Sequence record: PP400781
DNA: 64,000 nucleotides
Origin: Escherichia phage FL20
Strand: one strand, 5' to 3'
Shown here one piece after another: positions 1 through 64,000 of this stretch. Numbering within the stretch: position 1 is the first letter of the stretch; each line of letters opens with the position of its first letter. The position numbers and the translations under genes were made by a program. The notes below the pieces were generated by a model, which saw only the letters and a list, made by a program, of their open reading frames with translations, did no database searches and was not told where the DNA came from.

Positions 1-2165
<2,165 letters not shown>

Positions 2166-2196
2166 CGATAATGCATAAAAAGATGAGGAAATTCTA

Positions 2197-4197
2197 ATGA
2201 CTCTATTATCACCGGGTTTCGAAACGAAAGAAACTACTCTCTCCACTACCATTGTGCAATCTGCGACTGGTCGCGCTGCACTGGTAGGTAAATTCCAATG
2301 GGGTCCAGCTTTCCAGATTATTCAAGTAACTAATGAAGTTGAATTAGTTAATAAATTTGGTCAGCCGGATAATAACACCGCAGACTATTTCATGAGCGGG
2401 GCTAACTTCCTCCAGTATGGCAATGACCTGCGTGTTGTTCGTGTACTCAATAAAGAAAAAGCAAAAAACGCAACCGCACTGGCTGGTAACGTCGAGTTTG
2501 AAATCACAAACGAAGGTTCAAACTATGAAGTAGGCGATACCATCAAGATTAAACATAACCGTCAAGATATTGAAACGGCTGGTAAAGTAACTAAAGTTGA
2601 TGGTGATGGTAAAGTTAAGGGCGTATTTATCCCAACTGGTAAAATTATCGCTCACGCTAAAGCAATCGGTGTATATCCAGAACTTGATGGCGGTTGGACG
2701 GCAGAGTTCACTTCTTCGTCAGGTAACGGTAGTGCGGCGCTGTCAGTAACTAAAATTGTTACTGATTCCGGTCTTCTGTTAACGGATCTGGAAACTTCCC
2801 GCGCCAATATCACAAATCAGACTTTCTTGACTAAACTCCAGAAGTATGATATGCCAGCGGTAAGCGCGATCTATGCTGGTGAGATTGGCAACTCTCTGGA
2901 AGTGGAAATTCTGGCACGTAGCGCGTTTAAGAACACTGCACCGGATCTGACCATGTATCCTTATGGTGGCGAGCGCACCGCAGCACGCAACCTGATTCCA
3001 TATGCACCGCAGAATGATAATCAATATGCATTTATTGTTCGTCGCGATGGTGTTGTGGTAGAATCCTATGTACTGTCTACTCTGAAAGGGGATAAAGACG
3101 TATACGGCAATTCTATCTATATGGACGACTTCTTTGCTCGTGGTTCTAGCCAGTACATCTATGCAACCGCTCAAGGGTGGGTAGATGGTTTCAGTGGTAT
3201 TATCTCTCTTGCTGGTGGTGTTTCTGCTAACGAAGCAACGACTGCTGGTGTTGGTGCTGATCCGTTCATCGGTGCGATGATGCAAGGTTGGGATCTGTTT
3301 GCTGAACGAGAATCTATTCACGTAAACCTGTTGATCGCTGGTGCATGTGCTGGCGAAGGCGATGCGTTCTCTACCGTACAGAAACATGCTGTTTCCATCG
3401 GTGATGAGCGTCAGGATTGCTTAGTAATGGTTTCTCCGCCGCGTAGCACTGTTGTTAATATTCCGGTGACTACCGCAATTGATAACCTGATTGCATGGCG
3501 CGAAGGTTCAGGAAACTATAATGAAAACAACATGAACATTAATACCACTTACGCGGTTATTGATGGTAACTACAAATATCAGTATGACAAATACAACGAC
3601 GTAAACCGTTGGGTTCCGTTGGCTGCTGATATTGCTGGTTTGTGCGCTCGTACTGATGCTGTATCCCAGCCGTGGATGAGTCCGGCAGGTTATAACCGTG
3701 GTCAGATCATGAACGTGGTTAAACTGGCAATTGAGCCTCGCAAGGCGCACCGCGATCGTCTGTATCAGGCCGCAATTAACCCGGTAATCGGTGCTGGTGG
3801 TGAAGGTTTTATCCTGATGGGTGATAAAACCGCTACGACTGTTCCTAGCCCGTTTGACCGCATTAACGTTCGTCGTCTGTTTAACATGCTGAAAAAGAAT
3901 ATCGGCGATTCAAGCAAATACAAACTGTTTGAAAACAACGATAACTTTACTCGCGCTTCCTTCCGTATGGAGGTTTCGCAATATCTCAGCACGATTCGCT
4001 CTCTGGGTGGCATTTATGACTTCCGAGTACAATGCGACACCACGAATAACACGCCGGATGTAATTGATCGTAACGAATTTGTTGCTAGTATGTTCATCAA
4101 ACCAGCAAAATCGATCAACTATATCATGCTCAATTTCACTGCTGTTGCAACTGGTTCTGATTTTGACGAAATTATCGGTCCAGCCAACCAAGCATAA
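2197..4197 (+). CDS. 18: tail sheath protein gp18
   Basis: 666 aa; N-terminus MTLLSPGFETKE...QWGPAF and overall length match T4 gp18; synteny. Confidence 0.95.
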   Translation: MTLLSPGFETKETTLSTTIVQSATGRAALVGKFQWGPAFQIIQVTNEVELVNKFGQPDNNTADYFMSGANFLQYGNDLRVVRVLNKEKAKNATALAGNVEFEITNEGSNYEVGDTIKIKHNRQDIETAGKVTKVDGDGKVKGVFIPTGKIIAHAKAIGVYPELDGGWTAEFTSSSGNGSAALSVTKIVTDSGLLLTDLETSRANITNQTFLTKLQKYDMPAVSAIYAGEIGNSLEVEILARSAFKNTAPDLTMYPYGGERTAARNLIPYAPQNDNQYAFIVRRDGVVVESYVLSTLKGDKDVYGNSIYMDDFFARGSSQYIYATAQGWVDGFSGIISLAGGVSANEATTAGVGADPFIGAMMQGWDLFAERESIHVNLLIAGACAGEGDAFSTVQKHAVSIGDERQDCLVMVSPPRSTVVNIPVTTAIDNLIAWREGSGNYNENNMNINTTYAVIDGNYKYQYDKYNDVNRWVPLAADIAGLCARTDAVSQPWMSPAGYNRGQIMNVVKLAIEPRKAHRDRLYQAAINPVIGAGGEGFILMGDKTATTVPSPFDRINVRRLFNMLKKNIGDSSKYKLFENNDNFTRASFRMEVSQYLSTIRSLGGIYDFRVQCDTTNNTPDVIDRNEFVASMFIKPAKSINYIMLNFTAVATGSDFDEIIGPANQA

Positions 4198-4231
4198 TCA
4201 GTAAATTAGCATAGATTAAAAGTTAAATCAA

Positions 4232-4250
4232 GCGGGGAGAAAATCCCCGC
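4232..4250 (+). other. GC-rich hairpin gcggggaga-aaa-tccccgc between genes 18 and 19 (approximate)
   Basis: Perfect inverted repeat; a near-identical hairpin recurs between genes 19 and 20. Confidence 0.5.
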
Positions 4251-4270
4251 TCTATTAAGGAATATCAATT

Positions 4271-4765
4271 ATGGCACTCGATTTGAATGATATTACACGC
4301 GGTTTCGAGTCTGGCGATTTTGCTCGTCCTAACCTGTTTGAAGTTGAGATCCCGTATCTGGGGCAAAACTTTAAGCTGATGTGTAAGGCTGCGACTGTCC
4401 CGGCTGCTACCGTAGAAAAAATTGCTATAGGCTATCAAAACCGTAAAATTAACATCGCTGGCGACCGTGTATACGACGACTGGACCATCACTGTATTCAA
4501 CGATGACGCACACAAGATCCGTGATGCTATCGTTGCATGGAGCGATCAGACACACGGAACTGGTTCGGCGATCACGGGTGCAACTCCTGCACAATATAAG
4601 AAACAAGCTATTGTTCGTCAACTTAACCGTAACACCGAATCAACTAGCGAAAAAACATTGTACGGTATTTTCCCGACCAACGTTGGTGAAGTAACCCTCG
4701 ATTGGGAACAAAACAACGAAGTTGAAACGTTTGAAGTTACTTTTGCTATCGATTGGGTAGAATAA
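4271..4765 (+). CDS. 19: tail tube protein gp19
   Basis: 164 aa; position and size match T4 gp19; no motif-level check possible here. Confidence 0.9.
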   Translation: MALDLNDITRGFESGDFARPNLFEVEIPYLGQNFKLMCKAATVPAATVEKIAIGYQNRKINIAGDRVYDDWTITVFNDDAHKIRDAIVAWSDQTHGTGSAITGATPAQYKKQAIVRQLNRNTESTSEKTLYGIFPTNVGEVTLDWEQNNEVETFEVTFAIDWVE

Positions 4766-4777
4766 ATATATTATCAT

Positions 4778-4796
4778 GCGGGGAGAAGTTCCCCGC
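4778..4796 (+). other. GC-rich hairpin gcggggagaagttccccgc between genes 19 and 20 (approximate)
   Basis: Inverted repeat, paralogous to the hairpin at about 4232-4250. Confidence 0.5.
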
Positions 4797-4823
4797 CTAA
4801 TTTCTCCCAATTCGAGGTGAATA

Positions 4824-6389
4824 ATGTTTAGTAGATTAAAAATGCTTGCGCGTTGGGCTGATTTTGACAACGACAAATACGAAGAACAAATTAAAGATAA
4901 AGCAGAGTCTATCGCCGCACCTAAAAACAATGATGGTGCTACGGAAGTAGAAATTAATGATAATTTACCTGCTAGCGCGTGGAACTCTCTTACCCAGCAA
5001 TTTTACAGCACCGACCAGAAAATCAGCACAACTAAGCAATTAGTTAACACATATCGCGGTTTGATGAATAACCATGAAGTCGAAAACGCTGTACAAAATA
5101 TCGTTAACGATGCGATTGTATTTGAAGAAGGTCATGAAGTTGTTTCATTAAATCTTGAGGCGACTGGCTTTAGTGAATCTGTAAAAGAGCGCATTCATGA
5201 AGAATTTAAAGATCTTTTAAACACTATCCAGTTTGATAGGCGCGGTCAGGATATGTTCCGTCGCTGGTATGTCGATTCGCGTATTTTCTTCCATAAAATC
5301 ATCGGCAAAAATCCAAAAGATGGTATCGTAGAATTACGCCAGCTTGACCCACGTAATCTTGAATACGTTCGAGAGATCATTACAGAAGACACACCGGAAG
5401 GTAAAATTTATAAAGCAACGAAAGAATATTTCATTTACACTGTAGGCAATAGCTCTTATTGCGCAGGTGGTCAAGTATTCTCTCCTAATAGTCGCGTTAA
5501 AATCCCGCGTAGTGCTATTACATACGCTCACAGCGGCTTGATGGATTGCGATGATAAATATATCATTGGTTATTTGCATCGGGCTGTTAAGCCAGCAAAC
5601 CAGCTTAAATTGTTGGAAGACGCAATGGTCGTTTATCGTATCACGCGTGCACCGGAACGCCGAGTGTTCTTTATTGATACCGGAAACATGAACAACCGCA
5701 AGGCTGCACAGCACATGAACTCAGTGGCACAGTCTTTTAAAAACCGCGTTGTTTATGATGCATCGACTGGTAAACTTAAAAACCAGCAAGCAAATCTATC
5801 AATGACAGAGGACTACTGGTTACAGCGTCGAGATGGTAAAGCAATCACCGACGTTACTACTTTACCCGGTGCATCCGGTATGAGTGATATCGATGATATT
5901 CGCTACTTTAACCGTAAATTGTATGAAGCGTTGCGTGTACCATTGTCACGCAGTAATCTCTCCGATGCTAATATGGTGATCGGTGGTGACGGTTCAGAAA
6001 TTACTCGCGATGAGTTGGAATTTTCGAAATTCATTAGAACTCTGCAATCACAGTTTTCGGAAGTATTGCGCGATCCTCTGAAATATAATCTGATTCTCAA
6101 AAATGTAATTACGGAAGACGATTGGGATCGTGAAATAAATAATATCAAGGTGGTTTTCCATCGGGACTCTTATTATACAGAAGTTAAAGACGCGGAAATT
6201 TTAGAACGTCGAATCGGTCTAATCGAACGTATTACACCTTACATTGGTAAATATTTCTCTAACCAGACAGTGATGCGTGACATTCTGAAATATACCGATG
6301 ACCAGATGGACACCGAGAAGAAACAGATCGAAGAAGAAGCGAACGATCCGCGCTTTAAACAAACTCCCGATGAAATAGAGGATTTTTAA
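4824..6389 (+). CDS. 20: portal vertex protein gp20
   Basis: 521 aa; synteny after gene 19; length matches T4 gp20. Confidence 0.9.
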   Translation: MFSRLKMLARWADFDNDKYEEQIKDKAESIAAPKNNDGATEVEINDNLPASAWNSLTQQFYSTDQKISTTKQLVNTYRGLMNNHEVENAVQNIVNDAIVFEEGHEVVSLNLEATGFSESVKERIHEEFKDLLNTIQFDRRGQDMFRRWYVDSRIFFHKIIGKNPKDGIVELRQLDPRNLEYVREIITEDTPEGKIYKATKEYFIYTVGNSSYCAGGQVFSPNSRVKIPRSAITYAHSGLMDCDDKYIIGYLHRAVKPANQLKLLEDAMVVYRITRAPERRVFFIDTGNMNNRKAAQHMNSVAQSFKNRVVYDASTGKLKNQQANLSMTEDYWLQRRDGKAITDVTTLPGASGMSDIDDIRYFNRKLYEALRVPLSRSNLSDANMVIGGDGSEITRDELEFSKFIRTLQSQFSEVLRDPLKYNLILKNVITEDDWDREINNIKVVFHRDSYYTEVKDAEILERRIGLIERITPYIGKYFSNQTVMRDILKYTDDQMDTEKKQIEEEANDPRFKQTPDEIEDF

Positions 6390-6623
6390 ATGAAACAATT
6401 TATCGAAGCAATTAAAACTCGAGATCTAACGCTGATCGAAAAAGAATTTGATAAGATCATGGAGGCTAAAAAAGCCCAGATCATAGAATCCCAGCGTGTC
6501 GAAATCGCATCCAGTATCATGATCGAAGGTGAAGAAGAAAAAGACCGCGATGATGAAGATATGGAAGATGAGGACGACGAAGATCACAAAGACGATAAAA
6601 AAGACAAAGAAGACGACGAATAA
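6390..6623 (+). CDS. 67: prohead core protein gp67
   Basis: 77 aa, highly acidic C-terminus (EDEDDEDHKDDKKDKEDDE); position between 20 and 68. Confidence 0.8.
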   Translation: MKQFIEAIKTRDLTLIEKEFDKIMEAKKAQIIESQRVEIASSIMIEGEEEKDRDDEDMEDEDDEDHKDDKKDKEDDE

Positions 6624-6635
6624 TAGGAAGCCAAC

Positions 6636-7043
6636 ATGATTAAAGATTTTACTCCTAAAGCTGACTTAGAAACTTTTCTGCCGGAAGCACAGGAAAAATT
6701 GGACATGTTGGCTATGTTTGAGTCAGAAGAACTATTGAAAATCGTTGAAGGTATCTCCGAGGATGAGCCGGAACTGGCGGTAGCAATGCTGTCTATCATC
6801 GACGGAATTACTGTAAATGAAGCAATGGTTAAACATGTAAACGCACGCGGGGAAGTTGCACGTAAGAAAGATCGCAAAACCCGTGAGCGTAATGCTTACA
6901 TGACTACTGGCCTAAGCAAAGCTAAACGCCGTCAAATTGCCCGTCGTGCTGCAAAAACCAAACGTGCAAATCCATCTATCGAACGTCATGCGGAACGTAA
7001 GCGCAAAAAAGCAATGCGTAAACGTAAGGCGTTAGGATTATAA
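6636..7043 (+). CDS. 68: prohead core protein gp68
   Basis: 135 aa, basic C-terminus; synteny. Confidence 0.75.
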   Translation: MIKDFTPKADLETFLPEAQEKLDMLAMFESEELLKIVEGISEDEPELAVAMLSIIDGITVNEAMVKHVNARGEVARKKDRKTRERNAYMTTGLSKAKRRQIARRAAKTKRANPSIERHAERKRKKAMRKRKALGL

Positions 7044-7054
7044 CAGGAAACAAC

Positions 7055-7750
7055 ATGGAAAAGAACGAATTACTGATCGAACAATGGGGCGTTCCTTGTG
7101 CTCGCGGTAGTTCGTCATTGCTTGAATCATTTGATGATAAGGCTACAGGAAATCTCTATATTCAAGGGATTTTCCTGCAAGCCGAAACGGTAAACCGCAA
7201 TAAACGCTGGTATCCTCGCAGTGTTCTAGAAAATGCGGTTACTAAATACATACATGAACAAGTTGAGACACATCAAGCTCTAGGCGAACTTAATCACCCA
7301 GCAAGAGCAATGCCAGATCCATCCAATGCTTGCATCATAATTGAAAAATTATGGTGGGAAGGTAATAACGTGATGGGTAAAGCCCGTGTTATTGAAGGGG
7401 ATAAAGGCGCAGGTGATAAACTTGCTGCACTGATTCGCGCTGGCTGGATTCCTGGCGTTTCCTCCCGTGGGTTGGGTCGGTTGAAAGACTCTGGTCGCGG
7501 ATACAATATTGTACAGGAAGGTTTTGTGTTGACGGTTGGTGTTGATGTTGTATGGGGTCCGAGCGCACCAGATGCGTGGGTAACTCCGGTGGTTGAGTCA
7601 ACGGATAGCGATTCTAGCGCGTCAGACGCACCAGAAAGCGATAAAACCGAAAAGGTGACTAACCCTACAGCCTCACAACAAAACATCGTAGAATCGAATA
7701 ATAGCGCGTTTATGGCGCTCGCAGAAGCGTTATCTAAACGCTATAAATAA
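7055..7750 (+). CDS. 21: prohead core protease gp21
   Basis: 231 aa; blocks GELNHP, AGWIPGVSSRGLG, VWGPSAPDAWVTP match T4 gp21. Confidence 0.9.
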   Translation: MEKNELLIEQWGVPCARGSSSLLESFDDKATGNLYIQGIFLQAETVNRNKRWYPRSVLENAVTKYIHEQVETHQALGELNHPARAMPDPSNACIIIEKLWWEGNNVMGKARVIEGDKGAGDKLAALIRAGWIPGVSSRGLGRLKDSGRGYNIVQEGFVLTVGVDVVWGPSAPDAWVTPVVESTDSDSSASDAPESDKTEKVTNPTASQQNIVESNNSAFMALAEALSKRYK

Positions 7751-7781
7751 TAACGTCGTTATCAACAAGAAGGTTATAACC

Positions 7782-8576
7782 ATGCTTAAAGAAATGCTGC
7801 TCGAAGAAGCAAAACAGATCACCGTAGACGTTGCTCTCGATGACCTGTTTGAATCCGTCGAACTGTCGCCGGAAGTAAAAGAAAATTTTGGTACTATCTA
7901 CGCTCAGGCGGTAAAAGCTAATGCTGTTGCTCTGGCAGAAAGCCACATTGAAAAAATCGCCGCTAAAGCCGATGAACTGGTAGAATCAAAGGTCGAAGAA
8001 GCACGCACCGAGATTGAAACCAAACTGTACGAAGATGCAGATAAATTCCTGAATCACTTAGGCGCTAAATGGCTGGCAGAAAATAAAGAAGCCGTCACCC
8101 GTAATATTAAAGCGGATCTGTGCGAATCCCTGATTGGTTCTCTGAAAGATGTTTTCGTTACTCACAATGTTGTAGTACCGGAAGAATCTGTAGACGTTGT
8201 TGCTGAACTTGACGAAGCACTCAAAGAAGAAAAAGAAAAAACCTCTGAACTCTTTGATGCCAAACTGCAACTTGAAAGCGAAATTCGTGGCATGAAGCGC
8301 GAACAAGCGATCAATGAAAGCACTCGTGATCTTTCCGATACTCAGAAAGAAAAAGTAACCGCGCTGATTGAAGGTCTGGAATATAGCGAAACTTTCGATA
8401 AGAAATTAACTGCAATTGTCGAAATGGTTGCTAAGAAAGAAGACAAACCAGCGAAGATTGAAGAATCACTAAATACTGATGCCGACAAGCTGAATGTTAT
8501 TGCAGAAGCTGTCGAAGAATCAGAGAAAAAGGCAACTGTAGATTCCGGCGTATCCCGCTACCTGAATTTCATCTAA
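7782..8576 (+). CDS. 22: prohead core scaffold protein gp22
   Basis: 264 aa acidic coiled-coil protein; N-terminal block LFESVELSPEVK matches T4 gp22; synteny. Confidence 0.85.
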   Translation: MLKEMLLEEAKQITVDVALDDLFESVELSPEVKENFGTIYAQAVKANAVALAESHIEKIAAKADELVESKVEEARTEIETKLYEDADKFLNHLGAKWLAENKEAVTRNIKADLCESLIGSLKDVFVTHNVVVPEESVDVVAELDEALKEEKEKTSELFDAKLQLESEIRGMKREQAINESTRDLSDTQKEKVTALIEGLEYSETFDKKLTAIVEMVAKKEDKPAKIEESLNTDADKLNVIAEAVEESEKKATVDSGVSRYLNFI

Positions 8577-8594
8577 TGTAATTCAAATCTACTT

Positions 8595-8602
8595 TATAAA
8601 TA
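8595..8602 (+). promoter_or_regulatory. T4-type late promoter TATAAATA upstream of gene 23 (approximate)
   Basis: TATAAATA about 35 bp upstream of gene 23 ATG. Confidence 0.65.
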
Positions 8603-8635
8603 CTTTAGGTTAACAACAAACAAGGTTTAAAGAAC

Positions 8636-10234
8636 ATGAAAACTACCAAAGAACTGATGGAAAAATGGTCCCCGCTGCTGGAGAACGAAAAACTGCCGGA
8701 AATCGCAACTGCGTCTAAGCAGAAACTGGTTGCTAAAATTCTGGAATCTCAGGAAGCGGATTTTGCTGTAGACCCGATCTATAAGGATGAAAAAGTTGTT
8801 GAAGCATTCGGTGGCTTTATCGCAGAAGCCGAAGTTGCTGGCGACCACGGTTATGACGCATCTCAGATCGCGGCTGGTCAGACTACTGGTGCAATCACTA
8901 ACGTAGGTCCGGCTGTTATCGGTATGGTTCGCCGTGCTATTCCTAACCTGATCGCATTTGATATTTGTGGCGTTCAGCCGATGAGCACTCCGACTAGCCA
9001 GATCTTTGCAATCCGTTCTGTATACGGTCCAGATCCACTGGCAGGTGGCAATGCTCAGAATGTTCGTGAAGCATTCCATCCGATGTATGCGCCAGATGCT
9101 TTCCATAGCTCTCTTGCTGCTAAAGGTGCATCTGTAGGTTCTCCGACTGGGACTCCGTTTGCTAAACTAACTATCAATACTCAGATTGAAGCAGGTGATA
9201 TTGTACACCACACCTTCGCAGAAACTGGCATTGCATATCTGCAAAACGTTACCGCTGGCGCAGTAACCCCGGCCAAATCTGGCAGCGAGTCCGAAGATGA
9301 AGTTGTCATGAAGCTGATGGAAGAAGGTAAACTGGCTGAAATCGCTTTCGGTATGGCGACTTCCATTGCCGAAATTCAGGAAGGCTTTAACGGTTCCAGC
9401 AATAACCCGTGGGCTGAAATGTCAATGCGTATTGACAAACAGGTTGTTGAAGCGAAATCTCGCCAACTGAAAGCCCGTTACTCTATCGAAGTTGCGCAGG
9501 ATCTGCGTGCTGTACACGGTATGGATGCTGACGCTGAACTGAATGCTATCCTGGCTAACGAAGTTCTGCTGGAAATCAACCGTGAAATCGTTGACGTGAT
9601 CAACTTTACCGCTCAGGTTGGTAAGACTGGTATGACTCAGACCGTTGGTTCTAAAGCTGGTGTATTTGACCTGCAAGACCCGATCGATACTCGCGGTGCT
9701 CGTTGGGCTGGTGAATCCTTCAAATCTCTGATCTACCAGATCGACAAAGAAGCTGCTGAAATCGCTCGTCAGACTGGTCGCGGTGCTGGTAACTTTGTTA
9801 TCGCTTCCCGTAACGTTGTAAACATTCTGGCTTCTGCTGATCAGGGTATCAGTCTTGCTATGCAGGGTGCTGCAAAAGGTCTGAACACCGACACCACTAA
9901 AGCTGTTTTCGCTGGTGTTCTGGCTGGTAAGTACAAAGTGTTCATCGACCAGTATGCTCGTCAAGACTACTTCACCGTAGGTTACAAAGGCGACAACGAA
10001 ATGGATGCTGGTATCTACTATGCTCCGTATGTTGCTCTGACTCCGCTGCGTGCAACTGACCCGCAGTCTTTCCACCCGGTTCTGGGCTTCAAGACTCGCT
10101 ATGGCATCGGCATTAACCCGTTTGCAGACAGCAAATCCCAGGCACCGTCCGCTCGCATCACCTCCGGTATGTTGAGCAAAGACAGCGTAGGTAAAAACGC
10201 ATACTTCCGTCGTGTATGGGTTAAGGGTTGCTAA
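8636..10234 (+). CDS. 23: major capsid protein gp23
   Basis: 532 aa; extensive identity with T4 gp23 (GPAVIGMVRRAIPNLIAFDICGVQPM, IDKQV.EAKSRQLKA.YSIE.AQDLRAVHGMDADAEL, GIGINPFA). Confidence 0.97.
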   Translation: MKTTKELMEKWSPLLENEKLPEIATASKQKLVAKILESQEADFAVDPIYKDEKVVEAFGGFIAEAEVAGDHGYDASQIAAGQTTGAITNVGPAVIGMVRRAIPNLIAFDICGVQPMSTPTSQIFAIRSVYGPDPLAGGNAQNVREAFHPMYAPDAFHSSLAAKGASVGSPTGTPFAKLTINTQIEAGDIVHHTFAETGIAYLQNVTAGAVTPAKSGSESEDEVVMKLMEEGKLAEIAFGMATSIAEIQEGFNGSSNNPWAEMSMRIDKQVVEAKSRQLKARYSIEVAQDLRAVHGMDADAELNAILANEVLLEINREIVDVINFTAQVGKTGMTQTVGSKAGVFDLQDPIDTRGARWAGESFKSLIYQIDKEAAEIARQTGRGAGNFVIASRNVVNILASADQGISLAMQGAAKGLNTDTTKAVFAGVLAGKYKVFIDQYARQDYFTVGYKGDNEMDAGIYYAPYVALTPLRATDPQSFHPVLGFKTRYGIGINPFADSKSQAPSARITSGMLSKDSVGKNAYFRRVWVKGC

Positions 10235-10319
10235 TATAAGCCAATTCCTGAAAACTCCGGTCGGGTGCAATACCCGACTTATCATAAACCTTATGACAGT
10301 GTAAAGTGTTAATTCCAAA

Positions 10320-10348
10320 GGGAAGACTCGAAAGGGTCTTCCCTTTTT
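10320..10348 (+). terminator. rho-independent terminator after gene 23 (approximate)
   Basis: 8-bp GC-rich stem gggaagac/gtcttccc followed by TTTTT. Confidence 0.7.
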
Positions 10349-10364
10349 GCGTATTATAACCAGT

Positions 10365-10372
10365 TATAAATA
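10365..10372 (+). promoter_or_regulatory. candidate late promoter TATAAATA (approximate)
   Basis: Exact TATAAATA just after the gene 23 terminator. Confidence 0.4.
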
Positions 10373-10733
10373 AGGTTGCAAGCCTATATTCTATTGGGAG
10401 CGAAAATAGATACACACAACAAAGACAGGAAGATGCAGAACATCGGTGGGTTGCTAGCCTAAATCCGGTGGCTATGATATGTGATTGATTTTGATGCTGG
10501 ATTTATTAAAACACAACAAACAATTCCACCAATTTTCGTAGTAACTGCATGGCAAAGGGACCAATGAATGAAATGAGCGTTCATGTTGATATTGGGTCGG
10601 ATAGATTTGGTAGATATACAGATCTGGTGTATGCCGACCTTGTTATGACATTCCAGTGTGACGCTAGCGGTAATTTTTGGTTTTGGTACGCTGTTCCCCG
10701 AATTAACCCAAAATTCTCCATAAGGAGGAATGC

Positions 10734-10886
10734 ATGAGTAAGAAAGAAAACAGCTATGTTATGACTCGTAAGGAATACAACGAATTGATGTTAGCATTAG
10801 CTTATGCAATTATTCGTTCTGATCATGCAATTAATCTGGTAAACAAAGTTAACCGTAGCGTTGATAATGTTTCTAGGAAGAAGTAA
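10734..10886 (+). CDS. small hypothetical protein (50 aa)
   Basis: ATG preceded by strong RBS TAAGGAGG; not in the ORF track because below its length cut-off; start overlaps stop of ORF 10549-10737. Confidence 0.4.
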   Translation: MSKKENSYVMTRKEYNELMLALAYAIIRSDHAINLVNKVNRSVDNVSRKK

Positions 10887-10925
10887 GTTTATTTTTGGAA
10901 TCCTTTGGATTCCTTTTTCTTTTTG

Positions 10926-10933
10926 TATAAATA
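10926..10933 (+). promoter_or_regulatory. T4-type late promoter TATAAATA upstream of gene 24 (approximate)
   Basis: TATAAATA about 40 bp upstream of ATG at 10971. Confidence 0.6.
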
Positions 10934-10970
10934 TGATATATCCATTAAGGCAAATACAGGATTCATAAAC

Positions 10971-12212
10971 ATGACTCATATTTTTACTGAACTGTTGCGG
11001 GAATCTACTTCCTCAGTAGCTAACCAGACAGCGCGACCGCAACTATTATCATTAACTCGCGCGGTAAACAACCTGATTTTCTCTGATCTGGTAGCAATCC
11101 AGCCAACGGATCAACCAGTATCTGCATTGTACGGCCTACGTTATCTTAATCATGATGGTCAGATGACTTTCCGAACTGCTGCAACCTACGGTGGCGCGGT
11201 TGGTGATCGCACAGAGATTGAAGAGTTTTCAAAAGAAAAATCTTATGACGAAGGCGCACTATTCAAATCAGGCGATGTTGTATACGAAGTTGTGACCGCT
11301 GGTACAGTCGGTGAAGATGCCGCAACTCCAGAAGCTGCGATCTTTAAAGGCGTAATGACAAACAAAATTCGTTTCTATAGCGATTGTGCATCGGTAGAAT
11401 ACTTTGAAGATAAAAACACCGAAATTGCGTCTACCTCTATGCAGTTTGACAAGTGGCAAGTTAATGTAGGTTCTCGTAAACTGAAAACCTCATTCACGAC
11501 CGAATTGATGCAGGATCTTGAGGCAAGCCAAATCAACTCTGAAAACTCTGTAATTGATCTTCTGGCGACTGTTGCTTCCGAAGAGATCAACAAAGATATT
11601 ATTCAGAAGTTGATCACTGTATCATCTCGCTATAAAATTAAAGGGATCACCCCTGATGGCGTACTTTCTCTCGTTAGCGTTCAGGATGCACCAACACAAG
11701 CGCGTGAACTTTACCGCTACGCGTGCGAGATGAGCAATCAAATGTTGCGGACTTCCTCCTTTGCTGGTACATACGTTTTGGCGTCTTCTCGCGTGGTTGG
11801 CCTCCTGCAATCATCCGGTTGGATGGAAGAAACCGACAATGCTCTAAGCGAAGGTCGTCTACGTTGCGGTCTGGAAGTGTACGCAGACACGACAACACCT
11901 TTCGATTATATGCTCGTTGGTTGTAAGCACATGATCGGTGATATGGAGAGTGTAGGTTCTCTGTTCTACTCCCCATATACAGAAGCCGACGGCGCTGGCG
12001 CGTATAAGAGCGTAATTGACCCTAATAGCTTCCAGCATCATGTAGCTATTATGAATCGTTATTCACTATCTGTCAACCCATACACATCAAAAGTTGATCA
12101 GGAAGAACACCAGGTCATCAAGGGTGACGATTGGGGTAAAATGGCTGGACGTTCAGAAATGTCCTACATTTTAGGAATCGAACTGCCACCGCTTGAGATT
12201 GACAACGCTTAA
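10971..12212 (+). CDS. 24: capsid vertex protein gp24
   Basis: Track ORF 10905-12212 begins with an alternative start codon; first ATG at 10971 gives 413 aa starting MTHIFTELLRES, aligning with T4 gp24 N-terminus. Confidence 0.9.
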   Translation: MTHIFTELLRESTSSVANQTARPQLLSLTRAVNNLIFSDLVAIQPTDQPVSALYGLRYLNHDGQMTFRTAATYGGAVGDRTEIEEFSKEKSYDEGALFKSGDVVYEVVTAGTVGEDAATPEAAIFKGVMTNKIRFYSDCASVEYFEDKNTEIASTSMQFDKWQVNVGSRKLKTSFTTELMQDLEASQINSENSVIDLLATVASEEINKDIIQKLITVSSRYKIKGITPDGVLSLVSVQDAPTQARELYRYACEMSNQMLRTSSFAGTYVLASSRVVGLLQSSGWMEETDNALSEGRLRCGLEVYADTTTPFDYMLVGCKHMIGDMESVGSLFYSPYTEADGAGAYKSVIDPNSFQHHVAIMNRYSLSVNPYTSKVDQEEHQVIKGDDWGKMAGRSEMSYILGIELPPLEIDNA

Positions 12213-12800
12213 CTAAATATCTAACCAAGACAAGTCAGATCCGCCCAAGATTTTTTCGACGGCGGATCTATTTTCTTGATGATATAAGTTAAAACATGGT
12301 ATCCCATGTCTACGGGCAACATAAACAGCAATTCGAGTTCCTCCCGAAACGATTCCATTAACTTCTTTCGCCCAAAATAACACACAATCTACAGGATCAT
12401 CAAGTGTCTCACCTAAAACTTGAGCAACATTTCTAGAAAACAGATTTTGCATGTATAACGGTATAGAACGAGGATTATCATAAACTTGTTCTAATTCATC
12501 CATCGCCAGATTTTTTTGTTCTAAGGTTTGCCATGCAATCACATCATGACCGTTATGCTTGTGGTCATAAAACTTCCAATTTGGAATGAAAATTTTTCTA
12601 TAATCTGGATCGTAATATTTCATGAAAGCATTGTCCATACCGTAAGCCCCTCCAGAATGCGCTACAACGCGATTTTCTGACAATACCCTCCCAATGGTAC
12701 TAGCCATTATCAAAATGTCGCTAGGCGCTTTTCTAGAGCCTATTAAAGCACATCTACGAAGTGGTTTTACTCCAAATAGATCTTGTAACTGGTCAAACAT
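12213..12800 (-). CDS. DprA/Smf-like (SLOG-fold) protein
   Basis: 195 aa; motif HSGGAYGMD corresponds to the DprA Rossmann motif S-G-x-A-x-G-x-D; occupies the locus where T4 carries rnlB. Confidence 0.55.
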   Translation of the reverse strand: MFDQLQDLFGVKPLRRCALIGSRKAPSDILIMASTIGRVLSENRVVAHSGGAYGMDNAFMKYYDPDYRKIFIPNWKFYDHKHNGHDVIAWQTLEQKNLAMDELEQVYDNPRSIPLYMQNLFSRNVAQVLGETLDDPVDCVLFWAKEVNGIVSGGTRIAVYVARRHGIPCFNLYHQENRSAVEKILGGSDLSWLDI

Positions 12801-12953
12801 AATATTTCCTCCATAGAAAGCAATATCATACTACAAGTTAATAACAAATACAAGTATCCGCGTAGCGGAAGCGAGCACAGCGAGCAATAAAAACACTTCC
12901 AGTAATTGATTAATAAATGTTCGAAACAAATTTTTATTATTCTATAAGATAAG

Positions 12954-13128
12954 TCTTCGTTTTGATCATAATTTAATCACACATGTAAAAACTACACAAA
13001 AGGATATCGCTTCGCGAACTCCTACGGAGTATAACATTTGTGTTACAATATGTAGTGATTAATAATTAACCAAAGATACATTTTCTATGTTCTAAAGATC
13101 TTTCTTCGTTTTGATCATAATTTAATCA
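12954..13128. repeat. two copies of a 26-bp direct repeat (tcttcgttttgatcataatttaatca) about 150 bp apart in an AT-rich intergenic region (approximate)
   Basis: Perfect 26-bp repeat read directly; each copy is followed by a related cacatgtaaa element. Confidence 0.6.
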
Positions 13129-13181
13129 AACAGTATTAATATTGTGCACATGTAAACTAAAATTATGTTAATAACATATAC

Positions 13182-13206
13182 AAAAAAGCCGCCCCGAAGG
13201 ACGGCT
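13182..13206 (-). terminator. rho-independent terminator on minus strand (approximate)
   Basis: Hairpin agccgtcc-TTCG-gggcggct followed by T6 on the minus strand, immediately downstream of gene 13215-13652. Confidence 0.7.
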
Positions 13207-13214
13207 AATGTTAA

Positions 13215-13652
13215 TTATTTGTTGATAACGATCTGATTTCGGCGAATGGTAACATTACTCTTAGAGATGATCAGATCATCCGGCACTACGTTAGTTTTGT
13301 ATGGTTGGAAGCGAACAAGCATCTGATTGCGTTTAGACCCTTCCTTAATCTTGATTTCCATCTGGATATTGTTGCCTACGTGAGCAACCGCAATTTCACC
13401 TTTATTCTCATAGACCCACTTGCTGGTAACGTCTCCAGCAAAAGCCTTAATAACTTGCAATGCTTCGTCGTATGCGGTAGAGCTGTGAACTTTCAGAAGG
13501 CCAGCCGTAGAAAGACGGGAGCAGGTGATCGCCGGAGATTGCCAAACATCAACATTAATTTGCTCAATCAGAGTAACACCGCCCTGATCAACTGCTTTGA
13601 ATGCTTCGAACATTGCCTTTTTCATTGCTACGTGGTTTTTACGGAATTTCAT
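13215..13652 (-). CDS. hypothetical protein (145 aa)
   Basis: Clean ORF with RBS AGAGGTG; no recognisable motif. Confidence 0.6.
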   Translation of the reverse strand: MKFRKNHVAMKKAMFEAFKAVDQGGVTLIEQINVDVWQSPAITCSRLSTAGLLKVHSSTAYDEALQVIKAFAGDVTSKWVYENKGEIAVAHVGNNIQMEIKIKEGSKRNQMLVRFQPYKTNVVPDDLIISKSNVTIRRNQIVINK

Positions 13653-13698
13653 AATTAGTCACCTCTATTGATTAGTTATTCAGAATATTAATTACAAA

Positions 13699-13974
13699 TC
13701 AGGACATTGCCCGTTTGAATGCGTCCATTATAACAGTGTTATTTGGCATGTCAACACGTTTTTGAACTTTATTTTTAAATTTTTTGTTGATGTGGTGTTT
13801 ACGATAAACAACCTTTTCACGGTTGGCGTAAGCCTCTCGTGCATCTTTTACCATCAACCATGCCTTAGCCGCATCTTGTCCGCTGATCCCGCCAATCTTT
13901 TTAGCAATATCAACAAAATTAAGACCGTGGTCTTCGCGTAGCATGTAAACCATTAACGCTGTTTTCTTGTCCAT
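13699..13974 (-). CDS. small hypothetical protein, possible helix-turn-helix (91 aa from internal Met)
   Basis: Track ORF 13699-14082; start moved to Met37 (MDKKTALMVY...) because the upstream part overlaps ORF 13974-14171 and this ATG overlaps that ORF's stop. Confidence 0.45.
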   Translation of the reverse strand: MDKKTALMVYMLREDHGLNFVDIAKKIGGISGQDAAKAWLMVKDAREAYANREKVVYRKHHINKKFKNKVQKRVDMPNNTVIMDAFKRAMS

Positions 13975-14171
13975 CACTTCGCCCCATTGACGATTAACAG
14001 GATAGTGATCAGCACCGGAAACTGGATCATGATAGTGCCAATAAACCGGATAAACGCATTTTCTGACTTCCACACATGACATGCGACTAGCTGATATACC
14101 ATTGTTGCCACCAAAGCCAGAAAATACATCTCGATTGGTGTTTCTTTGATCAATCGTACAATCTCATTCAT
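13974..14171 (-). CDS. small hydrophobic (membrane) protein, 65 aa
   Basis: Two hydrophobic segments; translationally coupled to the downstream ORF. Confidence 0.4.
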   Translation of the reverse strand: MNEIVRLIKETPIEMYFLALVATMVYQLVACHVWKSENAFIRFIGTIMIQFPVLITILLIVNGAK

Positions 14172-14334
14172 ACTTCACCTCATACATTCATAAACACAAC
14201 AACGAATAATACAGTAACAGTTATCAACGCCATTTTCAACCCCACATTCATAATATTTTCTTCGCCTCACTATGACAGTAGCATGTCGATGCGTGCCATT
14301 ATAGGCATCTAAATCGCTCTGTCAAGCACAAAAA

Positions 14335-14361
14335 CAAAAAAAGCCACCCCGAAGGATGGCT
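14335..14361 (-). terminator. rho-independent terminator on minus strand after hoc (approximate)
   Basis: Hairpin agccatcc-TTCG-gggtggct plus T-tract; same architecture as the terminator near 13190. Confidence 0.7.
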
Positions 14362-14372
14362 GATAGATTTCA

Positions 14373-15587
14373 TTAAGCAGGATGCGTTTCACGAATGCGT
14401 AGAACTCGCTCTAACGTCTCTCGGTCCAGTTTATGTAACTCTTTGGACTGATACATGAAACCATTGCGAGATTCCATGCAAGTGCAATCACTATATTTTT
14501 CTTCCGCTGCCGCGATTGTCTCCAGATCTTTGGCGTACTTGCTGGTAGAATAAACTTCTCGGTCACGCCACTCTAACCCAGCCTCATTGAATTTAACAAT
14601 CTCGTCAAATACCCACCATCCAATGTAGATAAATGAAGTTTTGCGCCACGGGATCGGGTGTACGTAACGAAACATTTTAACAACTTCCATTGAACATTTT
14701 CTACTTGTACTTGTTGCAACTTCTACTGTTTCATCTTCGATCTGTTGATATAGTTTAGCAACACACCAGAATTTGGCTGTGTCATCGTAAGTAGCACTCT
14801 CTTTGAACAGATGACCGTCTGGAGTGATAGAAAATCCTTCCAGTGCTTCGCCAACCTCACTACCGATCAGAGTCGGTGGTATTTGCCCTTCGCGCTGCAA
14901 ATACCAGTTATATTTGATCGTCAAATTAGGCATACCGCTAGAATCGCCTACAATGTTCTCTGACACAACATAATTAAGTAAGATCTCATTACCTAGTGCC
15001 ACGGTCTTTGATTCCACCACATCCTGATCTACGTTCATTGTTGCCAGCATGATTTTAGTCGATGCGCTATTGGCTGAATTTTCCGACTCACCCCACACTT
15101 TTACAGTATACACGCCGTTTTTATCTGCTGTAAATTCTTTGATTGTAATATTCTGTTTTGTGTCTATAACTTCTTCGCCCTTACTCCAACTATAATGTAG
15201 TTCATAGTCGTCTGCTGGAGTCTTCCCACCAGAAAATTTTACTGTTGCATGTAATTCTACGTCTTTTTGTGATGATACGTAGAAATGCGGCGGTTCGGTG
15301 ATATTTACGATTAATTCCGCTTCTTCCATGAGGAAAACTTCAGATTCTACTGATTCCATCGTATCGGTATCCTGTACCGTTACTTTATAGCTACCCGCAT
15401 TTTCACTTGTTGCACCTACTACAGATAGCGTAGCTGTGCTATTTTCATGTGGTTGGTCGTCTTTTGTCCATGTATATGTCAAATTGCTGGGTAATGGTTC
15501 GTCACCCGCTACAGTCGCCGTTAAGGTGAAACCATCTCCAGCAAGAAAACATCTTTTGTCAGATTTAATTGATACTGTGAAAGTCAT
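14373..15587 (-). CDS. hoc: Hoc-like outer capsid decoration protein with Ig-like repeats
   Basis: 404 aa; repeated Ig-like segments (TYTW..., SYKVTV, YTVKV); T4-syntenic position between gene 24 region and inh. Confidence 0.75.
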   Translation of the reverse strand: MTFTVSIKSDKRCFLAGDGFTLTATVAGDEPLPSNLTYTWTKDDQPHENSTATLSVVGATSENAGSYKVTVQDTDTMESVESEVFLMEEAELIVNITEPPHFYVSSQKDVELHATVKFSGGKTPADDYELHYSWSKGEEVIDTKQNITIKEFTADKNGVYTVKVWGESENSANSASTKIMLATMNVDQDVVESKTVALGNEILLNYVVSENIVGDSSGMPNLTIKYNWYLQREGQIPPTLIGSEVGEALEGFSITPDGHLFKESATYDDTAKFWCVAKLYQQIEDETVEVATSTSRKCSMEVVKMFRYVHPIPWRKTSFIYIGWWVFDEIVKFNEAGLEWRDREVYSTSKYAKDLETIAAAEEKYSDCTCMESRNGFMYQSKELHKLDRETLERVLRIRETHPA

Positions 15588-15852
15588 ATAAAGCCACTCC
15601 CATAGAAAATCCGAATTTAATTAATTGAAATAGTTGATTGCCATCAACCAGATAACCATTGCGAGATTCCAATACATGAGTATTAGAATAGTGATGCAAC
15701 GAGGCCGAAATAGTATCGATCTCGTCTGGGTATTTGTTCTGTTTGATGTAATACATTGATTTTGTTAGACATGTAGTATCCTCTTTTTAATTGCATAACG
15801 GAACTACAATTAAAATTATAACAAATATTTCACAACTTTTATCACCCAAAAA

Positions 15853-16578
15853 TTACTTGAGTGTGTGGAATTGGCTGTGTTTAGTCTCTCGCACCTTGAC
15901 AGACCCATCGCGTTTGATATAATAGATCAGTGACTTGAGGGTGTCGTGTACATACGCGTGCGGGAAACGCTCTGGATACTTCTTCCAATCTGGAGTATTA
16001 ACGATCCAGTCGAAAATCCACCACGGGCAGGAGTAGTAACCACGACCGCCACCGATCAAGCAAATGGTCGGACGGAAGCCAGTAAGATCGCAAAATGAAT
16101 CAGTGTCATGTGCTGGGGAACGATGCTCTGCTTCGTTAGAGAAAATGTTGGCTACCGGAGATTCCACTTTAACTTCCGGTGCTTCTTCAACATCCGACTT
16201 AACTTCTTCGACCACTGGTTCAACTGCTGGAGATTCTTCTTTTGTTTCTTCAATGACGATCTCAGGTTCTTTCATTGCTTCAACCAGAGACGGATCAACT
16301 TCGTCGAATACCACTTTATCATCTGCGGTGTCTGCTGCCAGAATAAGATCGTTAATACTGGTTCCTTCTGCCGGAGTTTCTTCTTCCATTTCGGAAGCCA
16401 GTTTAGTTAATTCGGTTTCTACGAACTCGATCATGTTCTCTAACGAGAGCGTCTTTTTGACCTTAATATCAAATTGTTTTGCGTAGTCAGCTAATTCTGT
16501 TTTAGCTGTTTTCTGTGCTTCTTTGTCGTCGGACGCCGCAATAGCGCGGAGTTCTTCGAAATATTCTTTATCAAACAT
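15853..16578 (-). CDS. inh: Inh-like protein (prohead protease inhibitor position)
   Basis: 241 aa with acidic central region; assignment by synteny (between hoc and segE/uvsW) only. Confidence 0.5.
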   Translation of the reverse strand: MFDKEYFEELRAIAASDDKEAQKTAKTELADYAKQFDIKVKKTLSLENMIEFVETELTKLASEMEEETPAEGTSINDLILAADTADDKVVFDEVDPSLVEAMKEPEIVIEETKEESPAVEPVVEEVKSDVEEAPEVKVESPVANIFSNEAEHRSPAHDTDSFCDLTGFRPTICLIGGGRGYYSCPWWIFDWIVNTPDWKKYPERFPHAYVHDTLKSLIYYIKRDGSVKVRETKHSQFHTLK

Positions 16579-16603
16579 GTTATTCTCCTGATTGGGGTGT
16601 TTG

Positions 16604-16611
16604 TATAAATA
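16604..16611 (+). promoter_or_regulatory. candidate late promoter TATAAATA upstream of segE/uvsW (approximate)
   Basis: TATAAATA on plus strand about 40 bp upstream of segE ATG. Confidence 0.45.
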
Positions 16612-16649
16612 TTTGTATACTGTATTTATTGCATACGGAGATTTTTACT

Positions 16650-17381
16650 ATGGCTAAAAGATTTCATTATGTTTATGAGATAAAGAATCTTGTAAACGGC
16701 AAATTGTATATAGGTAAACATTCTACTAACAATATGCATGATGGATATATGGGGTCTGGTGACCTTCTTCGTGCTGCATTTGAAAAATATGGCATTGAGA
16801 ACTTCGAGAAGCGCATATTAAAAATGTTTGATACCGAGCAAGATGCTTACCTATACGAAAAAGAACTTGTCACTGTTGACATTGTAAAAGATCCCAATTA
16901 TTATAATGTAGTTACTGGCGGTCGTTATGACGGAGACCAGGTATACTCAGACTCTGTACGCGCTAAAATGTCTTCTTCTGCCAAAGAGCGCGTAGAACGT
17001 GATATGAAAACTGGAAAACTAAAAAAAGCAATAGTAGGTATGCGAGATAGTGTTTCCGGCAGCACATGGTACAGCGACGGTGTTAAATCTATACGAGTTC
17101 GAGATGGAGAAACTCCACCTGACGGATTCATCAAGGGTAATTTACATGTTGGGTGGGACCATATAGAATGGACGGAGGAACGCAAAGCCGCTAACAGGGA
17201 AATGTGTCTAAGACAAGTCCAAAAGGATCGTGAGTCCGGTGCTCTCGCCGAGCGTGTAGCAAGGCTTAACGATTTTCATACTGGTAGTAAGTGGTATAAC
17301 AACGGGGTAGTTAATAAGGTCGTGAAACGCGGTGACACCCCTCCTGATGGTTTTGTTCTTGGAAAACTTGTTAAAAGGTGA
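16650..17381 (+). CDS. segE: GIY-YIG homing endonuclease, SegE-like
   Basis: Track ORF 16629-17381 begins with an alternative start; ATG at 16650 gives MAKRFHYVYEIKNLVNGKLYIGKHS (GIY-YIG motif); same position as segE in T4. Confidence 0.8.
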   Translation: MAKRFHYVYEIKNLVNGKLYIGKHSTNNMHDGYMGSGDLLRAAFEKYGIENFEKRILKMFDTEQDAYLYEKELVTVDIVKDPNYYNVVTGGRYDGDQVYSDSVRAKMSSSAKERVERDMKTGKLKKAIVGMRDSVSGSTWYSDGVKSIRVRDGETPPDGFIKGNLHVGWDHIEWTEERKAANREMCLRQVQKDRESGALAERVARLNDFHTGSKWYNNGVVNKVVKRGDTPPDGFVLGKLVKR

Positions 17382-17385
17382 TGTG

Positions 17386-18888
17386 ATGCAAGATATTCAT
17401 GTGCATTTTATGAATTATAGTTTTGTTAAAATTGAATGCTCTGATTCAATATCTATGGAACTACGAGACTATTTTTCTTTTGAGATTGAAGGTGCAAGAT
17501 TTAATCCTCGTTATCGCTACGGGCAATGGGATGGGCGAATCCGGCTATTTACCTATGAAAACACTCTTCCTATCGGACTGATCAAAACTTTGGGTATCTT
17601 TGCTAAGAATATGAGCTATTCTGTTTGGATTGATCCCCGTCTTCTGGAAAAGGAGAAAATCACTAAAGAAGACATTGACAGTTGGATCGGTTCGTTGGCG
17701 ATATATTCTGGCGCTAATAAGATCACCCCTCACTGGTATCAAAGTGAAGCTGTATTTCAGGGTATACATAATCGTCGTAGAATGTTAGTTTTGCCTACTT
17801 CTGCTGGTAAAAGTTTGATTGCTTGTTTATTATCTCGATGGTATCTGGAAAACTACGAGGGAAAGGTGTTAATCATTGTTCCAACTACTTCTCTTGTTCT
17901 CCAGATGCGTGATGACTTCATTGATTATAGGCTATTCCCTTTTGAGGCTATCCATACAATGATGAGTGGTAGCCAAAAACATCCAGGGGAACGATTGATA
18001 ACTGTTTCAACTTGGCAATCTGCATGTAAGATGCCTAAAGAGTGGTTCCAGCAATACGGAATGGTTATTGTCGATGAATGTCACAAAGCAACCGCTAAAA
18101 ACCTTCAAAATATTGTAAATGATATGACTCATTGCCAATTTAAGATTGGTATGACTGGTTCACCTCGTGAGGGTAAGTGTAATGCTTTGCAATACGTTGG
18201 ATTGTTTGGAGATATATCTAGGATCGTAAGTATTGATCGTCTTATGGATGAAGGACAAGTTACAAAACTGAAAATCAACTGTCTATTCCTAAAATATGCT
18301 GATGATGAATGCGCGGCTATTAAGGGGAAAGAATACGCGGAAGAGATCAAATATATAACTTCACACGGCAGACGGAATAAGTTTGTGTGTAATTTGGCAC
18401 TAAAACTCGCTAAGAAGAACGAAAACGTCTTTTTAATGTTTCGCAACACTAAACACGGAAAAATGATGTATGAAGCCTTACAGAAGGTACATGATAAGGT
18501 TTACTACATTGATGGTGGGGTTAAGACTGCGGAACGAGACGAGTTCAAAAAATTAGCGGAAGGAGAGACCGGGATCATTTGCGTCGCCTCCTACGGCGTT
18601 TTCTCTACTGGCGTTTCTATCAAGAACTTACACCATGTAATTTTCGGTCATCCTGTCAAAGAGTCTACTATTGTTCGTCAAAGTATTGGTCGTGCATTGC
18701 GTAAGCATGGTTCTAAGGATATTGCTTATGTATGGGATATTATTGATTTGTTGGGTATAAAGACAAAGAGTAAGACCGCTAAGAAGCAATATAGTCATCT
18801 CAATTACGCAACTAAGCACGGCATAGAAAGGGTTCGAGTGTACAACGAAGATAAATTCGATTATTCAACCAAAACAATCGAAATTTAA
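17386..18888 (+). CDS. uvsW: UvsW DNA/RNA helicase
   Basis: Track ORF 17332-18888 begins with an alternative start; ATG at 17386 gives MQDIHVHFMNYSFVKIECSDS matching T4 UvsW N-terminus; LPTSAGKS Walker A, DECH box. Confidence 0.93.
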   Translation: MQDIHVHFMNYSFVKIECSDSISMELRDYFSFEIEGARFNPRYRYGQWDGRIRLFTYENTLPIGLIKTLGIFAKNMSYSVWIDPRLLEKEKITKEDIDSWIGSLAIYSGANKITPHWYQSEAVFQGIHNRRRMLVLPTSAGKSLIACLLSRWYLENYEGKVLIIVPTTSLVLQMRDDFIDYRLFPFEAIHTMMSGSQKHPGERLITVSTWQSACKMPKEWFQQYGMVIVDECHKATAKNLQNIVNDMTHCQFKIGMTGSPREGKCNALQYVGLFGDISRIVSIDRLMDEGQVTKLKINCLFLKYADDECAAIKGKEYAEEIKYITSHGRRNKFVCNLALKLAKKNENVFLMFRNTKHGKMMYEALQKVHDKVYYIDGGVKTAERDEFKKLAEGETGIICVASYGVFSTGVSIKNLHHVIFGHPVKESTIVRQSIGRALRKHGSKDIAYVWDIIDLLGIKTKSKTAKKQYSHLNYATKHGIERVRVYNEDKFDYSTKTIEI

Positions 18889-18893
18889 TAAAT

Positions 18894-18917
18894 AGGGGCT
18901 GTATGCCCCTTATTTTT
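18894..18917 (+). terminator. rho-independent terminator after uvsW (approximate)
   Basis: Hairpin aggggc-tgtat-gcccct followed by T-tract. Confidence 0.6.
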
Positions 18918-18930
18918 ACGGAGATTAAAA

Positions 18931-19167
18931 ATGATTAGTTTTAAACGATTCTTAGCCGAGGCGGTTATTGATGGTTTCATGAATAAAATCTATTCTTGTA
19001 ATACTATGGAAGGTTTGGACGAGCTTGAAAAATATTATGAAAAGCGCAAGAAAGAGACCGATCTCAAACCGTCAGATGATATCTCTATTCGTGATGCAAT
19101 CGCAGGTCGAAGAAAACAGTTAGAGAGTGAAAATGAGCCGGAAGAGGAGCCGGAAGAGGATTTTTAA
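18931..19167 (+). CDS. uvsW.1: UvsW.1 small protein
   Basis: 78 aa ORF immediately after uvsW, as in T4. Confidence 0.7.
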   Translation: MISFKRFLAEAVIDGFMNKIYSCNTMEGLDELEKYYEKRKKETDLKPSDDISIRDAIAGRRKQLESENEPEEEPEEDF

Positions 19168-19230
19168 GATATAAAAAAGCCCCATCATTGATGGGGCAAA
19201 ATAAACCAATTAAAATCGGTTATCAACAAA

Positions 19231-19407
19231 TTACATTAACAGCATTGTTTGCTCTACGAGTTGTTCTTGTTCTTCGCCGTTCGCATCTTCACTAATCGAA
19301 CGTTCTGTTACTAGCTGTAAGCAGTAGCCAGTGTGAACAACGCCGTTTTCTGTCTGGACGGATAACGCATCCTCGACAGGTTGTTTACAACAAATACAGA
19401 TTTTCAT
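19231..19407 (-). CDS. small Cys-rich hypothetical protein (58 aa; uvsY.-1/-2 position; approximate ends)
   Basis: ATG preceded by strong RBS GCAGGAGG; N-terminus MKICICCKQP; lies just downstream of uvsY. Confidence 0.4.
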   Translation of the reverse strand: MKICICCKQPVEDALSVQTENGVVHTGYCLQLVTERSISEDANGEEQEQLVEQTMLLM

Positions 19408-19428
19408 AAAAATTCCTCCTGCATGTAT

Positions 19429-19836
19429 TTAGCGACCAGATTCCAGCATACGCAATTCTATAGCATTCTTGATCGCAAAGCCACGAGATTTAACGATATC
19501 AAGTGCGCGACCAGCAAAATCCATTACCATCTGGTAATATGCAATTTTCGTATCAAGTGGTAAGATCTCGTCGTCTGCTGCCATGACAACTTTCAATTCT
19601 GATTTCTCATATTCAGCACGACACCAGTCATCACTACGGTTAGTGTAAAAATCAAGACGATTTTTCATAGCCTTTTTCTTTTTAGCCTCAAGAGCAATCG
19701 TCTCTCTTTTCGCCTCGCTGTAAATCCTTAACCACTTTGAGTATACTACCGGATTATTCAGCGCCTCCCATTGCAACTTAGTCGCATCGATCTTCATGTC
19801 AGCTTCTAATTGTTCTTTCAAATCGTTTAGGTCCAT
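19429..19836 (-). CDS. uvsY: UvsY recombination mediator
   Basis: 135 aa; blocks IDATKLQWEA, YSKWL, KSRGFAIK match T4 UvsY. Confidence 0.93.
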   Translation of the reverse strand: MDLNDLKEQLEADMKIDATKLQWEALNNPVVYSKWLRIYSEAKRETIALEAKKKKAMKNRLDFYTNRSDDWCRAEYEKSELKVVMAADDEILPLDTKIAYYQMVMDFAGRALDIVKSRGFAIKNAIELRMLESGR

Positions 19837-19883
19837 AATATCCCCTTATTCACACTAAGACCTATATCATATCACACACAAAA

Positions 19884-20282
19884 TCACTTTGCAAGTCTTA
19901 TGCGTAGTTGTTCAAGATCATCTGGGTTATCTATTACTGAAAAGTAGATTGATACTATGATTGAGTTATCGTCGTACTGCGGAGTTACTTCTACTGTCAG
20001 GTTTCGGACCCGTGGTTCATAGTTTCGGATCGCCTCATTGATGTTTTTTGATAAGGTGTCCACTGTCAGTGGGTTCATGTTCTCAAACAGTGATTTATTG
20101 AGATCGCATCCAAACAGTGGATCAAATGGACGAGATCCCTTGCGAGTAGTCACGATCAGTAGAATAGAATCCTTAACCGCTTTAATCCCTATGTTCTTTT
20201 TAACGTCGTTATTCCACGATCTGGATATATTGAGATCCAAATCAGTATACATCTGATTAATAGTTGCCATGTTATACCTCAA
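19884..20282 (-). CDS. 25: baseplate wedge subunit gp25
   Basis: 132 aa, same length as T4 gp25; synteny. Confidence 0.9.
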   Translation of the reverse strand: MRYNMATINQMYTDLDLNISRSWNNDVKKNIGIKAVKDSILLIVTTRKGSRPFDPLFGCDLNKSLFENMNPLTVDTLSKNINEAIRNYEPRVRNLTVEVTPQYDDNSIIVSIYFSVIDNPDDLEQLRIRLAK

Positions 20283-20908
20283 AGAATTTTAAGGAAACTG
20301 GATAGACCTGATAATGAATATACACCAGATTCCCCGCATTCGCACTTGATCGGTACTGCCAGCGTGATTTGATTTCTTGTTAGCTCGTCGATCACTTCTT
20401 CCACTTTATCCGTGGTAAGCATATCCAGCACGCGGTCAAAGTCCTGTGCGTTCAGGTCGTCTATATTGAATTGCTGATCTCCGATCACGATATATTCGAT
20501 ACATGCAATTACCATCTGCATAATATCAACATCTTCTGTAAACTTAGGTTGACGAAACTTGATTTTTACTTGTCCTAAGTCCAGAATATACGGTTCAACT
20601 TCTGGTATCTGTGTGCGTGAAACATCAAGAGAATATACTTTCTCTTTATTGCATACACCACATACCCAAGTAGCATCAATTTTCATCTTATTGAGGCTGT
20701 GACACCATAAGAGAAGAAAAATATATTCTGCTTCGCATTTCTCTAGCTCTAATGCATTGATCCCCGTACATTCATGTATGATCTCTATAACAACCTCTGA
20801 CAGCTTGCCAGTCTCTTTTGCTGCTACCAGTTTTTGAAATTCGCCGAAGGTGAAAGCACGGGCGTGTATCAACTTTTCGCCTAATTGGATCTTGAAAAAG
20901 TATTGCAT
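20279..20908 (-). CDS. 26: baseplate hub subunit gp26
   Basis: 209 aa; synteny and size match T4 gp26. Confidence 0.75.
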   Translation of the reverse strand: MQYFFKIQLGEKLIHARAFTFGEFQKLVAAKETGKLSEVVIEIIHECTGINALELEKCEAEYIFLLLWCHSLNKMKIDATWVCGVCNKEKVYSLDVSRTQIPEVEPYILDLGQVKIKFRQPKFTEDVDIMQMVIACIEYIVIGDQQFNIDDLNAQDFDRVLDMLTTDKVEEVIDELTRNQITLAVPIKCECGESGVYSLSGLSSFLKIL

Positions 20909-20950
20909 AATAAAACACCCTTTATAAACACATAGAATTATTTAGTATTT

Positions 20951-20958
20951 TATAAATA
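20951..20958 (+). promoter_or_regulatory. T4-type late promoter TATAAATA upstream of gene 51 (approximate)
   Basis: TATAAATA about 25 bp upstream of gene 51 ATG. Confidence 0.55.
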
Positions 20959-20978
20959 CCCGAAAGGGGGATTATACC

Positions 20979-21749
20979 ATGAATATTATCCGAATAAAAC
21001 TGCCGGAAGGTGTGCAGAGATTTAAACCATTCACGGTAAAAGATTATAGAGATTTCCTTCTGGTGTCAACTGAAATTAAGATGAATCCAGAAGAAGAACA
21101 AACGATTCTGGATGAGCTATTAGAAGAAATATATCCAGACGTAGATCCGGCATTTCGTGAATATATTTTCCTGAATGTCTTTACTAGTTCAATTGGTAAA
21201 ACTAAGATACCGCTTTGTTTTACTTGCCCGACTTGCAACAAAGAAAGAAAAATGTTGCTTAACTTACAGGTTGAAGCATTAAAACCAATCGTTCTAGAAG
21301 CCGCAGGGCTTAAAATAACTTTCCGGTATGTTAAACCATCAACCGACTATGCAAAAACGTTTCTGGATGCGATAGAGCGTGTATCCGATGGTATTAATGA
21401 TTATCTATGGACTGAATTACCGGAAGACGTTAGAGAACAGGTTATCGATTCAATCTCATTTGCTGAATTTGAAGAAGTTGTTAAGCAGATGCACACAATC
21501 AAGATCGAACAAAAGATATCTTGTTGTGAAAGTCATGACCTGAAATACATAGGTCTTCTTCCATTGTTCAAATTGTTGTTGAATCCAGATGAGTTATTCA
21601 TCTTTTATCGAATAAACCATCTATTGGCAAAATCAAATTATTCTATCAGTGATCTTATGGACATGTTACCCGTCGAGAGAAACATTGCACTGACACTGGT
21701 CGAGAAAGACGTAAAAGAGGCAAACAATGCAAAGAACGGGGTTTCCTAA
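20979..21749 (+). CDS. 51: baseplate hub assembly catalyst gp51
   Basis: 256 aa; divergent orientation from gp26 as in T4; size match. Confidence 0.75.
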   Translation: MNIIRIKLPEGVQRFKPFTVKDYRDFLLVSTEIKMNPEEEQTILDELLEEIYPDVDPAFREYIFLNVFTSSIGKTKIPLCFTCPTCNKERKMLLNLQVEALKPIVLEAAGLKITFRYVKPSTDYAKTFLDAIERVSDGINDYLWTELPEDVREQVIDSISFAEFEEVVKQMHTIKIEQKISCCESHDLKYIGLLPLFKLLLNPDELFIFYRINHLLAKSNYSISDLMDMLPVERNIALTLVEKDVKEANNAKNGVS

Positions 21750-22836
21750 TGTCTCAATAAAACTTTATCAGGATTATGAGGCATTTCTAAATCATCGCTT
21801 TATAGAATTGGGTGCTACCTTTGTTACAATGACTCTGCGTGATTCGATTCGTGGAGTGAACGAAGGATTGTTGCAATTCTATGATAATAAGGCGATGCAT
21901 ACAAAATTAAACGGGAGAGAGATCATTCAGATTTCGCTATCCACTGCTAATACAGATGAAGTGTTTAACCGAATCTATGGGATCTCTCATAGTAATGTAA
22001 CAATTGACCAAAAATCTGACAACATTTTAACATTCCAGTTAAAGAGCTATCACGAAACATTAAACCTTAAATTTTCTCGCTCATTGACAAATAACGCGGT
22101 TAATAACGTAACTAGCATGATTGATGCTATCTATAAGGAAGTTCCTTTATGGAAACCTACTATAAAGGGTGATAACGTTGTTATTCCTCGTTGTCCGTGG
22201 GTTAGTACCATAAATGACTATATGGATTTTGTGAGGGCATACGGGCAAAGCGTAGAAACCGAGTCTTTCGTGTATTGCTGGGAAGATTTTGATGGTATAA
22301 CGATCGCTGGACACGATACAATATTAAAAAATGAGCCAATACCAGCTATAATCTGTGAGCCTAGACTCATGGGGCAGTTTATTGATATGTCGCCTAATCT
22401 GATGGTTTTTAATTTCGAGTGGCAGACTAAGAGTAATGCTAAAGTTAAAAATTCATTTAGCAATGTGACATACACAACTATTGATTTTGTTACTAAGCAG
22501 TATAATAAAATTGTTGTTGGTAATGGGGATAATATTGCACACTTTGCTCATGGTGGCGCTTATGGTAATTTAACTTATAAGAATGCGTTTTTGGAAGGTT
22601 CTAAACTTGCCACAATAGAACAATATGATTCATATGCTACCGCCGTGTGTCACGGTAATTTTTCGTTGCGCCCCGGTATGGTTATTCGATTCTTTGATGA
22701 GAAGCAACAAGCACGCAATGATTTTATTGTTGACGAAGTTGTGCATGAAATTAGCCGAGAGCAATCATTAACTCACCTGTATATGATCGGTAACAGCGAA
22801 GAATTGCAGGAAGTCAAATTTGAAGGTAAGATATAA
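21727..22836 (+). CDS. 27: baseplate hub subunit gp27
   Basis: 369 aa; synteny and size. Confidence 0.8.
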   Translation: MQRTGFPNVSIKLYQDYEAFLNHRFIELGATFVTMTLRDSIRGVNEGLLQFYDNKAMHTKLNGREIIQISLSTANTDEVFNRIYGISHSNVTIDQKSDNILTFQLKSYHETLNLKFSRSLTNNAVNNVTSMIDAIYKEVPLWKPTIKGDNVVIPRCPWVSTINDYMDFVRAYGQSVETESFVYCWEDFDGITIAGHDTILKNEPIPAIICEPRLMGQFIDMSPNLMVFNFEWQTKSNAKVKNSFSNVTYTTIDFVTKQYNKIVVGNGDNIAHFAHGGAYGNLTYKNAFLEGSKLATIEQYDSYATAVCHGNFSLRPGMVIRFFDEKQQARNDFIVDEVVHEISREQSLTHLYMIGNSEELQEVKFEGKI

Positions 22837-23354
22837 TGACAGAAACTAAACCTATGTTAAAATTTGTTGTTCCTGTAAAAAAATTAGAGATAAACGGGAA
22901 ACATATCAAGATCCCAAAAATGGGGATTAAGCAACATCGATTATTAAAAGATGTTCGTAGCTGTGATGAAACATTAAAGATTCTTCTTGATTCAATCTGT
23001 CCTGGGTTAAACGCTGCCGAGTCTGAATTGGTTATGCTTAACCTTTGTGCGTTTAATGGTAAGTGTCTGGAAGAAAAAGATGGTCTTAAGCTGTCTGATG
23101 TGTATATTTGTACAGAGACTGAATTTACTTTAAATGGTAAAGTCTTTAAATTTAAAAATCCAATGTATACTTCTGACCCCATTATCGATGACGCTGATTT
23201 CTTGAGTCATCATTATCACGATCCTAGTGTAGACTTCCATGATTTCCCAGCTTTTATTATGGATTGGGCTACAGGATTAAGAAAAACTATTGCACTGGAT
23301 ACACCGGAAGGTACTATCTATGGTGGAATTAACATATTGGATCGCCTATCATGA
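22836..23354 (+). CDS. 28: baseplate hub distal subunit gp28
   Basis: 172 aa; synteny and size. Confidence 0.75.
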   Translation: MTETKPMLKFVVPVKKLEINGKHIKIPKMGIKQHRLLKDVRSCDETLKILLDSICPGLNAAESELVMLNLCAFNGKCLEEKDGLKLSDVYICTETEFTLNGKVFKFKNPMYTSDPIIDDADFLSHHYHDPSVDFHDFPAFIMDWATGLRKTIALDTPEGTIYGGINILDRLS

Positions 23355-25084
23355 ATGACGCATTAACATCATTTCGCGGGATGCGCAAGGAAGCGGAAGA
23401 AAACCCGATTGATAAACTTAACAAATTAGATAAACTTGATTCTATTGATAATTTGCAAGCCGCTACCGAATTGGTGGCGGAGACAGTAGAACAAAAATCT
23501 AATGAAGTTGTTGGTGCGGTAGAGGATAACACCGCAGCCAATGAATTGACGGCAGAGAATACCCAATCTACCGCTGGTAATACCCAAAAAACTTATGAAG
23601 AATTGCAAAAACTCAATAATTTCTCTTCTCAGATGAACGAGAAATTACGTGGTTTTGGTGTTATGATGGAACGTAGATTTGGTGTTGTCAGTAAAATGGC
23701 TAGCGGTATTGGTGCGATTGAAGAAGCACTGAAAAAACCGGAACAACCGCAAACAATGCCATCACCTCAGCCAGTTTTGCCTACTGTACCGGAACAGCCT
23801 AATAATGACAACTATCAAGGTCTTCCAAAGAAAAAACCAGATGTTGAGGAACGGAAGAAAAAGAACGCCACAGATAAGCGTAATGCCGATTCTATGGAAA
23901 ATCTTCTTAAAGTTGTTCGTGGAGGATTTAAAGAAACCATAGGTATCTCCAATAAGGTCTTAGGGATGTTATTTAAGATCACCTTGACCGCTATGGCAGA
24001 AGCCGCAAAATGGGGCGCTATTTTGATGGGTATTGTTTTTGCCATCGACACCCTTATGATTCATTTCAGATATTGGAGTGATTTATTCGAAACAAAATTC
24101 GATGAATTTATGGATAAGGCCGGAGAATGGGCTGGTCCTATTAGTGATATTTTAACTACTGTTCGTCAGGTTCGAGATTATTGGTCTAAAGGCGAATATG
24201 GAGAGTTAATTAAATCTCTTGTTATGGGTATTGGTGATGCATTCTATAAAACCTTTATCCAACTTGATCGAATTATCACTACTGGTATTGCTAAAATTCT
24301 TCGCATGATCCCCGGTATGGGTGATTATGCCGATAAGTTAGAATACGGTGCTTTAAAGTCTGCTGTCGCTAAAGGCTATAAGCCAAATGAAAGAGAACTT
24401 GAATTAATGGATAAGGTCGAGTCTGAACACGAAGAAGACAAATATGGAGAGCGCACAGGATGGACAGGAAAAGCCCGTGATATTGGCGAGGTCATAGGCG
24501 AATCTATTAAAGATAAATTTAATGAAGGTCTTGTTAGTCTGGGCTGGAGAGATCAAAAGGATGTTGACGCAGAGAAACGACAAGAAGAATTAAAACGCGG
24601 GGAATACAAGTCTGTTTCTGCTGAACAACGATCTGCTAGTCGTAAACTTAAAATTAAAAGTGAGGGAGCGATCAATAATATTAATGAAGTTATGGAGAAT
24701 TTGAGCGGTGACTATGACAAAGAAAGAATGGAAGAGTTGAAAAAGGATATTGATGTTTACCGTGAGCAAGTTCAAGATCCTACATTAGTTGAAAGTGATC
24801 GTTCTCAGTTAGAGCGTCTTATTGAAAAATTTGATGAGATGTATGCTGATAAAACTAAGGGTGTGGTTCCAACTAATCCTGTTCCTGCAACTGAAACGGA
24901 AACAGCAAAACAAGCGGAACGTACTGAACAAATGCAGAAACAAGCTGCAATCCAGCAACAAACGACAAATCAGACCTCAAACGTAAATAATACACAAATT
25001 GTAACAAACAATAGAACTATTAAACAGGGTGCACCAACAACTAGAATTGATGCTCCCGGTACAATTAATATGGGGAACTTTTAA
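23351..25084 (+). CDS. 29: baseplate hub subunit / tail length determinator gp29
   Basis: 577 aa, coiled-coil/charged central region; synteny and size. Confidence 0.85.
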   Translation: MNDALTSFRGMRKEAEENPIDKLNKLDKLDSIDNLQAATELVAETVEQKSNEVVGAVEDNTAANELTAENTQSTAGNTQKTYEELQKLNNFSSQMNEKLRGFGVMMERRFGVVSKMASGIGAIEEALKKPEQPQTMPSPQPVLPTVPEQPNNDNYQGLPKKKPDVEERKKKNATDKRNADSMENLLKVVRGGFKETIGISNKVLGMLFKITLTAMAEAAKWGAILMGIVFAIDTLMIHFRYWSDLFETKFDEFMDKAGEWAGPISDILTTVRQVRDYWSKGEYGELIKSLVMGIGDAFYKTFIQLDRIITTGIAKILRMIPGMGDYADKLEYGALKSAVAKGYKPNERELELMDKVESEHEEDKYGERTGWTGKARDIGEVIGESIKDKFNEGLVSLGWRDQKDVDAEKRQEELKRGEYKSVSAEQRSASRKLKIKSEGAINNINEVMENLSGDYDKERMEELKKDIDVYREQVQDPTLVESDRSQLERLIEKFDEMYADKTKGVVPTNPVPATETETAKQAERTEQMQKQAAIQQQTTNQTSNVNNTQIVTNNRTIKQGAPTTRIDAPGTINMGNF

Positions 25085-26142
25085 TGAAAATTAGTGTTAT
25101 CAATGATGCCGTTGATAGCTTTAAAGCGGGGGTTAAAACCTCCGCTGGTTTTACCTCAAAAAATAAAGGAAAAACATTAACCGCTCAATTCCCCGCTGAA
25201 CGTGCTAGCGGTAATGATGCTAGCGGTTATTATATCAACGACTTATATAATAATGGTCTGTTATTCACTGCATACGATTATACATCTCGTACTACTGGTT
25301 CGTTGCGTGATTTCAGGAAAAAGAAAAATGTTGCTAGCGGTTTTGGCGGTAGCGTTAATATCGCTGGTTTTGATTTAAATTTGGGTGGGAGAAATGCTGC
25401 ATTTGACCGAGAGGCAATTGCTAATATTCTTCTTCCTCGTAGTCAATCTGACGTTGACGCTGCTAGCCATAAGTTTAATGATGTTGGTGAATCTGTCATT
25501 TCTCGCGGTGGTGGTACTTTAGGCGGTGCTCTTTCTAATATGGCATCTACTGCCGTTTTTGGTGGTATCGAAAGTATTACTGGTGGATACCTTGCCGATC
25601 ACGGTGAACAGATTTATAATACTGCGCGAAGCATGTATGCTGGTGCTGACGCACGAACTAAAAACTACGTATGGCATCTAACCCCACGTAGTATTGAAGA
25701 CCTTCGCAATATTTTGATCATATACGAAACGTTTTTAGAGTTGTCTTATGGGTCTAGTGGTATTTCCAGCACCGCAAAAGAATTAAAAGCGGAAGTTGAT
25801 GCGTGGTATAAAAATACACTATTGAGAAAATCCACCCCAGAGGAAGCGAAGAGAAATGATACTCTGTTTGAAGGGATCACCGATTTTCTATCAAACGCAA
25901 TTACTGTATCTAACCCGACAATATGGATGATCTCTAACTTCGGCAAGCGTACATCGTTTGAAGGGCGTAGCGATGCATTTGGTCCCGCTCAGATCTCAAG
26001 TGTACGTCTGGACAAGTCGCCTGATGGTAAGTTTAATGGCCTTGCTATTTCTCCTAACTTGCCTAGTACATTTGTTCTGGAAGTATCATTTAGAGAGATC
26101 TTGACACTTTCCCGTGGTACTATATTTGGGAGTGTGGTATAA
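25084..26142 (+). CDS. 48: baseplate tail-tube junction protein gp48
   Basis: 352 aa; synteny and size. Confidence 0.85.
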   Translation: MKISVINDAVDSFKAGVKTSAGFTSKNKGKTLTAQFPAERASGNDASGYYINDLYNNGLLFTAYDYTSRTTGSLRDFRKKKNVASGFGGSVNIAGFDLNLGGRNAAFDREAIANILLPRSQSDVDAASHKFNDVGESVISRGGGTLGGALSNMASTAVFGGIESITGGYLADHGEQIYNTARSMYAGADARTKNYVWHLTPRSIEDLRNILIIYETFLELSYGSSGISSTAKELKAEVDAWYKNTLLRKSTPEEAKRNDTLFEGITDFLSNAITVSNPTIWMISNFGKRTSFEGRSDAFGPAQISSVRLDKSPDGKFNGLAISPNLPSTFVLEVSFREILTLSRGTIFGSVV

Positions 26143-27074
26143 TGTTTGATTTAAATGATTTTAACGAACAAGCCGCTAACCTTGACTTTCAGCGATCTAA
26201 CTTATTCAGCGTGGCATTTGCCACCACTCCAAGTAATAAGACACAAGCGATCCTAGAAAGTATGGGCGGTGCGGTATATGATATTATACCAAATGCATTA
26301 AATGACTATTTCGGGATTACTCGTGGTGATTATACTGACGCATTAACAAATCTTGCTGTACAGGGTGTTAGGCGTGCTGTTGATTCATCCGGTGTCAAAA
26401 AGTATCTTTTAGGTGCAATGTCATCCCGCGTAGTTCAATCTCTTCTGGGGCAATTTGATGTTGGTACATATGCGCTTGACTGGTTCAATATGGCATATAA
26501 GACAAGCGGTCTTCTGGTGTATGCTGTTAAGGTTCCAGAAAACAGATTGAATTATGAAATGGACCGTAACCACAATGCGCCAAACATTCGAATTACCGGA
26601 CGTGATTTTGATCCGCTTGTATTGAGCTTTAGAATGGACTCTAGCGCATCAAACTATAGAGCAATGCAGGATTGGGTTAACTCAGTAGAAGACCCCGTTA
26701 CAGGGCTTCGTGCGCTTCCTGTTGACGTTGAAGCAGATATTCAGGTTAACTTACATAACCGAATGGGAGTTCCTCACACGATCATGATGTTTAATGGTTG
26801 TGTTCCTGTTGGTGTGAGTGCACCGGAATTAACCTATGAAAATAACAACGAAATTACAACATTCGATGTTACTTTTGCGTATAGGACTATGCAAACTGGT
26901 GCTGTAGGAGAGCAAGCCGCGCGAGAATGGATTGAGGATAAGGCAATAAACGCAATAACAAACACTTTCGGCAATAATTTACTTGATAGTGGGTTATCTG
27001 CTGCTGGTAATGCTTTATCGCGTCTAAATGGCGTTGGTGGACGTGTGGTGAATACTGTCACTAACTGGTTCTGA
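26142..27074 (+). CDS. 54: baseplate tail-tube initiator gp54
   Basis: 310 aa; synteny and size. Confidence 0.85.
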   Translation: MFDLNDFNEQAANLDFQRSNLFSVAFATTPSNKTQAILESMGGAVYDIIPNALNDYFGITRGDYTDALTNLAVQGVRRAVDSSGVKKYLLGAMSSRVVQSLLGQFDVGTYALDWFNMAYKTSGLLVYAVKVPENRLNYEMDRNHNAPNIRITGRDFDPLVLSFRMDSSASNYRAMQDWVNSVEDPVTGLRALPVDVEADIQVNLHNRMGVPHTIMMFNGCVPVGVSAPELTYENNNEITTFDVTFAYRTMQTGAVGEQAAREWIEDKAINAITNTFGNNLLDSGLSAAGNALSRLNGVGGRVVNTVTNWF

Positions 27075-27082
27075 TAAACGAA

Positions 27083-27107
27083 AGGCGGGGATAATCCCCG
27101 CCTTTTT
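27083..27107. terminator. bidirectional rho-independent terminator between gene 54 and the minus-strand accessory block (approximate)
   Basis: Stem aggcgggg/ccccgcct with ATAAT loop, A-tract 5' and T-tract 3'. Confidence 0.7.
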
Positions 27108-27591
27108 ATTTTGCTAAATCATTGCAATATTTTAGTGCCTTAGTTTGAAATTCTGCGCTGTTAAGTTCTTCATAACGGTCATAATCACCGTTTAATGCTG
27201 CCTTTCTTGCTTCTTGCTCTATCTGCATGTCAGACATGATAATACAGCGATCCCGTGCTTTCATCTTCTCAAGTTGTATAGACTCTTCTTTCTGCTTGCG
27301 CAATTCTTCTTGACGCTTCTTTTCTTCTCGTGCTTTCTCTTCCCGCGCTTCTTTGATTGCATCCTTGAACATCTGCGTTTGTGGTGCTAAACCAACTTTA
27401 ACTCGATCTACGTCTCGACGTTCCATTTTAGAAATAAAGCATGATTCGATCTGATCATCACTTGCATATGCTGTTTTACATTCACGAAGCAAGAAAACCG
27501 GATCTGATTTAGCATTCATCATAGCTTCCATGTTGGCACAACCAGTAAGCATGAATGCAGCCGCAAGACCAATCAGTTTAATCATTTTCAT
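27106..27591 (-). CDS. putative lipoprotein
   Basis: N-terminal signal peptide with lipobox LTGC (MKMIKLIGLAAAFMLTGC); charged coiled-coil-like C-terminal half. Confidence 0.6.
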   Translation of the reverse strand: MKMIKLIGLAAAFMLTGCANMEAMMNAKSDPVFLLRECKTAYASDDQIESCFISKMERRDVDRVKVGLAPQTQMFKDAIKEAREEKAREEKKRQEELRKQKEESIQLEKMKARDRCIIMSDMQIEQEARKAALNGDYDRYEELNSAEFQTKALKYCNDLAK

Positions 27592-28412
27592 TTAGTCACC
27601 TCACCGAAAATTGTAAATTGTCTACGATTCTCATCGCCGAAAGATTCTACTACGTCGTTTACCTTGACGCAAGTCCCGCGCGGTAAAATTACTTCACATT
27701 CGCAAGGATTCCATGCAATTGACCCAACAACAAAACCTTTATGATCTTTTACGTCAATTACCCATGATACATTACAAGAATGTTGCATCTTTCCGGTCAT
27801 TGATTCATATCGATTCTCACAATAAAGGCTAGTGCTGTTTGATAGCCATCCTCCAAAGATGATCGGTGTCATGCTGGTAGATACAAAGTTTTTAAAGGTA
27901 AACTCCTTATATTCAATGATACGCTCTATTGTCTGAATGTCAAGATGTTGACCGCGATAAAGAGTACCGTTTAACTTTTCGGTTTTATCCATGACGCAAT
28001 CCATCAAATCGACAATCTCTGATATCTCATCGGTCATGTCTTCTTCCCCTAAGAGAGCACCATTTACCCATTCGTATTGTTCAGATACATAATCACAGAT
28101 TGCATTATATTCTGCTGGTGTTATGTTGTTATGTTTGTAATGTTTGAATACATTATCTCCAAAGTCTTCGGAGTGTACTTCATACATCACATTAATGATT
28201 TTCTTGACAAATCCATAATCTTGTGTCTCACGCTCAAGGAAGCGGATAACCTTCACATAATCATCAAAGTTAATCTGATCACTGATCATCTCAGTGATCA
28301 TGTAACCATTAATCCCCTCAATGTCATATGTTTCGATGTAATTATCCATACGTTCCATCATTGATTCGCGTGATTCTTCTGAAATACGAAAATCCTGTAA
28401 TTTCTTGAACAT
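27588..28412 (-). CDS. ADP-ribosyltransferase, Alt/Mod-family paralog (274 aa)
   Basis: R-S-ExE catalytic signature: LYRGQ ... FKNFVSTS ... CECEVILPRG, parallel to the Alt C-terminal domain encoded just upstream. Confidence 0.7.
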   Translation of the reverse strand: MFKKLQDFRISEESRESMMERMDNYIETYDIEGINGYMITEMISDQINFDDYVKVIRFLERETQDYGFVKKIINVMYEVHSEDFGDNVFKHYKHNNITPAEYNAICDYVSEQYEWVNGALLGEEDMTDEISEIVDLMDCVMDKTEKLNGTLYRGQHLDIQTIERIIEYKEFTFKNFVSTSMTPIIFGGWLSNSTSLYCENRYESMTGKMQHSCNVSWVIDVKDHKGFVVGSIAWNPCECEVILPRGTCVKVNDVVESFGDENRRQFTIFGEVTK

Positions 28413-28433
28413 TTTAAGCCTCCCATATAACAG

Positions 28434-28462
28434 AAAACGGGGCTAGTATAAAACTAGTCCCC
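28434..28462 (-). other. stem-loop between alt and the Alt-like gene (approximate)
   Basis: Imperfect inverted repeat ggggctag/ctag-t-cccc. Confidence 0.35.
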
Positions 28463-28490
28463 GTTTGAGTCAACCATTATTTCTTAAAAA

Positions 28491-30542
28491 TTACATTTTA
28501 AATTTATCTGGCATTGCGTCTACAGATACCAGATCAGCGATAAGCTGACGTAGAGTTGCCTTATCTGCTTTCTTACGTTCGGTTTTAGCTTCGGTAATAA
28601 AGCTGGAGAAAGACAGGTCAGAAGCAGGTTTAATAACACCTTCACGGATGAATGCATCACCGTCCGCGATCATCTCGCCAGATTCTTGTAATGCTGCCAG
28701 TTCATTTTTGTTCATAATATGTGCCTCAATGTAATAAGTTTCTTGTGAATCCGTCGATGCCGTAGCACGAGTTACCGTATCAAAGGATAACACAACACCG
28801 CGAGGAAGTAAAATCTCGCATTCTTTGTAAGCAAATGCTTTGTTACCTACTGGCAAGACAGGGATGTTTTCCGCGCCAGCAATGGAGAAAGCAACATTAG
28901 CGCCACCTTCACCACGAGAGCCAGCCATAGAATCAACACCAGCAACGGCACTAGCCACGTTTGCATTCCAGCCGCCAAAAATGTTAGGTGCAAGGGAAGT
29001 GCTCACATAGTTTTTAAAGTAAAACGCTTTTTGCTTACGTGCAGTTTCCCACATTTGCGACCGGAAGTCCATACCACGATACAGAATAGTACCCGGATCA
29101 AGTTTAACTCCATAGTTGGAGAAGGCATTATCCAGTGCATCACACATCTTGACCAATTCTTCTGGATCTGCGATGCCTTCAAACTCTTCCAGCTTACGGT
29201 CGGTTAGGAAGTTGTTCATATTGATGTATGCTGCATCGGCATATTCGCTCAACACAAAACCTTCCGCGCCCGGCAGATCAAGATCAATATCTGCCATCAT
29301 TTCACCCATGTTGCTAGCAATTGCTTCAAACATACCGGAAGCAACATTACGTAGGGCATCGGTTTTAATCTGGGTGATGTGACTACGCAGCATTTCAGCT
29401 TTTACATCTGCTGGCATAGACTGGTCTACTCGATCCATTGCCAGGGCGGTGATCTTGTTTTCGAATACTTCCTCGCTCATGATTTCTTTTAAGCGTTTGA
29501 TTGATGCTGCGATAACTTCCGCAGACAATGGATCATATTGATCCTGAACTTTTACCAGTTCGCTTACTGCGTATTTTGCATCGGCTTCGCTTTCAAAAAT
29601 AGTACGCATGAAACCATAGCGAGTGATAATATCACTTGTCCAGTCATTCAGAGAACGAGCGGTTGAACGTTCTAAGGCTTGACGGTCAATCAGAGTATTA
29701 AACTGTTTCTTAGGTTCTGCTTCGGTGATATCTTCTTCCGGTTTAAGATTAATTTTTTCTGGATGATTCACATAGTCGCTGTTATAGGTCGCTTGAGTTT
29801 TCAGCATTTCTTCTTTAGTCAAACGAGATTTAGCCGCTACGCGTTGTTCTGCTTCCGCGTTTCGTTCTTCTTCTGACACAAGACTAGCCGCATATGCCTC
29901 ATCTTTAGTCAGAGATTCACCAGTAGCCTTAGATACCCAGCGATCACCTAAATCACTTTCTACTTTAGTGAACAAGGATTCATCAAGTTTAATCCCTTTA
30001 ATCTTATCAATCGCCATCCCGCGACGCTTGACAACAACTAAAGCGATCTTTTTGCTGGTCATTACTTCCTGCTGGAATACTTCAAACTTCGGTGTACGAC
30101 GCACCAAACGCTCTATAACGCGCTTAACCAGTTCGGTCTTACCTTTCATGCGGGATACGTTAAAACGGAACATAACAGCGTCTAATTGCGCTTTACGGGC
30201 TGTTTCCATAACCACATCAAAAGCACTTGACATAACTGCAATCGGGTTATCGCCTAGACCATTTTTAAGCTGTACAATACGACCGCTTTTGTTCATTTCG
30301 CACAGTACAACATGTGCGGTCTTGTCACCCATACGAATGATTTTAGGTGTTTTGTTGGTGAAGTTACAAAGACGGACAATCACATCTTTATCGCGTGTCT
30401 GTACTGCAAAAAGCTGTTTAGGATTCTGCTTAGGCTTTAAGCACTGTACCGGGGCAATACTACCAAAGTTTTCTTCCTCTTCCGTCAACAGCCATTTCTC
30501 GAAAGATTCAATCATTAGATCGTCGATTTCTAAGTTAAACAT
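28491..30542 (-). CDS. alt: Alt ADP-ribosyltransferase (injected internal head protein)
   Basis: 683 aa, T4 Alt is about 682 aa; C-terminal ART motifs LYRGMDF ... FKNYVSTS ... ECEILLPRG; synteny (after gene 54). Confidence 0.85.
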   Translation of the reverse strand: MFNLEIDDLMIESFEKWLLTEEEENFGSIAPVQCLKPKQNPKQLFAVQTRDKDVIVRLCNFTNKTPKIIRMGDKTAHVVLCEMNKSGRIVQLKNGLGDNPIAVMSSAFDVVMETARKAQLDAVMFRFNVSRMKGKTELVKRVIERLVRRTPKFEVFQQEVMTSKKIALVVVKRRGMAIDKIKGIKLDESLFTKVESDLGDRWVSKATGESLTKDEAYAASLVSEEERNAEAEQRVAAKSRLTKEEMLKTQATYNSDYVNHPEKINLKPEEDITEAEPKKQFNTLIDRQALERSTARSLNDWTSDIITRYGFMRTIFESEADAKYAVSELVKVQDQYDPLSAEVIAASIKRLKEIMSEEVFENKITALAMDRVDQSMPADVKAEMLRSHITQIKTDALRNVASGMFEAIASNMGEMMADIDLDLPGAEGFVLSEYADAAYINMNNFLTDRKLEEFEGIADPEELVKMCDALDNAFSNYGVKLDPGTILYRGMDFRSQMWETARKQKAFYFKNYVSTSLAPNIFGGWNANVASAVAGVDSMAGSRGEGGANVAFSIAGAENIPVLPVGNKAFAYKECEILLPRGVVLSFDTVTRATASTDSQETYYIEAHIMNKNELAALQESGEMIADGDAFIREGVIKPASDLSFSSFITEAKTERKKADKATLRQLIADLVSVDAMPDKFKM

Positions 30543-30572
30543 TTTATATCCTCTAGTTGATAACCTATAAAC

Positions 30573-30609
30573 CTATATTTATGAAAACGGGGCTTAACGC
30601 CCCCTTTTT
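30573..30609. terminator. hairpin plus T-tract between 70-aa gene and alt (approximate)
   Basis: Stem ggggc/gcccc followed by T5. Confidence 0.5.
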
Positions 30610-30610
30610 A

Positions 30611-30823
30611 TTATAATGCACCATCGAGCAATTGCTCTAAGGTGTATCCTGAATAGTCTTTTTCAATCAGGATATATTTTCCTACTCGTTTAATACAACC
30701 GCGCATTTCAACGTATTCTGCGTAGTTGATGGTGCGAGTTGTTCCATCTTCCAGTAATGCAGTACCGATTTCGTTAATGCGGTCATAAGTTACGTCGGTA
30801 ATGATGATTTCGATGTTAGCCAT
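30611..30823 (-). CDS. hypothetical protein (70 aa), PeSL-driven
   Basis: ORF directly downstream of a PeSL cassette with GGAG RBS. Confidence 0.55.
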   Translation of the reverse strand: MANIEIIITDVTYDRINEIGTALLEDGTTRTINYAEYVEMRGCIKRVGKYILIEKDYSGYTLEQLLDGAL

Positions 30824-30894
30824 TTGATACTCCTTAGTAGTTCGTTTCGGTATGAGTGTATTATGATATACACCATCTGTTATGTCAACAACTT
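30824..30894 (-). promoter_or_regulatory. PeSL-type early promoter cassette copy 1 (-35 TTGACA, 17-bp spacer, -10 element, about 22-nt leader, GGAGNA RBS)
   Basis: Read on minus strand: TTGACA ...17 bp... CATAAT ... GGAGTATCAAATG; short palindrome overlaps the -10. Confidence 0.7.
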
Positions 30895-31074
30895 TTAGAA
30901 CATTTTTGAAATTAATTCTGCTTTGATTTCGCAGAGAACATCTAAAGATTTCTCGTCACCCGCTTTTGCTGCTTCTGCTTGCATTTTTGAAATGGCTTCA
31001 ATGTCAGTGCAATTATAAGCCGCTTGAACTTTAGCTATTGCGATGATTGCCGATTCGATGGTTAAGTGTTTCAT
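30895..31074 (-). CDS. small hypothetical protein (59 aa), PeSL-driven
   Basis: ATG at 31074 placed via the plus-strand track ORF frame; RBS GGAGAA; N-terminus MKHLTIESAI. Confidence 0.45.
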   Translation of the reverse strand: MKHLTIESAIIAIAKVQAAYNCTDIEAISKMQAEAAKAGDEKSLDVLCEIKAELISKMF

Positions 31075-31143
31075 GTTTGATTCTCCTTTCGTTTCGGTAT
31101 GTGTGCATTATAGGGGATCACCGATCCCCCTGTCAACAATTTT
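31075..31143 (-). promoter_or_regulatory. PeSL cassette copy 2 with GGGGATC-N3-GATCCCC palindrome in the promoter spacer
   Basis: Minus strand: TTGACA-aGGGGATCggtGATCCCC-TATAAT ... GGAGAA-N6-ATG. Confidence 0.75.
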
Positions 31144-31662
31144 TTAGTTATTTTTTAATTGCTCATCTTGCAATAGGGCAATCACATGCTGGCGATGTTC
31201 TTCCGATTGAGGCACACCGAAAAAGTTTGTTTTGTAGAAATACTCTAATCGGTCTTCTCGTGTGCTCTCTTCCATCATGATCGCGGGTAGTCCGAGATTT
31301 CGGAAACGTCGCTTTTCTGCTGGCGTAAAATCACTGTAATACAACATAGAATCATCATTACAAGCAATGCTAAACTCATCCTTCATAAAGGAGAATATTG
31401 CGTTTAAACGCTGTTTACCGTCCACGATTTCGATCTCATAGCGAGAGCCATCATCAATCTTAGCCATTGCGATAGCACCAACCGGAAAATCATTAATCAG
31501 GTTTTCGATAAACATACGTTTGTTTTCGGTGTCCCATACTAAAGGACGCTGATAATCTGGGTTCATGTTGATATAGCCATCTTCTAACCATGCATCATAA
31601 ACAGAGATGACAAAGTTTTTAGTATTGGTATAGTAACGGCGTTTAGGCGTTAAACGGTTCAT
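31144..31662 (-). CDS. DUF262 / ParB-like (GmrSD N-terminal domain-like) protein
   Basis: Track ORF 31144-31698; Met13 start (RBS AGGAG) gives 172 aa; motifs YQRPLVW...LI..FPVG and the DGQQR-type box IVDGKQRL. Confidence 0.7.
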   Translation of the reverse strand: MNRLTPKRRYYTNTKNFVISVYDAWLEDGYINMNPDYQRPLVWDTENKRMFIENLINDFPVGAIAMAKIDDGSRYEIEIVDGKQRLNAIFSFMKDEFSIACNDDSMLYYSDFTPAEKRRFRNLGLPAIMMEESTREDRLEYFYKTNFFGVPQSEEHRQHVIALLQDEQLKNN

Positions 31663-31663
31663 G

Positions 31664-31996
31664 TTATAGTCTCCTGAATGGATCATCACGTAAATCAATA
31701 TCTTTTAAGAACTCATCCCATGAATGCCGGATATTGTTCTTAATTCTCCAGATAAGCGCAGGGATTGAACGCTCTCCCATCTGGAAGTATGGATCATATG
31801 ATCCGTATGCCCAATATGCTACTACAATTCCACAATCAGCGCAATAGTATTCTATTTCACTTGCTGGCGACCAAAGTCCATCAATATGATCGGTGATCTT
31901 GCTTTCGATGTTATGGCTATGACAATCAGGGCAACGGATGCAATGACCTTGTTTATCGTAATTTGACGTTAGCGAATACTTAAACAATCTCATCAT
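31664..31996 (-). CDS. zinc-ribbon protein (two CxxC pairs)
   Basis: 110 aa; CIRCPDC ... CADCG; translationally coupled within the operon. Confidence 0.6.
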   Translation of the reverse strand: MMRLFKYSLTSNYDKQGHCIRCPDCHSHNIESKITDHIDGLWSPASEIEYYCADCGIVVAYWAYGSYDPYFQMGERSIPALIWRIKNNIRHSWDEFLKDIDLRDDPFRRL

Positions 31997-32709
31997 AGAT
32001 CCTTATTTGCTTCAAATACTGCCTTTGCGAATCCTCGCGGGGTAAGTGACCTGATAGTCTTTGTTTTCGTTCCTTTCCCGCCTAGCTTAGAATGCTGTTT
32101 ACTGTACCCTTTATTAATCTGCAAAGGTTTCTTTTCTGGCATTATAAAGCCTTGTCCGGTCCATAAGCAAGTCTTTTTTGGGTACATATCACGGGCGGCA
32201 ATATACTCAGGAAACGTAGGATGCTTATCATCTTCCGGCAAATAACCGCCATATTCCCACGGATGGAACATATAATCAGGCTTACGCCACATGCTAGAGA
32301 TAACGCTTACAGGATTCTCTATCATGTAGGGAACTCCTAGCCATTCACCCAAATAAGCGGTTATTTTAGCTGCCCTTACATCATGAACTTGAATCAATGG
32401 TCCTTGTTCTAGTTTCTTTCGTTCAAAGTGCGCAGCGCCACTAACAGCTAAATTGGTGCACGGTGGGAATGCAAAGATAATATCCGGTTTCCCCCATTCA
32501 AGGTCCATTGCTCTTTCCAGCCAATTCAAATCAATCCAGGTGTTTACATAGGTAATGTTTTGATGTTCAAATCGGGTATTATATTTTTTGTATGTACCGT
32601 GGTCGCCATCATCAGCATTAAAGCAGATCACCTTATGACCTGCTTTAGCCCATTCTAGCCCCATTATCCCCGATCCGTCAAAGTTGCAGAATATTAATTT
32701 TTGTTTCAT
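31993..32709 (-). CDS. C5-cytosine methyltransferase catalytic core lacking a target-recognition domain (238 aa)
   Basis: Motif I-like FCNFDGSGIMGLEWAKAG, motif IV FAFPPCTNLAVSG (Pro-Cys catalytic dipeptide), motif VI MIENP, motif IX-like TIRSLTPRGFAKAV; too short for a canonical enzyme with TRD. Confidence 0.6.
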   Translation of the reverse strand: MKQKLIFCNFDGSGIMGLEWAKAGHKVICFNADDGDHGTYKKYNTRFEHQNITYVNTWIDLNWLERAMDLEWGKPDIIFAFPPCTNLAVSGAAHFERKKLEQGPLIQVHDVRAAKITAYLGEWLGVPYMIENPVSVISSMWRKPDYMFHPWEYGGYLPEDDKHPTFPEYIAARDMYPKKTCLWTGQGFIMPEKKPLQINKGYSKQHSKLGGKGTKTKTIRSLTPRGFAKAVFEANKDL

Positions 32710-32951
32710 ATACGACCCTTTAACCCAGCACAGATTTTAGTCGGTTCTTTACCGTGCCACATTAAGTAAAGTCCGTTAATGCGACCTTGTTTTGTGTGTG
32801 ATTCTTTTCTGATCTTCTTATAGTGTCGTGCTTCCTCAACCGATTGTTTAGAATACCAATCATAAAGGAAGAGGAACAAAGGCCAGCCATTAGCGACCTT
32901 AATACAGTTATTCAAAAATTCCTTATTTCGTTTAATTAATTTTCTTTTCAC
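32706..32951 (-). CDS. hypothetical basic protein (81 aa)
   Basis: ORF with 4-bp overlaps to both neighbours in the operon. Confidence 0.5.
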   Translation of the reverse strand: MKRKLIKRNKEFLNNCIKVANGWPLFLFLYDWYSKQSVEEARHYKKIRKESHTKQGRINGLYLMWHGKEPTKICAGLKGRI

Positions 32952-33199
32952 GCTGCCCCCATTGGTTTGATAGTAACAGAATCTAAAAGACCTTTGTTAG
33001 CCAGTTCGCGGCAAGTTTTCAGATCCGCAACTTCCCAGCCAGCCGCAATCAGGTTATCAATCAGGCTGTTAGCAACTTCTTCGCTCATGAAAGAGCACTG
33101 TTTGCCGATGGTGTAGCGCACACGCTGTAATTTCAGTTTACGGAAGCCTTTAACGTTCAGGTCTTTAGCGATTTTCTTTGCGGTTTCGATGTTAGCCAT
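32948..33199 (-). CDS. hypothetical protein (83 aa), first gene of the PeSL-driven operon
   Basis: ORF immediately downstream of PeSL copy 3. Confidence 0.55.
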   Translation of the reverse strand: MANIETAKKIAKDLNVKGFRKLKLQRVRYTIGKQCSFMSEEVANSLIDNLIAAGWEVADLKTCRELANKGLLDSVTIKPMGAA

Positions 33200-33280
33200 T
33201 GTTTGATTCTCCTAAGTGGTATCTCGTCTTGATGGTTGTATTGTAGGGGAGTTATCCTCCCCTGTCAACACTTTTTATAA
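33200..33280 (-). promoter_or_regulatory. PeSL cassette copy 3 (palindrome ggggag-ttatc-ctcccc in spacer)
   Basis: Minus strand: TTGACA-GGGGAGgataaCTCCCC-TACAAT ... GGAGAA ... ATG. Confidence 0.75.
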
Positions 33281-33315
33281 AATTATTTGTTAATTTCTGG
33301 TGCGTTGCTAGGATA

Positions 33316-33450
33316 TTAACCTTCTTTAACTCCGAGGTATTTCGCAACCATCCCTACAATCTTCTGTGCTACTACAATGTCAAATTTCAGATAATCTTCG
33401 CCGTGGGTTTCAATGATATATGCTTCACATGCTGCTTTAGTCTCGAACAT
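33316..33450 (-). CDS. small protein (44 aa), nonsense-truncated paralog of ORF 36566-36733 (approximate ends)
   Basis: MFETKAACEAYIIETHGEDYLKFDIVVAQKIVGMVAKYLGVKEG; the paralog continues ...YYPSNAPEINK, and here that tail is still readable after a TAC to TAA change. Confidence 0.45.
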   Translation of the reverse strand: MFETKAACEAYIIETHGEDYLKFDIVVAQKIVGMVAKYLGVKEG

Positions 33451-33526
33451 TTTTATTCTCCTATTTCGTTTCGTTATGTGTGTATTATAGGGGATCTCCC
33501 GATCCCCGTCAACAACTTTTTTAAAA
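33451..33526 (-). promoter_or_regulatory. PeSL cassette copy 4 (GGGGATCtcccGATCCCC palindrome)
   Basis: As copy 2; -35 variant TTGACG. Confidence 0.7.
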
Positions 33527-33808
33527 TTATTCGTGATTAGTTTCGATGTTGTGCATTTTGCACCAGTTCAGCCAATCACCCAGATCCTGATAGTTAATTC
33601 TTTTATCTGCTGCCATCGTTTTTGTCTTGATACCCATATGTGCGTTATGAGTAAGCATTTTTACAGTGAACTCAATTTTATCACCTTTAGCTTTAACATC
33701 AACCAGTTTGGTCCACTGGCTACCAGCTCCGCGAATGTTCATACCAACGATGTTTCCGATGTATGCTTCTTTGTTTTTCAGGATTTCGGTTGCTTTGATG
33801 AATTTCAT
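33527..33808 (-). CDS. hypothetical protein (93 aa), PeSL-driven
   Basis: ORF directly after PeSL copy 5. Confidence 0.55.
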   Translation of the reverse strand: MKFIKATEILKNKEAYIGNIVGMNIRGAGSQWTKLVDVKAKGDKIEFTVKMLTHNAHMGIKTKTMAADKRINYQDLGDWLNWCKMHNIETNHE

Positions 33809-33878
33809 TTTTGATTCTCCAGTTCGTTTCGGTATGTGTGTATTATGCTATGTTCTTACTTTGGTGTCAACAACTTTT
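33809..33878 (-). promoter_or_regulatory. PeSL cassette copy 5
   Basis: Conserved -35/-10/leader/RBS layout on minus strand. Confidence 0.65.
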
Positions 33879-34148
33879 TTAGATATTTTCAGAAATAAAT
33901 TTTAAAACTTGACGTAAATGTTTCTCATCTTTGATAGTCGCCGGAAGTTCTTCTTTTACTTCCTGTGCAAGATAGATATTTCCGTTCCAAGTGAAAGATC
34001 CGTCTTCGTTTACGCGATAGCTGAACATCCACTCGCAATCATTTTCGATTTCATATACACACAGAAGGGTGTAATCGTTAAAGCTATTGATTTCAAGGTC
34101 GAAGCCGTGACGTTTTGCAAAGTTGGTAGTGGTTTTAGTCAGCGCCAT
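33879..34148 (-). CDS. hypothetical protein (89 aa), PeSL-driven
   Basis: ORF directly after PeSL copy 6. Confidence 0.55.
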   Translation of the reverse strand: MALTKTTTNFAKRHGFDLEINSFNDYTLLCVYEIENDCEWMFSYRVNEDGSFTWNGNIYLAQEVKEELPATIKDEKHLRQVLKFISENI

Positions 34149-34225
34149 TGTTTGATTCTCCTAAGTGGTATCTCGTTTCGATGGGTGTATTATGCTATAG
34201 GCGTGATCTGGTGTCAACAACTTTT
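34149..34225 (-). promoter_or_regulatory. PeSL cassette copy 6
   Basis: Conserved cassette layout. Confidence 0.65.
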
Positions 34226-34242
34226 TTAAAATTTTATGCAAT

Positions 34243-34267
34243 AAAAAAGCCGACACTAAGGTCGGCT
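34243..34267 (-). terminator. rho-independent terminator after gene 34275-34583 (approximate)
   Basis: Stem agccgac/gtcggct with T-tract on minus strand. Confidence 0.6.
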
Positions 34268-34274
34268 AATAAAA

Positions 34275-34583
34275 TCATTTAGACAAATAATCATTCAGTG
34301 CAATCCGGTTGGCGTATGCTGGTGTTACGTCAATCGCAATCACTTTAACGCGTGCTTTCTTGCGACCTGGGTTTTCTCGTAACCAGTGCTCATGACCGTG
34401 AACATTTTTATACTGCGATGCTTCTTCGAAGGTACGGATCGGACCTGGATAATCTGCGTAAAGGATCTCTAGGTCTTCGGTGATGTAAAAATATACATCA
34501 TAATTACTGTTCTCTAGTTTAAGCAGAGACTTTCGGAACATTGGGAGATTTTCGCGGGTAAATTCAAAGATATTATCTTTCAT
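34275..34583 (-). CDS. small early protein, HxHW-family member a (102 aa)
   Basis: C-terminal motif HGHEHW ... VKVIAIDV shared with five paralogs. Confidence 0.6.
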   Translation of the reverse strand: MKDNIFEFTRENLPMFRKSLLKLENSNYDVYFYITEDLEILYADYPGPIRTFEEASQYKNVHGHEHWLRENPGRKKARVKVIAIDVTPAYANRIALNDYLSK

Positions 34584-34636
34584 AGTATTATCCTCAATAG
34601 TTGGATGAAAAGGGGTGGGGCTTAACGCCCCGTATA

Positions 34637-34924
34637 TTAAAACAGTCCTTCCTGTACACCGTAGTAGAGTTCATCGCTGATAATTTCATTAATGCGACGG
34701 TGTGCATATTCCTGATTTGCGAAGTTATCAGCAAGTTCTACTTTAGTTTCGCCGTCATGAGTCCATTTAGTGATAACTTTACCATCTGCAAATTTGAAGT
34801 TGAACTCTTTAGCTACCGCATCGCGTACCAGACGTGCGAACTTGTTGTTACGGATTGCATTATCGGTTTCGTGTGCAGCGTGAGCGAATTTGTTAACTTT
34901 CAGAGTGATAGTAATGTATGCCAT
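34637..34924 (-). CDS. hypothetical protein (95 aa), PeSL-driven
   Basis: ORF directly after PeSL copy 7. Confidence 0.55.
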   Translation of the reverse strand: MAYITITLKVNKFAHAAHETDNAIRNNKFARLVRDAVAKEFNFKFADGKVITKWTHDGETKVELADNFANQEYAHRRINEIISDELYYGVQEGLF

Positions 34925-35005
34925 AATTTGATTCTCCTAGTTAGAAAGTGTATCTCGTTTCGATGGGGATATTATGCTATACACCCGATCTTATGTCAAC
35001 ACTTT
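34925..35005 (-). promoter_or_regulatory. PeSL cassette copy 7
   Basis: Conserved cassette layout. Confidence 0.65.
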
Positions 35006-35284
35006 TTATAAAATAATTTTTTGATATTTTTCTATGATGTTTGTGTAGGTCACGTCAACCGCTAGCACCGTTGCTTCGAATCCACCGTTTAACCAATGGC
35101 TATGATCATGATCGTGAAAGAAACCTAGACCAGTACGAAGACCTTCTTTATATTCGGCGCGTACATTTAGATCATCATCGATAAACAGATAAAACCATGA
35201 ATTTTTACTAGGATTGATGATACAACCTTTCAGATTAGGGAGAATATCACGACTAAGAATAAACTTATCACCTACTTTGAGCAT
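35006..35284 (-). CDS. small early protein, HxHW-family member b (92 aa from Met31)
   Basis: Track ORF 35006-35374; internal ATG with RBS GAGGAA; motif HDHDHSHW ... TVLAVDV. Confidence 0.55.
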   Translation of the reverse strand: MLKVGDKFILSRDILPNLKGCIINPSKNSWFYLFIDDDLNVRAEYKEGLRTGLGFFHDHDHSHWLNGGFEATVLAVDVTYTNIIEKYQKIIL

Positions 35285-35298
35285 AATATTTTCCTCAC

Positions 35299-35607
35299 TT
35301 ATAAAGTTTGACCGTTGTTTTTCGCGTAATGCTGAATGCGTGCTTGATCTGCTTCCGCTGGTGATAGATTCCATGCAACCACTACAACTTCTGACGCATC
35401 GTCATCCGTTTTTGATACCCAATGATTGTGATTCATACAGTTATTTGCTATCGAGTGAGAAAATGATTGCGTCACTGGAGACGTATAATCATAGTAACGG
35501 ATTTTCAGATTTTCATCAACGTACAAGTAGATCGTATACGGCTTATATTCAGTAACCAGTAACAGACAGTTACGCAATTCTGGGAAAATCTTTTTAGTTA
35601 ATTTCAT
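35299..35607 (-). CDS. small early protein, HxHW-family member c (about 102 aa from Met28)
   Basis: Track ORF 35299-35688; motif NHNHW ... VVVVAWN. Confidence 0.55.
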   Translation of the reverse strand: MKLTKKIFPELRNCLLLVTEYKPYTIYLYVDENLKIRYYDYTSPVTQSFSHSIANNCMNHNHWVSKTDDDASEVVVVAWNLSPAEADQARIQHYAKNNGQTL

Positions 35608-35608
35608 T

Positions 35609-35848
35609 TTATAATCCTCGGTCGCGGCTATAGTACACGGTACGCCATACAATTTCATGTTTCGTGTCGCTCCAGCACACGATCTCATTTACTCTTAAAT
35701 CTTTGTTATCAACAAAAGATGAACATTGTGACGCTTCTTTCATCATTTTATCTGCTGTTTTCTCATCAAATACAGCACAGATTTCTTTATACACTCGATA
35801 ATCTTTGAATTGACTCTGAATACCCATAATTAACACCATTCCAACCAA
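35609..35848 (-). CDS. hypothetical protein, member 1 of a two-gene paralog pair
   Basis: Shares block FK.YK.Y ... A.KMM.(E/D)AS.C.SF with ORF 35787-36050; start uncertain. Confidence 0.5.
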   Translation of the reverse strand: MVGMVLIMGIQSQFKDYRVYKEICAVFDEKTADKMMKEASQCSSFVDNKDLRVNEIVCWSDTKHEIVWRTVYYSRDRGL

Positions 35849-36050
35849 TTGTTTTTGAGAAAACGTTTATCCACTGTTGAGTGTAGCATGTTTCTTTCCA
35901 TGATACAATACGAGTAGAATAATGGTTTTTGTTTCCAGAAAAGGACGGGCATTTTGATGCATCTTCCATCATCTTTTCGGCGAACTCTGGTGCGTATACT
36001 CGCAGGATCTGTTGATATGCTTTGTATTCTTTAAATTTGCTCATAATCAT
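35787..36050 (-). CDS. hypothetical protein, member 2 of the paralog pair
   Basis: See ORF 35609-35848. Confidence 0.5.
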   Translation of the reverse strand: MIMSKFKEYKAYQQILRVYAPEFAEKMMEDASKCPSFSGNKNHYSTRIVSWKETCYTQQWINVFSKTIGWNGVNYGYSESIQRLSSV

Positions 36051-36309
36051 TCACTACCTTATCAGCTTCTTTTGTTGTTTTTACATCAACTGCGATAACT
36101 CGTAAAGGTTCGTCATGGTTCCACCAGTGGTCATGAATATCAGCTTGTGATTTATCACAAAAGGAATCACGAATATCATTTTTACATTTATAGCTAATGT
36201 GACCGTCATAGTCAACATAAAGGTAATTATCGAAAATCGGCGTTTTTAAGATCATACCGAAAAATCTTTCTTTGTGTGTCTTATCCAGTGTTGCAGTAAT
36301 TCGCATCAT
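36031..36309 (-). CDS. small early protein, HxHW-family member d (92 aa)
   Basis: Motif IHDHWW ... LRVIAVDV. Confidence 0.6.
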   Translation of the reverse strand: MMRITATLDKTHKERFFGMILKTPIFDNYLYVDYDGHISYKCKNDIRDSFCDKSQADIHDHWWNHDEPLRVIAVDVKTTKEADKVVNDYEQI

Positions 36310-36321
36310 AATATATTCCTC

Positions 36322-36501
36322 TTAGAAAGGGATGGTCATTTCTTGAGCTTGTACATTCTCGTTAGGATTAAACTTCATCCAGCCGATATTGTCTACCAGC
36401 ATATGCACATTTTTATCATATCCTACGTGGGTAGTCAATACTGTATGTGCTTTACCTTCAATGATGAGTTCCATGTACTTCTGAACTTCGATAGCTTTCA
36501 T
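36322..36501 (-). CDS. small hypothetical protein (59 aa), PeSL-driven
   Basis: Ends placed via the plus-strand track ORF frame; RBS GGAGAA; N-terminus MKAIEVQKYM. Confidence 0.45.
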   Translation of the reverse strand: MKAIEVQKYMELIIEGKAHTVLTTHVGYDKNVHMLVDNIGWMKFNPNENVQAQEMTIPF

Positions 36502-36565
36502 TTTGATTCTCCGTTTGTTGTCTTGATGGGAGTATCTTACTACTCCCTTTAATCATTGTCAACTA
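36502..36565 (-). promoter_or_regulatory. PeSL cassette copy 8 (palindrome gggagta-tcttac-tactccc spanning the -10)
   Basis: Conserved cassette layout. Confidence 0.7.
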
Positions 36566-36733
36566 TTATTTGTTAATTTCCGGTGCGTTGCTCGGATAGT
36601 AACCTTCTTTAACACCTAGATATTTTGCAACCATTCCGGTGATCTTCTGTGCTACTACGATATCGAATTTCAGGTAGTCTTCACCGTGGTTTGCTACAAT
36701 GTATGCTTCGCATTCTGCTTTAGTCTCGAACAT
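36566..36733 (-). CDS. small protein (55 aa), intact paralog of ORF 33316-33450
   Basis: Track ORF 36566-36769; true start is Met13 (MFETKAECEAY...); the upstream 12 codons are PeSL sequence read in frame. Confidence 0.55.
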   Translation of the reverse strand: MFETKAECEAYIVANHGEDYLKFDIVVAQKITGMVAKYLGVKEGYYPSNAPEINK

Positions 36734-36803
36734 TTTTGATTCTCCTATATCTCGTTGGTATGTGTGCATTATAGGGGATCACCGATCCCCTGTCAACAAC
36801 TTT
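36734..36803 (-). promoter_or_regulatory. PeSL cassette copy 9 (GGGGATCaccGATCCCC palindrome)
   Basis: As copy 2. Confidence 0.75.
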
Positions 36804-37106
36804 TTATTCTTCGTCTTTATCTTTATATGCGTATTTCATAAATTTGTCTGCTACTTCGTCCGCGTTTTCAGGTTCTACATCTGACGCTAGGACAACAGCT
36901 AGTTCGGTTTTGTCGTTTCCATCATACCAATGATTATGAGTGTCTTTTTCTTCGATATAAAACGAATCATTTGGAGTTGGGCGACAATATACGTCTAAAT
37001 TCCCATCGATATAAAAGATCCAATCCGAATACAAAATGATTGTTTTAGCCAGATTTTTATTGTCTCTTACAAAAGGTTCCGCGACAAATAGCTTAGTTTG
37101 TTCCAT
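36804..37106 (-). CDS. small early protein, HxHW-family member e (100 aa from Met20)
   Basis: Track ORF 36804-37163; motif THNHW ... LAVVLASDV. Confidence 0.55.
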   Translation of the reverse strand: MEQTKLFVAEPFVRDNKNLAKTIILYSDWIFYIDGNLDVYCRPTPNDSFYIEEKDTHNHWYDGNDKTELAVVLASDVEPENADEVADKFMKYAYKDKDEE

Positions 37107-37122
37107 AGTAATTTCCTCAAAA

Positions 37123-37314
37123 TTATACAGCTTCGTAAACTTCCCAATGTCCAACACCAGCACGCTTAACGAAAAGGTTTTCTTTGATGTTATTCATAAA
37201 CGTCTGGATGGATTTAATGCGGTTGGAAGGTTTCCAGTCTTCGTTGGCATTGCGGCGATACATCATAACATTACCAGTTCGCTTATATTCAGCAACCATT
37301 TTAAGACCACACAT
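37123..37314 (-). CDS. hypothetical protein (63 aa)
   Basis: ORF with RBS GAGGA 7 nt upstream of the start. Confidence 0.5.
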   Translation of the reverse strand: MCGLKMVAEYKRTGNVMMYRRNANEDWKPSNRIKSIQTFMNNIKENLFVKRAGVGHWEVYEAV

Positions 37315-37370
37315 AATATTATCCTCAATTTGTGGGAGAGTATTACCCTCCCGATTATTGTTATACTACA

Positions 37371-37691
37371 TTACGCAAAATGGCGTGTCAATGCTTCTTT
37401 TGCTGTTCCGCTAAGATTCTCGATCTCTCCTGGCATAACATCAACCGCAAGAACTTCTACAACATCCTCTGATCCTAACCAGTGAGTATGACCTTTGTAG
37501 AACTTGATAACCAGACTACCTTCCTCATCCCATTTAACGCTATCGCTAGCCCACCACACATCACCGTCGATAAAGTTGATGTAAAGCACACTACGCCACA
37601 TTGAATCGGTTACTTTCAATATTGCGCCTTTCATCTCTTCCACGGTGTGGTCTTCCATTTTGAAGACCTCGCCTACTTGAACTTTTGCCAT
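37371..37691 (-). CDS. small early protein, HxHW-family member f (106 aa from Met31)
   Basis: Track ORF 37371-37781; motif GHTHW ... VEVLAVDV. Confidence 0.55.
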   Translation of the reverse strand: MAKVQVGEVFKMEDHTVEEMKGAILKVTDSMWRSVLYINFIDGDVWWASDSVKWDEEGSLVIKFYKGHTHWLGSEDVVEVLAVDVMPGEIENLSGTAKEALTRHFA

Positions 37692-37692
37692 G

Positions 37693-37959
37693 TTACATGC
37701 TCCGAATATGTTTAGCTGCATCTTCCAGTTCGTCGATAGTGACACTGTGTGCCAGTAAGTGTACTGGTTGTGGTTCTTCACCTTCCATAGTATTGATCAG
37801 ATGACCGTTTCCTGGGTGGAATGTATCGTTGCCGTTCCAAATAGCATACACATCATCTTCTGTTACGTAGATAATAAGTCCAATCGGTGATTCTGGTAAT
37901 TGAAAAATTTTACCCACTGCATCTTTGCGATTGTCTACGATATCTTTTACTGTCTTCAT
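37693..37959 (-). CDS. hypothetical protein (88 aa)
   Basis: ORF tightly packed upstream of member f. Confidence 0.5.
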   Translation of the reverse strand: MKTVKDIVDNRKDAVGKIFQLPESPIGLIIYVTEDDVYAIWNGNDTFHPGNGHLINTMEGEEPQPVHLLAHSVTIDELEDAAKHIRSM

Positions 37960-37978
37960 TTAGTTACCTCTCGTTAAA

Positions 37979-38158
37979 TTACATCACAATCACGCCAGCC
38001 GTAGAAAGTTGATGTTTCAACTGAGCATTTTCTGCTACCGTCAAATCAATGATTTCTTGTGACGCTGCAATCATATAACCATTGGTGATATTGTTTTGCA
38101 TCAGTTCAATGGTTTCTTCGTTGTAGCGGATTTTAGCGATGATTTCGTTGAAGTTCAT
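37979..38158 (-). CDS. small hypothetical protein (59 aa from Met23), PeSL-driven
   Basis: Track ORF 37979-38224; the first 22 codons are PeSL sequence (same artefact as at 36769). Confidence 0.5.
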   Translation of the reverse strand: MNFNEIIAKIRYNEETIELMQNNITNGYMIAASQEIIDLTVAENAQLKHQLSTAGVIVM

Positions 38159-38234
38159 TTTTGATTCTCCTAGTTCGTTTCGGTATGTGTGTATTATAGG
38201 GGATCGGTGATCCCCTGTCAACAACTTTTCTGAA
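38159..38234 (-). promoter_or_regulatory. PeSL cassette copy 10 (GGGGATCggtGATCCCC palindrome)
   Basis: As copy 2. Confidence 0.75.
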
Positions 38235-38711
38235 TTATTTTTCTTGATGCTCGCGCTCGTACTTTTCGAAATAAAATTCTACTGGCTGGTCATGAATTGA
38301 CAGCAAGCCAAAGCGTTTAGCCGCTCGCAATCCCATATTGCGCTGAATGTACTTCTGGAAGTTCTCGCGTATACACTTACGCCAGTATTCTAAGCCCATA
38401 CAGCTTTTATAAAGATTGCATTGCACACACGCCGGATTCATGTTATCAAGTATATCATGCTCCGGTTTATGCATTCCTACAACCTTATACTTCCACGATC
38501 CATCATCATTACGGGCAATTCGTCCATTTTCATCATAGACTACCTTTGAGCGTCGCAATACTGGTTTGATGTGGTCTGCGTGCCAGCGATCCCCTAGTTC
38601 CTCGCCACAATAGGCGCAACGTCCACCATATTTCATTTTCAGGATCTGGCGTTGCTCTTTCTTTGACAATTTTTTAGGTTTAGGGGCTTTCGCCCCTTCA
38701 TTATCACACAT
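38235..38711 (-). CDS. HNH homing endonuclease
   Basis: 158 aa; CAYCGEEL ... HADHIKP ... N ... CVQCN (Cys-x2-Cys / His-Asp-His / Cys-x2-Cys HNH signature); inserted next to the ligase gene. Confidence 0.7.
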   Translation of the reverse strand: MCDNEGAKAPKPKKLSKKEQRQILKMKYGGRCAYCGEELGDRWHADHIKPVLRRSKVVYDENGRIARNDDGSWKYKVVGMHKPEHDILDNMNPACVQCNLYKSCMGLEYWRKCIRENFQKYIQRNMGLRAAKRFGLLSIHDQPVEFYFEKYEREHQEK

Positions 38712-40206
38712 CGAATACCTCTTTTACTGTATTTGCAGTGGTCTTGTCGTAGCGAATACGTTTGATGATTGGGAGAAATAAAGAGAACTCCGGTTCATCT
38801 TCTTTACGTGATTTGCTGCGGATATACCCGTTGCATGTCATCTCAATGACTTTTCCAATCAGGTTATGACGGTCAGACCATAACATTTCTCTGTCAAGTT
38901 CATTTCGACGGTCAAACGGAATCACACGTTCAATACCATCATCGCCTTTTTCGGTTGTGGTGTCGGTCAATCCCGATCCGGTGTTAGTCATCATTCGTCC
39001 GCACGCACTACGGACAGTAAAACCTCCTACCTTATTAGGATCTTTACTATGCGGATATACATCAACAATTTCCGCGTCGAAGTCAATCACTTCTTTAAAT
39101 TTAACCTGATCTTTACTGCGACGATCTTCAAATACACCATGTAAATTTTTAAGGATAATACCTTCTAAGCCCATGTTTACATAGCGATGATATACTTCGC
39201 GAGCTTCATCGATATTGTTAACTACAGTATTTTCGATTATCTGAACACGAGGATCGTTAAGTTCTTCAACAATCTGTTTTAGTTCTTCGAATCGATCTTT
39301 ATATTGCTTCGTTGCTTTCTCGTTTCCGTAATACACATCACGGTCGATAACATCCCAGACAGTGTAAACAATACATTGGGCTTCTTCTTTTGGAATAGTT
39401 CCTTTCAGTGATTTGTTGAGGATACCATTTCCGGTCTGACGGTCTGCAACAACGGATTCTTTTACTGCTTCCGCTACTGGCGTTAATGGCATTTCCTCTT
39501 CTTCAAATATCCATGACAGAGTACCATCATAAACGCTTTCAACGAAGTTCTGCGCTGGTGTTTGCGAAAGGGTAGGCATATATACCAATTCGCCATCTAG
39601 AACAATTCCACGGCCTCGTAGACGCTCTAAAACCGCAAACAAATCATCAAGTCCCTGATAGGTATTACCTGAGCGGGTATAGATTGCTAATGTTTCCCCG
39701 TCAATATCAGCCATACCACGAGCGCCATCGCTTTTAAGTTGTGCATACGCCGGATACTTGATATTAGCAATAGTCTTATCAGAACATGACGATGCAAGGT
39801 GACACGGTTGCTGGGGGATCAGTTTCTTCCATACCTTGTTTGCAGTGGTAGCGGAACAACCACATTCCAGATCACGATTCAGAACCATCATTGCAACTTT
39901 AGCATCATCTTCTGACAAGCAAGTCAGAGTATCGGTAACTAGCTGTAATGCTGCGTTACCAGTTACTTGACGCGTGGCAAGTTTATTTTTAAAGACCTGT
40001 AATGCACCGGATAAAGACAATACAGACGAATAGCGAGATGGTTTATCGTATTTCTTTACGCCAAACGTAACCTGTTTGCAATATGCCAGATAAAAGCATT
40101 CTTTCAGTGTTTCATTGCTTGCAGATTCTTTCAGGATCTTTTCTTTCAGCGATGTTTTGTCGGTCGCTGCAAGCTGGTTAATGATATTAAGAATTGACAT
40201 TTTCAC
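38704..40206 (-). CDS. 30: ATP-dependent DNA ligase gp30
   Basis: 500 aa; blocks LATRQVTGNAA, LKSDGARGMA (KxDG adenylation motif), VLDGELVY match T4 DNA ligase. Confidence 0.93.
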   Translation of the reverse strand: MKMSILNIINQLAATDKTSLKEKILKESASNETLKECFYLAYCKQVTFGVKKYDKPSRYSSVLSLSGALQVFKNKLATRQVTGNAALQLVTDTLTCLSEDDAKVAMMVLNRDLECGCSATTANKVWKKLIPQQPCHLASSCSDKTIANIKYPAYAQLKSDGARGMADIDGETLAIYTRSGNTYQGLDDLFAVLERLRGRGIVLDGELVYMPTLSQTPAQNFVESVYDGTLSWIFEEEEMPLTPVAEAVKESVVADRQTGNGILNKSLKGTIPKEEAQCIVYTVWDVIDRDVYYGNEKATKQYKDRFEELKQIVEELNDPRVQIIENTVVNNIDEAREVYHRYVNMGLEGIILKNLHGVFEDRRSKDQVKFKEVIDFDAEIVDVYPHSKDPNKVGGFTVRSACGRMMTNTGSGLTDTTTEKGDDGIERVIPFDRRNELDREMLWSDRHNLIGKVIEMTCNGYIRSKSRKEDEPEFSLFLPIIKRIRYDKTTANTVKEVFDV

Positions 40207-40666
40207 CTCGTTTTGTTAAACGTTCACGAATATCATTGAGGATACTACAAAATTCCGATTCAGTCAATATAGTCTTTAACGGATCAGTTCCACCTATGCT
40301 ATGACGCAATTTCTTATTTCCGGTAGAGAGTAATGCTTTACAAAATTCTGGGTTATTCCGTGCCATCGTAACAAATGCCAGATGTACCAGTCTGTAATAA
40401 TGCTCACTCATTCGATGAATAGGGCGACCCTGAAAATATAACATGTGATTCTCAATCTTTTCAGTTCTTCCGGTTCTTTTTGCTTTGCCACCGTGCATCA
40501 AAAAGATTTCTCTTTGTCTCTGAGGGTTCTTAAATCTTAGCCCCTGTAAAAATCCTTCTGTGCTGTTAATATCGCAACCAAATAGACGGAATGGTCTTTT
40601 ATTGAAGTTACTCAATTCACCCGATGGATAAGGTCCACCCGCATAGATATCAATTTCAGAAGTCAT
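40187..40666 (-). CDS. NADAR-like (YbiA/DUF1768 family) protein, candidate ADP-ribose hydrolase
   Basis: 159 aa; N-terminal LSNF and STEGFLQGLRF align with YbiA FSNF and TSEHYFQAQKF; C-terminal ALLSTG...GGTD; remembered-motif match only. Confidence 0.5.
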   Translation of the reverse strand: MTSEIDIYAGGPYPSGELSNFNKRPFRLFGCDINSTEGFLQGLRFKNPQRQREIFLMHGGKAKRTGRTEKIENHMLYFQGRPIHRMSEHYYRLVHLAFVTMARNNPEFCKALLSTGNKKLRHSIGGTDPLKTILTESEFCSILNDIRERLTKRGENVNS

Positions 40667-40820
40667 TGAAACTAATCTCGCTAATCATAGAGAACGGATC
40701 ATAATCGTCATGAGGAATATCGATAGTAATCGAATGAGGATTTACCCATACACCAAACTGGTCTTCTTCGGCGAATACTTCGGTATGGATTTCGTGGATG
40801 TTTACATTCATAGTTTTCAT
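40656..40820 (-). CDS. small hypothetical protein (about 54 aa; approximate)
   Basis: ATG with RBS AAGGA; stop overlaps the NADAR-like start. Confidence 0.3.
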   Translation of the reverse strand: MKTMNVNIHEIHTEVFAEEDQFGVWVNPHSITIDIPHDDYDPFSMISEISFNDF

Positions 40821-40902
40821 AATAAAATTCCTTAATAATCAATAACTTACAAAATCATATAGCCAAAATATAGGCGGGATTATTACCCGCCGTTTAAAAT
40901 CA

Positions 40903-41226
40903 TTAACCGTAAACTACCACAATATTCTGTTTGTGTGTTACAGTCCATTTCAGGTCGATCTCTTCTTCCTTCTTAACGCCGTTAATAACGTCTGGATGAG
41001 GAACTTTATTAAGTTTCCCATGAGGAAGCAACACAGTCTTGCCCAGCAATTCTTTATCAACGTTATCGCCGATATCAATAATCTTACCGACTAAAGGAAT
41101 CTCTCCCATAGTTCGTTTTTGCTCGATGATAATACCAAAATCGCTCTTTACTTCGGTCCCTGCGCTTTCCGCTTTAGCTTCAATGATCACATAGTCACCA
41201 AGTGCTTTAGGAGTTTTAACGGTCAT
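40903..41226 (-). CDS. 31: co-chaperonin gp31 (GroES-like)
   Basis: 107 aa; GroES-like size; synteny between ligase region and cd. Confidence 0.8.
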   Translation of the reverse strand: MTVKTPKALGDYVIIEAKAESAGTEVKSDFGIIIEQKRTMGEIPLVGKIIDIGDNVDKELLGKTVLLPHGKLNKVPHPDVINGVKKEEEIDLKWTVTHKQNIVVVYG

Positions 41227-41262
41227 AATTTTCTTACCTCTTCAATTCATCTCAATAATAAA

Positions 41263-41881
41263 TTATTTATATTTCGCGACCTTTGGATTTCGCCGCAGAC
41301 CGGAATGTATTTGCGCTATACAACAATAAGAAACATTAAACATATCAGCTATAATTTGCTTCTTAACTTTTCCTTTAAGCCGCATTATTTCTTCGACTTG
41401 CGCATTTGTCAGTTTTGCCCGTGAGTGGTTTTCACCGACATTGTTATTGAGTCCAGTTATAAATGAATGTCTCATATTTTCTAGTAAGGTTACTATTTCT
41501 AGATTCCACACAAAATTGCAGGTTTTTACACCATTGATGTGATTAACCTCAAGTCCGGTAAACGTCTCCTAGAAATGCATTTGCTACAAGTCGATGTATC
41601 TTTTCGGCTTTAACTGAGATTTTACCATTGTCTTTTTGTTTTGACAATGTTGAATAATAATATCCATATCGGTCTAAAATTGGTTTTATTATTTTACCAG
41701 CACGTTTTTGTTGTACGAGCTTAATATTACCGGGAGAAACTTCTCTATAAAATTCGATACTTCGGTCAATAGATCTCAATCTACCATAATTAGAGATTTC
41801 ATACCACGGATAACCTACAGCTTGTCTCCATTCTTCCGGCGCTGGTAATATGATATTATCATCTTTTGTTTCCATTGTCAA
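41263..41881 (-). pseudogene. HNH homing endonuclease (NUMOD4 + HNH_3 type) disrupted by a frameshift
   Basis: N-terminal ORF 41549-41881 carries the NUMOD4-like motif WRQAVGYPWYEISNYGRLRSI and ends ...HRLVANAFLGDVYRT*; the HNH motif LEVNHINGVKT...NLEIVT...ENMRH continues in another frame (track ORF 41263-41511 begins with an alternative start). Confidence 0.65.
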
Positions 41882-42204
41882 CTGCCACCGTACATTTCGA
41901 CGATCTGCGCTGGAGTCAGCCCGTCTACATTAATCAGACTATCAAGCCCAAAACTACGAAAACCTTCAACTGCAATTTCATATACTGGCAAAGATGTTTC
42001 TGATTCTTTACGCGGTTTTTCAACATTCGGAACTAACCACTTTTCGTATGTTTCGAAAGGCATCAGTGCCGGATCTCTCGTGGCGATCATCTCGCGGACA
42101 GTACCATCTTTCTTAGTAAACTGCAAAGAGTGAGTACCGACCGAAAACATTTTCTTTAGTGCTTCACGAAGTGCGATATTATCAATTTGTTCAGTCATTA
42201 TCAA
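41878..42204 (-). CDS. hypothetical protein (108 aa)
   Basis: ORF coupled to neighbours. Confidence 0.5.
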   Translation of the reverse strand: MIMTEQIDNIALREALKKMFSVGTHSLQFTKKDGTVREMIATRDPALMPFETYEKWLVPNVEKPRKESETSLPVYEIAVEGFRSFGLDSLINVDGLTPAQIVEMYGGS

Positions 42205-42697
42205 TACCCTTCAAATCAGTCAATAATGCTTTTGGAATACGCGTGATCGTAATATCTGCATTATTCAGAATATCAGCCCAATCACGCCCACCATTTCGAT
42301 CATATGTGTCGCAATAGTATAGATGTTTAATTCCACTGTTTGCAATTGCTTTAGCGCAATCTGGACATGGTGAAGCAGTACACCACATACTAGCCCCTTC
42401 AATCGATACACCGCTACGGGCAGCAAACAAAATAGCATTTAATTCAGCGTGGATCTCGTTTTTCTGTGACCATGCACTATGTTCTGGTCGTTTTTCTGGG
42501 ATCATTTTGCCGTCATCATCCAGCCAGCCGTTTTTATGTGCATGACAGCTACAATTTACTTGCCCTGCTGGAGTTCCGTTAAATCCAGTAGAAATGATTC
42601 GCCCGTCTTTTTCGATCAGTGCGCCTACCTTCCACGAAACACATTTAGAGTTCTTTGCGATCAGATAGGCGATCTGCATGTAAGTTTGTGACAACAT
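42191..42697 (-). CDS. cd: dCMP deaminase
   Basis: 168 aa; zinc-binding deaminase signature HAELNAI and PCPDC; synteny. Confidence 0.9.
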   Translation of the reverse strand: MLSQTYMQIAYLIAKNSKCVSWKVGALIEKDGRIISTGFNGTPAGQVNCSCHAHKNGWLDDDGKMIPEKRPEHSAWSQKNEIHAELNAILFAARSGVSIEGASMWCTASPCPDCAKAIANSGIKHLYYCDTYDRNGGRDWADILNNADITITRIPKALLTDLKGIDND

Positions 42698-42718
42698 AAT
42701 ATAATCCTCACATATTAA

Positions 42719-42922
42719 TTAACCGTATACGCGAAAGTATTCTACTGATCCGTCGCTATACTGTTTTACATTGAATGTATTCACACCACGGTCATTGCTC
42801 ATAATGACATACACACTTCGACGCTCGTCCACAAACGGGTTAACTGGTGCTGGTTCAATCTCAACATTAAAACCACGTTTAGCAAGTGCTTCGCCTAATT
42901 GCTTGAGTTTATCGGTAAACAT
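42719..42922 (-). CDS. hypothetical protein (67 aa)
   Basis: ORF between pseT and cd. Confidence 0.5.
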   Translation of the reverse strand: MFTDKLKQLGEALAKRGFNVEIEPAPVNPFVDERRSVYVIMSNDRGVNTFNVKQYSDGSVEYFRVYG

Positions 42923-43821
42923 TAAAAGTCTCCGTAGTTAACCTGAAAACATTCTACGCCAATTGAGCGGTACATGTCAACCACTTGATCACGGTCATCT
43001 ACCGCCAAAACAACATGATAACGTGGTGCAATTTCAGAGAAGAAAATCTCTTTCTTTACTTCATGGTCTGGACGTCGATCATTAGTTTCACGCTGGAAGT
43101 GATCGCTAGGTTCAATACCATGTTCACGCAGCCATTGCAGAGTATCTTCTTCGCAAACATCCTCACGCCCTGAGCATGTAATGATACGATAACCATTATC
43201 ACGATACAGTTTAAGCATTTCGATCACTTGCGGACGCGGTTTATCTTCTTTGACCTTTGTCCAGTCAAACGGATGACGACCGCCCTTATCCGCTAATGTC
43301 CCATCAATATCAAAGATCACTGCCTTTGGCAGCATGGTATTCGGTTTGTATACTTCTTGACCCATATATTCCTGCATCAGATAAAATTGGTTACGCAAAT
43401 GAGAAAGTGGAATTGCTTTCTCGCCTCGATAGAAATTACGTTTCTTTAGTGTCTCAAATGATTCATTGAACACTTGTTCAGTATACACCGCGTTAAATTC
43501 TTTTGCAAGTTCTTTGTAGAATACACGATGTTTTTCTTTCAGGTTAGTATCAGAGATAATGATACTCAATCCGCGTGATAGAGTCTCACGAGCAATCATT
43601 CTCTGAATAGACTCTACCAGCTTTTCTTTTTCCTTAGTATACTTGTATTTCAAATGTGAGTCAACACCAAACAACATAAGACGAAGATCATCGCGATTCA
43701 CATTACGATAATTACTAAACCGTTTACATGTTTCCATAGCCCATGTAGTTTTACCGGACCCAGAACAACCAACGGTTAAAATCACTTCACATTTCGGCAT
43801 TATTTCTCCTTCGGTTTGCAC
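42922..43821 (-). CDS. pseT: polynucleotide kinase / 3'-phosphatase
   Basis: 299 aa; P-loop VGCSGSGKTT, NRDD, HAD motif VIFDIDGTLA and C-terminal VDDR; colinear with T4 Pnk. Confidence 0.93.
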   Translation of the reverse strand: MQTEGEIMPKCEVILTVGCSGSGKTTWAMETCKRFSNYRNVNRDDLRLMLFGVDSHLKYKYTKEKEKLVESIQRMIARETLSRGLSIIISDTNLKEKHRVFYKELAKEFNAVYTEQVFNESFETLKKRNFYRGEKAIPLSHLRNQFYLMQEYMGQEVYKPNTMLPKAVIFDIDGTLADKGGRHPFDWTKVKEDKPRPQVIEMLKLYRDNGYRIITCSGREDVCEEDTLQWLREHGIEPSDHFQRETNDRRPDHEVKKEIFFSEIAPRYHVVLAVDDRDQVVDMYRSIGVECFQVNYGDF

Positions 43822-44252
43822 CGTTCCTCATTAAGTTCTTTTCGATAATAACACATGATCAACTTACTTTCAAGTGTATATCTCTTAATATCCGCAAGCC
43901 AGACTCTGAATTTTTGGGAGTCCTCCCACGACATAGAAACTCTAGGTTTACCGTCTATTGTATCCACTTTCAGGTCAATGTCAACTTTTTCTATTGGTGC
44001 TGGTAGTGGAGGATGTAATTTCGGTTCCTGTGAATAATGGTCCATTGTACACGAAGAAAGAGCAAATACAATAGGCACAGCGAAGACATGGATTATGGCG
44101 GTCTGAAAATTCTTATGTGCTTCCTTAAACAACCAGTGTATCACGAAAATTGAAAACACCATCAGGATAATAATGCTTGCACCTATCCCCAGATAATCAA
44201 CCAGATTAAAATTGCTTATCTGCTCTTGCGTAGGCAATATTTCTATGCTCAT
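43800..44252 (-). CDS. membrane/lipoprotein, candidate o-spanin (start uncertain)
   Basis: Hydrophobic segment then lipobox-like ALSSC and a Pro-rich linker; position matches T4 pseT.2. Confidence 0.35.
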   Translation of the reverse strand: MSIEILPTQEQISNFNLVDYLGIGASIIILMVFSIFVIHWLFKEAHKNFQTAIIHVFAVPIVFALSSCTMDHYSQEPKLHPPLPAPIEKVDIDLKVDTIDGKPRVSMSWEDSQKFRVWLADIKRYTLESKLIMCYYRKELNEERCKPKEK

Positions 44253-44572
44253 TTAGTAGCCTCCTTTAATTCTTCGGTAAACTCCTTAAATGAATCATTA
44301 AGCTGTTTCTCTACCAACTTGGGTTTTTGTGCTACTACATAGCCTCGTGTAGCGTCTTTCATTGCTTTGTTTTGTTCTTCTGCAAACTTAGTTCTTATTC
44401 CGTACATCTCCTTTTGTAGTGAGTCTACGACCTTCATCTTTTCATCTGTCTTTTTCTTATACTCTGTAAATTCCTGATTTAATCGGTCCACCTCCTTTTT
44501 ATTTTCCCACCACATATTGCCACCTACCCCCAGCAACACAGATATGATAACAATGTATATCAGCTTTGACAT
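44249..44572 (-). CDS. candidate i-spanin (N-terminal TM plus coiled-coil)
   Basis: Track ORF 44249-44623; from Met18 (MSKLIYIVIISVLLGVGG...) 107 aa; position matches T4 pseT.3. Confidence 0.45.
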   Translation of the reverse strand: MSKLIYIVIISVLLGVGGNMWWENKKEVDRLNQEFTEYKKKTDEKMKVVDSLQKEMYGIRTKFAEEQNKAMKDATRGYVVAQKPKLVEKQLNDSFKEFTEELKEATK

Positions 44573-44587
44573 ATTACCCCCAACGAC

Positions 44588-44612
44588 AAAAGGCGGGGAA
44601 CTAGCCCCGCTT
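44588..44612 (-). terminator. rho-independent terminator after rnlA (approximate)
   Basis: Stem gcggggctag/ccccgcc-like hairpin followed by T-tract on minus strand. Confidence 0.55.
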
Positions 44613-44616
44613 ATTA

Positions 44617-45786
44617 TTACCAATCAATCTTATCAGCCGGAATCAGTTTCTTATAATTCCGTAGATAGTAAGTTTTCATTGAAGCCAGAATACGGTCATA
44701 ATCAAGACCATCAAATGCAATCATCAGACACATGAAAATATATGATTGTGCATCACCATGTTTACGTGATTCGATAGTCGCATTGGATGCATATGTCTTT
44801 CTGTCTTCTCCCGCGTGTGCGTTATAAAATTCTGTTGCTGTCGTAAAGGCATTGCGAAGAATGGACCTGAATGCTTCCTCGAATAGCTCAATTCGTTCCA
44901 GTGCTTCCGGTTCTCCTTCATATGCAGCACGCAAATCATCGGTTTCGCTTTCTACGACATAGTAGATCAGGTTATTAGGAAACATAGATGTGTTTTTAAT
45001 GTTATGCACACCAATATACCATTCACTCTTCACCTTGAACATTTGACCGTCTTTAGTGCGTGCAACAATTCCTTCGATACCTTCTGCGGTCCGAACTTCA
45101 TCAAGAATATTGCTAAAACGCGCTGAATCAACCTGTAACGCATTTACCAGATGAGGACGTAGGATTGCGTCAGCAAATAGCATTTGATGCGGTACGTACT
45201 CTCCTGTGACGTTATGGCGTACATTCAGAAGTGTTAGCGACGGTTCAGAATATTCTACAACAATTCGGTTGCTGGGTGCTGTATATTCAAAGTTGAAAGT
45301 ATAATCAGACCCAATATCAGCAATCTTAGCGCGTAGATCCGCATACTTCTCTGAATACAGAAGACCGTTTGCTCTCTCTGCCTGGCTTGAGTACAAGGCC
45401 GCTTTAGACTTCAACTGAACATAGCCGTTATCAATGTAGGTGCTTACTAGACTACCGTCCATTTTGTCCATGACCATTTCCACATCTTCCGACTTAAAGC
45501 GAGCGCGATCATTCTCGCCTAAATTAAAAAACTTCTCCATAGGACGAGATGCAATGCGGACCGGACGACCTTTATCGTCAATTTCAAACATGATCCCGCG
45601 ACACTCTAACGCATCTGGTTTATTCCACATTTCCGGTTTGCTCAAGTACAGATAACTAAAAATGCGCATACGGGTTTGCATCGCCGTAATTTCATCTTTG
45701 TAATAGAACGTATCAGATCCGTCACATAGTGCCATCAGATTTTTGAACAATGCTAAAACTTTTTTGTTGTTTTCTTTTGTTGACAT
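44617..45786 (-). CDS. rnlA: RNA ligase 1
   Basis: 389 aa; blocks ALECRGIMFE, RIASRPMEKFFNL, KMDGSLVS (nucleotidyl-lysine motif), GKDRKTYA match T4 Rnl1. Confidence 0.93.
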   Translation of the reverse strand: MSTKENNKKVLALFKNLMALCDGSDTFYYKDEITAMQTRMRIFSYLYLSKPEMWNKPDALECRGIMFEIDDKGRPVRIASRPMEKFFNLGENDRARFKSEDVEMVMDKMDGSLVSTYIDNGYVQLKSKAALYSSQAERANGLLYSEKYADLRAKIADIGSDYTFNFEYTAPSNRIVVEYSEPSLTLLNVRHNVTGEYVPHQMLFADAILRPHLVNALQVDSARFSNILDEVRTAEGIEGIVARTKDGQMFKVKSEWYIGVHNIKNTSMFPNNLIYYVVESETDDLRAAYEGEPEALERIELFEEAFRSILRNAFTTATEFYNAHAGEDRKTYASNATIESRKHGDAQSYIFMCLMIAFDGLDYDRILASMKTYYLRNYKKLIPADKIDW

Positions 45787-46183
45787 AATTTGTGTTCCAT
45801 TCTGGTTTAAATTTGGTGATCAAAACAGGTTCTTCGATATCGGCAGTGCTTATAATATCCTTACCCGTTGGATTCTCGATGTACAACTCAAAGCACTGTC
45901 GGTAATAGAATGTTACTGTCTTACCTTCCTCTAGCGCCTTATGAATATTCTTACTCTTGCGAGTATCCGCTGTTGGTGTTTGTCTGTTAATGCTAGTCCG
46001 GTAATAATTGATCCGCTTTCTGAGATTGACAGTCTGACCAATGTATACCAGTTCATCATCAACAACAATAGCGTAAAGAACATTTAAACGGTTCTTCTGA
46101 GGCGGCAGAATCACATCACCATCTTTACACTCTAAACATGAATATTTAACGAATCCATAGTTTTCTATTAGCTCATTAATCAT
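45722..46183 (-). CDS. denA: endonuclease II (GIY-YIG family)
   Basis: 153 aa; NVLYAIVVDDELVYIGQTVNLRKRINYYRT aligns with T4 DenA; 3' end overlaps rnlA start by about 65 nt. Confidence 0.88.
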   Translation of the reverse strand: MINELIENYGFVKYSCLECKDGDVILPPQKNRLNVLYAIVVDDELVYIGQTVNLRKRINYYRTSINRQTPTADTRKSKNIHKALEEGKTVTFYYRQCFELYIENPTGKDIISTADIEEPVLITKFKPEWNTNYVNKRKQQKSFSIVQKSDGTM

Positions 46184-46233
46184 TATCCTTTCCTCACGTC
46201 ACAACAAAGGCGGGATTTCTCCCGCCCACCTTA

Positions 46234-46632
46234 TTAACTTTCCAGAATATCGCGAGCTTCGTTACGCTCCTTGATGATTTTCAGGACAAATTCCAGTTTT
46301 TCTTTGTTCAGTGTTCCGTTTTCCATTGCTTCTTTGACGGTAAACACTCCGCCACCTTGCCCGTATACAGTGACAGTGATTTCACCTAACATCGTGGTAT
46401 GAAAACCGCCAATTTTCGGTGATTCGAAAGAAACAATTACCTCGCGAACAGTATTACCGTCGTTGATTTCTGAGAGGGTAATGTCGTTTTTGTAGGCGGT
46501 TGCTTTAACCATACGGATCAGCATAGTCTGATCTGGGGAGATGGTCATTTTGTCCATTGCATGTTGCAATGCAGCGTAACCGAAAACTTTAACGAAGTCC
46601 AGAACATCTTTGCGAGTTTGAAATTTAATCAT
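46234..46632 (-). CDS. hypothetical protein (132 aa), PeSL-driven
   Basis: ORF directly after PeSL copy 11. Confidence 0.55.
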   Translation of the reverse strand: MIKFQTRKDVLDFVKVFGYAALQHAMDKMTISPDQTMLIRMVKATAYKNDITLSEINDGNTVREVIVSFESPKIGGFHTTMLGEITVTVYGQGGGVFTVKEAMENGTLNKEKLEFVLKIIKERNEARDILES

Positions 46633-46702
46633 CTTGGTACTCCTTAGTTGTTTTGGTGTGGGAGTATCTTACTACTCCCGTGATATGCTGTCAACTGCTT
46701 TT
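46633..46702 (-). promoter_or_regulatory. PeSL cassette copy 11
   Basis: Conserved layout; palindrome gggagta...tactccc. Confidence 0.7.
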
Positions 46703-46852
46703 TTATGCAACCGCAAACATCAACATTTGAACATTCTTGGCTGTCTGGCTTTCAAAGTTCTGACATTCTTTGATAATGTCCTCTACTTTCTCGCCGGAGA
46801 TCTCCGCGTAAGTTTCGATTGCCATTTTCAGTACCGAGTCAAAGTTGTTCAT
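46703..46852 (-). CDS. small hypothetical protein (49 aa), PeSL-driven
   Basis: Ends placed via the plus-strand track ORF 46634-46897 frame; RBS GGAGAA; N-terminus MNNFDSVLKM. Confidence 0.45.
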   Translation of the reverse strand: MNNFDSVLKMAIETYAEISGEKVEDIIKECQNFESQTAKNVQMLMFAVA

Positions 46853-46919
46853 TTGATTCTCCTTAAAGTTTATTTCGTTTCGATGGGGGTATATTAATAC
46901 CCCCGTTATTCAGTGTCAA
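46853..46919 (-). promoter_or_regulatory. PeSL cassette copy 12 (palindrome gggggtatat-taataccccc)
   Basis: Conserved layout. Confidence 0.7.
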
Positions 46920-47138
46920 CTACTTTTTAATGACAATTTCGAATTTTGCTACCTTGCGTCCTCGTTTATTGAAAGCAACCCACGGACGGTTTTCAATATA
47001 GAACAATTCTTCGCCAATAATGAATACTGGCTGATTGTAAAGGCGACCCATCAGGTCACGCTGGCGAATGGTAGTAGATTCGTATACTTCGCCTACTACA
47101 AAGTGTTTGCTGATAGAGTCGGTGCAAGTAAATTTCAT
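46920..47138 (-). CDS. hypothetical protein (72 aa), PeSL-driven
   Basis: ORF directly after PeSL copy 13. Confidence 0.55.
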   Translation of the reverse strand: MKFTCTDSISKHFVVGEVYESTTIRQRDLMGRLYNQPVFIIGEELFYIENRPWVAFNKRGRKVAKFEIVIKK

Positions 47139-47207
47139 TTTGATTCTCCTTTGTTTCGTTTCGATGGGAGTATCTTACTACCCCCGTTATTCAGTGTCAA
47201 CTACTTT
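47139..47207 (-). promoter_or_regulatory. PeSL cassette copy 13
   Basis: Conserved layout. Confidence 0.7.
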
Positions 47208-47426
47208 TTACTTGTTGTATTCATTCCACCATTTGGTGAGCTTATCAATTATTTTTGTGTTTCTATCCAACTTCTCCCACCGTTTTCTAGGGTTTATCAA
47301 CCGGAATAGGTAAGGTGTACTTGTTAAGTGAACTCGGTCAATGTAGTGATTGATGTACTGTTTTTCGATTCTAAGTTTCATCTTTTTACGATGAAAATAT
47401 GCAATGACTTGTTCTTCTGTTTCCAT
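47208..47426 (-). CDS. hypothetical protein (72 aa from Met19), PeSL-driven
   Basis: Track ORF 47208-47480; upstream codons are PeSL sequence; RBS GGAGGAACAT before the ATG. Confidence 0.5.
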   Translation of the reverse strand: METEEQVIAYFHRKKMKLRIEKQYINHYIDRVHLTSTPYLFRLINPRKRWEKLDRNTKIIDKLTKWWNEYNK

Positions 47427-47490
47427 ATGTTCCTCCGTTTCGATGTGTATTATGCTATGGCAAGATCCTATTGTCAACACCCAATAACAA
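47427..47490 (-). promoter_or_regulatory. PeSL cassette copy 14
   Basis: Conserved layout. Confidence 0.65.
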
Positions 47491-47513
47491 AAAAGTCGCC
47501 ACTATGGGCGACT
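47488..47513 (-). terminator. rho-independent terminator after the HAD phosphatase gene (approximate)
   Basis: Stem agtcgcc/ggcgact with T-tract on minus strand. Confidence 0.6.
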
Positions 47514-47524
47514 TTGAACAAACA

Positions 47525-48001
47525 TTAATCATGACCGTGATTTGCAATATCCGCTCGCGTCTTATCTTTGTGATTTCCTACGTCAAAGACACGATAACCA
47601 TTTTCACGCAAAACTTTAATCACTTCTGGGTTATCCTCAAAGACTCCGACAACTTCATCTTTATCAAAGGATTTAATTACCTCTAATTTGATGTGATAGT
47701 CTTTACGGGAATCGGTACGGCCTCTCATAAAGATTTTATCAAAACACACCCCGTTAGAAATTAACCAATCAATTGTTTCCATGTAAGCATGTGAACTTCG
47801 TCCGGTGAGGATGTAAATCAAATGCCCGTTGTCGGAAAGAGCATTAATAACACGAATTACATCGTAAATGGGGGAATCTCCCCCACATGCCTTGTTATAT
47901 TCGATCCATGACTCGACTTTATCAAGATTTTCGGTTGGCATCTTTGCTAGTCGATGTGTTGGATCTGTGATCGTAAAATCTAAATCGACAAAATATATCA
48001 T
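47525..48001 (-). CDS. HAD-superfamily phosphatase (related to the Pnk 3'-phosphatase domain)
   Basis: 158 aa; HAD motif I FVDLDFTIT, LTGR, C-terminal acidic motif; coupled to nrdB. Confidence 0.6.
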   Translation of the reverse strand: MIYFVDLDFTITDPTHRLAKMPTENLDKVESWIEYNKACGGDSPIYDVIRVINALSDNGHLIYILTGRSSHAYMETIDWLISNGVCFDKIFMRGRTDSRKDYHIKLEVIKSFDKDEVVGVFEDNPEVIKVLRENGYRVFDVGNHKDKTRADIANHGHD

Positions 48002-49158
48002 AGATATTTCCCGAATCGGTTGTAGTCATCGTCTGTTAAATCGGTATTAACCTGAGATACCAGATACATAATCTCTACTTCCTGCGCTGCATTCTGTACT
48101 TCGTCAGAGTTCAACCATTTACGCATCCACGGTAACGGATGACGACGAACACTAAACGGGCTTTTCAGTCCGGCAGCACGCATACGGGAATCTGCCAGGT
48201 ATTCTACATAGGTTTTCAGAATTTCCGGTGACAGGTTAGGAATTGCCCCCATTGCGAATAGGTGGTCTACCCATTCTTTTTCTTGCTCGACAACATCCAG
48301 AAAGATTTTCGTTGCTTCGCCTTCAAGTTCTTCCGCAATCTGTTTCCACTCATCACCATCAACCCCCGTTTGCCATTGACGAATAATGTATTGTGTGCCT
48401 TTTAAGTGAAGTTGTTCATCACGCGCAATAAATTTCATGATCTTCGCGTTACCTTCCAGTAAACCACGTTCGGCAAAGCTGAAAGTACATGCAAAGGACA
48501 CATAAAAACGAATTGCTTCCAGTGCATTGACGCAGTGTGCACACAGATAAATCGAAGCCATCAGATCTCGTTTTGTATCTTCAAAAAATCTTCTTGCATC
48601 ATCTAATGCTGTCTGGTCGTCTCGTTCTTCCCAATAGCGGAGATCTTCTTTTGCATTCTCATACTTACGAATCCAATAAAGAACATCATCATAATATTTC
48701 CCGATAGATTCCGCTCGCTTCATGATAGCAGGGTTATCGATGATCTGGTCGAACTCACTAGCCGGATCAATGAAACAGTTACGCATAATGTGTGTATAGC
48801 TTCGGCTATGAATCGTTTCGCTGAATGTCCATGTTTGCAACCATGTATCGAGAGTTGGATCAGATACAATTGGACCAAATGCTGCGGACGGTGCGCGACC
48901 TTGAATAGAATCAAGTAATGTCTGATACTTCAAGTTTTCAGTAAAGAAACGTTTTTCAACATCGCCCATATTCAGATACTGAATGCGGTCGGTTGCAAGT
49001 GAAATTTCTTCGGGGCGCCAAAAAAATGACAATTGCTTTTCGATCAGTTCTTCAAATACTTGATGACGCTGAATATCATAGCGAGCGATACCCAACCCAC
49101 TACCCAGAAACATTGGTTCGTTCATAATATCAACATGTTCGCGGTTAAATACGCTCAT
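47998..49158 (-). CDS. nrdB: ribonucleotide reductase small (beta) subunit
   Basis: 386 aa; class I R2 size and iron-binding ExxH context; synteny with nrdA. Confidence 0.9.
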   Translation of the reverse strand: MSVFNREHVDIMNEPMFLGSGLGIARYDIQRHQVFEELIEKQLSFFWRPEEISLATDRIQYLNMGDVEKRFFTENLKYQTLLDSIQGRAPSAAFGPIVSDPTLDTWLQTWTFSETIHSRSYTHIMRNCFIDPASEFDQIIDNPAIMKRAESIGKYYDDVLYWIRKYENAKEDLRYWEERDDQTALDDARRFFEDTKRDLMASIYLCAHCVNALEAIRFYVSFACTFSFAERGLLEGNAKIMKFIARDEQLHLKGTQYIIRQWQTGVDGDEWKQIAEELEGEATKIFLDVVEQEKEWVDHLFAMGAIPNLSPEILKTYVEYLADSRMRAAGLKSPFSVRRHPLPWMRKWLNSDEVQNAAQEVEIMYLVSQVNTDLTDDDYNRFGKYL

Positions 49159-49173
49159 TAATTCACCTCACTA

Positions 49174-49341
49174 TCACTTTTTAACACAAAAGATCTTAGT
49201 ATTTCTGTTTACTTCGCTATCCTGCTGCAATTCCTGCACAGCTTCAAAACAATTTTGATGTGATGAAAACTCTACGCTGGTAACAGTTCCTTTATTATAT
49301 GATCCTACGCTAACGGAAAGCAATAACCATACAGTAGCCAT
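49174..49341 (-). CDS. small protein with signal-peptide-like N-terminus (55 aa; approximate)
   Basis: MATVWLLLSVSVGSY...; lies between nrdA and nrdB. Confidence 0.3.
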   Translation of the reverse strand: MATVWLLLSVSVGSYNKGTVTSVEFSSHQNCFEAVQELQQDSEVNRNTKIFCVKK

Positions 49342-49506
49342 TATCCGACAACCTCAAAACATTTATCATCAGGAAGAATCGCCCATTCTACACCATATTC
49401 ATCCTCGACGTAGTCAAGTCCCATCATGTCGAGCATCATATTCATCACCAACAACAAAGCTATCAGCTAGTTCAAAATCTACAGCAACACATTTTAATTT
49501 GGTCAT

Positions 49507-49574
49507 AATAAAATCCTCACTTGTTTTTGATGGTTGTATTATAGCGGGGATTTCTCCCCGCGTCAACACTTATT
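49507..49574 (-). promoter_or_regulatory. PeSL cassette copy 15 (palindrome gcgggga-tttc-tccccgc)
   Basis: Conserved layout immediately downstream of nrdA. Confidence 0.65.
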
Positions 49575-51818
49575 TTACAGCTTGCAAGATGAGCACTCGC
49601 TAGCGTCTTCCGTACCATCTGCACCGTCGCGAACGTTCGCATAATACAGGGTTTTCAGACCGTAATGTTGAGCGAACAACATATCATCTAACACATCAGC
49701 AATATCGACTTTACCAGTCTTATAAGTGCTTGGATCATAGGATGTATTGGAACTAATCGCCTGATCTACAAACTTCTGCATGATCGCTGCCAGTGTCAGA
49801 TAGGGCTTGTTACCTTTCTTGATCAGTGTCCAAAGCAGGTCAATAACATCAGCATTATTCTCTACGTTCGGAATAACCTGATTAAATTGCCCTTCTTTCG
49901 ATCCTTTAACCGATACAATCCCGCGAGGTGGTTCAATACCGTTTGTGCTGTTAGACACCTGAGAAGATGACTCACAAGGCATCAGCGCCGAAAGCGTACT
50001 GTTACGAATGCCATATTTTTTCAGGTCTTCGCGCAGTTCTTCCCAATCCATCTCATACACCGGATCAACCAGTTCATCTACTGTCTTTTTGTACCAGTCG
50101 ATAGGCAGTTCACCGCGACCATAACGTGTTTCATGCATCAGTTCGCAAGCACCCTTCTCTTTAGCCAGTTGCACACTAGCCTTAATCAGAGCATATTGCA
50201 AGCGTTCAAACGTTTTATGCGTAAACTCGCTAGCGTCTTCATATGTGAAGAAATTATCTGCTAGATATGATGCAAAGTTAGTCACACCAACACCCAGAGA
50301 GCGACGTTTTTTGGCTGTCAGAGCTTGTTCTACAGGATAATCCTGATAATCTAACAGGTTGTCCAGTGCACGCACCATAACCATAGCAATGCGTTCTACT
50401 TCTTCCATATTTTCGATATCAAAGTTTCCTAAAACATATGCTGCCAAAGTACATAGGCTGATCTCTGAATCATCACGACCCATCGGTTTTGTAGGCAGAG
50501 CAATTTCACAACACAGGTTAGATTGTTTAATCGGTGCTACATTACGAATAAACGCCCCGTGATTGTTCATGTTGTCTGTGAACGTTGGGTAGATTCGACC
50601 AGTGTTAAAACGTTCAATTGCCACCGCTAAAAACAGGTCTTCGGCTTTAACACGAGTTTTACGAACACTCGGATCTTTTTCCAGTTTTTCGTAAAGTTGG
50701 CGGAAACCTTCCTCGTCTCGGAAGTACAGATCCCACAACAAGCCACCCGCAACATCTGGACTAAACAGAGTAATGTAATCCCGTTTAAGGAATCGCTCTA
50801 CCATCAGGTTATTAATCTGTACGCCGTAGTCAAGATGGCGAATGCGGTTATCTTCCACGCCCTTATTGTTCTTTAACACAATCAGACTTTCAAACTCTAA
50901 ATGCCACATTGGGTAATAGAGTGTCGCTGCCCCGCCACGAATACCGCCTTGTGAGCATGACTTAACGGCAGTCTGAAAATGTTTCCAGAATGGGATAACT
51001 CCAGTATGACGAACTTCACCATGCCCGATCTTAGATCCTTCCGCGCGAATCATGCCAGCGTTGATACCGATACCAGCACGCTTGCTAATATACTTGATGA
51101 TTGCATTTGCGGTTTCATTAATACCCTGCAATGAGTCATCACTTTCAATCACCACACACGAACTAAATTGGCGTGTTGGGGTACGCACACCTGCCATAAT
51201 CGGAGTAGGCAGAGAGATTTGCTTATTCGCAACCGCATTATAAAAATCAATCACATGTTCAAGTCGATTTTCTGTCTCTTCTTGATGCAAGCACATACCG
51301 ATCAGCATATACGCAAATTGCGGTGTTTCGATGATTTTCTTAGTGCTGCGATCTTGAACAAGATATTTCTCTTTTAACTGCATCGCACCAGCATAGGTCA
51401 TTTTAAAATCAAGTTTATGGTCGATGAATTTCTCCAGATATTCCACTTCTTCACGGGAATACTTTTGCAGAATTTCGCGATCATATTTTCCGGTTGCAAT
51501 ATTACGCTCAATATGGCTGTAAAAATCAATCGGTTGGAATTGACCGTATACTGATTTGCGAAGCGCGAACATTGCAAGGTTACTTGCTACATATTGATAA
51601 TCGGGTGTTTCTACAGTAATGTTATCTGCTGCGACCTTAATCAATACTTTCTGGATATCGTTGGTAGACATACCTTCTGTCAGAAGTGGTTCAACCATAT
51701 CAAACAATTCATATGGATCAACGTTATGACCTTCGGCTGCCGCTTCCAGAATTTTCATTACTTTTTCTTTTTCAAAAGGAACAGTCAGACCGGAAGACTT
51801 AACAACATTTTTAATCAT
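49575..51818 (-). CDS. nrdA: ribonucleotide reductase large (alpha) subunit
   Basis: 747 aa; ATP-cone N-terminus, catalytic Cys context, C-terminal CSSCKL-type tail; synteny. Confidence 0.93.
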   Translation of the reverse strand: MIKNVVKSSGLTVPFEKEKVMKILEAAAEGHNVDPYELFDMVEPLLTEGMSTNDIQKVLIKVAADNITVETPDYQYVASNLAMFALRKSVYGQFQPIDFYSHIERNIATGKYDREILQKYSREEVEYLEKFIDHKLDFKMTYAGAMQLKEKYLVQDRSTKKIIETPQFAYMLIGMCLHQEETENRLEHVIDFYNAVANKQISLPTPIMAGVRTPTRQFSSCVVIESDDSLQGINETANAIIKYISKRAGIGINAGMIRAEGSKIGHGEVRHTGVIPFWKHFQTAVKSCSQGGIRGGAATLYYPMWHLEFESLIVLKNNKGVEDNRIRHLDYGVQINNLMVERFLKRDYITLFSPDVAGGLLWDLYFRDEEGFRQLYEKLEKDPSVRKTRVKAEDLFLAVAIERFNTGRIYPTFTDNMNNHGAFIRNVAPIKQSNLCCEIALPTKPMGRDDSEISLCTLAAYVLGNFDIENMEEVERIAMVMVRALDNLLDYQDYPVEQALTAKKRRSLGVGVTNFASYLADNFFTYEDASEFTHKTFERLQYALIKASVQLAKEKGACELMHETRYGRGELPIDWYKKTVDELVDPVYEMDWEELREDLKKYGIRNSTLSALMPCESSSQVSNSTNGIEPPRGIVSVKGSKEGQFNQVIPNVENNADVIDLLWTLIKKGNKPYLTLAAIMQKFVDQAISSNTSYDPSTYKTGKVDIADVLDDMLFAQHYGLKTLYYANVRDGADGTEDASECSSCKL

Positions 51819-51886
51819 ATTACCTCACTTCATATTTTAGCAGGAACAAGTTTATCCTCCATATTGGGGGCTTTCGCCCCCTTTGT

Positions 51887-53119
51887 TTATACTGCCATTT
51901 GAGCGGTGATTGCTGGATGGCTTTGATAGTTGTGAATTTTAAAGTCTTTCGGAGTCTTTGTCAATACCTCATCTAAAGATTTAAATTCCGGCAACTCAAT
52001 CGTTGGTTTATCAAACGGAACACGGCTTAACTGTTCCATAACTTGATCAAAATGGTTTTTGTAAATGTGAGTATCTCCACCAGAGAAAATCAGTTCTCCT
52101 ACCTCAAGATCACACATTTTCGCTATGATGTGAGTTAACAGCGCATAGCTGGCGACGTTAAAGGGCAAGCCTAAAAAGCTGTCTACGCTTCTCTGAAACC
52201 ACATACAAGACAGTTTACCTTCATTGACGTAGAATTGCACGAAAGGATGACATACACCCAATACAGCATTATGTGTTCCTTGTACGTTCCATGAGTCAAT
52301 AATGATCCGGCGATCCGTTGGATTGTTTTTAATTTGTTCAATCACGTTTTGTAACTGGTCTTCCCAAATCTTCTGGCGATAGACATATTCTTCATCGTCT
52401 TTAGTGCTCGATGTGTCTACGTCCATACTAGCAAAGATCGTGGTATCTGGTGCTAAAATATCCCCACCCAGATAATCACTATCAAGCAGATAACCGAAAT
52501 AACCATCATCTACCCATTCCTGGAATCCCCACAAGCAATATGCATCATTAACAAAATTAGATTGAGTCTTCCAGTGGTCTGCTACTAAGAATAGATTATA
52601 CTCAGAATCAAACTCTTCATAACGCATACCACGCCAGATAGCACATAAACGGTCTTCTGTTTCATTGGTTGGCGTAAAGTCTTCTACCCACGGGTGCTTA
52701 AATGTATGTGCATATTTGCTCTTAACGCGCTTAATTTTGATTTCACCGTGTGGATGAATCGGTTTGCGTCGCCATGCCATACCATACATATTGCCGACAT
52801 TATAACCATTGAATCGCAAAGGATTCTTTTCTTTCATATCAAGACAGTTGCCGCGCCAAATGTCGAAGGCTTCTTCGTCAAACTTACCGCGTGTAATTTC
52901 CTGTAAGCGACGGCGGTCAAGTGATCCCTCCATAAACCATAGCAATTCACCAATTACAGAGGCTGTAGCCATCTTTTTAGTGGTCAGTAAGGGGAAACCC
53001 TTGCTTAAGTCAATTCGCATTTCTGCACCGAATTTAGAGAGCGTACCTATCCCCGTTCGGTCTTCACGAGGCCAGCCATTATCAAGAACATCACGCAACA
53101 GTTTCAAATATTCTTTCAT
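51887..53119 (-). CDS. td: thymidylate synthase with a ~135-aa in-frame insertion
   Basis: 410 aa; ThyA blocks DRTGIGT, RRIIIDSWNV, CHPFVQFYV, LGLPFNVASYALLTHI, C-terminus HNYQSHPAITAQMAV; extra segment between residues about 119 and 253. Confidence 0.9.
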   Translation of the reverse strand: MKEYLKLLRDVLDNGWPREDRTGIGTLSKFGAEMRIDLSKGFPLLTTKKMATASVIGELLWFMEGSLDRRRLQEITRGKFDEEAFDIWRGNCLDMKEKNPLRFNGYNVGNMYGMAWRRKPIHPHGEIKIKRVKSKYAHTFKHPWVEDFTPTNETEDRLCAIWRGMRYEEFDSEYNLFLVADHWKTQSNFVNDAYCLWGFQEWVDDGYFGYLLDSDYLGGDILAPDTTIFASMDVDTSSTKDDEEYVYRQKIWEDQLQNVIEQIKNNPTDRRIIIDSWNVQGTHNAVLGVCHPFVQFYVNEGKLSCMWFQRSVDSFLGLPFNVASYALLTHIIAKMCDLEVGELIFSGGDTHIYKNHFDQVMEQLSRVPFDKPTIELPEFKSLDEVLTKTPKDFKIHNYQSHPAITAQMAV

Positions 53120-53387
53120 CCCACATCACCTTTTTCTTATTGATTGCTTTCTTACGCAGTTTTGCTACTGTCTCGTCAATATCGATAAAGACAACGCCAC
53201 GGTCGAATACAGTAGCAGGTCTTGAGATATCGCTATTTTCTTGCACAGGAAGCCATGATGCGCTCGCTTCATCATAGAGATATTGTAAACCGTAATAATC
53301 TACGGCTACTGCGTAGTTTTCACTGGTAGCCGTCCATAATTGAATAATACCGACTTTCATTATTGTTCCCGTCCGCAATGTAAGCAC
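53091..53387 (-). CDS. hypothetical protein (98 aa or shorter)
   Basis: ORF between frd and td; start uncertain. Confidence 0.45.
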   Translation of the reverse strand: MLTLRTGTIMKVGIIQLWTATSENYAVAVDYYGLQYLYDEASASWLPVQENSDISRPATVFDRGVVFIDIDETVAKLRKKAINKKKVMWDERIFETVA

Positions 53388-53453
53388 CGACTACCAGCAA
53401 ACATTAAAGATTCACCACAATGTTTGCACTCATAATCTGTCAGAATTTTCATG

Positions 53454-54035
53454 TTACGCCTTCTTACGTTCTAAAATTTGTTCGCTGATCAGGTAATTAT
53501 CAAGGAAGTAATTATGTTCTTCTTTGGTTACAAAGTCAAAATACAATTCCTGAATCATTTCCTTAGATATACCAACATCATATTCAAATGGATCGTTGAT
53601 CCCTGAACGTTGAACATACGTTAACACAATACGGTCCGCAAAGTCAACTGCTTTTTCAATCAGGGAAGGTCCACCAATAACGCTTACCAAACCTTGCAAT
53701 TTCTCTATGACTTCTAATAATTCCTTCAATCCACCATCATTAGTAATCGCGGTATACACATCAGGTTGTTCGCCGTTTTTTGCTGTCGGTGCTGGCTTAC
53801 TGGTATCGGTACTAACAACCACATTCACACGACCTTCCAGTGCTTTAGGAAGACTTTCAAAGGTATTGCGTCCCATTACAACCGCCGCAAGATCAACATC
53901 TCCCATAGTGCGCATTTTAAAGTTTTCCATGTCCTTTTTGATTGGACGACCCCACGGTAAACCGCCTTTAAAACCAAAAGACCAATTTTCATCCGACATT
54001 TTAGTGTCACCAATCGCAAATACACATTGAATCAT
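53454..54035 (-). CDS. frd: dihydrofolate reductase
   Basis: 193 aa; DHFR signature GGLPW and NAD(P)H-binding context; synteny with td. Confidence 0.88.
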   Translation of the reverse strand: MIQCVFAIGDTKMSDENWSFGFKGGLPWGRPIKKDMENFKMRTMGDVDLAAVVMGRNTFESLPKALEGRVNVVVSTDTSKPAPTAKNGEQPDVYTAITNDGGLKELLEVIEKLQGLVSVIGGPSLIEKAVDFADRIVLTYVQRSGINDPFEYDVGISKEMIQELYFDFVTKEEHNYFLDNYLISEQILERKKA

Positions 54036-54050
54036 AATATAAATCTCCTA

Positions 54051-54380
54051 TCAAACCAGCTTGAGATAGTTTTCGTTAACGTTTTCTTCTGTGATCTCGG
54101 TTTTAAACTCATTACCAACATCAGGAGAAACATAATAGCGTTCGGAATAATCACGCCACATTTTCAGTAGGCTGACACCAACATTAACACCATTTTCCCA
54201 GAAACGGAAGATAATTTTATTTGCGGTGTAGCGGTAATCGCTTTGAATCAAGCTGCCATCACCGCGACGTGATTCATAAACCGTAATACATTCACGGTTA
54301 GCGGCTTTAAGACATTCTTCAATAGTGCCGCATGAGATAATTTCGGTTGAGTCGTTTACGATTTGTTCTACAGTCCACAT
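54051..54380 (-). CDS. hypothetical protein (109 aa), PeSL-driven
   Basis: ORF directly after PeSL copy 16. Confidence 0.55.
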   Translation of the reverse strand: MWTVEQIVNDSTEIISCGTIEECLKAANRECITVYESRRGDGSLIQSDYRYTANKIIFRFWENGVNVGVSLLKMWRDYSERYYVSPDVGNEFKTEITEENVNENYLKLV

Positions 54381-54450
54381 AATATAATCCTCTCTTTGTT
54401 TCGATGTGTGTATTATACATTACCACATCAGCATGTCAACACCTTTTTCA
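54381..54450 (-). promoter_or_regulatory. PeSL cassette copy 16
   Basis: Conserved layout. Confidence 0.65.
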
Positions 54451-54465
54451 TAAAATTTTAGTCAA

Positions 54466-54491
54466 TAAAAAAGCCTCCCCGAAGGAAGGCT
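54466..54491 (-). terminator. rho-independent terminator after gene 32 (approximate)
   Basis: Hairpin agccttcc-TTCG-gggaggct plus T6 on minus strand; third member of the same terminator family. Confidence 0.7.
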
Positions 54492-54501
54492 TTAAAATTC
54501 A

Positions 54502-55503
54502 TTACATCCCTAACAGAGCGTCAAGATCATCCAGATCAGAAGCGGAGGAAGTACCGCCACCCAGATCCAGCGATGCCATCAGGTCATCAGCGGAAGAATC
54601 TAACGCCGTGCTAGCTGCGTTAATACCAACTACAGTGCTAGCTGCGTTAATACCAACTACAGTGCTAGCTGCGTTAATACCAGAATCGAATGCATTCATC
54701 TGTGCGTCAAAATCGTCAAGCTGGCTGTTAATCGCTGCCGCAGCACTGGAAGCCGCAGCACCAGCTACCATAGAAACGCCCATAGTTTTCTTAAATTTTG
54801 TTTCCAGTTCATCGAACGGTTTAAACTGGCTAGGCGCTACAATCTCACTCAGATCAACCATGTTTTCCATCAGATATTTCTGATATGCTTCGTCTTCAAT
54901 TTTCGGAAGCTGTGATTGCTGCATGAAACGAGAATCATCATAGTTCTGGTGTTTATCAACCTTCTTAGCTTTCAGGAGGAAGTTAGCACCAGAGAACACA
55001 CAAGTTACATCGACCGGAACTTCGCCCATATCGGTATTCACGTTCACCATTGCAACGATCTTATCATAAATTTTCTGACCGAAGCGGAATTTGAATACCT
55101 TACCTTCATTTTCTGGTGCTTGAGGATCTTTCAGTACCAGAATATTTGCGTAGTAAGACGCTTTACGCTTAATCAGTTGCCATTCGGTTTTATCGGTATT
55201 GTACAGGTCTTTTTCGTTAATATATTTGCACACAGGGCAAGAATCAAAATCACCGTGGGTGCTGGAGCAGTTTTCCCAATACCATTTGCCATTAACTTTG
55301 AAGGAATGGTTTACCAGTTTCACAATCGGCAGACCGTCTTCTGTCTTAGACGGCAGGAAGCGAATCAGGGCTTCACCGTTACCTGCTGCATCAGTCTTAA
55401 TCTTCCACTCTTTTGGATCTTCTTTGGAGAAACCGTTGCCACCTTTCAGTGCGGCCAGTTGAGCTTGCAGTTTGGAGCTATCTTGACGACGAAACATGTT
55501 CAT
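54502..55503 (-). CDS. 32: single-stranded DNA-binding protein gp32
   Basis: 333 aa; blocks [20 protein letters not shown] (zinc site), [31 protein letters not shown] match T4 gp32. Confidence 0.95.
54601..54681. repeat. in-frame tandem 27-bp repeat (3 copies) inside gene 32 encoding GINAASTVV x3
   Basis: Three consecutive 9-residue units at residues 275-301 of gp32; nucleotide units near-identical. Confidence 0.8.
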
Positions 55504-55563
55504 AATTATACCTCTTTATACATTAACTATTGATTAATTTACGTTTTATACTATATCAGATAC

Positions 55564-56160
55564 TTAATTGCTTGTCAATACTTTATCAATTATATCTAAC
55601 AGTTTTGGCTTTCTATTTTCAAATTCTAACATCTCTTCGGGAGAAATGTCAACTACTTCTGTTTTGTTGAAAAAGTTTGGGTCTATAGCATCAGCAACAA
55701 AGTTTCTCGCAAGTGCTGCCGCTTTCTCATGAACATATATTCCCAAATATATCAACTTCTTTCTTTCGACCTGAATATTGGCAACATATTTACCATCTCG
55801 TTTATAAAGACTAACACCGATATATTCAGACGATCGACCTTTCTGTTTACCCATATTTCTTGAGTTTTGTTGCTCGTTCGCATCTCTCAAGTTTTCAATC
55901 CGATTATCTGTTATAATTCGGTTAACATGGTCAACGTATTTTGGCATGTATCCATGATGCATAAAGAAAATTATTCTATGCTCTTTATGATGTTTACCAT
56001 CGATACACACCAATCTGTATCCATGACTAGGATTAACTCCACCCGCTCTAGATCCGACTTTATGCTTTCTGTTTGTCGATATCTTGCGAATCAGCTTACC
56101 GTTATCATATTTAAAGAGTTCATGACAACGAGCATACAATTCAGGATCATATGTTTTCAC
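55564..56160 (-). CDS. HNH-AP2 homing endonuclease
   Basis: 198 aa; HNH_3-type motif HRIIFFMHHG...VDHVNRIITDNRIENLRDANEQQNS followed by AP2 domain YIGVSLYKRDGKYVANIQVERKKLIYLGIY; occupies the segG locus of T4. Confidence 0.7.
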   Translation of the reverse strand: MKTYDPELYARCHELFKYDNGKLIRKISTNRKHKVGSRAGGVNPSHGYRLVCIDGKHHKEHRIIFFMHHGYMPKYVDHVNRIITDNRIENLRDANEQQNSRNMGKQKGRSSEYIGVSLYKRDGKYVANIQVERKKLIYLGIYVHEKAAALARNFVADAIDPNFFNKTEVVDISPEEMLEFENRKPKLLDIIDKVLTSN

Positions 56161-56824
56161 CTTTTAACCTCGATATTTCTTTACACTCTTTAACTACTTT
56201 AACAAATAATGCTCTTGCTTTTGCGGCGTCAATAACAAGTAGTTTCTTGTACGCCTTCATTTTAACACTATAAGTTTGCCAAATCAAGTCTTTGGCTACC
56301 TTGTCGTGTTCGTCGATTATATTTAGAAAGCTATCTAACAACATAAACGACTCAAACGATATAATCCGATTTTGCAGTAGTTTAAAGATACCGCTAGTTT
56401 CGGTTGCGGGATTATATGTAATTAGCTCTTTAAGAGTAACCCCGCGTTTCTCTGAGAAGTATACAAGACTTTTAATGTCATCGTCAAATCTTGTTGCTGC
56501 ATCTGTTATCTTTCCTATGTATTCCATATAAAAGCCGTATGCGTCAACATCAGTGATTTCACCTACCCATGCATCGGTATTAGCTACCAGATTGCTTAGG
56601 AATAGGAAGTATAATTCTCTTAGATTGTACTTTTCCGCTAATTTTGCGAAATAATACTTATCTCTGCGTTTATTGAATGCGGCATCAGATAACCGCATCC
56701 TCCAATTATATTTTACGCAATCATAACGCCCGTTCATATGAGCTTTCATCATGCAATATAACATATACACAGATTTAGCATTAATTCGCATATCTGGATC
56801 TGGAGGAAGACGGTTTCTGATCAT
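56147..56824 (-). CDS. 59: helicase loader gp59
   Basis: 225 aa; blocks GKSVY.LY.M..HMNG.YD..KYNW.MR.SDAA..KRRDKY.F.KL.EKY.L.EL, NLVAN.DAW.G, FKLLQ..IISFE.F.LLDSFLNIID.HD match T4 gp59. Confidence 0.93.
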   Translation of the reverse strand: MIRNRLPPDPDMRINAKSVYMLYCMMKAHMNGRYDCVKYNWRMRLSDAAFNKRRDKYYFAKLAEKYNLRELYFLFLSNLVANTDAWVGEITDVDAYGFYMEYIGKITDAATRFDDDIKSLVYFSEKRGVTLKELITYNPATETSGIFKLLQNRIISFESFMLLDSFLNIIDEHDKVAKDLIWQTYSVKMKAYKKLLVIDAAKARALFVKVVKECKEISRLKGENI

Positions 56825-56833
56825 ACATACCCC

Positions 56834-57103
56834 TTAAATATCGAGAGTGTTGGTCGGTTCGTCGATCACTCCCTTCCTGAGCGTTCTATTTACTATACAT
56901 TCTTGTGTGATCTTGTCAATAATGGACACCGGAATATATTTCTGATAGTGACCATATTCTATAGAGTTTTCCTCTACAAACTGAGTTGTCGCTTCAAGAT
57001 AAGTCAATCCCTCTTCAACAACCAGTTTTTCGATTGCAAGACCGTTTGCTGTTTTATTCGCGGCTTTTACCGCATGTTCATTAAGCATTGAACACCCGAT
57101 CAT
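56834..57103 (-). CDS. 33: late promoter transcription accessory protein gp33
   Basis: 89 aa; block YLEATT.F.EENSI matches T4 gp33; synteny. Confidence 0.8.
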   Translation of the reverse strand: MIGCSMLNEHAVKAANKTANGLAIEKLVVEEGLTYLEATTQFVEENSIEYGHYQKYIPVSIIDKITQECIVNRTLRKGVIDEPTNTLDI

Positions 57104-57356
57104 AGAGTTCTACTGCTTCATCGCGTTCTGCTTCGAAGGTTTCGCGCTGTTGCTGGTGATACAGTTTAAACAGAATGCCCCACATTTTACCATCTACGCC
57201 TAATTCTTCTTTAGCACGCTGTTTGATCTCTTTGATCTTATCGCCATATGCTTCTTGAATGGTTTTCTGATCACTGGCTTCTTTAATCAGTTGTGCCAGG
57301 GTATTTCCGTGCACTGCTTCGTCAAATACTACTTTTTCTTTTTTCTGTTCAGTCAT
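57081..57356 (-). CDS. dsbA: DsbA-like double-stranded DNA-binding protein
   Basis: 91 aa; synteny between 33 and rnh. Confidence 0.65.
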   Translation of the reverse strand: MTEQKKEKVVFDEAVHGNTLAQLIKEASDQKTIQEAYGDKIKEIKQRAKEELGVDGKMWGILFKLYHQQQRETFEAERDEAVELYDRVFNA

Positions 57357-57360
57357 AATA

Positions 57361-57957
57361 TTAACCCTCTTTCGTCATTAATTGAAAACCACGTTCAGCT
57401 TTTGAAATTTCGCTAGGACTTAAATCGTCACCAACATATTCTAGCATCATTTCTCGGATAATGTCAAGTGCTTTTTCATCACCTGATTTTAACTCGAACT
57501 CAAGTTCATAGTGAGCATCTCCCATGACTTCGCCGACTTTGCAATAATAGAAAGTGTCTTTGCACATTTCCACTATAGCACCCTCAAGGTCAAGTGTCAA
57601 TGACTTGAGGTATGTCATTACTTGCAACAAAGGAACTATAAGGTCGGAGTTTACGCCTAGACTATCAACATAGTGATAGAAATCATCCATTGTTGAAAAA
57701 GTAATTTCTTCTCGGTTGAATAGTCCAGATTCACCATCACCTATTTTGATCATGATCAATGATCTATTAACGTCAAGTCGAGCATAAATTCCTTTTCGAC
57801 GCAGTGCATGATCTTCGGTATCATAATAAAATTCGTGTTTTAGAGTGTTAGCATGATCTACGATATTGTACCCGTCATACATTGCCGCCCACAAATCACA
57901 GATGGTTTCGACGCCAATTTGTGAGTGTACATAGTATTTTAATTCAAGTTCTTTCAT
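57361..57957 (-). CDS. CYTH-domain (triphosphate tunnel metalloenzyme) protein
   Basis: 198 aa; N-terminal ExExK (MKELELKYYV), YYDTEDHALRRKG...AR (YFDTPD...LR.R-type block), C-terminal ExExE (YELEFEL). Confidence 0.7.
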   Translation of the reverse strand: MKELELKYYVHSQIGVETICDLWAAMYDGYNIVDHANTLKHEFYYDTEDHALRRKGIYARLDVNRSLIMIKIGDGESGLFNREEITFSTMDDFYHYVDSLGVNSDLIVPLLQVMTYLKSLTLDLEGAIVEMCKDTFYYCKVGEVMGDAHYELEFELKSGDEKALDIIREMMLEYVGDDLSPSEISKAERGFQLMTKEG

Positions 57958-57967
57958 GTGTCAACCC

Positions 57968-58915
57968 TTAGAACTCACCAATTTTCTGTAACATTTTAAC
58001 TAACGCATTTGTTACAAAATAGTTATAAATTTTACCGCGTGGTGCTGGTTTAGATTTTTCCCATGCTAACAAAATTTCATATTCGATGTTATCGGGAATA
58101 AATTCAAAATCAATAAGTTCGCGGTTTTCGTCAAAGCGTCGTGCTTCTTCCTCTGTCATCAAAGACTTTGGATCTTCGGCATCGAAAATTTGCTCTAACC
58201 ATTTGGTTGCAATTGGTTTAGCTCGTTCTCCTTCCAGTCGTGAGATAATGAAATCACTACGGCACTTGATCGAAGCTACACCGTCTTTTGCGTCACCCTT
58301 AACACATTTTACCATAAGGTCTTTGTAAGGGCTACCATATTTGCATTTCTTCCATGCTTTCTGTACTGGCGCCCACTGTTTCACATTTTTGTATTTGTGC
58401 AACTGTGTGTAGTCACCATCGCCGGAGTTGATTAGCACCTGGCGACCTTCTACAGAAAACTTTTTAGTTAATACAGCGATTATGTCATCTGCTTCAACTT
58501 TGTCAACCTTAATAACGTGATAAGGCATGTTCTCTTTAAACTCTTCGGTGATCTTATTGATCGCAGCAAAGATCATCTCCCAATCACGCGGATCTGCGTC
58601 TCGTTTTTCCTTACGGTTGCGTTTATAGTAAGGGGCGATATCACGTCGCCAGTAACCTTTGCTTGAATCAAAAGCAAGTACCGTAATAGGGTATTGCTCT
58701 TTGAATTTTGTCATATTATAACGCATGGTGTCAAGAATAAGATGACGGATCATGCCTTCATTAATAGGATCTTCCGGTTTAAAGGTATGCGAGATAGTGG
58801 CAATCATAAGCTGCGACATATCAATCAAATGCACACCTTCCGGTAGTTTATCTTCTGGATCATCGAAGAAATCATTAAGTGTAGCGGTCGTTTTTGTAAA
58901 CGGGTTATACGTCAT
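57968..58915 (-). CDS. rnh: RNase H (FEN-family 5'-3' exonuclease)
   Basis: 315 aa; blocks MIRHLIL, GYWRRD, YHVIKVDKVEADDIIAVL, SGDGDYTQLHKY.NVKQW.P, PRGKIY.YFV match T4 RNase H. Confidence 0.93.
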   Translation of the reverse strand: MTYNPFTKTTATLNDFFDDPEDKLPEGVHLIDMSQLMIATISHTFKPEDPINEGMIRHLILDTMRYNMTKFKEQYPITVLAFDSSKGYWRRDIAPYYKRNRKEKRDADPRDWEMIFAAINKITEEFKENMPYHVIKVDKVEADDIIAVLTKKFSVEGRQVLINSGDGDYTQLHKYKNVKQWAPVQKAWKKCKYGSPYKDLMVKCVKGDAKDGVASIKCRSDFIISRLEGERAKPIATKWLEQIFDAEDPKSLMTEEEARRFDENRELIDFEFIPDNIEYEILLAWEKSKPAPRGKIYNYFVTNALVKMLQKIGEF

Positions 58916-58917
58916 AA

Positions 58918-59103
58918 TTAAGTTCTCTCCACTCTCACAACAACATATTCTTCAAACGAGTTAGATACTTCACGGTCATACCCGTATTTCTCCATAACTC
59001 GCAGAATTGCATTGTTTAATTCGGCACGGAAATAATTGTAATCCTTATCAGGGATTCTGTCAACTACCCATTTTGCACCTTCTGACAAATCAACTTTAAC
59101 CAT
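58918..59103 (-). CDS. small hypothetical protein (61 aa)
   Basis: ORF between the HNH remnant and rnh. Confidence 0.4.
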   Translation of the reverse strand: MVKVDLSEGAKWVVDRIPDKDYNYFRAELNNAILRVMEKYGYDREVSNSFEEYVVVRVERT

Positions 59104-59109
59104 AATATA

Positions 59110-59675
59110 TCATCCTCTTTTTGGAAAATTTAAATAAGCATACTCGCCAACTCTTTCATGTGCTGCACGGTCATAAGCCTTAGCCGCCTCAACTTCTGTC
59201 TCAAAGTATCCTAGATGTATATTCTTTCGATTGATAACAATATACGCCTTCCACGGCTTTTTCTTGCTTGTTGATAATGATACACCTTTATATTTGCTAT
59301 GACAAGCCTTTTTCTTTGAGACGTTAAACTGATTTTGCTGTTCTGTTGCTTCTCTCATGTTTGACGGTCTATTGTTAGTTTTGTCTTGGTCTATGTGATC
59401 TATTAGTTCAACCTGAGTACCATACTCTAAAAACCAGACAACTCTATGTACAAATAGATTAAGTTTATGACCATTGTTATAAAATGTAAAGTATAAATAT
59501 CCTTCTTTATGGAGACGTTACCCTTACCACATCACCTTTTTTGTATCTGGACCCTTCTTTTCGGAATCCAGCAGCTACAGAATCCTTTAAATGGTATAAT
59601 ATTCCATCAACATGATAAAATCTACCTTTTATCGCTTTCTGTGTCTCGATATCCCAAAATTTTGTTTTTGCCACA
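59110..59675 (-). pseudogene. decayed HNH-AP2 homing endonuclease (approximate upstream limit)
   Basis: Track ORF 59110-59358 is an AP2 domain (YKGVS...KPWKAYI...GYFETEVEAAKAYDRAA); the same frame upstream, with no start codon, reads HRVVWFLEYGTQVELIDHIDQDKTNNRPSN (HNH_3 motif) and is closed by stop codons; an N-terminal fragment lies in another frame. Confidence 0.6.
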
Positions 59676-59725
59676 ACAACACCTCACACAATAAATAATT
59701 TCATATTATAACAGGAGACCCAATA

Positions 59726-62700
59726 ATGGCAGATTTTTCTCAACATTTCAAGGCCACATTTGGCTTTGACGCTGGTAATGAAAAGGTCGTCAATGTAGCA
59801 TACGCAGATAAAAACACATCAACGGATGCGGTCAACGTTGAATTTTTCAATTACCATAATGGTATTACTCAGTATGACACAACTCGCGGTTATGATCAAT
59901 ACGGAACTACAATCTATCAAAACCGTCCATATTATGCAAAAGAAGATATCACAAAGCCAGCAGGTGATTTTGACCCGACTAAATGGCAAGCACTGCGCAC
60001 GGACCCACGTTGGGATTATGTTGCAGCCACTTCCGGTGATACTCCTTTAAAGTCTGGTGATTATATCGCAGCAGATGGTCAATTTGCAAACTTGACTTTC
60101 TCTATGCCAACTAAACCAGCAGAGGGAGACACTATAACAGTAAAAGATATCGGTGGCAAGTGTGGTGTTAACGAATTATCGTTCTTGAGTTCAGGACACG
60201 AGTTTTACCATAACGGTAATGTGTATAACCGAAAATGGTATTGCACTACCCCGTATGCAATGAACTATTTCATCTTTGTTCGGAATCGTTGGCATGTTTA
60301 TCAGACGGGAACAGAGCCGCGCGGTGTGTACGCACAGCCAGCGATTGATGCTATTCAAATGCAGAATGGTGATCAGGTATTTCGTCGTAGTTCGTTGGGT
60401 AATATTACCTTAGTGCTTCCTAAGTTTGCCAACAATGGCGACATGATCCAGACTACAGACCTTGACGGATTAACCGCAACCAACCACGTTACGGTTAAAG
60501 TTCATGAGCACGCAGAAGAACAATCAATTGGCACGTCCGGTCTAAAAGAGATTATCGGTAAGCGTAGCGGTCATGGTGTATTCATCTTTGACAAGACGGA
60601 AAACTTATGGCGTTTGTGGGATGATGATCAGTCTGTTCGTCTTAACCCGATCATCAATGACACTCGCTTGCAACCTAATAGCTATGTTGCTGTATTTGGT
60701 GGTCGTGATGTTACTCTGACGCTGCCGACCAATGTCGAGCCGGGTGATCGTATTCAAGTTTCTATGCAGTATATGCACGGAAACCAGACTTGCCGAATCA
60801 TTACCTCAGAAGAGGATACAAAAATCCTTATGCAGAAAAACATGGTTCAGTTTCCTAAGCGTAGCGAGTACCCATTCAATGGGACCGATACATGGACTGG
60901 AGTGTCTGAATTGTCTTTCAACGCTGCAAATGATTATGTACCTTATCTGGAGTTCTCTTATTCAGAAGGTGATGATGGTAAGAAATACTGGTTGGTGGCA
61001 CATGCTCACCCGATTGTAGAACGAGTAGATCCGACTCGTAAAGATCGTGTTGGTGTAATTGCACTGGCTACCCAGGATGAAACAAACAAAAACCATGAAG
61101 ATAATCCTAGCGACGAAGTTGCGGTGACTCCAAAGGTTCTGGCTAACAAAACAGCCAACGAAACTCGACGCGGTATTGCTCGCATTGCGACTCAAGCGGA
61201 AACGCATCAAGATACTGGTTCCAACTTCCTGGATGATGTTATCGTTACGCCTAAAAAGTTAAATGACTGTGTTGCTACCGAAGCCCGTCGTGGTGTGATG
61301 GAAATTGCAACCCAGCACGAAACCAATGAAGGTTTAGACGATACCCGCGCTATTACTCCTAAGAAATTAGAAGAACGTCGCGCTTCCGAAGATCTCGCTG
61401 GTATTGCTGAAATTGTTCAGGTTGGCGGTAGTGCTGCCGCTCGACGTGGCGAAGCTGGTACAGGGATCTATAACATCAACGACCATGCTAAAATTGTTAC
61501 GCCACAAAACATCAACGAAGTCAAGGCGACCGAAACTTCCCGTGGTGTTGGCTATCTGGCAACTGACGCGGAAGTGCAAGGGGCTACAGAATCAACCCCG
61601 CAAGATGCTTTACTAATCACGACTCGCACGCTAACGAAACGTACTGCTACCGAATCTCGCACTGGTATCGCTGAAATTGCAACTCAGGAAGAAACAAACT
61701 TAGGTCAAAGTGATAACCATATCATCACGCCTAAAAAGCTGCATACTCGCCGCGCAACGGAAACTTTACACGGTTTAGCAGAAATTGCAACTCAGTCGGA
61801 ATTTGACGCAGGTCTTGACGATGCTCGCATTTCTACCCCATTGAAGATTAAAACCTTCTTTGAGAATGCACAGCGTTTGAAAGTAGATCCGACTCAGGGG
61901 CTTAACCTTACTGGTGATTTGTGGCAAGGTATCATGATCAGCGGTCTGGATGCAACCGAAGACACAAAAGGTGTCTCTAAAGTTGCTACTACTCAGCTTA
62001 CGGATGCTGGTCAAGATGATACTACAATCATCACTCCTAAAAAGCTGCAAGGCAAAAAGGCCACCGAAGGTAAAGAAGGTATTATCCGAGTTGGTACTCA
62101 AGCCGAAACCGTGGCTGGTATTATGGACAATGTAGCAATTTCTCCGAAGAACTTCAAATATGTTGTTCAGACAGAGGATACATGGAAAGCAACCGAAGCG
62201 CGTCGTGGATTCTTGAAAGTTGCTACTCAGGAAAACTGTTTTGTTGGTGATAATCTGCAAGGTTCTACTCAAGAACTAGGAAACTACCAGCATGACGGAA
62301 TTGCTGTTACCCCTAAAGGATTAAACTACGCACTTGCTAATTTCTTACCTAAGATGGCAACCGCTCAGAATAGTTTGAAATTGGGTAACGTAGAGGCCGC
62401 TAAATGGGCGCGTAGAGACGTTGACCAGACCATTGAGAGCAATTACACGTTTAATAAAAAAGTTAACGTGAAGGGCGATTTAGAGTGCTTAAAATCTGGT
62501 TCCTTTGAAACTCTGTCTGTGACTAAGAACTCAACCGATGATCCGAGTAATGGTCATCTGGTGTTGGGTGAGCGTGGAGTTGACGGTCACACCGGAATTA
62601 CTCTGCATGGCACAACCGCATCGGAAGGCATGGAAAACTCATGGTCTATTATCGTTGGTGGCACTGGAACATCTCAAGTTGTTGATAGTAATGCTATCGC

Positions 62701-63466
62701 TTTCGGTAAAATCAATGATGGTGGAGTCGTCGAGCATTACGCCTTTGCTATGGAACACAATGGCGACGCGACAGCATATAGAGACTTTATTGCAGGTCGT
62801 AACCTGTATGCGAAACAAGGCGGTTTATACATTGTTGACCAGTCTAATCCGGCAATGACTCGTTCCCCAGATGGTATGCTGAATATCGGTCACGGTGGAA
62901 GTGTTAACATCAAGGCAGGTCATCAAACGTTAACTACAGAGATCGCCGGACAGAAATATCAGATCGTCCACGCAGGAAACGCAGACGAAGTTCTTAACCG
63001 TCAGTTTGTTAAGAATGCTGGCGATACAATGGTCGGTAAGCTGACTATGGATAATGCGCCTATTGTTTCTGTTAAGCATGAAGCTAGCGCGGCAACCGCT
63101 CCGGCAATCAGCAACATCGGTTTCTGGAATATGCGCGTTACTACCCAGAACATCAAAGAAACTTATCCAGAGAAGAAAAACGGTACTCTGATGCAATGGG
63201 GTACTGACGCGGACGGGCTTACCCAGCTTTGGTCCCCCGATGGTACTCATAAACATTATATCCGTTCCGGTACTGGTGGTCAATGGACCGCATGGGGTGA
63301 AATTTACACCAAACAGAATAAGCCTACCGCTCAGGAAATCGGGGCAGTAGTTGCAGAAGGTGGTTTAATGAACTCTATGACGGTTCGTGACTGGATCAAA
63401 GTTGGTAATGTTAAAATCATCGCCAATAATCTGACTCGTACCGTAGACTTTATCTGGGAAGACTAA
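59726..63466 (+). CDS. 34: long tail fiber proximal subunit gp34
   Basis: 1246 aa; synteny after rnh; C-terminus ...RDWIKVGNVKII...FIWED and repeated ...TPKKL...TE.R.G.A.IATQ.E units as in T4 gp34. Confidence 0.9.
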   Translation: MADFSQHFKATFGFDAGNEKVVNVAYADKNTSTDAVNVEFFNYHNGITQYDTTRGYDQYGTTIYQNRPYYAKEDITKPAGDFDPTKWQALRTDPRWDYVAATSGDTPLKSGDYIAADGQFANLTFSMPTKPAEGDTITVKDIGGKCGVNELSFLSSGHEFYHNGNVYNRKWYCTTPYAMNYFIFVRNRWHVYQTGTEPRGVYAQPAIDAIQMQNGDQVFRRSSLGNITLVLPKFANNGDMIQTTDLDGLTATNHVTVKVHEHAEEQSIGTSGLKEIIGKRSGHGVFIFDKTENLWRLWDDDQSVRLNPIINDTRLQPNSYVAVFGGRDVTLTLPTNVEPGDRIQVSMQYMHGNQTCRIITSEEDTKILMQKNMVQFPKRSEYPFNGTDTWTGVSELSFNAANDYVPYLEFSYSEGDDGKKYWLVAHAHPIVERVDPTRKDRVGVIALATQDETNKNHEDNPSDEVAVTPKVLANKTANETRRGIARIATQAETHQDTGSNFLDDVIVTPKKLNDCVATEARRGVMEIATQHETNEGLDDTRAITPKKLEERRASEDLAGIAEIVQVGGSAAARRGEAGTGIYNINDHAKIVTPQNINEVKATETSRGVGYLATDAEVQGATESTPQDALLITTRTLTKRTATESRTGIAEIATQEETNLGQSDNHIITPKKLHTRRATETLHGLAEIATQSEFDAGLDDARISTPLKIKTFFENAQRLKVDPTQGLNLTGDLWQGIMISGLDATEDTKGVSKVATTQLTDAGQDDTTIITPKKLQGKKATEGKEGIIRVGTQAETVAGIMDNVAISPKNFKYVVQTEDTWKATEARRGFLKVATQENCFVGDNLQGSTQELGNYQHDGIAVTPKGLNYALANFLPKMATAQNSLKLGNVEAAKWARRDVDQTIESNYTFNKKVNVKGDLECLKSGSFETLSVTKNSTDDPSNGHLVLGERGVDGHTGITLHGTTASEGMENSWSIIVGGTGTSQVVDSNAIAFGKINDGGVVEHYAFAMEHNGDATAYRDFIAGRNLYAKQGGLYIVDQSNPAMTRSPDGMLNIGHGGSVNIKAGHQTLTTEIAGQKYQIVHAGNADEVLNRQFVKNAGDTMVGKLTMDNAPIVSVKHEASAATAPAISNIGFWNMRVTTQNIKETYPEKKNGTLMQWGTDADGLTQLWSPDGTHKHYIRSGTGGQWTAWGEIYTKQNKPTAQEIGAVVAEGGLMNSMTVRDWIKVGNVKIIANNLTRTVDFIWED

Positions 63467-63470
63467 TTAA

Positions 63471-63488
63471 AGGGGGCGAAAGCCCCCC
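63471..63488 (+). other. GC hairpin between genes 34 and 35 (approximate)
   Basis: gggggc-gaaa-gccccc inverted repeat; no clear T-tract. Confidence 0.4.
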
Positions 63489-63500
63489 TATGGGGTTATT

Positions 63501-64000
63501 ATGACACAAGAGATAGAATTACGCAACACTGGAATTAGGTTTGCGCATTTCGACGAAGACTCTGCGACATTTACCAACATTTCAGAAAATAACTCTGTGA
63601 TGTATAAGCTGGAAGTGCGCGGATCTAATGCGGATTCTACCAAACCAGCAAGAATTAGATTTAATGGAGTGGAGATCGTCGGGACTGGCTATGAGACTGG
63701 CCTAAACTTTAAAGTTTTTACTCCAACTGGACAATTGCACGAAGAAAAGGTATTCTATGGTCGTGGTGCTGTATTGGGAATGCGTGATTATCTTTATTTG
63801 CTAAAAGGCGACTATATCATTGCGATGGCAACGCATGGAGAATTGTTTGCAGATCCGATAAGTGATGATATATTTTCTAAGCTGGGATCTGTATCATTCC
63901 CGAATCACATTTTGTTACAGCAAATGCCTCGTGTATCCTATGCAGCAATTTATTCGACTAAAATGGGCAAAATTGTGTGCGAAGGGATGCAAGCAACGCA
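63501..64000 (+). CDS. 35: long tail fiber hinge protein gp35, N-terminal part (3' end outside window)
   Basis: ATG after gene 34 with reading frame open to the window end; assignment by synteny and loose N-terminal resemblance. Confidence 0.6.
   Translation, partial: MTQEIELRNTGIRFAHFDEDSATFTNISENNSVMYKLEVRGSNADSTKPARIRFNGVEIVGTGYETGLNFKVFTPTGQLHEEKVFYGRGAVLGMRDYLYLLKGDYIIAMATHGELFADPISDDIFSKLGSVSFPNHILLQQMPRVSYAAIYSTKMGKIVCEGMQAT

Follow-up and report, generated by a model that had tools for sequence, protein, structure and literature searches.

What do two identical 26-bp sequences, lying in the same orientation in a non-coding gap of a T4-type phage genome, represent? The stretch of DNA analysed here (64,000 nucleotides, hereafter the window) belongs to an RB49-like, T4-type coliphage of the genus Krischvirus, in which gp23 and gp24 on the plus strand are followed on the minus strand by ORF164 (DprA-like), ORF165, 24.3, hoc and inh, and then by uvsW. 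The gap that holds the repeats, of 414 bp (12801-13214), is flanked by two minus-strand ORFs, the DprA-like gene ORF164 (12213-12800, PHROG 768) and, on the right, ORF165, which encodes 145 amino acids (13215-13652). Both flanking genes are therefore read from right to left, and the placing of the repeats upstream of the DprA-like gene, made in an initial annotation of the window, holds in the minus-strand sense only. The intrinsic terminator of ORF165 (13206..13187, minus strand; AGCCGTCC-TTCG-GGGCGGCT followed by T6) bounds the gap on the right, in agreement with the non-coding stretch of about 400 bp with a terminator described in the same annotation. This terminator is the only feature that any GenBank record annotates in the gap (several records do). 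Across 58 GenBank records the gap was 94.7-99.8% identical.

Repeat pair and intergenic module

The sequence TCTTCGTTTTGATCATAATTTAATCA was found exactly twice in the window, at 12954-12979 and 13103-13128, both on the plus strand and 149 bp apart from start to start. No third match was detected in the whole 64-kb window when up to three mismatches were allowed, and the number of matches in 100 dinucleotide shuffles was zero. The direct repeats, initially described as perfect and about 150 bp apart, are thus exact matches. The similarity between the two sites reaches 38 nt at 89% identity without gaps (12946-12983 versus 13095-13132).

The companion motif CACATGTAAA, which had been reported to follow each copy, is indeed present twice. 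It starts directly after copy 1 (12980-12989) and, after copy 2, only past 18 nt (13147-13156); with this unequal offset it is out of register with the 26-mers. Both occurrences lie outside the element in hypervariable, unconserved DNA, one in a spacer at 12980..13003 (11/25 columns variable) and the other in a spacer at 13132..13181 (22/52 columns variable). The small ORFs of the gap encode 23-32 amino acids only, and none is conserved between paralogues. A small-ORF reading of the gap was discarded, because these ORFs are unconserved and cross hairpins whose sequence varies freely.

The gap was compared with the whole assembled genome of its closest relative, the near-identical G5211 (MK327947.1), by blastn and nhmmer. 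Pieces of it recurred at two late-region intergenic loci of G5211 that lie outside the window. Copy A (63.95-64.06 kb of G5211) is located between gp3 on the minus strand and ORF130 on the plus strand, and copy B (149.56-149.67 kb), in inverted orientation, has the terminator of gp35 on one side and the late promoter of gp36, TATAAATA, on the other. A profile search returned exactly four copies, A, B, C1 and C2, and nothing further in 164 kb. We consider it about 90% probable that the gap holds a non-coding module of about 125 nt twice in tandem, as C2 (left) and C1 (right), and that each 26-mer is the conserved core of one copy.

In the module, one or two perfect GC hairpins, which can vary freely in sequence, precede an AT-rich unit of fixed length. 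Unit C2 (12905..12982, plus strand, 78 nt, nhmmer E = 6e-20) is composed of Box1 TGATTA, Box2 GTTCGAAAC, AAGAT, the core TCTTCGTTTTG and the hairpin TTGATCA-N5-TAATCA(C). Unit C1 (13054..13131, plus strand, 78 nt, nhmmer E = 1e-25) is AT-rich and built in the same way, and the 10-bp palindrome AAAGATCTTT is intact in it. The exact 26-mer matches correspond to columns 50-75 of C2 (12954..12979, plus strand) and of C1 (13103..13128, plus strand); outside the core, C1 and C2 have partly diverged from each other. A 78-column ungapped alignment was made that took in A, B, C1, C2 and the prophage copies described below. From the invariant TGAYTA of Box1 to the end of the terminal hairpin, the unit measured 77-78 nt in all four phage copies and in most of those from prophages, a length kept despite about 30% sequence divergence between copies. 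The invariant columns of the unit read AAGAT-3nt-TCTTCGTTTTG-T-A-3nt-TTTAA-CA.

The GC hairpins precede the units. In C2 there is a single one, TCCGC-GTA-GCGGA (12857..12869), which on the minus strand is followed by a U-rich tail, was called as terminator-like and lies 3 nt upstream of a weak candidate promoter of the DprA-like gene. In C1 there are two, TCGC-TTC-GCGA (13007-13017) and ACTCC-TAC-GGAGT (13018-13030). All three were invariant in 18 genomes. Hairpin 1, TCGC-TTC-GCGA, is common to A, B, C1 and the prophage variants L017, L070 and L071, and RNAalifold detected compensatory pairs in it. The second hairpin differs in sequence and keeps a perfect stem in every paralogue, the stems being as unrelated as GTGCC/GGCAC, ACTCC/GGAGT, TCCGC/GCGGA, GCAACC/GGTTGC and GACGCTC/GAGCGTC. 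An ORF is present downstream of the element in copy A (ORF130) and in the prophage only; C1, C2 and B have none.

Distribution and conservation of the element

Further copies in the genome, a possibility that the initial annotation had raised, are thus present at two more loci of G5211 outside the window, and the element was found in 58/58 Krischvirus records, at three to four places in each. It was absent from every non-Krischvirus phage record searched. In one metagenomic phage, the left edge of copy A is the exact site of a homing-endonuclease gene insertion.

For the study of conservation, 1.8 kb around the gap was aligned from 18 Krischvirus genomes. The C1 and C2 elements together showed 16/251 variable columns, compared with 42/136 four-fold degenerate sites of the two flanking genes (Fisher p = 4e-10), that is, a variation about five-fold below that of the four-fold sites in the 18 phage genomes. 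The same 16/251 columns contrasted with 33/77 spacer columns (p = 7e-13). One shifted deletion and a segment replaced in G2248 add to the spacer count; the contrast allowing for these is still about three-fold. Since the elements vary less than both four-fold sites and spacers, the module is, as judged from this alignment, maintained by purifying selection; no such constraint applies to the companion motif or the GATC sites.

Each 26-mer varied at 2/26 columns in the 18 genomes. The phages G2248 and PHB13 have TTGTTCAT at copy 1 and TTGGTCAC at copy 2, so that the repeat is imperfect there and TGATCA is gone from both copies. This loss speaks against a role of the Dam/SeqA type for the GATC that the initial annotation had noted in the repeats, as do the absence of AGATCT from C2 and of both sites from the prophage element (AAAGATACTT, TGATGAT).

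A pattern scan of metagenomes returned Krischvirus contigs together with 13 contigs that carry a related element and are pieces of E. coli chromosomes. The related element comprises two C(UUCG)G hairpins, with the UUCG tetraloops on the element strand, a 78-nt unit and TTCTAAAGATACTTCTTCGTTTTGATGATGATTTAATCAAA. It was detected in 57/5,426 complete E. coli genomes, once per prophage. The host prophage, of about 37 kb, is inserted in ycdX and encodes a large serine recombinase and a lambda gpA-type terminase; its element sits in a non-coding regulatory gap of 1.4 kb. On the left are two genes with consensus promoters and at least eight iterons TTTTTGCCCCTGAAA, about 450 bp away; on the right, an invariant TTATAAATA, a ribosome-binding site, an ORF of 150 aa, a gene for a Rha/Ant-type regulator and then the terminase gene follow. 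Among relatives of this region, the most divergent kept the hairpins and TATAAATA, and the 41-mer of the element is missing from it. In E. coli, matches were found in the prophage only and none in plasmids, and in other bacterial species there were none beyond chance; mimicry of a host sequence was rejected. No relation was found between ORF130 and the prophage 150-aa ORF, the proteins encoded downstream of the element, and relatives of the latter were found in E. coli and Shigella prophages only.

The unit is about 80% identical between lytic phage and prophage, and the flanks are unalignable. In addition, the prophage DEAD-box helicase is 82.7% identical to phage UvsW, whose gene is 4 kb from locus C (the gap with C1 and C2), and the prophage tail fibre matches the gp37 region adjoining locus B. 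On the strength of these matches, the prophage and Krischvirus have clearly exchanged DNA, and the element would be a marker that lytic phages of the T4 type and resident prophages are still exchanging DNA. The module can be described with high confidence as a previously undescribed, selectively maintained intergenic element, which forms a four-copy family in Krischvirus and has a homologue in an E. coli prophage. Being non-coding, selected, confined to boundaries in the late region and about 80% identical in an unrelated prophage, it is a candidate for an undescribed regulatory or structural signal. To our knowledge, RB49-like phages have no MotA-dependent middle transcription, and we know of little about the timing of their gene expression beyond early and late promoters.

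Promoter signals and base-pairing potential

In the initial annotation the repeats were also considered as possible duplicated promoter elements. At the homologous position, consensus and weight-matrix scans gave no sigma-70 promoter in A, B, C1, C2 or the prophage copy on either strand, nor was a late promoter found there; the best sigma-70 scores in the element loci were 8-11, compared with about 15-17 for the true PeSLs (promoter-early stem-loop cassettes) of the window. The late promoter sequence WATAAATA was absent from 12801-13214 on both strands. In the orientation of the element, no sigma-70 or late consensus was present within the element or up to 1.5 kb upstream at A, B and C. Thus, that the 26-mer carries the -10 and -35 elements of a duplicated sigma-70 or late promoter is extremely improbable. 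The AT-rich intergenic DNA upstream of a gene would suit a promoter, TTTACA (the reverse complement of part of CACATGTAAA) is -35-like, and TATGAT occurs in the reverse complement of the 26-mer. However, TTTACA and TATGAT are 13 nt apart in one copy and 31 nt in the other, TACTGT at a spacing of 15 nt is the sole alternative, and the motif belongs to a hypervariable stretch. No hexamer pair scores well at a homologous position in the four phage copies and the prophage, and WATAAATA is absent from the gap.

A weak candidate sigma-70 promoter for the DprA-like gene was located to the left of C2, on the minus strand at 12853..12825, with TTGTAT (12853..12848) and TATGAT (12830..12825) separated by 17 nt; its weight-matrix score of 10.5 was that of the top minus-strand match in the gap. 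At copies A and B, a divergent late promoter and its gene abut the hairpins. At its first position, an RB49 late promoter may carry A or T (PMC1524935). No consensus sites for DnaA, IHF or the oriC 13-mer were found in the element, and an array of the iteron or origin type, in which such sites would accompany three or more direct repeats at regular spacing, was rejected, with only two copies 149 bp apart and none of these sites.

The aligned units can form a candidate long-range stem between columns 14-23 and 55-64, which on the plus strand correspond to 13067-13076 and 13108-13117 in C1 and to 12918-12927 and 12959-12968 in C2. In this stem 88.5% of the cells were paired, compared with 40-60% when the partner columns were slid by 1-3. 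Two pairs covaried: 15:63 was A-U, G-C or C-G in different paralogues, and 17:61 was C-G, U-A or U·G, the last in the prophage variant L028. The C·A mismatch at 17:61 of C1 was repaired within the lineage, six genomes having U-A there and two C-G. An A to T change at column 61 of C2 in G2248 and PHB13 breaks a pair. The share of paired cells and the covariation score each exceeded 500/500 shuffles and all slid controls, with about 4-5 independent lineages contributing, and the pair-count and pair-type measures did not exceed the shuffles.

An alternative local hairpin, TTGATCA-TAATT-TAATCAA, is located at 13111..13129 of C1 (plus strand; 81.7% of cells paired), with its C2 equivalent at 12962-12980 on the same strand. 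Here columns 58-64 can pair with columns 70-76, and the pair 61:73 was AU, GC or GU. Since columns 58-64 can pair either with 70-76 or with the long-range partner, and column 61 covaries with both, two mutually exclusive helices are suggested. Every wobble in the stem and in the terminal hairpin was G·U on the plus strand, where the opposite strand would have C·A. Base-pairing on the element strand is suggested also by the hairpin stems, perfect in every paralogue in spite of unrelated sequences, and by the UUCG tetraloops of the prophage on that strand. For the 78-nt unit, RNAalifold gave a weak consensus energy, -1.1 kcal/mol on the plus strand and -3.9 on the other. Taken together, the covariation and the strand bias of the G·U pairs favour a module that would function as structured RNA or as single-stranded DNA. 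The initial annotation had proposed binding sites for a regulator. The repeats are non-random and conserved, and a regulator may bind the DNA here, but the coordinated complementary changes between boxes within each copy argue for base-pairing over sequence-specific recognition by a protein.

Minimum-free-energy folds were also obtained for the two loci with a downstream ORF. In copy A, UCUUCGU is predicted to pair with ACGAGGA in the Shine-Dalgarno region of ORF130 (z = -2.3), with AATAAATA in the loop. In the prophage, the predicted partner of the upstream segment CUCCAAAAGAAAG is the Shine-Dalgarno region of the 150-aa ORF (z = -2.6), with the invariant TATAAATA in the loop. The masking pairs showed no covariation, and the masking segment is the core in copy A and an upstream box in the prophage. 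A search of Rfam 15 with 12500-13500 of the window at E <= 10 gave only far-sub-threshold matches, which lay over the terminator, and the prophage loci gave none at the gathering score.

Possible functions and related systems

The explanation that we put forward, tentatively and with more doubt than belief, is that the module would be a structured RNA made from the element strand, with a pyrimidine core that would mask purine-rich ribosome-binding sequences, so that regulation would take place at the RNA level, in cis or by antisense pairing. Such an RNA would be read from the plus strand of the window, antisense to the ORF165/24.3/hoc cluster; its transcription, like its regulated target, is something that we infer. 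The invariant pyrimidine core UCUUCGUUUUG and the 5' arm of the terminal hairpin could pair with the purine-rich box (columns 14-23) or with the 3' arm, and the core would also be complementary to purine-rich sequences of the Shine-Dalgarno type. The ribosome-binding site would be buried in the predicted fold both in copy A (ORF130) and in the prophage, and a putative late-type promoter, (T/A)ATAAATA, would lie between the masking and the masked sequences. Because this motif lies between the two arms, only transcripts started there would be translatable. Since no ORF follows C1 or C2, these would be ORF-less copies, which may produce a short antisense or non-coding RNA ending at the terminator hairpin of ORF165, or may act only in cis.

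Several observations weigh against this RNA mechanism. No promoter for a plus-strand RNA was found in the element and 1.5 kb upstream; the RNAalifold energy is weak, the covariation comes from about 4-5 lineages, and one natural variant breaks a pair. Furthermore, copy A and the prophage do not have the same masking sequence, there is no downstream ORF for C1, C2 and B to regulate, the most divergent prophage relative lacks the 41-mer, and no Rfam family was matched. A general antisense targeting in trans of early translation initiation regions was tested and rejected, the hybridisation energies being no stronger than those of shuffled cores. A more specific version, which appears quite unlikely, would be that the module is a horizontally mobile and self-contained riboregulator common to a lytic T4-type genus and a temperate prophage, a short plus-strand RNA in which UCUUCGUUUUG would switch between helices and would mask purine-rich ribosome-binding sites in trans. 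Candidate targets would be the translation initiation region of the gene 47 recombination nuclease (AAAACGAAGA) and leaders of the ACCGAAACGAAAGGAG type. If this were true, the phage could use the element for a late shut-off of selected early genes, and the prophage could interfere with, or respond to, superinfecting RB49-like phages.

The closest described elements are the PeSL cassettes of RB49, phi1 and other T4-like phages (PMC2839356, PMC4122927). Like them, the element is a repeated intergenic module of about 100 bp, found in the same phages, that combines a GC-rich stem-loop with AT-rich DNA, lies at gene boundaries in plastic regions such as the neighbourhood of hoc, is associated with indels and is common to several genomes. 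A stable stem-loop, a PeSL trait, is found in every copy in the form of perfect GC stems of 5-7 bp. However, a PeSL is defined by a near-consensus sigma-70 promoter, with 16-18 nt between TTGACA and TATAAT, followed by a Shine-Dalgarno sequence and ATG (TTGACA-ggggatcaccgatcccc-TATAAT in an example from the window). The element has no such promoter on either strand, has its own conserved core of 41 nt and occurs in 4 copies per genome versus about 50 PeSLs, and a Shine-Dalgarno sequence with a start codon at the 3' end is present in copy A and the prophage only, not in C1, C2 or B. An nhmmer profile of 12 PeSL leaders, from the -10 to the ATG, detected about 30 other leaders and none of the four element loci (E <= 100). 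Descent from PeSL leaders was thus rejected, although the reverse complement of the core, CATAACCAAAACGAAGAAAGATC, resembles CATACCGAAACGAAAGGAGAATC by eye.

An alternative is that the module is a boundary cassette or recombination linker of the PeSL kind, whose minus-strand hairpins would attenuate read-through from the preceding gene ahead of the promoter of the next, and whose AT-rich unit would mainly offer shared homology for the shuffling of modules among phages and with prophages. PeSLs populate the intergenic regions of RB49 and phi1 and mediate indels there, and hoc is named as PeSL-associated (PMC2839356). All three Krischvirus loci lie between a terminator-bearing upstream gene and a downstream gene with its own promoter; on the minus strand, the C2 hairpin with its T-rich tail resembles a terminator and precedes the weak promoter of ORF164 by 3 nt. 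The homing-endonuclease insertion at the left edge of copy A would also fit, as would the sharing of the element with a prophage that has uvsW and tail-fibre DNA in common with the phage. Nevertheless, this alternative is rather unlikely: the defining sigma-70 consensus promoter is missing, the PeSL-leader profile misses the element, and homology for recombination alone leaves selection at nearly every position, the fixed length and the compensatory changes unexplained. In the prophage, moreover, no gene reads into the hairpins on the gene-sense strand, and the UUCG loops are on the other strand. Were the module only a boundary or linker, the PeSL concept would extend to promoter-less cassettes. 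To about the same degree unlikely is a DNA operator, in which TGAYTA, AAAGAT(C)TTT and TTGRTNA-N5-TAAYCAA would bind a phage or host protein in control of the adjacent promoters; this is the regulator site of the initial annotation, minus its GATC. In favour are the palindromic, conserved boxes, the purifying selection on the element and the fixed unit length, which would suit helical phasing. The element always adjoins the start of a divergently transcribed gene, A and B being within 8-16 bp of a late promoter. An operator needs no promoter of its own and is indifferent to orientation, which fits the inverted copy B. The half-sites, however, differ within one genome (A and B have TGGTTA, C has TGATCA/TGATTA) and change coordinately and complementarily within each copy, as a single protein would not require. 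Nor is the distance to the nearest promoter fixed: it is 8 versus 16 bp in A and B, the downstream TATAAATA lies at 24 versus about 62-95 nt, and prophage variants differ by indels. There is no match for IHF, DnaA or the oriC 13-mer, and GATC is unconserved.

The remaining explanations are less probable still. In the case of a functionless relic, a recent local duplication would have been combined with DNA that hitch-hiked through exchange between phage and prophage. The most divergent prophage relative lacks the 41-mer, and C1, C2 and B have no downstream ORF. The Krischvirus genomes are, moreover, close relatives (95-99% identity), so that conservation among them has limited power. Even so, a relic is very unlikely, with elements about five-fold less variable than four-fold sites and also less variable than the flanking spacers, C1 and C2 each kept across genomes although diverged from one another outside the core, a fixed unit length, compensatory pair changes, and about 80% identity between phage and prophage over a unit whose flanks are unalignable. 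Slightly more remote is a role in replication, with the element as a site of a phage origin where DNA would unwind or a single-strand hairpin would form. All three loci are in the late region, close to the genes that flank oriE, oriF and oriG on the T4 map (gene 5, uvsY and gene 34), and copy B is antisense to genes 35 and 34, as is the T4 ori(34) transcript. The prophage element is about 450 bp from at least eight iterons TTTTTGCCCCTGAAA, and hairpins that tolerate G·T also fit single-stranded DNA. On the other side, no promoter for a primer RNA, no DnaA boxes and no 13-mers were found, uvsY and gene 5 are 6.5 kb and 2.3 kb away, respectively, and the positional argument is statistically slight. 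We know of no mapping of RB49 replication origins.

The RNA mechanism that we tentatively prefer has parallels in phages. In T4, genes e, soc, 49 and I-TevI have hairpins that sequester the ribosome-binding site and contain an internal late promoter. The predicted folds of copy A and the prophage resemble them in that a pyrimidine-rich segment would pair with the Shine-Dalgarno sequence of the next ORF, with (T/A)ATAAATA between the arms. They differ in that the arms of the element would be 60-150 nt apart and would not form a compact hairpin, and in that C1, C2 and B have no late promoter or ORF downstream. In the prophage, which is not of the T4 type, TATAAATA could be no more than a -10 region.

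Temperate phages encode small antisense or immunity RNAs upstream of ant or rha operons, such as c4 of P1/P7, sar of P22 and the CI RNA of P4. The prophage copy is likewise located upstream of a three-gene operon that ends in a Rha/Ant-type regulator, and a segment of it is complementary to the ribosome-binding site of the first gene. In contrast to these RNAs, the element has no defined promoter, processing site or terminator; it shares no sequence or Rfam similarity with them, and its phage copies are unlinked to ant or rha. The intercistronic C(UUCG)G hairpins of T4, reportedly described by Tuerk et al. in 1988, are comparable to the hairpins of the element in phage and prophage, which are very stable, short, GC-rich and intergenic and in some cases carry a UUCG loop. 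The T4 hairpins are isolated, whereas those found here are one component of a longer conserved module.

Promoters and small repeats around the gap

Textbook PeSL (promoter-early stem-loop) early promoters were located on the minus strand at window positions 38221, 36796, 33268 and 31136, all four conforming to TTGACA-GGGGATC(A/G)(C/G)(C/T)GATCCCC-TATAAT, in which a G4/C4 stem separates the -35 and -10 hexamers, and sharing the leader ACACAT(A)CCGAAACGAA..GGAGAATCAAA-ATG. No consensus early or late promoter was found for the DprA-like gene, the sole candidate being a weak TTGTAT-17-TATGAT sequence at window 12825-12853 (minus strand), placed directly downstream of the hairpin of C2, the left-hand module of the gap. 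Expression of the DprA-like gene may depend on read-through of the terminator of ORF165, the minus-strand gene to the right of the gap.

Just downstream of this terminator on the transcribed (minus) strand, a 16-nt segment at window 13162-13177 was found to be swapped in one genome, G2248 (L058), which carries TCATGATGATTTGTGG instead of AATTATGTTAATAACA. This replacement marks spacer 2 as a recombination or indel hotspot. Additional small intergenic repeats of the gap region were also noted. The ORF165 and hoc-side terminators (window 13182-13209 and 14337-14364) are copies with 89% identity (AAAAAAGCCRCCCCGAAGGAYGGCT). On the minus strand, two stem-loops are each followed by the 22-nt motif TGTTAATAACAWATACAA (window 12836-12857 and 13166-13187).

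Changes in the 26-mers, and a complement of the invariant core

In G2248 and in PHB13 (L063), a second Krischvirus relative, the A of TGATCA was changed in both 26-mer copies (window 12965 and 13114), to T in copy 1 and to G in copy 2, destroying both BclI/Dam sites. These paired losses may be coincidental, or may reflect imported divergence or selection acting against the site.

Gene 47, which encodes a recombination nuclease, starts outside the window, at position 28774 of the closest relative, G5211. Its translation-initiation region, CAUCGAAAACGAAGAGAGGAAGAG, includes 10 nt that are exactly complementary to the invariant core UCUUCGUUUU. Among 197 translation-initiation regions, that of gene 47 gave the strongest predicted duplex with the core (-19 to -25 kcal/mol), a value that is not significant alone.

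At copy A, the module between gp3 and ORF130, L008 (IMG/VR UViG 3300045988_033703) carries an HNH/AP2-type homing-endonuclease gene (2148-2681) between gp3 and the module. The insertion point is the exact left edge of the copy A element, between CAATTG and TCGC, and the gene has its own promoter, TTGACA-17-TAGATT.

Relationship to a temperate prophage

The DEAD-box helicase of the temperate ycdX-integrated prophage of E. coli (NZ_AP027634.1; L050 16955-18445) showed 82.7% protein identity to Krischvirus UvsW, encoded at G5211 104383-105888 (about window 17.4-18.9 kb). A GIY-YIG nuclease gene lies near the helicase gene in both prophage and phage. The phage gp37 region was 36-55% identical to the prophage tail-fibre protein, and phi1p194 was 45% identical to a small prophage ORF. 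Together, these similarities indicate a recent mosaic exchange between lytic phage and temperate prophage.

Within its 1.4-kb non-coding region, the prophage carries at least eight copies of an iteron-like repeat, (A)TTTTTGCCCCTGAAA, together with four ATCACTT-N-GAT repeats (L032 2553-2741, equivalent to L049 about 8380-8570). Both sets of repeats adjoin two back-to-back consensus sigma-70 promoters, and the region may represent an origin or immunity region.

Follow-up and report, generated by a model that had tools for sequence, protein, structure and literature searches.

In Escherichia phage FL20, the slot between alt and gene 54 probably holds a two-gene early unit, which comprises a non-packaged paralog of the Alt catalytic domain and a functionally independent, exported lipoprotein. 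The paralog is referred to here as the short ADP-ribosyltransferase (ART). The DNA analysed is a stretch of 64,000 nucleotides from sequence record PP400781 (the window). It is Krischvirus DNA, from an RB49-like, T4-type coliphage, and the region is 98–99% identical to RB49-group phages.

Gene organization between alt and gene 54

The ART gene is an ORF of 274 aa at 27588..28412 on the minus strand, corresponding to RB49p183 (RB49ORF183c). The lipoprotein gene, RB49p182, is an ORF of 161 aa at 27106..27591 (−). The two genes overlap by 4 bp, an ATGA at 27588..27591 (−) containing the stop codon of the ART gene and the start codon of the lipoprotein gene (junction sequence GGTGAGGTGACTAAATGAAAATG). 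The alt gene, at 28491..30542 (−), encodes the full-length parent paralog of 683 aa; it is annotated in RefSeq, matches phrog_802 at 2e-179, and its product is presumably packaged. A gap of 78 nt separates alt from the ART gene, and the convergent late gene 54 flanks the far side of the unit. The span of the two ORFs, their overlap and the location of the ART gene immediately downstream of alt had been given in a preliminary description of this DNA, and all are confirmed here. It also placed modA and modB at another location in T4, which is correct. The slot between alt and gene 54 is a variable one, and in T4 it is filled instead by alt.-1, alt.-2 and alt.-3. The ART and lipoprotein genes co-occur in the same 58 phage records.

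Neither gene is new. RefSeq annotates RB49p183 as an ADP-ribosyltransferase "similar to C-terminal part of T4 Alt", and a 2006 paper (PMC1524935) lists RB49ORF183c as an alt paralog that arose by duplication, so its relation to alt was already known. The lipoprotein homolog is annotated as 'putative lipoprotein' in the record of phage W115 and as 'Lipoprotein' in a UniProt-derived description of phage KFS-EC. LipoP is among the annotation tools listed in the W115 genome paper (PMC9355613).

Active site, fold and selection of the short ART

The ART matches Pfam PF03496 (ADPrib_exo_Tox) over residues 82–266 with an E value of 2.6e-15 and 56.7 bits, against a cutoff of 23.4 bits, and phrog_15144, 'ADP-ribosyltransferase', at 1e-196. 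With these scores the assignment is far beyond chance. The motifs LYRGQ (residues 151–155), FKNFVSTS (173–180) and CECEVILPRG (237–246) noticed earlier are all present, as is the lipobox LTGC of the neighbouring protein, and their codons were read off the sequence. The catalytic Arg153 in LYRGQ is encoded at 27954..27956 (−) and is invariant in nine family members. Ser178-Thr179-Ser180 (STS), at 27873..27881 (−), is invariant in the family, and so are Glu238 and Glu240 of Glu238-Cys239-Glu240 (ExE), at 27693..27701 (−). R153, STS and ExE are unchanged in family members with identity as low as 23%, and the catalytic residues are invariant where the overall identity is 40–48%.

A MAFFT alignment of the ART with the window Alt, T4 Alt, T4 ModA, T4 ModB and the RB49 Mod shows R153, E238 and E240 to be invariant, while the STS motif is common only to the ART and both Alts, not to the Mods. 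The complete R-S-ExE signature attributed to this Alt-family paralog is therefore borne out. The ExE motif is typical of arginine-specific ADP-ribosyltransferases, and an enzyme of this type needs cytoplasmic NAD+. Since the R-S-ExE active site is intact, the ART is predicted to be an NAD+-dependent, arginine-specific mono-ADP-ribosyltransferase. It has no signal peptide and no hydrophobic or transmembrane segment, the maximum Kyte-Doolittle hydropathy over 19 residues being 0.99, and by these measures the protein is soluble.

The AF2 model of the ART has a pLDDT of 84 and a pTM of 0.83. The top Foldseek matches of the model in the PDB are Vis, Certhrax, C3, CDTa, iota and C2-I, with a probability of 1.00 and E values of 4e-11 to 1e-8; those for Vis, C3, iota and C2-I are of the order of 1e-9 to 1e-11. 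The ART shares its fold and active-site triad with the C3, Vis, iota, C2-I and CDTa toxins, and has the ExE motif of the arginine-specific members. However, its identity to these toxins is 16–20%, and the toxins are secreted, whereas the phage ART would act inside the infected cell. Compared with the bacterial R-S-E toxins, it also carries an additional helical region, formed by about 95 residues at the N-terminus.

The dN/dS of the ART is 0.04–0.07 against a diverged relative, and the protein is 96–99% identical across all 58 phage records bearing the gene. The ART is under strong purifying selection.

Relationship to Alt and the Mod proteins

The match of the ART to the Alt-like phrog_802 (1.2e-44) covers profile positions 329–602 of 674. 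BLASTP finds 31% identity with T4 Alt over 181 residues (E 3e-23) and 37% identity with the window's own Alt over 109 residues (E 1e-16), the alignment being confined to Alt residues 413–593. The ART lacks about 330 residues at the N-terminus of Alt and about 90 at its C-terminus, as seen from the phrog_802 match and from the MAFFT alignment, in which the tail is absent. The full-length Alt architecture of about 680 aa, with an N-terminal region and a C-terminal tail, is thus not found in the 274-aa protein. The tandem alt paralog has kept the catalytic domain only.

No significant pairwise similarity to ModA or ModB was found by BLASTP (E 0.40 and 1.2, respectively). The genuine Krischvirus Mod is RB49p014, which matches ModB at 8e-11. 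An earlier assignment of the ART to an "Alt/Mod family" therefore holds for the Alt catalytic domain and is too broad for the Mods. Judged by these comparisons, the ART is an Alt catalytic domain and not a member of the Mod family.

T4 Alt is a packaged enzyme that ADP-ribosylates RNA polymerase, and it belongs to the T4Alt/VIP2 family of the R-S-E clade. The ART and T4 Alt both carry LYR, FVSTS and E-x-EVILPRG, and the ART gene lies beside alt on the same strand. They differ in that the ART is without the N- and C-terminal Alt regions and has its own early-type promoter (see below). Because of these two differences, the ART is probably not a virion protein; it would be synthesised anew in the cytoplasm during early infection, not packaged and injected. 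Like ModA and ModB, the early, non-packaged ARTs of T4, the protein is small and likely made early, and its catalytic Arg and ExE can be aligned with theirs; unlike in the Mods, where it is degenerate, the STS motif is intact, and the genomic location is different. By analogy, then, the ART may work as a Mod does without belonging to the Mod family.

The ADP-ribosyltransferases of a composite Krischvirus genome are Alt, the short ART and one ModB-like gene. As the Krischviruses have only one mod gene, and this is ModB-like, the short ART plausibly fills a third ART role. Candidate targets would be the alpha subunit of host RNA polymerase and other cytoplasmic proteins.

Another comparison is offered by T4 alt.-1 and alt.-2, which match Alt residues 1–62 and 63–117 at 58–62% identity. 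They too lie in the slot downstream of alt and derive from a second alt copy (PMC1524935). However, they are short N-terminal pieces with no catalytic domain, whereas the Krischvirus ART is the complementary, catalytically intact C-terminal part.

Transcription and translation signals

A sigma-70 promoter of early type, TTGACT and TATACT with a spacer of 17 nt, is located between alt and the ART gene at 28445..28473 (−). With the upstream G included, its −35 element reads GTTGAC and fits the early −35 preference reported for RB49 (PMC1524935). The promoter and terminator calls are consensus matches, and promoter-like sites are no commoner in the scanned region than in shuffled sequence. The argument for the promoter therefore rests on its conservation. 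Relatives with ARTs of only 40–48% identity have exactly these hexamers at this spacing, and the promoter is kept in these phages though the flanking coding DNA has no detectable nucleotide similarity.

The promoter is accompanied by a conserved, terminator-like hairpin after alt at 28435..28466 (−), followed by UUUUCUGUU. The predicted RNA fold has an energy of −24.8 kcal/mol (z = −3.3), and the hairpin is kept in relatives, where one pair has changed from U-A to C-G in a compensatory manner. The hairpin and the −10 hexamer of the ART promoter overlap. The Shine-Dalgarno sequence of the ART gene, GGGAGG, is read at 28419..28424 (−). That of the lipoprotein gene, GAGG, lies 7–10 nt upstream of the start within the 3′ end of the ART gene.

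A bidirectional intrinsic terminator at 27080..27106, with a 12-bp stem, seven GC pairs and T-runs on both sides, is common to the ART-lipoprotein unit and the convergent gene 54; it is annotated 'terminator' in several phage records. An Rfam scan of positions 26000–31500 gave sub-threshold matches on this terminator only. A late-promoter-like core, ATAAATA, occurs at 30582 upstream of alt, and none occurs upstream of the ART gene. A possible internal promoter for the lipoprotein gene, TTGACA-16-TATCAT at 27943–27916 inside the ART gene, was rejected; distant relatives do not conserve it, and it probably follows simply from the coding sequence.

We infer from these signals that the ART and lipoprotein genes form an early transcription unit with its own promoter. 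Read-through from alt could also give late expression of the ART.

Features of the lipoprotein

The N-terminus of the lipoprotein, MKMIKLIGLAAAFMLTGC, has a positively charged N-region, a hydrophobic H-region and, in its first ~20 residues, a lipobox conforming to [LVI][ASTVI][GAS]C. The lipobox, L15-T16-G17-C18 with Ala at +2, is encoded at 27538..27549 (−); in relatives it is LTGC, LNGC, LVGC or LFGC. The N-terminal segment is the sole hydrophobic segment of the protein. Among 13 members, down to 24% identity, the residues G17, C18, C38, C51, D60, G67, C116, G135 and C156 are invariant. With the signal peptide and the lipobox Cys kept over this range, the downstream gene holds up as a genuine predicted lipoprotein. 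The protein would be exported through Sec and lipidated at Cys18, and the Ala at +2 makes sorting to the outer membrane probable.

The mature form, of 143 residues, is helical throughout, with 41% of its residues charged, and contains Cys38, Cys51, Cys116 and Cys156, which may form two pairs. The AF2 model (pLDDT 87) is helical, with a long helix at residues 72–133. This central helix is rich in Glu, Lys and Arg, and its length differs between alleles.

The lipoprotein matches the profile phrog_16112, of unknown function. Searches of the PDB by sequence, Pfam, PHROG, NCBIfam and PADLOC gave no meaningful characterised match, and fold and profile searches matched no characterised protein. When 1.84 billion representative proteins were searched with a profile, only ten proteins matched, all from the lipoprotein's own family. 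As far as these searches reach, the family is tiny and restricted to Krischvirus-like phages.

Several roles for the lipoprotein were considered. An o-spanin is a short proline-rich lipoprotein of the outer membrane whose gene adjoins that of an i-spanin, and a u-spanin is a lipoprotein that ends in a transmembrane domain. The present protein has no C-terminal hydrophobic segment and is all-helical and highly charged, and homologs of the pseT.2/pseT.3 spanins are present elsewhere in the genome; the o-spanin and u-spanin roles were thus rejected. A crude lipobox regular expression missed the phage's o-spanin, so we do not present this protein as its sole lipoprotein. Masking of the phage's own receptor was rejected as well. 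Variant alleles occur with both types of gp38 adhesin (RB49 type, 3 of 13 phages; other type, 4 of 12), showing no association between lipoprotein allele and gp38 type in these phages. Nor is the divergence of the lipoprotein due to positive selection: the dN/dS of the lipoprotein is ~0.10 against a diverged relative and its dS is five times that of the ART, which points to recombination together with purifying selection.

Our best guess for the lipoprotein is an early envelope function, for example superinfection exclusion. It resembles T5 Llp and Cor, phage lipoproteins that exclude superinfecting phages or block receptors, and the T4 exclusion proteins Sp and Imm of periplasm and membrane in being a small envelope protein, putatively exported early, from a virulent phage. 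It has no sequence or fold similarity to them, however, and homology to the exclusion lipoproteins of the Llp/Cor type was not found; the parallel is by analogy only. No Sp or Imm homolog was found in the composite Krischvirus genome, which leaves room for the lipoprotein as a possible functional analog.

Recombination at the junction of the two genes

Comparison of related phages reveals a mosaic at the ART/lipoprotein junction. In phage 011D4, a DNA identity of 98.6% ends after the first 38 nt of the lipoprotein gene and is regained 17 nt ahead of the stop codon. Against L008, dS rises from 0.2 in alt and the ART gene to ~1.0 in the lipoprotein gene and 0.8 in gene 54. Lipoprotein alleles only 29–33% identical are found behind ARTs that are 97–99% identical. 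In these genomes the junction is a repeated recombination breakpoint, and the lipoprotein alleles have been swapped by recombination.

The order alt, ART, lipoprotein, with overlapping frames, is kept even where the ARTs are 40–43% identical, and relatives have overlaps of 1 nt or 8 nt between the ART and lipoprotein genes. The lipoprotein would be translationally coupled to the ART while remaining functionally independent of it. The swapping of alleles beside a constant ART, together with the different compartments of the two proteins, argues against a functional partnership; the two genes seem to be transcribed together without having a function in common. The preliminary description had suggested that the pairing with an envelope lipoprotein might indicate a different target or localisation for the ART. 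This suggestion is not supported, given the lack of a signal peptide or hydrophobic segment in the ART and the exchange of its neighbour at the breakpoint.

Alternative explanations

It is rather improbable that the ART and the lipoprotein form a two-component module, whether a toxin/immunity-like pair, an ART acting on the lipoprotein precursor or maturation machinery, or an envelope-directed ART. Such a module would agree with the order and coupling of the genes (overlaps of 1 to 8 nt), which are kept while the ARTs are 40–43% and the lipoproteins 30–39% identical, and with the single conserved promoter before and single terminator after both genes. ART toxins with adjacent immunity proteins are also known, and the fold search matched 6dre and 8za7. 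Yet the components of a toxin/immunity pair share a compartment and co-evolve, whereas here the ART has neither a signal peptide nor a transmembrane segment and its neighbour is predicted to be exported. The junction between them is a recurrent breakpoint, and at least three lipoprotein allele types, of ~30% identity, stand behind a nearly constant ART with no co-variation. The conserved order is explained by common descent, as all the relatives have the same alt and gene 54 flanks.

Two further explanations concern the ART itself. That it is also a virion protein, injected like Alt after late read-through and packaged by a route independent of the Alt N-terminus, seems to us similarly doubtful. 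The gene is directly downstream of alt with its late-promoter-like ATAAATA core, the hairpin between the two may stop transcription only partly, and ~44% of phage ARTs are found in contexts suggesting packaging (PMC9503650). But the ART has no counterpart of anything before Alt residue ~330 or of the conserved tail at the C-terminus, and its conserved promoter is of early type with no late-type motif. Slightly less probable still is a redundant or decaying alt duplicate with no role of its own, comparable to alt.-1 and alt.-2 of T4. These fragments of a second alt copy show that duplicates do decay in this slot, and the Krischvirus copy is itself shortened at both ends. Against decay stand the dN/dS of 0.04–0.07, the 96–99% identity in all 58 records, the catalytic residues invariant at 40–48% identity, and a conserved promoter and ribosome-binding site belonging to the gene. 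With only 31–37% identity to either Alt, the ART is an old, diverged copy and not a recent one.

A more far-reaching reading, which we hold to be unlikely, is that the early operon carries two host-takeover functions, an ART with its own target set and a new family of outer-membrane lipoproteins in exclusion or envelope protection. The targets of the ART might then be different from those of Alt, such as a defence or translation factor, or NAD-capped RNA as for ModB, and the ART would be a functional replacement for the second Mod missing in Krischviruses. The lipoproteins would be anchored in the outer membrane, periplasmic and disulfide-stapled, built on the long charged helix. Their alleles would be cassettes traded in an arms race of related phages without Sp and Imm.

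Implications

The favoured reading remains that of an early unit with a non-packaged Alt catalytic domain and an independent lipoprotein. The practical value of the ART is modest, as its annotation goes back to the publication of the RB49 genome and its paralogy to alt was pointed out in 2006. Of the two genes, that of the lipoprotein is less well understood, and its product could reasonably be proposed as an exclusion factor acting at the envelope in phages that find wide use in therapy. The short ART provides a natural experiment, in which the Alt catalytic domain is freed from the Alt regions that it lacks and placed under its own promoter in a phage with one Mod. A comparison of its targets with those of Alt, ModA and ModB would reveal how the choice of target is encoded in this family.

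The short ADP-ribosyltransferase is a catalytic-core paralog of Alt

The ADP-ribosyltransferase (ART) ORF (27588..28412, minus strand, 274 aa) and the lipoprotein ORF (27106..27591, minus strand, 161 aa), both read from the sequence, are joined by an ATGA overlap. These ORFs, the overlap and the motifs quoted in the preliminary description are all present, the motif codons having been checked in the sequence. The 1.8 kb around the two genes is found at full length and 98–99% identity in 50 genomes of RB49-group phages (genus Krischvirus, Straboviridae), including RB49, Phi1, JSE and FL15. In RB49 the ART is RB49p183 and the lipoprotein RB49p182; alt (RB49p184) lies on one side of the two genes and the late gene 54, which is convergent, on the other. 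The RefSeq annotation of RB49p183 reads 'ADP-ribosyltransferase; similar to C-terminal part of T4 Alt protein'. RB49ORF183c, together with T4 alt.-1 and alt.-2, was named as a paralogous duplication of the adjacent alt (Nolan et al. 2006, PMC1524935); no other paper in the literature searched mentions it. The ART is thus not a new gene: both its annotation and the literature already give it as an alt paralog.

The ART matches Pfam PF03496 (ADP-ribosyltransferase exoenzyme; E 2.6e-15, well over the curated cutoff), phrog_15144 'ADP-ribosyltransferase' over its whole length, and the Alt family phrog_802 (1e-44, profile positions 329–602 of 674). By BLASTP, the ART is 31% identical to T4 Alt over 181 residues (E 3e-23) and 37% identical to the Alt of the window over 109 (E 1e-16), and it shows no significant similarity to T4 ModA (E 0.4) or ModB (E 1.2). 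Compared with Alt, about 330 N-terminal residues and a C-terminal tail of about 90 residues are missing. The assignment as an ART is sound, and the observation correct. Neither a hydrophobic segment nor a signal peptide was found in the ART sequence.

The catalytic Arg, Ser and Glu positions are not lost. When the ART is aligned by MAFFT with both Alt C-terminal halves, T4 ModA, T4 ModB and RB49 Mod, residues R153, E238 and E240 do not vary; the STS motif is common to the ART and the Alts, and its position is degenerate in the Mods. LYRGQ, STS and E-x-EVILPR are invariant among nine ART homologs with identity down to 23%. The AlphaFold model (pLDDT 84, pTM 0.83) matches Vis, Certhrax, C3, CDTa, iota toxin Ia and C2-I (E 4e-11 to 1e-8). 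The protein is 96–99% identical among 58 phage genomes, with dN/dS of 0.04–0.07 against a relative of 90% DNA identity. The intact residues, the fold and this conservation together predict a maintained, almost certainly active enzyme.

In T4, the slot is occupied by alt.-1, alt.-2 and alt.-3. The first two (5817–6202 of the T4 locus L003) match Alt residues 1–62 (58% identity) and 63–117 (62% identity), and so represent the 5′ part, now decayed, of a second copy of alt. T4 has kept this part, whereas Krischvirus has the intact 3′ catalytic part in the same slot. The alt.-2 family phrog_15247 also matches residues 77–128 of the window's Alt. RB49 has a single mod gene, adjoining srd (8917–9420 of the RB49 locus L007, outside the window), and its product is nearer ModB (8e-11) than ModA (2e-6). 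By tblastn, a composite Krischvirus genome has exactly three ART loci, Alt, the ART and the ModB-like Mod; T4 also has three, Alt, ModA and ModB. From these counts it can reasonably be inferred that the third ART activity in Krischvirus comes from the short ART.

Expression signals

A sequence scan of the 78-nt spacer between alt (28491..30542, minus strand) and the ART identified a candidate early-type promoter on the minus strand, TTGACT-17-TATACT. With its upstream G, the −35 element reads GTTGAC, matching the early −35 preference described for RB49 (PMC1524935). In addition, the spacer has a strong hairpin (−24.8 kcal/mol, z = −3.3), after which comes UUUUCUGUU. The promoter/hairpin element has hardly changed in metagenomic relatives with ARTs at only 40–48% identity and with flanking coding DNA in which no nucleotide similarity to the window was detectable; in the hairpin, one stem pair has undergone a compensatory change.

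The late-promoter-like core ATAAATA occurs only upstream of alt, at 30582, and was not found upstream of the ART. It lies 40 nt before the alt start and is the sole ATAAATA on the minus strand between 27000 and 30700; a GC hairpin at 30589–30603, terminator-like on both strands, precedes it (region 30576–30603, minus strand). A bidirectional terminator (27080–27106, both strands) ends the ART-lipoprotein unit against gene 54. Together, these consensus matches and their conservation suggest that alt would be expressed late, and the ART and lipoprotein early. Late expression is expected for a packaged protein such as Alt.

Another near-consensus site, TTGACA-16-TATCAT (27916–27943, minus strand), lies within the ART gene, about 325 nt before the lipoprotein gene begins. 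Close Krischviruses retain this site but distant relatives lack it, which makes a working internal promoter improbable.

Upstream of alt, within the early cluster, 31144–31662 (minus strand) encodes a 172-aa protein with a GmrSD_N (DUF262) domain only (Pfam E 5.9e-20). The adjoining gene bears the annotation 'DNA methyltransferase' in RB49. The 172-aa protein may have a decoy or anti-restriction function.

The lipoprotein

The lipobox does follow a signal peptide: the N-terminus MKMIKLIGLAAAFMLTGC-A is predicted to be a textbook signal peptidase II signal. The ORF is a 'putative lipoprotein' in the record of phage W115, and LipoP is one of the annotation tools named in the W115 genome paper (PMC9355613); the phage KFS-EC homolog is described as 'Lipoprotein'. 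The family is very small. By tblastn it was found only in the 58 phage records that carry the ART, and among 1.84 billion representative proteins a profile search recovered 10.

A comparison of 13 family members, with identities as low as 24%, shows residues G17, C18, C38, C51, D60, G67, C116, G135 and C156 to be invariant. The four conserved cysteines of this exported protein point to two periplasmic disulfides, for which the helix layout of the model makes C38–C51 and C116–C156 the likely pairs. The model (pLDDT 87) consists of helices only, one of them 62 residues long; Glu, Lys, Arg and Asp make up 68% of the central 40 residues of this long helix. The length of this helix differs between alleles (homologs P0033, P0038–P0041, P0050–P0057), and one variant carries an 11-residue tandem duplication. 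No similar fold outside the family was found among solved structures and predicted viral structures.

The protein is not a spanin, since pseT.2 and pseT.3 homologs exist elsewhere in the genome. The annotated RB49 pseT.2 ORF (10607–11322 of the RB49 locus L020, about 44705–45420 of the window, minus strand) has an internal lipobox, ALSSC, at about residues 63–67, by which the o-spanin probably starts at an internal Met. No transmembrane segment was seen in the annotated pseT.3 product. Both spanin gene models look imprecise.

Relation between the two genes

The preliminary description regarded the pairing of an ART with an envelope lipoprotein as unusual and possibly indicative of a different target or localisation. 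A functional pair would agree with the gene order, since relatives with ARTs of only 40–43% identity keep alt, ART, lipoprotein and convergent gene 54, with the same cysteine pattern in the lipoprotein and reading frames that overlap or abut. However, the order is explained by shared ancestry, the flanks being the same in all these relatives, and the ART-lipoprotein junction is a recombination hotspot. In phage 011D4, 98.6% DNA identity stops 38 nt into the lipoprotein gene and restarts 17 nt short of its stop codon; in phages Whisky and JK32, identity breaks off within the signal-peptide codons. In the comparison with contig L008, alt and the ART have a dS of 0.2, whereas the value is about 1.0 in the lipoprotein gene and 0.8 in gene 54. 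The lipoprotein of eight Krischviruses has only about 30% identity to the common allele, yet lies behind ARTs that are 97–99% identical. The compartments also differ, the ART having no signal peptide and the lipoprotein being exported. A functional pair is therefore not supported, and we conclude that the two genes share a transcript, not a mechanism. With dN/dS at about 0.10, the divergence of the lipoprotein comes from allele exchange under purifying selection and not from positive selection.

Possible roles

No association was seen between lipoprotein allele type and gp38 adhesin type, and no homologs of the T4 exclusion genes sp and imm were detected in the composite Krischvirus genome (E <= 1). 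That the ART has a distinct target set and the lipoprotein founds a new exclusion-type family, both together, seems rather unlikely. The lipoprotein by itself might act in superinfection exclusion or envelope protection, a role that its putative early expression, envelope location and allele swapping, and the lack of detected Sp and Imm, would fit.

Follow-up and report, generated by a model that had tools for sequence, protein, structure and literature searches.

The short intergenic cassettes that separate minus-strand genes of Escherichia phage FL20 (record PP400781; the window is the whole 64,000-nt stretch analysed here) are very probably PeSL (promoter-early stem-loop) elements of an RB49/phi1-type T4-like coliphage, with proposed insulation and recombination roles, a reading to which we assign a probability of about 0.9. 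The analysis shows the anatomy of the sequences, their orthology to named PeSLs, junctions of indels that fall inside cassettes, and stems that evolve by compensatory change. The cassette finding is correct yet already known: PeSLs were described in 2010, in the same phage group and the same genome region (PMC2839356). An earlier note, made from the letters of this DNA, had recognised the cassettes as PeSL elements, and their orthology to named phi1/RB49 PeSLs in the same region bears it out.

Phage and genome region

Megablast of the window returns 63 records matching at 93-98% identity and places the phage in the genus Krischvirus (RB49/phi1/GEC-3S group). The main cassette block, 30824-38234, is the alt-to-gene 30 hyperplastic region and is gene-for-gene syntenic with ORF185-212 of phi1/RB49, while the cassette at 46630-46706 lies in the denA-nrdB hyperplastic region, in the area of phi1 ORF225-229. 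In the GEC-3S record promoters are annotated at sites orthologous to window cassettes; the site orthologous to the atypical cassette 37391 has no promoter annotation there. Next to the array is an HNH endonuclease gene (38235-38711), and a methyltransferase-like gene within the block has C5-type rather than Dam-type motifs and was without a match in a Pfam search.

A dispersed family of cassettes

By listing every TTGAC[AG] on both strands and applying a full-layout regular expression, we count 11 minus-strand cassettes at 30824-38234, with -35 starts at 30888, 31136, 33268, 33512, 33870, 34217, 34999, 36562, 36796, 37391 (atypical) and 38221; the earlier note had claimed at least ten. The six more it placed at 46.6-47.5, 49.5 and 54.4 kb are all there, with -35 starts at 46694, 46919, 47200, 47477, 49566 and 54439. 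Cassettes are named below by these starts. The common layout runs from an A-rich upstream tract through GTTGACA, a 16-18 bp spacer and a -10 hexamer to a leader, ACAC(A/C)CAT..CGAAACGA, followed by (A)GGAGAA-N5-7-ATG. The order of TTGACA, -10, leader and GGAGAA-ATG given in the earlier note thus stands, but its fixed 17-bp spacer does not (18 bp in 31136, 16 bp in 54439), nor does an invariant TTGACA, since two copies have TTGACG. The -10 hexamer is CATAAT in five copies and TAAGAT in three. The cassettes are as follows (energies are predicted).

28410..28485, minus: extra PeSL-type element just downstream of alt; TTGACT-17-TATACT; hairpin AACGGGGCT..AGCCCCGTT over -10 (z=-4.3); conserved in relatives
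30821..30900, minus: PeSL upstream of ORF185 ortholog (30611-30823); TTGACA-17-CATAAT; weakened stem over -10, GTGTAT..ATACAC
31072..31148, minus: PeSL upstream of ORF186 ortholog; TTGACA-18-TATAAT; spacer hairpin GGGGGATC-ggt-GATCCCC, two GATC; -13.0 kcal/mol
33197..33280, minus: PeSL of five-gene module, ORF190 to ORF187 orthologs (31144-33199); TTGACA-17-TACAAT; spacer hairpin GGGGAG-gataa-CTCCCC; -13.6 kcal/mol
33448..33531, minus: PeSL '193/191' upstream of truncated ORF191 ortholog; TTGACG-17-TATAAT; hairpin (G)GGGATC-ggga-GATCCCC, two GATC
33806..33882, minus: cassette upstream of ORF193 ortholog; TTGACA-17-CATAAT; canonical leader, no stem-loop detected
34146..34267, minus: PeSL upstream of ORF194 ortholog; terminator AGCCGAC-cttagt-GTCGGCT-TTTTT (34267-34248), then TTGACA-17-CATAAT
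34922..35011, minus: PeSL upstream of ORF198 ortholog; TTGACA-17-CATAAT; hybrid mismatched stem over -10, GGGTGTAT..ATATCCCC; -7.5 kcal/mol
36499..36574, minus: PeSL of six-gene module, ORF204 to ORF199 orthologs; TTGACA-17-TAAGAT; hairpin GGGAGTA-gtaaga-TACTCCC over -10; -11.9 kcal/mol
36731..36808, minus: PeSL '206/205' upstream of ORF205 ortholog (36566-36733); TTGACA-17-TATAAT; hairpin GGGGATC-ggt-GATCCCC, two GATC
37312..37403, minus: atypical cassette overlapping 3' end of ORF208 ortholog; TTGACA-17-TAGTAT; hairpin GGGAGGGT-aat-ACTCTCCC; -12.5 kcal/mol
38156..38248, minus: PeSL '212/209', chimeric single cassette; TTGACA-17-TATAAT; hairpin GGGGATC-acc-GATCCCC, two GATC
46630..46706, minus: PeSL of denA-nrdB hyperplastic region; TTGACA-17-TAAGAT; hairpin GGGAGTA..TACTCCC over -10
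46850..46931, minus: PeSL 46919; TTGACA-17-TAATAT; hairpin GGGGGTAT-taat-ATACCCCC; -14.6 kcal/mol
47136..47212, minus: PeSL 47200; TTGACA-17-TAAGAT; hairpin GGGGGTA..TACTCCC, one G.U pair; -11.0 kcal/mol
47424..47520, minus: PeSL 47477; upstream canonical terminator AAAGTCGCC-catagt-GGCGACTTT-TTT, then TTGACA-17-CATAAT; -13.1 kcal/mol
49504..49578, minus: PeSL upstream of ORF233-231/nrdB module; TTGACG-17-TATAAT; spacer hairpin GCGGGGA-gaaa-TCCCCGC; -15.1 kcal/mol
54378..54503, minus: PeSL upstream of ORF240 ortholog; canonical terminator AAGCCTTCC-ttcg-GGGAGGCTT-TTTT, then TTGACA-16-TATAAT

The motif TTGAC-N18-TANNNT occurs 23 times against 3.5 expected, a count reached in 0 of 100 shuffles, and the minus strand has 29 sites that agree with TTGACA/TATAAT in at least 11 of 12 positions, the plus strand 2 (about 3 in Markov surrogates, both strands together). 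A repeat finder recovered the family independently, as families D1-D5 with up to 10 copies. Independent strong promoters and ribosome-binding sites could in principle have converged on the host consensus, with no common origin and no recombination role, and the most conserved alignment columns are indeed the -35, the -10 and the Shine-Dalgarno sequence. However, the alignment that the earlier note had suggested as a check of homology (MAFFT, 16 copies) is conserved beyond the promoter hexamers, in the A-tract and G before TTGACA, the leader CAT..C.A..., the GGAG Shine-Dalgarno and ATCAAA. Conservation of non-consensus parts (leader ACACACATACCGAAACGA, ATCAAA before the ATG, AAAAAGTTG upstream), the recurrence of the same stem types across several cassettes, and the chimeric and duplicated cassettes flanking indels contradict convergence alone, to which we give hardly any probability.

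Placement and evolution of the stem-loops

All five published positional subclasses of PeSL stem-loop are represented in the window. Six hairpins lie in the spacer (31136, 33268, 33512, 36796, 38221, 49566), four strong ones over the -10 (36562, 46694, 46919, 47200) and two weakened ones in that same position (30888, 34999); a canonical terminator precedes the -35 in three cassettes (34217, 47477, 54439), and in 37391 only is the hairpin downstream of the -10, between it and the Shine-Dalgarno sequence of the ORF207 ortholog. A stem-loop was looked for in 33870 and was not detectable (z=+1.6). Perfect GC-rich stems of at least 6 bp occur in 10/17 cassettes, as compared with 4.6% of random 100-nt window segments (binomial P ~6e-10). 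Predicted energies are uniform over unrelated stem sequences, -11 to -15 kcal/mol, apart from the weakened 30888 and 34999 (-7.3 and -7.5); the experimentally tested stem-loop of RB49 PeSL211/210 has a predicted -10.1 kcal/mol. Because 33870 has no hairpin and the stems of 30888 and 34999 are degraded in this genome, the hairpin is dispensable, at least locally.

The earlier note had proposed that selection acts on the hairpin itself, and compensatory changes among both orthologs and paralogs support this. In relatives, the ORF198 PeSL has two perfect-stem alleles, GGGTGTAT/ATACACCC and GGGGATAT/ATATCCCC, which lie two compensatory pairs apart (-13.8 and -14.3 kcal/mol); relatives likewise have a perfect GGGTGTAT/ATACACCC stem in the ORF185 PeSL, predicted at -7.3 in the window and -12.1 kcal/mol in the consensus. 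The ORF209 PeSL exists among orthologs with GGGGATC/GATCCCC or with GGGGAG/CTCCCC arms, and the 33268 stem is common to 9/9 genomes, except for a one-base G/C run-length change in three. Among paralogs, a series leads from GGGAGTA/TACTCCC (36562/46694) through GGGGGTA/TACTCCC with its G.U pair (47200) to GGGGGTAT/ATACCCCC (46919), and the terminator region of 54439 is 76% identical to that of 34217 (repeat D9), with stem interiors that differ yet still pair. The arms stay paired and the loops are free to vary (acc, ggt, gcc, aca, atc, ggga, cacgt, gataa, gttaaa); the PeSL206/205 loop is even flipped between near-identical genomes, acc and ggt being exact reverse complements.

Such a flip is what inversion of a DNA palindrome would produce, and the palindromes might act as DNA, as sites bound or cleaved by a dimeric protein (an early-promoter repressor, or a recombination or cruciform-processing enzyme), rather than as RNA hairpins. 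Their commonest version, kept in four window copies and many orthologs, is a 17-bp perfect palindrome placed exactly within the promoter spacer; the authors who defined PeSLs raised the possibility that GGGG...CCCC is a protein target (PMC2839356), and the neighbouring HNH endonuclease gene could be cited on the same side. We consider this reading improbable: short gene conversion from a paralogous cassette explains the flip equally well, both the sequence and the position of the stem vary (spacer, over -10, upstream, downstream) with no loss of pairing or predicted energy, G.T/G.U variants (47200, phi1 ORF191 PeSL, RB49 ORF186 PeSL) are more in keeping with pairing in RNA than with a DNA site recognised by its sequence, and the copies of the upstream class are intrinsic terminators of the ordinary kind.

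Two GATC sites per stem occur in exactly four copies (31136, 33512, 36796, 38221), in the form GGGGATC-N3/4-GATCCCC, just as the earlier note had counted. Dam-methylation-sensitive promoters that switch between parental and replicated DNA would be one use for them; seventeen 35-nt promoter cores hold 11 GATC against ~3.3 expected from window density, and GATC starts at spacer position 4-5 in 7/17 cassettes, three of them without a palindrome. The four stems are, however, copies of one stem type and so not independent, other stem types have no GATC, and over the whole window GATC occurs about as often as expected (observed/expected 1.04). It has been lost in several orthologs (SFHK24, two cassettes; RB49 ORF186; phi1 ORF191; the cacgt allele), and the motifs of the block's methyltransferase-like gene are not of the Dam type. 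In GATC counts over the window and promoter cores and in the ortholog comparison we found no evidence of a function, and methylation switching seems to us very improbable.

A consensus terminator scan flags 34267 and 30603 only, and the spacer-class and over -10 hairpins have no U-tract after them. The lack, in most hairpins, of the U-run that intrinsic terminators need, together with a location 20-40 nt past the upstream stop codon, would suit 3'-end stabilisers of the upstream mRNA, barriers to 3' exonucleases or RNase processing sites, with insulation being post-transcriptional. Messenger RNA processing is extensive in the T4 family, e.g. RegB cleavage at GGAG (PMC3014915), and every cassette has a GGAG Shine-Dalgarno. 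Against this, the PeSL211/210 stem-loop in a lacZ construct cut downstream expression as much as rrnB T1 did, in an assay that does not separate termination from processing or decay (PMC2839356). Non-terminating hairpins are in our view unlikely; terminator function of the spacer-class and over -10 hairpins is suggested by that one published reporter construct.

Indels and recombination footprints

Compared with eight relatives, three of four indel loci fall within 50 bp of a cassette -35; the exception is a 261-bp gene at 37693-37959 without a cassette boundary. At the 34217 and 38221 loci, the single window cassette aligns to both cassettes that flank the relatives' extra DNA, with overlaps of 56-97 bp. 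Window 34170-34266 thus aligns twice in RB49, on either side of the extra ORF195/196 segment, and cassette 38221 is a chimera, its upstream half matching PeSL212/210 and its downstream half PeSL210/209 of phi1, with ORF210 and ORF211 absent. Across the genus this site is empty, holds ORF210, or holds ORF210 and ORF211, and at least 10 of 40 records among the matches listed share the empty state with the window. An extra 529-537 bp with ORF192 is present in RB49 and G2494 at window 33526-33531, and the junction of this indel is the AT-rich upstream edge of PeSL '193/191'. A PeSL-plus-gene module is also duplicated, in copies 3.3 kb apart (repeat family D6). Because most intergenic space in the block is cassette sequence, viable indel junctions would land at cassettes even if these had no mechanistic role; we nevertheless infer that recombination at cassettes, rather than selection for viable intergenic junctions, caused the indels.

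Relation to known elements

PeSLs were defined in phi1 and RB49 by Arbiol, Comeau, Kutateladze, Adamia & Krisch (2010, Genome Biol Evol 2:140; PMC2839356) as elements that combine an AT-rich stretch holding the stop codon of the preceding gene with a near-perfect sigma-70 promoter, a stem-loop that takes one of five positions and is often polyG/polyC, and a Shine-Dalgarno sequence with its start codon; there are ~52 per genome, concentrated in hyperplastic regions. In that work PeSL193/192 and PeSL206/205 were tested as promoter reporters (~13,000 Miller units for phi1 PeSL206/205), the terminator test on PeSL211/210 gave one spacer-class stem-loop with terminator activity, and mini-circles were detected for ORF192 and ORF210 (PMC2839356). 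The 5' ends of RB49 early transcripts are also in the literature. Cassette 36796 is the ortholog of phi1 PeSL206/205, and every copy in the window is presumably active. The window belongs to the same genus as phi1/RB49, and its cassettes occupy orthologous intergenic sites of the same alt-to-gene 30 hyperplastic region. They agree with the published elements in every defining trait: the TTGACA-N17-TATAAT core with an AT-rich tract before it, polyG/polyC stem-loops in all five positions, and a 3' Shine-Dalgarno and ATG; ORFan indels go with them at ORF192 and ORF210. It differs at the allele level only: it has the phi1 state at ORF192, an empty ORF210/211 site found in neither phi1 nor RB49, a flipped PeSL206/205 loop, two cassettes whose stems are degraded, and an ORF191 that is truncated.

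The PeSL/PmSL elements of T4/PST and KVP40/nt-1 (Comeau, Arbiol & Krisch 2014, PMC4122927) share the composite promoter-terminator idea and the association with hyperplastic-region indels, but their promoters follow TTTACW..TAYWAT and TTGYVH..TAWWAT or Mot boxes, and a more AT-rich stem-loop precedes the promoter; their relation to the window cassettes is one of analogy, not homology. Morons of lambdoid phages (Hendrix et al. 2000, discussed in PMC2839356) are likewise single accessory genes with their own promoter and terminator, but moron flanks do not constitute a dispersed family of homologous repeats and are not believed to drive their own movement, whereas the window flanks form one repeat family with junctions inside it. 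Integron gene cassettes, an analogy drawn by the original authors, also line up small mobile ORF modules in promoter-associated arrays and have circular intermediates (PMC2839356). PeSL exchange, unlike theirs, is thought to rely on general homologous recombination. We know of no integrase or attC-type site for PeSLs, another difference from integron cassettes.

What this window adds to the known system is small: the coincidence of indels and cassettes, the empty ORF210/211 site, the compensatory stems with a G.U intermediate, the uniform energies and the loop flip.

Proposed mechanism

Each cassette, ~80-100 bp between minus-strand early genes, combines four parts: an A-rich UP-like tract, usually holding the stop codon of the upstream gene; a near-consensus host sigma-70 promoter, probably in use right after infection; a GC-rich hairpin of predicted ~-11 to -15 kcal/mol, placed in the spacer, over the -10, or immediately to either side of the promoter; and a conserved, unstructured A/C-rich leader with a strong AGGAGAA Shine-Dalgarno. 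Transcription from the cassette itself would begin past the 5' arm of the hairpin at least, so the hairpin would form only in read-through RNA from the upstream module, where it may attenuate or terminate transcription, or at least mark the 3' end, so insulating each single-gene or operon module. The ~50 near-identical cassettes over the hyperplastic regions would at the same time offer ~45-100 bp of dispersed homology to homologous recombination, which is very active in this phage. If two cassettes recombined unequally, the module between them could be deleted (as a mini-circle), inserted or swapped, and a working promoter and terminator would always be kept.

Cassette family and anatomy

Between 30.7 and 38.4 kb the minus strand carries short early-type genes with a recurring intergenic unit between them. 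Listing every TTGAC[AG] on both strands and searching with a regular expression for the full layout recovered 11 copies in the block at 30824-38234, where the earlier note had counted at least ten, as well as the six it had placed at 46.6-47.5, 49.5 and 54.4 kb. Cassettes are named here by the window coordinate at which the minus-strand -35 element starts.

Promoter cassettes from the motif listing and regular expression, with hairpin class from folding and stem search over the 17 cassettes
30888, minus, block: weakened hairpin over the -10
31136, minus, block: spacer hairpin
33268, minus, block: spacer hairpin
33512, minus, block: spacer hairpin
33870, minus, block: no stem-loop
34217, minus, block: canonical terminator upstream of the -35
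34999, minus, block: weakened hairpin over the -10
36562, minus, block: hairpin over the -10
36796, minus, block: spacer hairpin
37391, minus, block: hairpin between the -10 and the Shine-Dalgarno
38221, minus, block: spacer hairpin
46694, minus: hairpin over the -10
46919, minus: hairpin over the -10
47200, minus: hairpin over the -10
47477, minus: canonical terminator upstream of the -35
49566, minus: spacer hairpin
54439, minus: canonical terminator upstream of the -35
28473: additional element of the same type, after alt

The layout proposed for these copies (TTGACA, 17-bp spacer, -10 hexamer, leader, Shine-Dalgarno, ATG) holds in its order and elements, with one 18-bp spacer, one 16-bp spacer and two TTGACG as exceptions, and with CATAAT or TAAGAT as common variants of the -10. 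Nine block copies match 11-12 of the 12 hexamer positions, and spacers across the family are 16-18 bp. When at least 11 positions must match, the minus strand has 29 sites and the plus strand 2, compared with ~3 on both strands summed in Markov surrogates, and TTGAC-N18-TANNNT occurs 23 times against 3.5 expected. The total from a looser consensus promoter scan was not above chance (41 vs 35.2); every top-scoring site in it is a cassette, and enrichment is confined to the high-scoring class.

Homology among the copies reaches past the promoter hexamers, both in a MAFFT alignment of 16 copies and in an independent repeat search (families D1-D5). The common parts are an A-rich tract and G upstream of the -35 (consensus AAAAAGTTG before TTGACA), the leader ACAC(A/C)CAT(AC)CGAAACGA, and AGGAGAATCAAA before ATG. 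The AT-rich tract contains the stop codon of the upstream gene, a TAA within about 5-25 nt of the -35, and the cassette closes at its 3' end with the Shine-Dalgarno and start codon of the downstream gene.

Two more consensus promoters, TTGACA-16-TATAAT, occur on the minus strand of the virion-gene region (13726-13760 and 14297-14360) and lack most of the conserved leader. The one at 14325 has a canonical terminator, CAGCCATCC-ttcg-GGGTGGCTTTTTTT, ahead of it, directly after a hoc-like Ig-repeat gene (14373-15587); promoter-early stem-loops (PeSLs) adjoining hoc are mentioned in PMC2839356.

Identity with the published PeSL family

PeSLs were defined in phages phi1 and RB49 by Arbiol et al. 2010, with five subclasses by stem-loop position and ~52 copies per genome, most of which precede ORFans in hyperplastic regions (PMC2839356). 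By megablast the block matches 63 phage records, all of them Krischvirus-type coliphages (RB49, phi1, GEC-3S and others) at 93-98% identity, and the annotated regions of GEC-3S, G2494, phi1 and RB49 identify it as the hyperplastic region that separates alt from gene 30 and covers ORF185-212 in phi1/RB49 numbering. Promoters are annotated at orthologous sites in the GEC-3S record. The cassettes stand mostly upstream of ORFans, with Pfam domains in only three of the eight block proteins tested, and are orthologous to named phi1/RB49 PeSLs; sequence comparison equates PeSL206/205 (named for the ORFs on either side) with cassette 36796. The identification as PeSLs is thus supported by genus, locus, anatomy and orthology: the cassettes belong to the original family in its original genus and locus. 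Because PeSLs were previously defined there, the feature is already known, and a further Krischvirus genome that carries them brings no conceptual advance. At exact-motif stringency an IMG/VR scan for the spacer-class motif yielded just two contigs (150-165 kb), with no sign of spread outside Krischvirus-like genomes.

The published promoter, terminator and mini-circle experiments drew on the same region as the block (PMC2839356). PeSL193/192 and PeSL206/205 were tried as promoters, most clones picking up -35 or -10 mutations and a wild-type PeSL206/205 clone giving ~13,000 Miller units; the RB49 PeSL211/210 stem-loop was comparable with rrnB T1 as a terminator; and inverse PCR recovered mini-circles with ORF192 or ORF210 (PMC2839356). 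According to PMC1524935, the early promoter consensus of RB49 fits the 5' ends mapped for early transcripts. The PeSL211/210 cassette is absent from the window; its stem-loop is predicted to be no more stable than the window's spacer hairpins.

Hairpin stability and proposed role

Stem-loops are found in 16 of the 17 cassettes, two of them weakened: six in the spacer, six over the -10 (including the weakened pair), three upstream of the -35 and one between the -10 and the Shine-Dalgarno. In 10 of 17 cassettes the stem is GC-rich and perfectly paired over 6 bp or more, a feature of 4.6% of random window segments (P ~6e-10). Predicted energies are -11 to -15 kcal/mol, independent of stem sequence or position, and ~-7.5 kcal/mol for the weakened copies 34999 and 30888.

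The promoter's own transcript would start downstream of at least the 5' arm, so that the hairpin would act only on read-through RNA from the upstream module, as a terminator, an attenuator or a 3'-end structure, and would insulate modules from one another. As a class, the cassette hairpins do not have the canonical form of an intrinsic terminator, a GC-rich hairpin followed by a T-run. A minus-strand intergenic scan of 28300-40400 found only two that qualify, 34267-34248 (of the upstream class) and 30603-30589; the upstream hairpins of 47477 and 54439 lie beyond the scanned interval, and their T-runs were read directly from the sequence. After the spacer and over-the--10 hairpins comes TATAAT or ATCGAA instead of a T-run, and termination by these hairpins is suggested by analogy with one published construct. 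Their missing U-tract in the terminator scan favours a live alternative, in which the hairpin stabilises the 3' end or is a processing site. The palindrome is less likely to be a DNA-level protein site, because the stem varies in both sequence and position. No Rfam family was matched in the 64-kb window at gathering threshold, and a tRNA scan was empty.

The stem-loop GGGGC-gttaa-GCCCC also occurs twice without a promoter, at 34620-34634 between the ORF198 and ORF197 orthologs and at 30589-30603 after the ORF185 ortholog; both resemble independent terminators or attenuators placed within a module or at its end.

Evidence for selection on stem pairing

Stem evolution was followed by direct pair comparison of orthologs in nine genomes and of paralogs, because an alignment of 14 distinct spacer-class sequences put several 5' arms out of register through one-base shifts or 18-bp spacers. 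The arms stay paired while the loops vary freely. The ORF198 cassette has two alleles, both perfect 8-bp stems (GGGTGTAT/ATACACCC and GGGGATAT/ATATCCCC), which are two double-sided changes apart and have predicted energies of -13.8 and -14.3 kcal/mol. Orthologs of cassette 38221 carry either GGGGATC/GATCCCC or GGGGAG/CTCCCC, and a compensatory series runs from GGGAGTA/TACTCCC (36562, 46694) and GGGGGTA/TACTCCC with a G.U pair (47200) to GGGGGTAT/ATACCCCC (46919). The terminators of 34217 and 54439 have common flanks (repeat family D9), and their stem interiors differ yet stay complementary. These compensatory changes support the earlier suggestion of selection on the hairpin itself, which PMC2839356 asserted but did not analyse, and G.U-containing variants favour structure at the RNA level. 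The weakened copies 34999 and 30888, together with 33870, which has no stem, argue against an absolute requirement for the hairpin.

The earlier note had also remarked on four copies with two GATC sites in the stem, and there are exactly four. As a long shot, GATC at a fixed spacer offset may report methylation-dependent control. GATC-dependent promoter control is unsupported, because the site is neutral in the window (observed/expected 1.04), all four double-GATC stems belong to a single stem type, the site is lost in several orthologs, and the motifs of the methyltransferase-like ORF nearby are of C5 type, with no Pfam match. Among 4-bp palindromes in the whole window, GGCC is strongly under-represented (21 observed vs 66 expected, ratio 0.32) and AGCT (0.64), GTAC (0.71) and GCGC (0.76) are moderately low, which may reflect restriction avoidance.

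Loop inversion and a hybrid stem

The ~80-nt PeSL206/205 cassette is identical in the window and in Delraymugoa except for its 3-nt loop: GGGGATC-ggt-GATCCCC in the window (36768-36796) and 'acc', the exact reverse complement, in Delraymugoa (L006, locus position ~8975). Each orientation is seen at several cassettes, orthologous and paralogous alike, and the flip points to either inversion of the palindrome or gene conversion over a very short tract between cassettes.

Cassette 34999 (34960-34999) has a hybrid stem, with the 5' arm of one ORF198 allele (GGGTGTAT) and the 3' arm of the other (ATATCCCC), mismatched and predicted at -7.5 vs about -14 kcal/mol. A large crossover between the allele groups finds no support here: the bases that belong to the second allele are just 34968-34967, and the sequence on either side resembles that of FL37 and Delraymugoa. 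The two adjacent bases may be a short conversion patch or a dinucleotide change.

A more speculative reading gives the stem-loops a role beyond passive termination and passive homology: they would extrude from the DNA as palindromes or cruciforms and be processed in that form, perhaps by an enzyme such as endonuclease VII or an adjacent HNH-type enzyme, which would make PeSL shuffling active and structure-targeted. It is hinted at by the exact loop inversion in an otherwise identical cassette, by the coexistence of both orientations in paralogs and orthologs, and by the switch of partner arm exactly at the loop in 34999; we regard it as a long shot.

Cargo and indel loci

Repeated near-identity over 45-100 bp would be a substrate for phage homologous recombination, and recombination between cassettes would yield module deletion, insertion and duplication. 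BLAST comparison of 28.0-40.4 kb with eight relatives found four indel loci, three of them at cassettes. RB49 and G2494 are longer by 529-537 bp (ORF192) at 33526-33531, which is the AT-rich edge of cassette 33512, and the window has the phi1 state, the case drawn in figure 3 of PMC2839356. At cassette 34217, RB49 has about 400 bp more (ORF195/196), and each flank of this extra DNA aligns with window 34170-34266. The third locus is cassette 38221, where phi1, GEC-3S and ELT4 have ORF210, and RB49, G2494, FL37 and Delraymugoa have ORF210 and ORF211. The single window cassette aligns to both cassettes flanking this cargo, and explicit alignment resolves it as a chimera, its upstream half matching PeSL212/210 and its downstream half PeSL210/209, the product that would be expected from excision of an ORF210 mini-circle. 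In a junction query, the empty topology was found in at least 10 of 40 records listed among 58 matching, and most others listed had the +ORF210 or +ORF210/211 state.

The fourth locus is a 261-bp gene (37693-37959, 88 aa) that, of the nine genomes compared, the window and G2494 alone possess. Its insertion separates the ORF209 ortholog from the ORF208 ortholog; there is a 6-bp overlap, and no cassette flanks the gene. Not every indel is therefore PeSL-mediated, as in PMC2839356, where the association held for 10 of 14. Location at cassettes is by itself weak evidence because most intergenic DNA of the block is cassette sequence; the specific signature of PeSL-mediated exchange is a duplicated or chimeric cassette at the junction.

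The module genes themselves include paralogs. A TAA nonsense codon shortens the ORF191 ortholog (33316-33450) to 44 aa (55 aa in relatives). This gene and the ORF205 ortholog (36566-36733) are paralogs with 88.6% identity; each follows a GATC-palindrome cassette, and the pair is therefore a duplicated cassette-plus-gene module, 3.3 kb apart, a visible example of module duplication. Between 34275 and 37691, the ORF197, 199, 200, 203 and 208 orthologs are tandem ORFan paralogs of one family with an H-x-H-W motif; the motif is also present in the ORF206 ortholog, for which BLAST gave no match at E below 1e-3. A separate family consists of the ORF201 and ORF202 orthologs (40% identity). The five-gene module behind cassette 33268 encodes three proteins of note.

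Proteins encoded in the module at 31144-33199
31993-32709: C5-methyltransferase-like protein, FxGxG and PPC motifs; annotated as DNA methyltransferase or Dcm in relatives; no match in the Pfam search
31144-31662: GmrSD_N/DUF262-domain protein, Pfam E=6e-20
within 31144-33199: zinc-ribbon protein

These genes might be relevant to the unexplained cytosine-modification pathway of Krischvirus phage SAP (2026 paper, PMC13390438).

The genus-wide ORF210 polymorphism with its chimeric empty-site cassette, the compensatory stem changes, the loop inversion and the hybrid stem are small new points that fit the published PeSL model without extending it in kind. Few concrete mechanisms have been put forward for Botstein-type modular evolution of large lytic phages, and PeSLs, as self-contained promoter-terminator linkers doubling as recombination sites, are one of them. 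A comparison that takes in dozens of post-2010 Krischvirus genomes gives that model modest support: at one cassette-bounded site the ORF210 or ORF210/211 cargo is absent, single or double, and the empty site bears the chimeric cassette that the model predicts.
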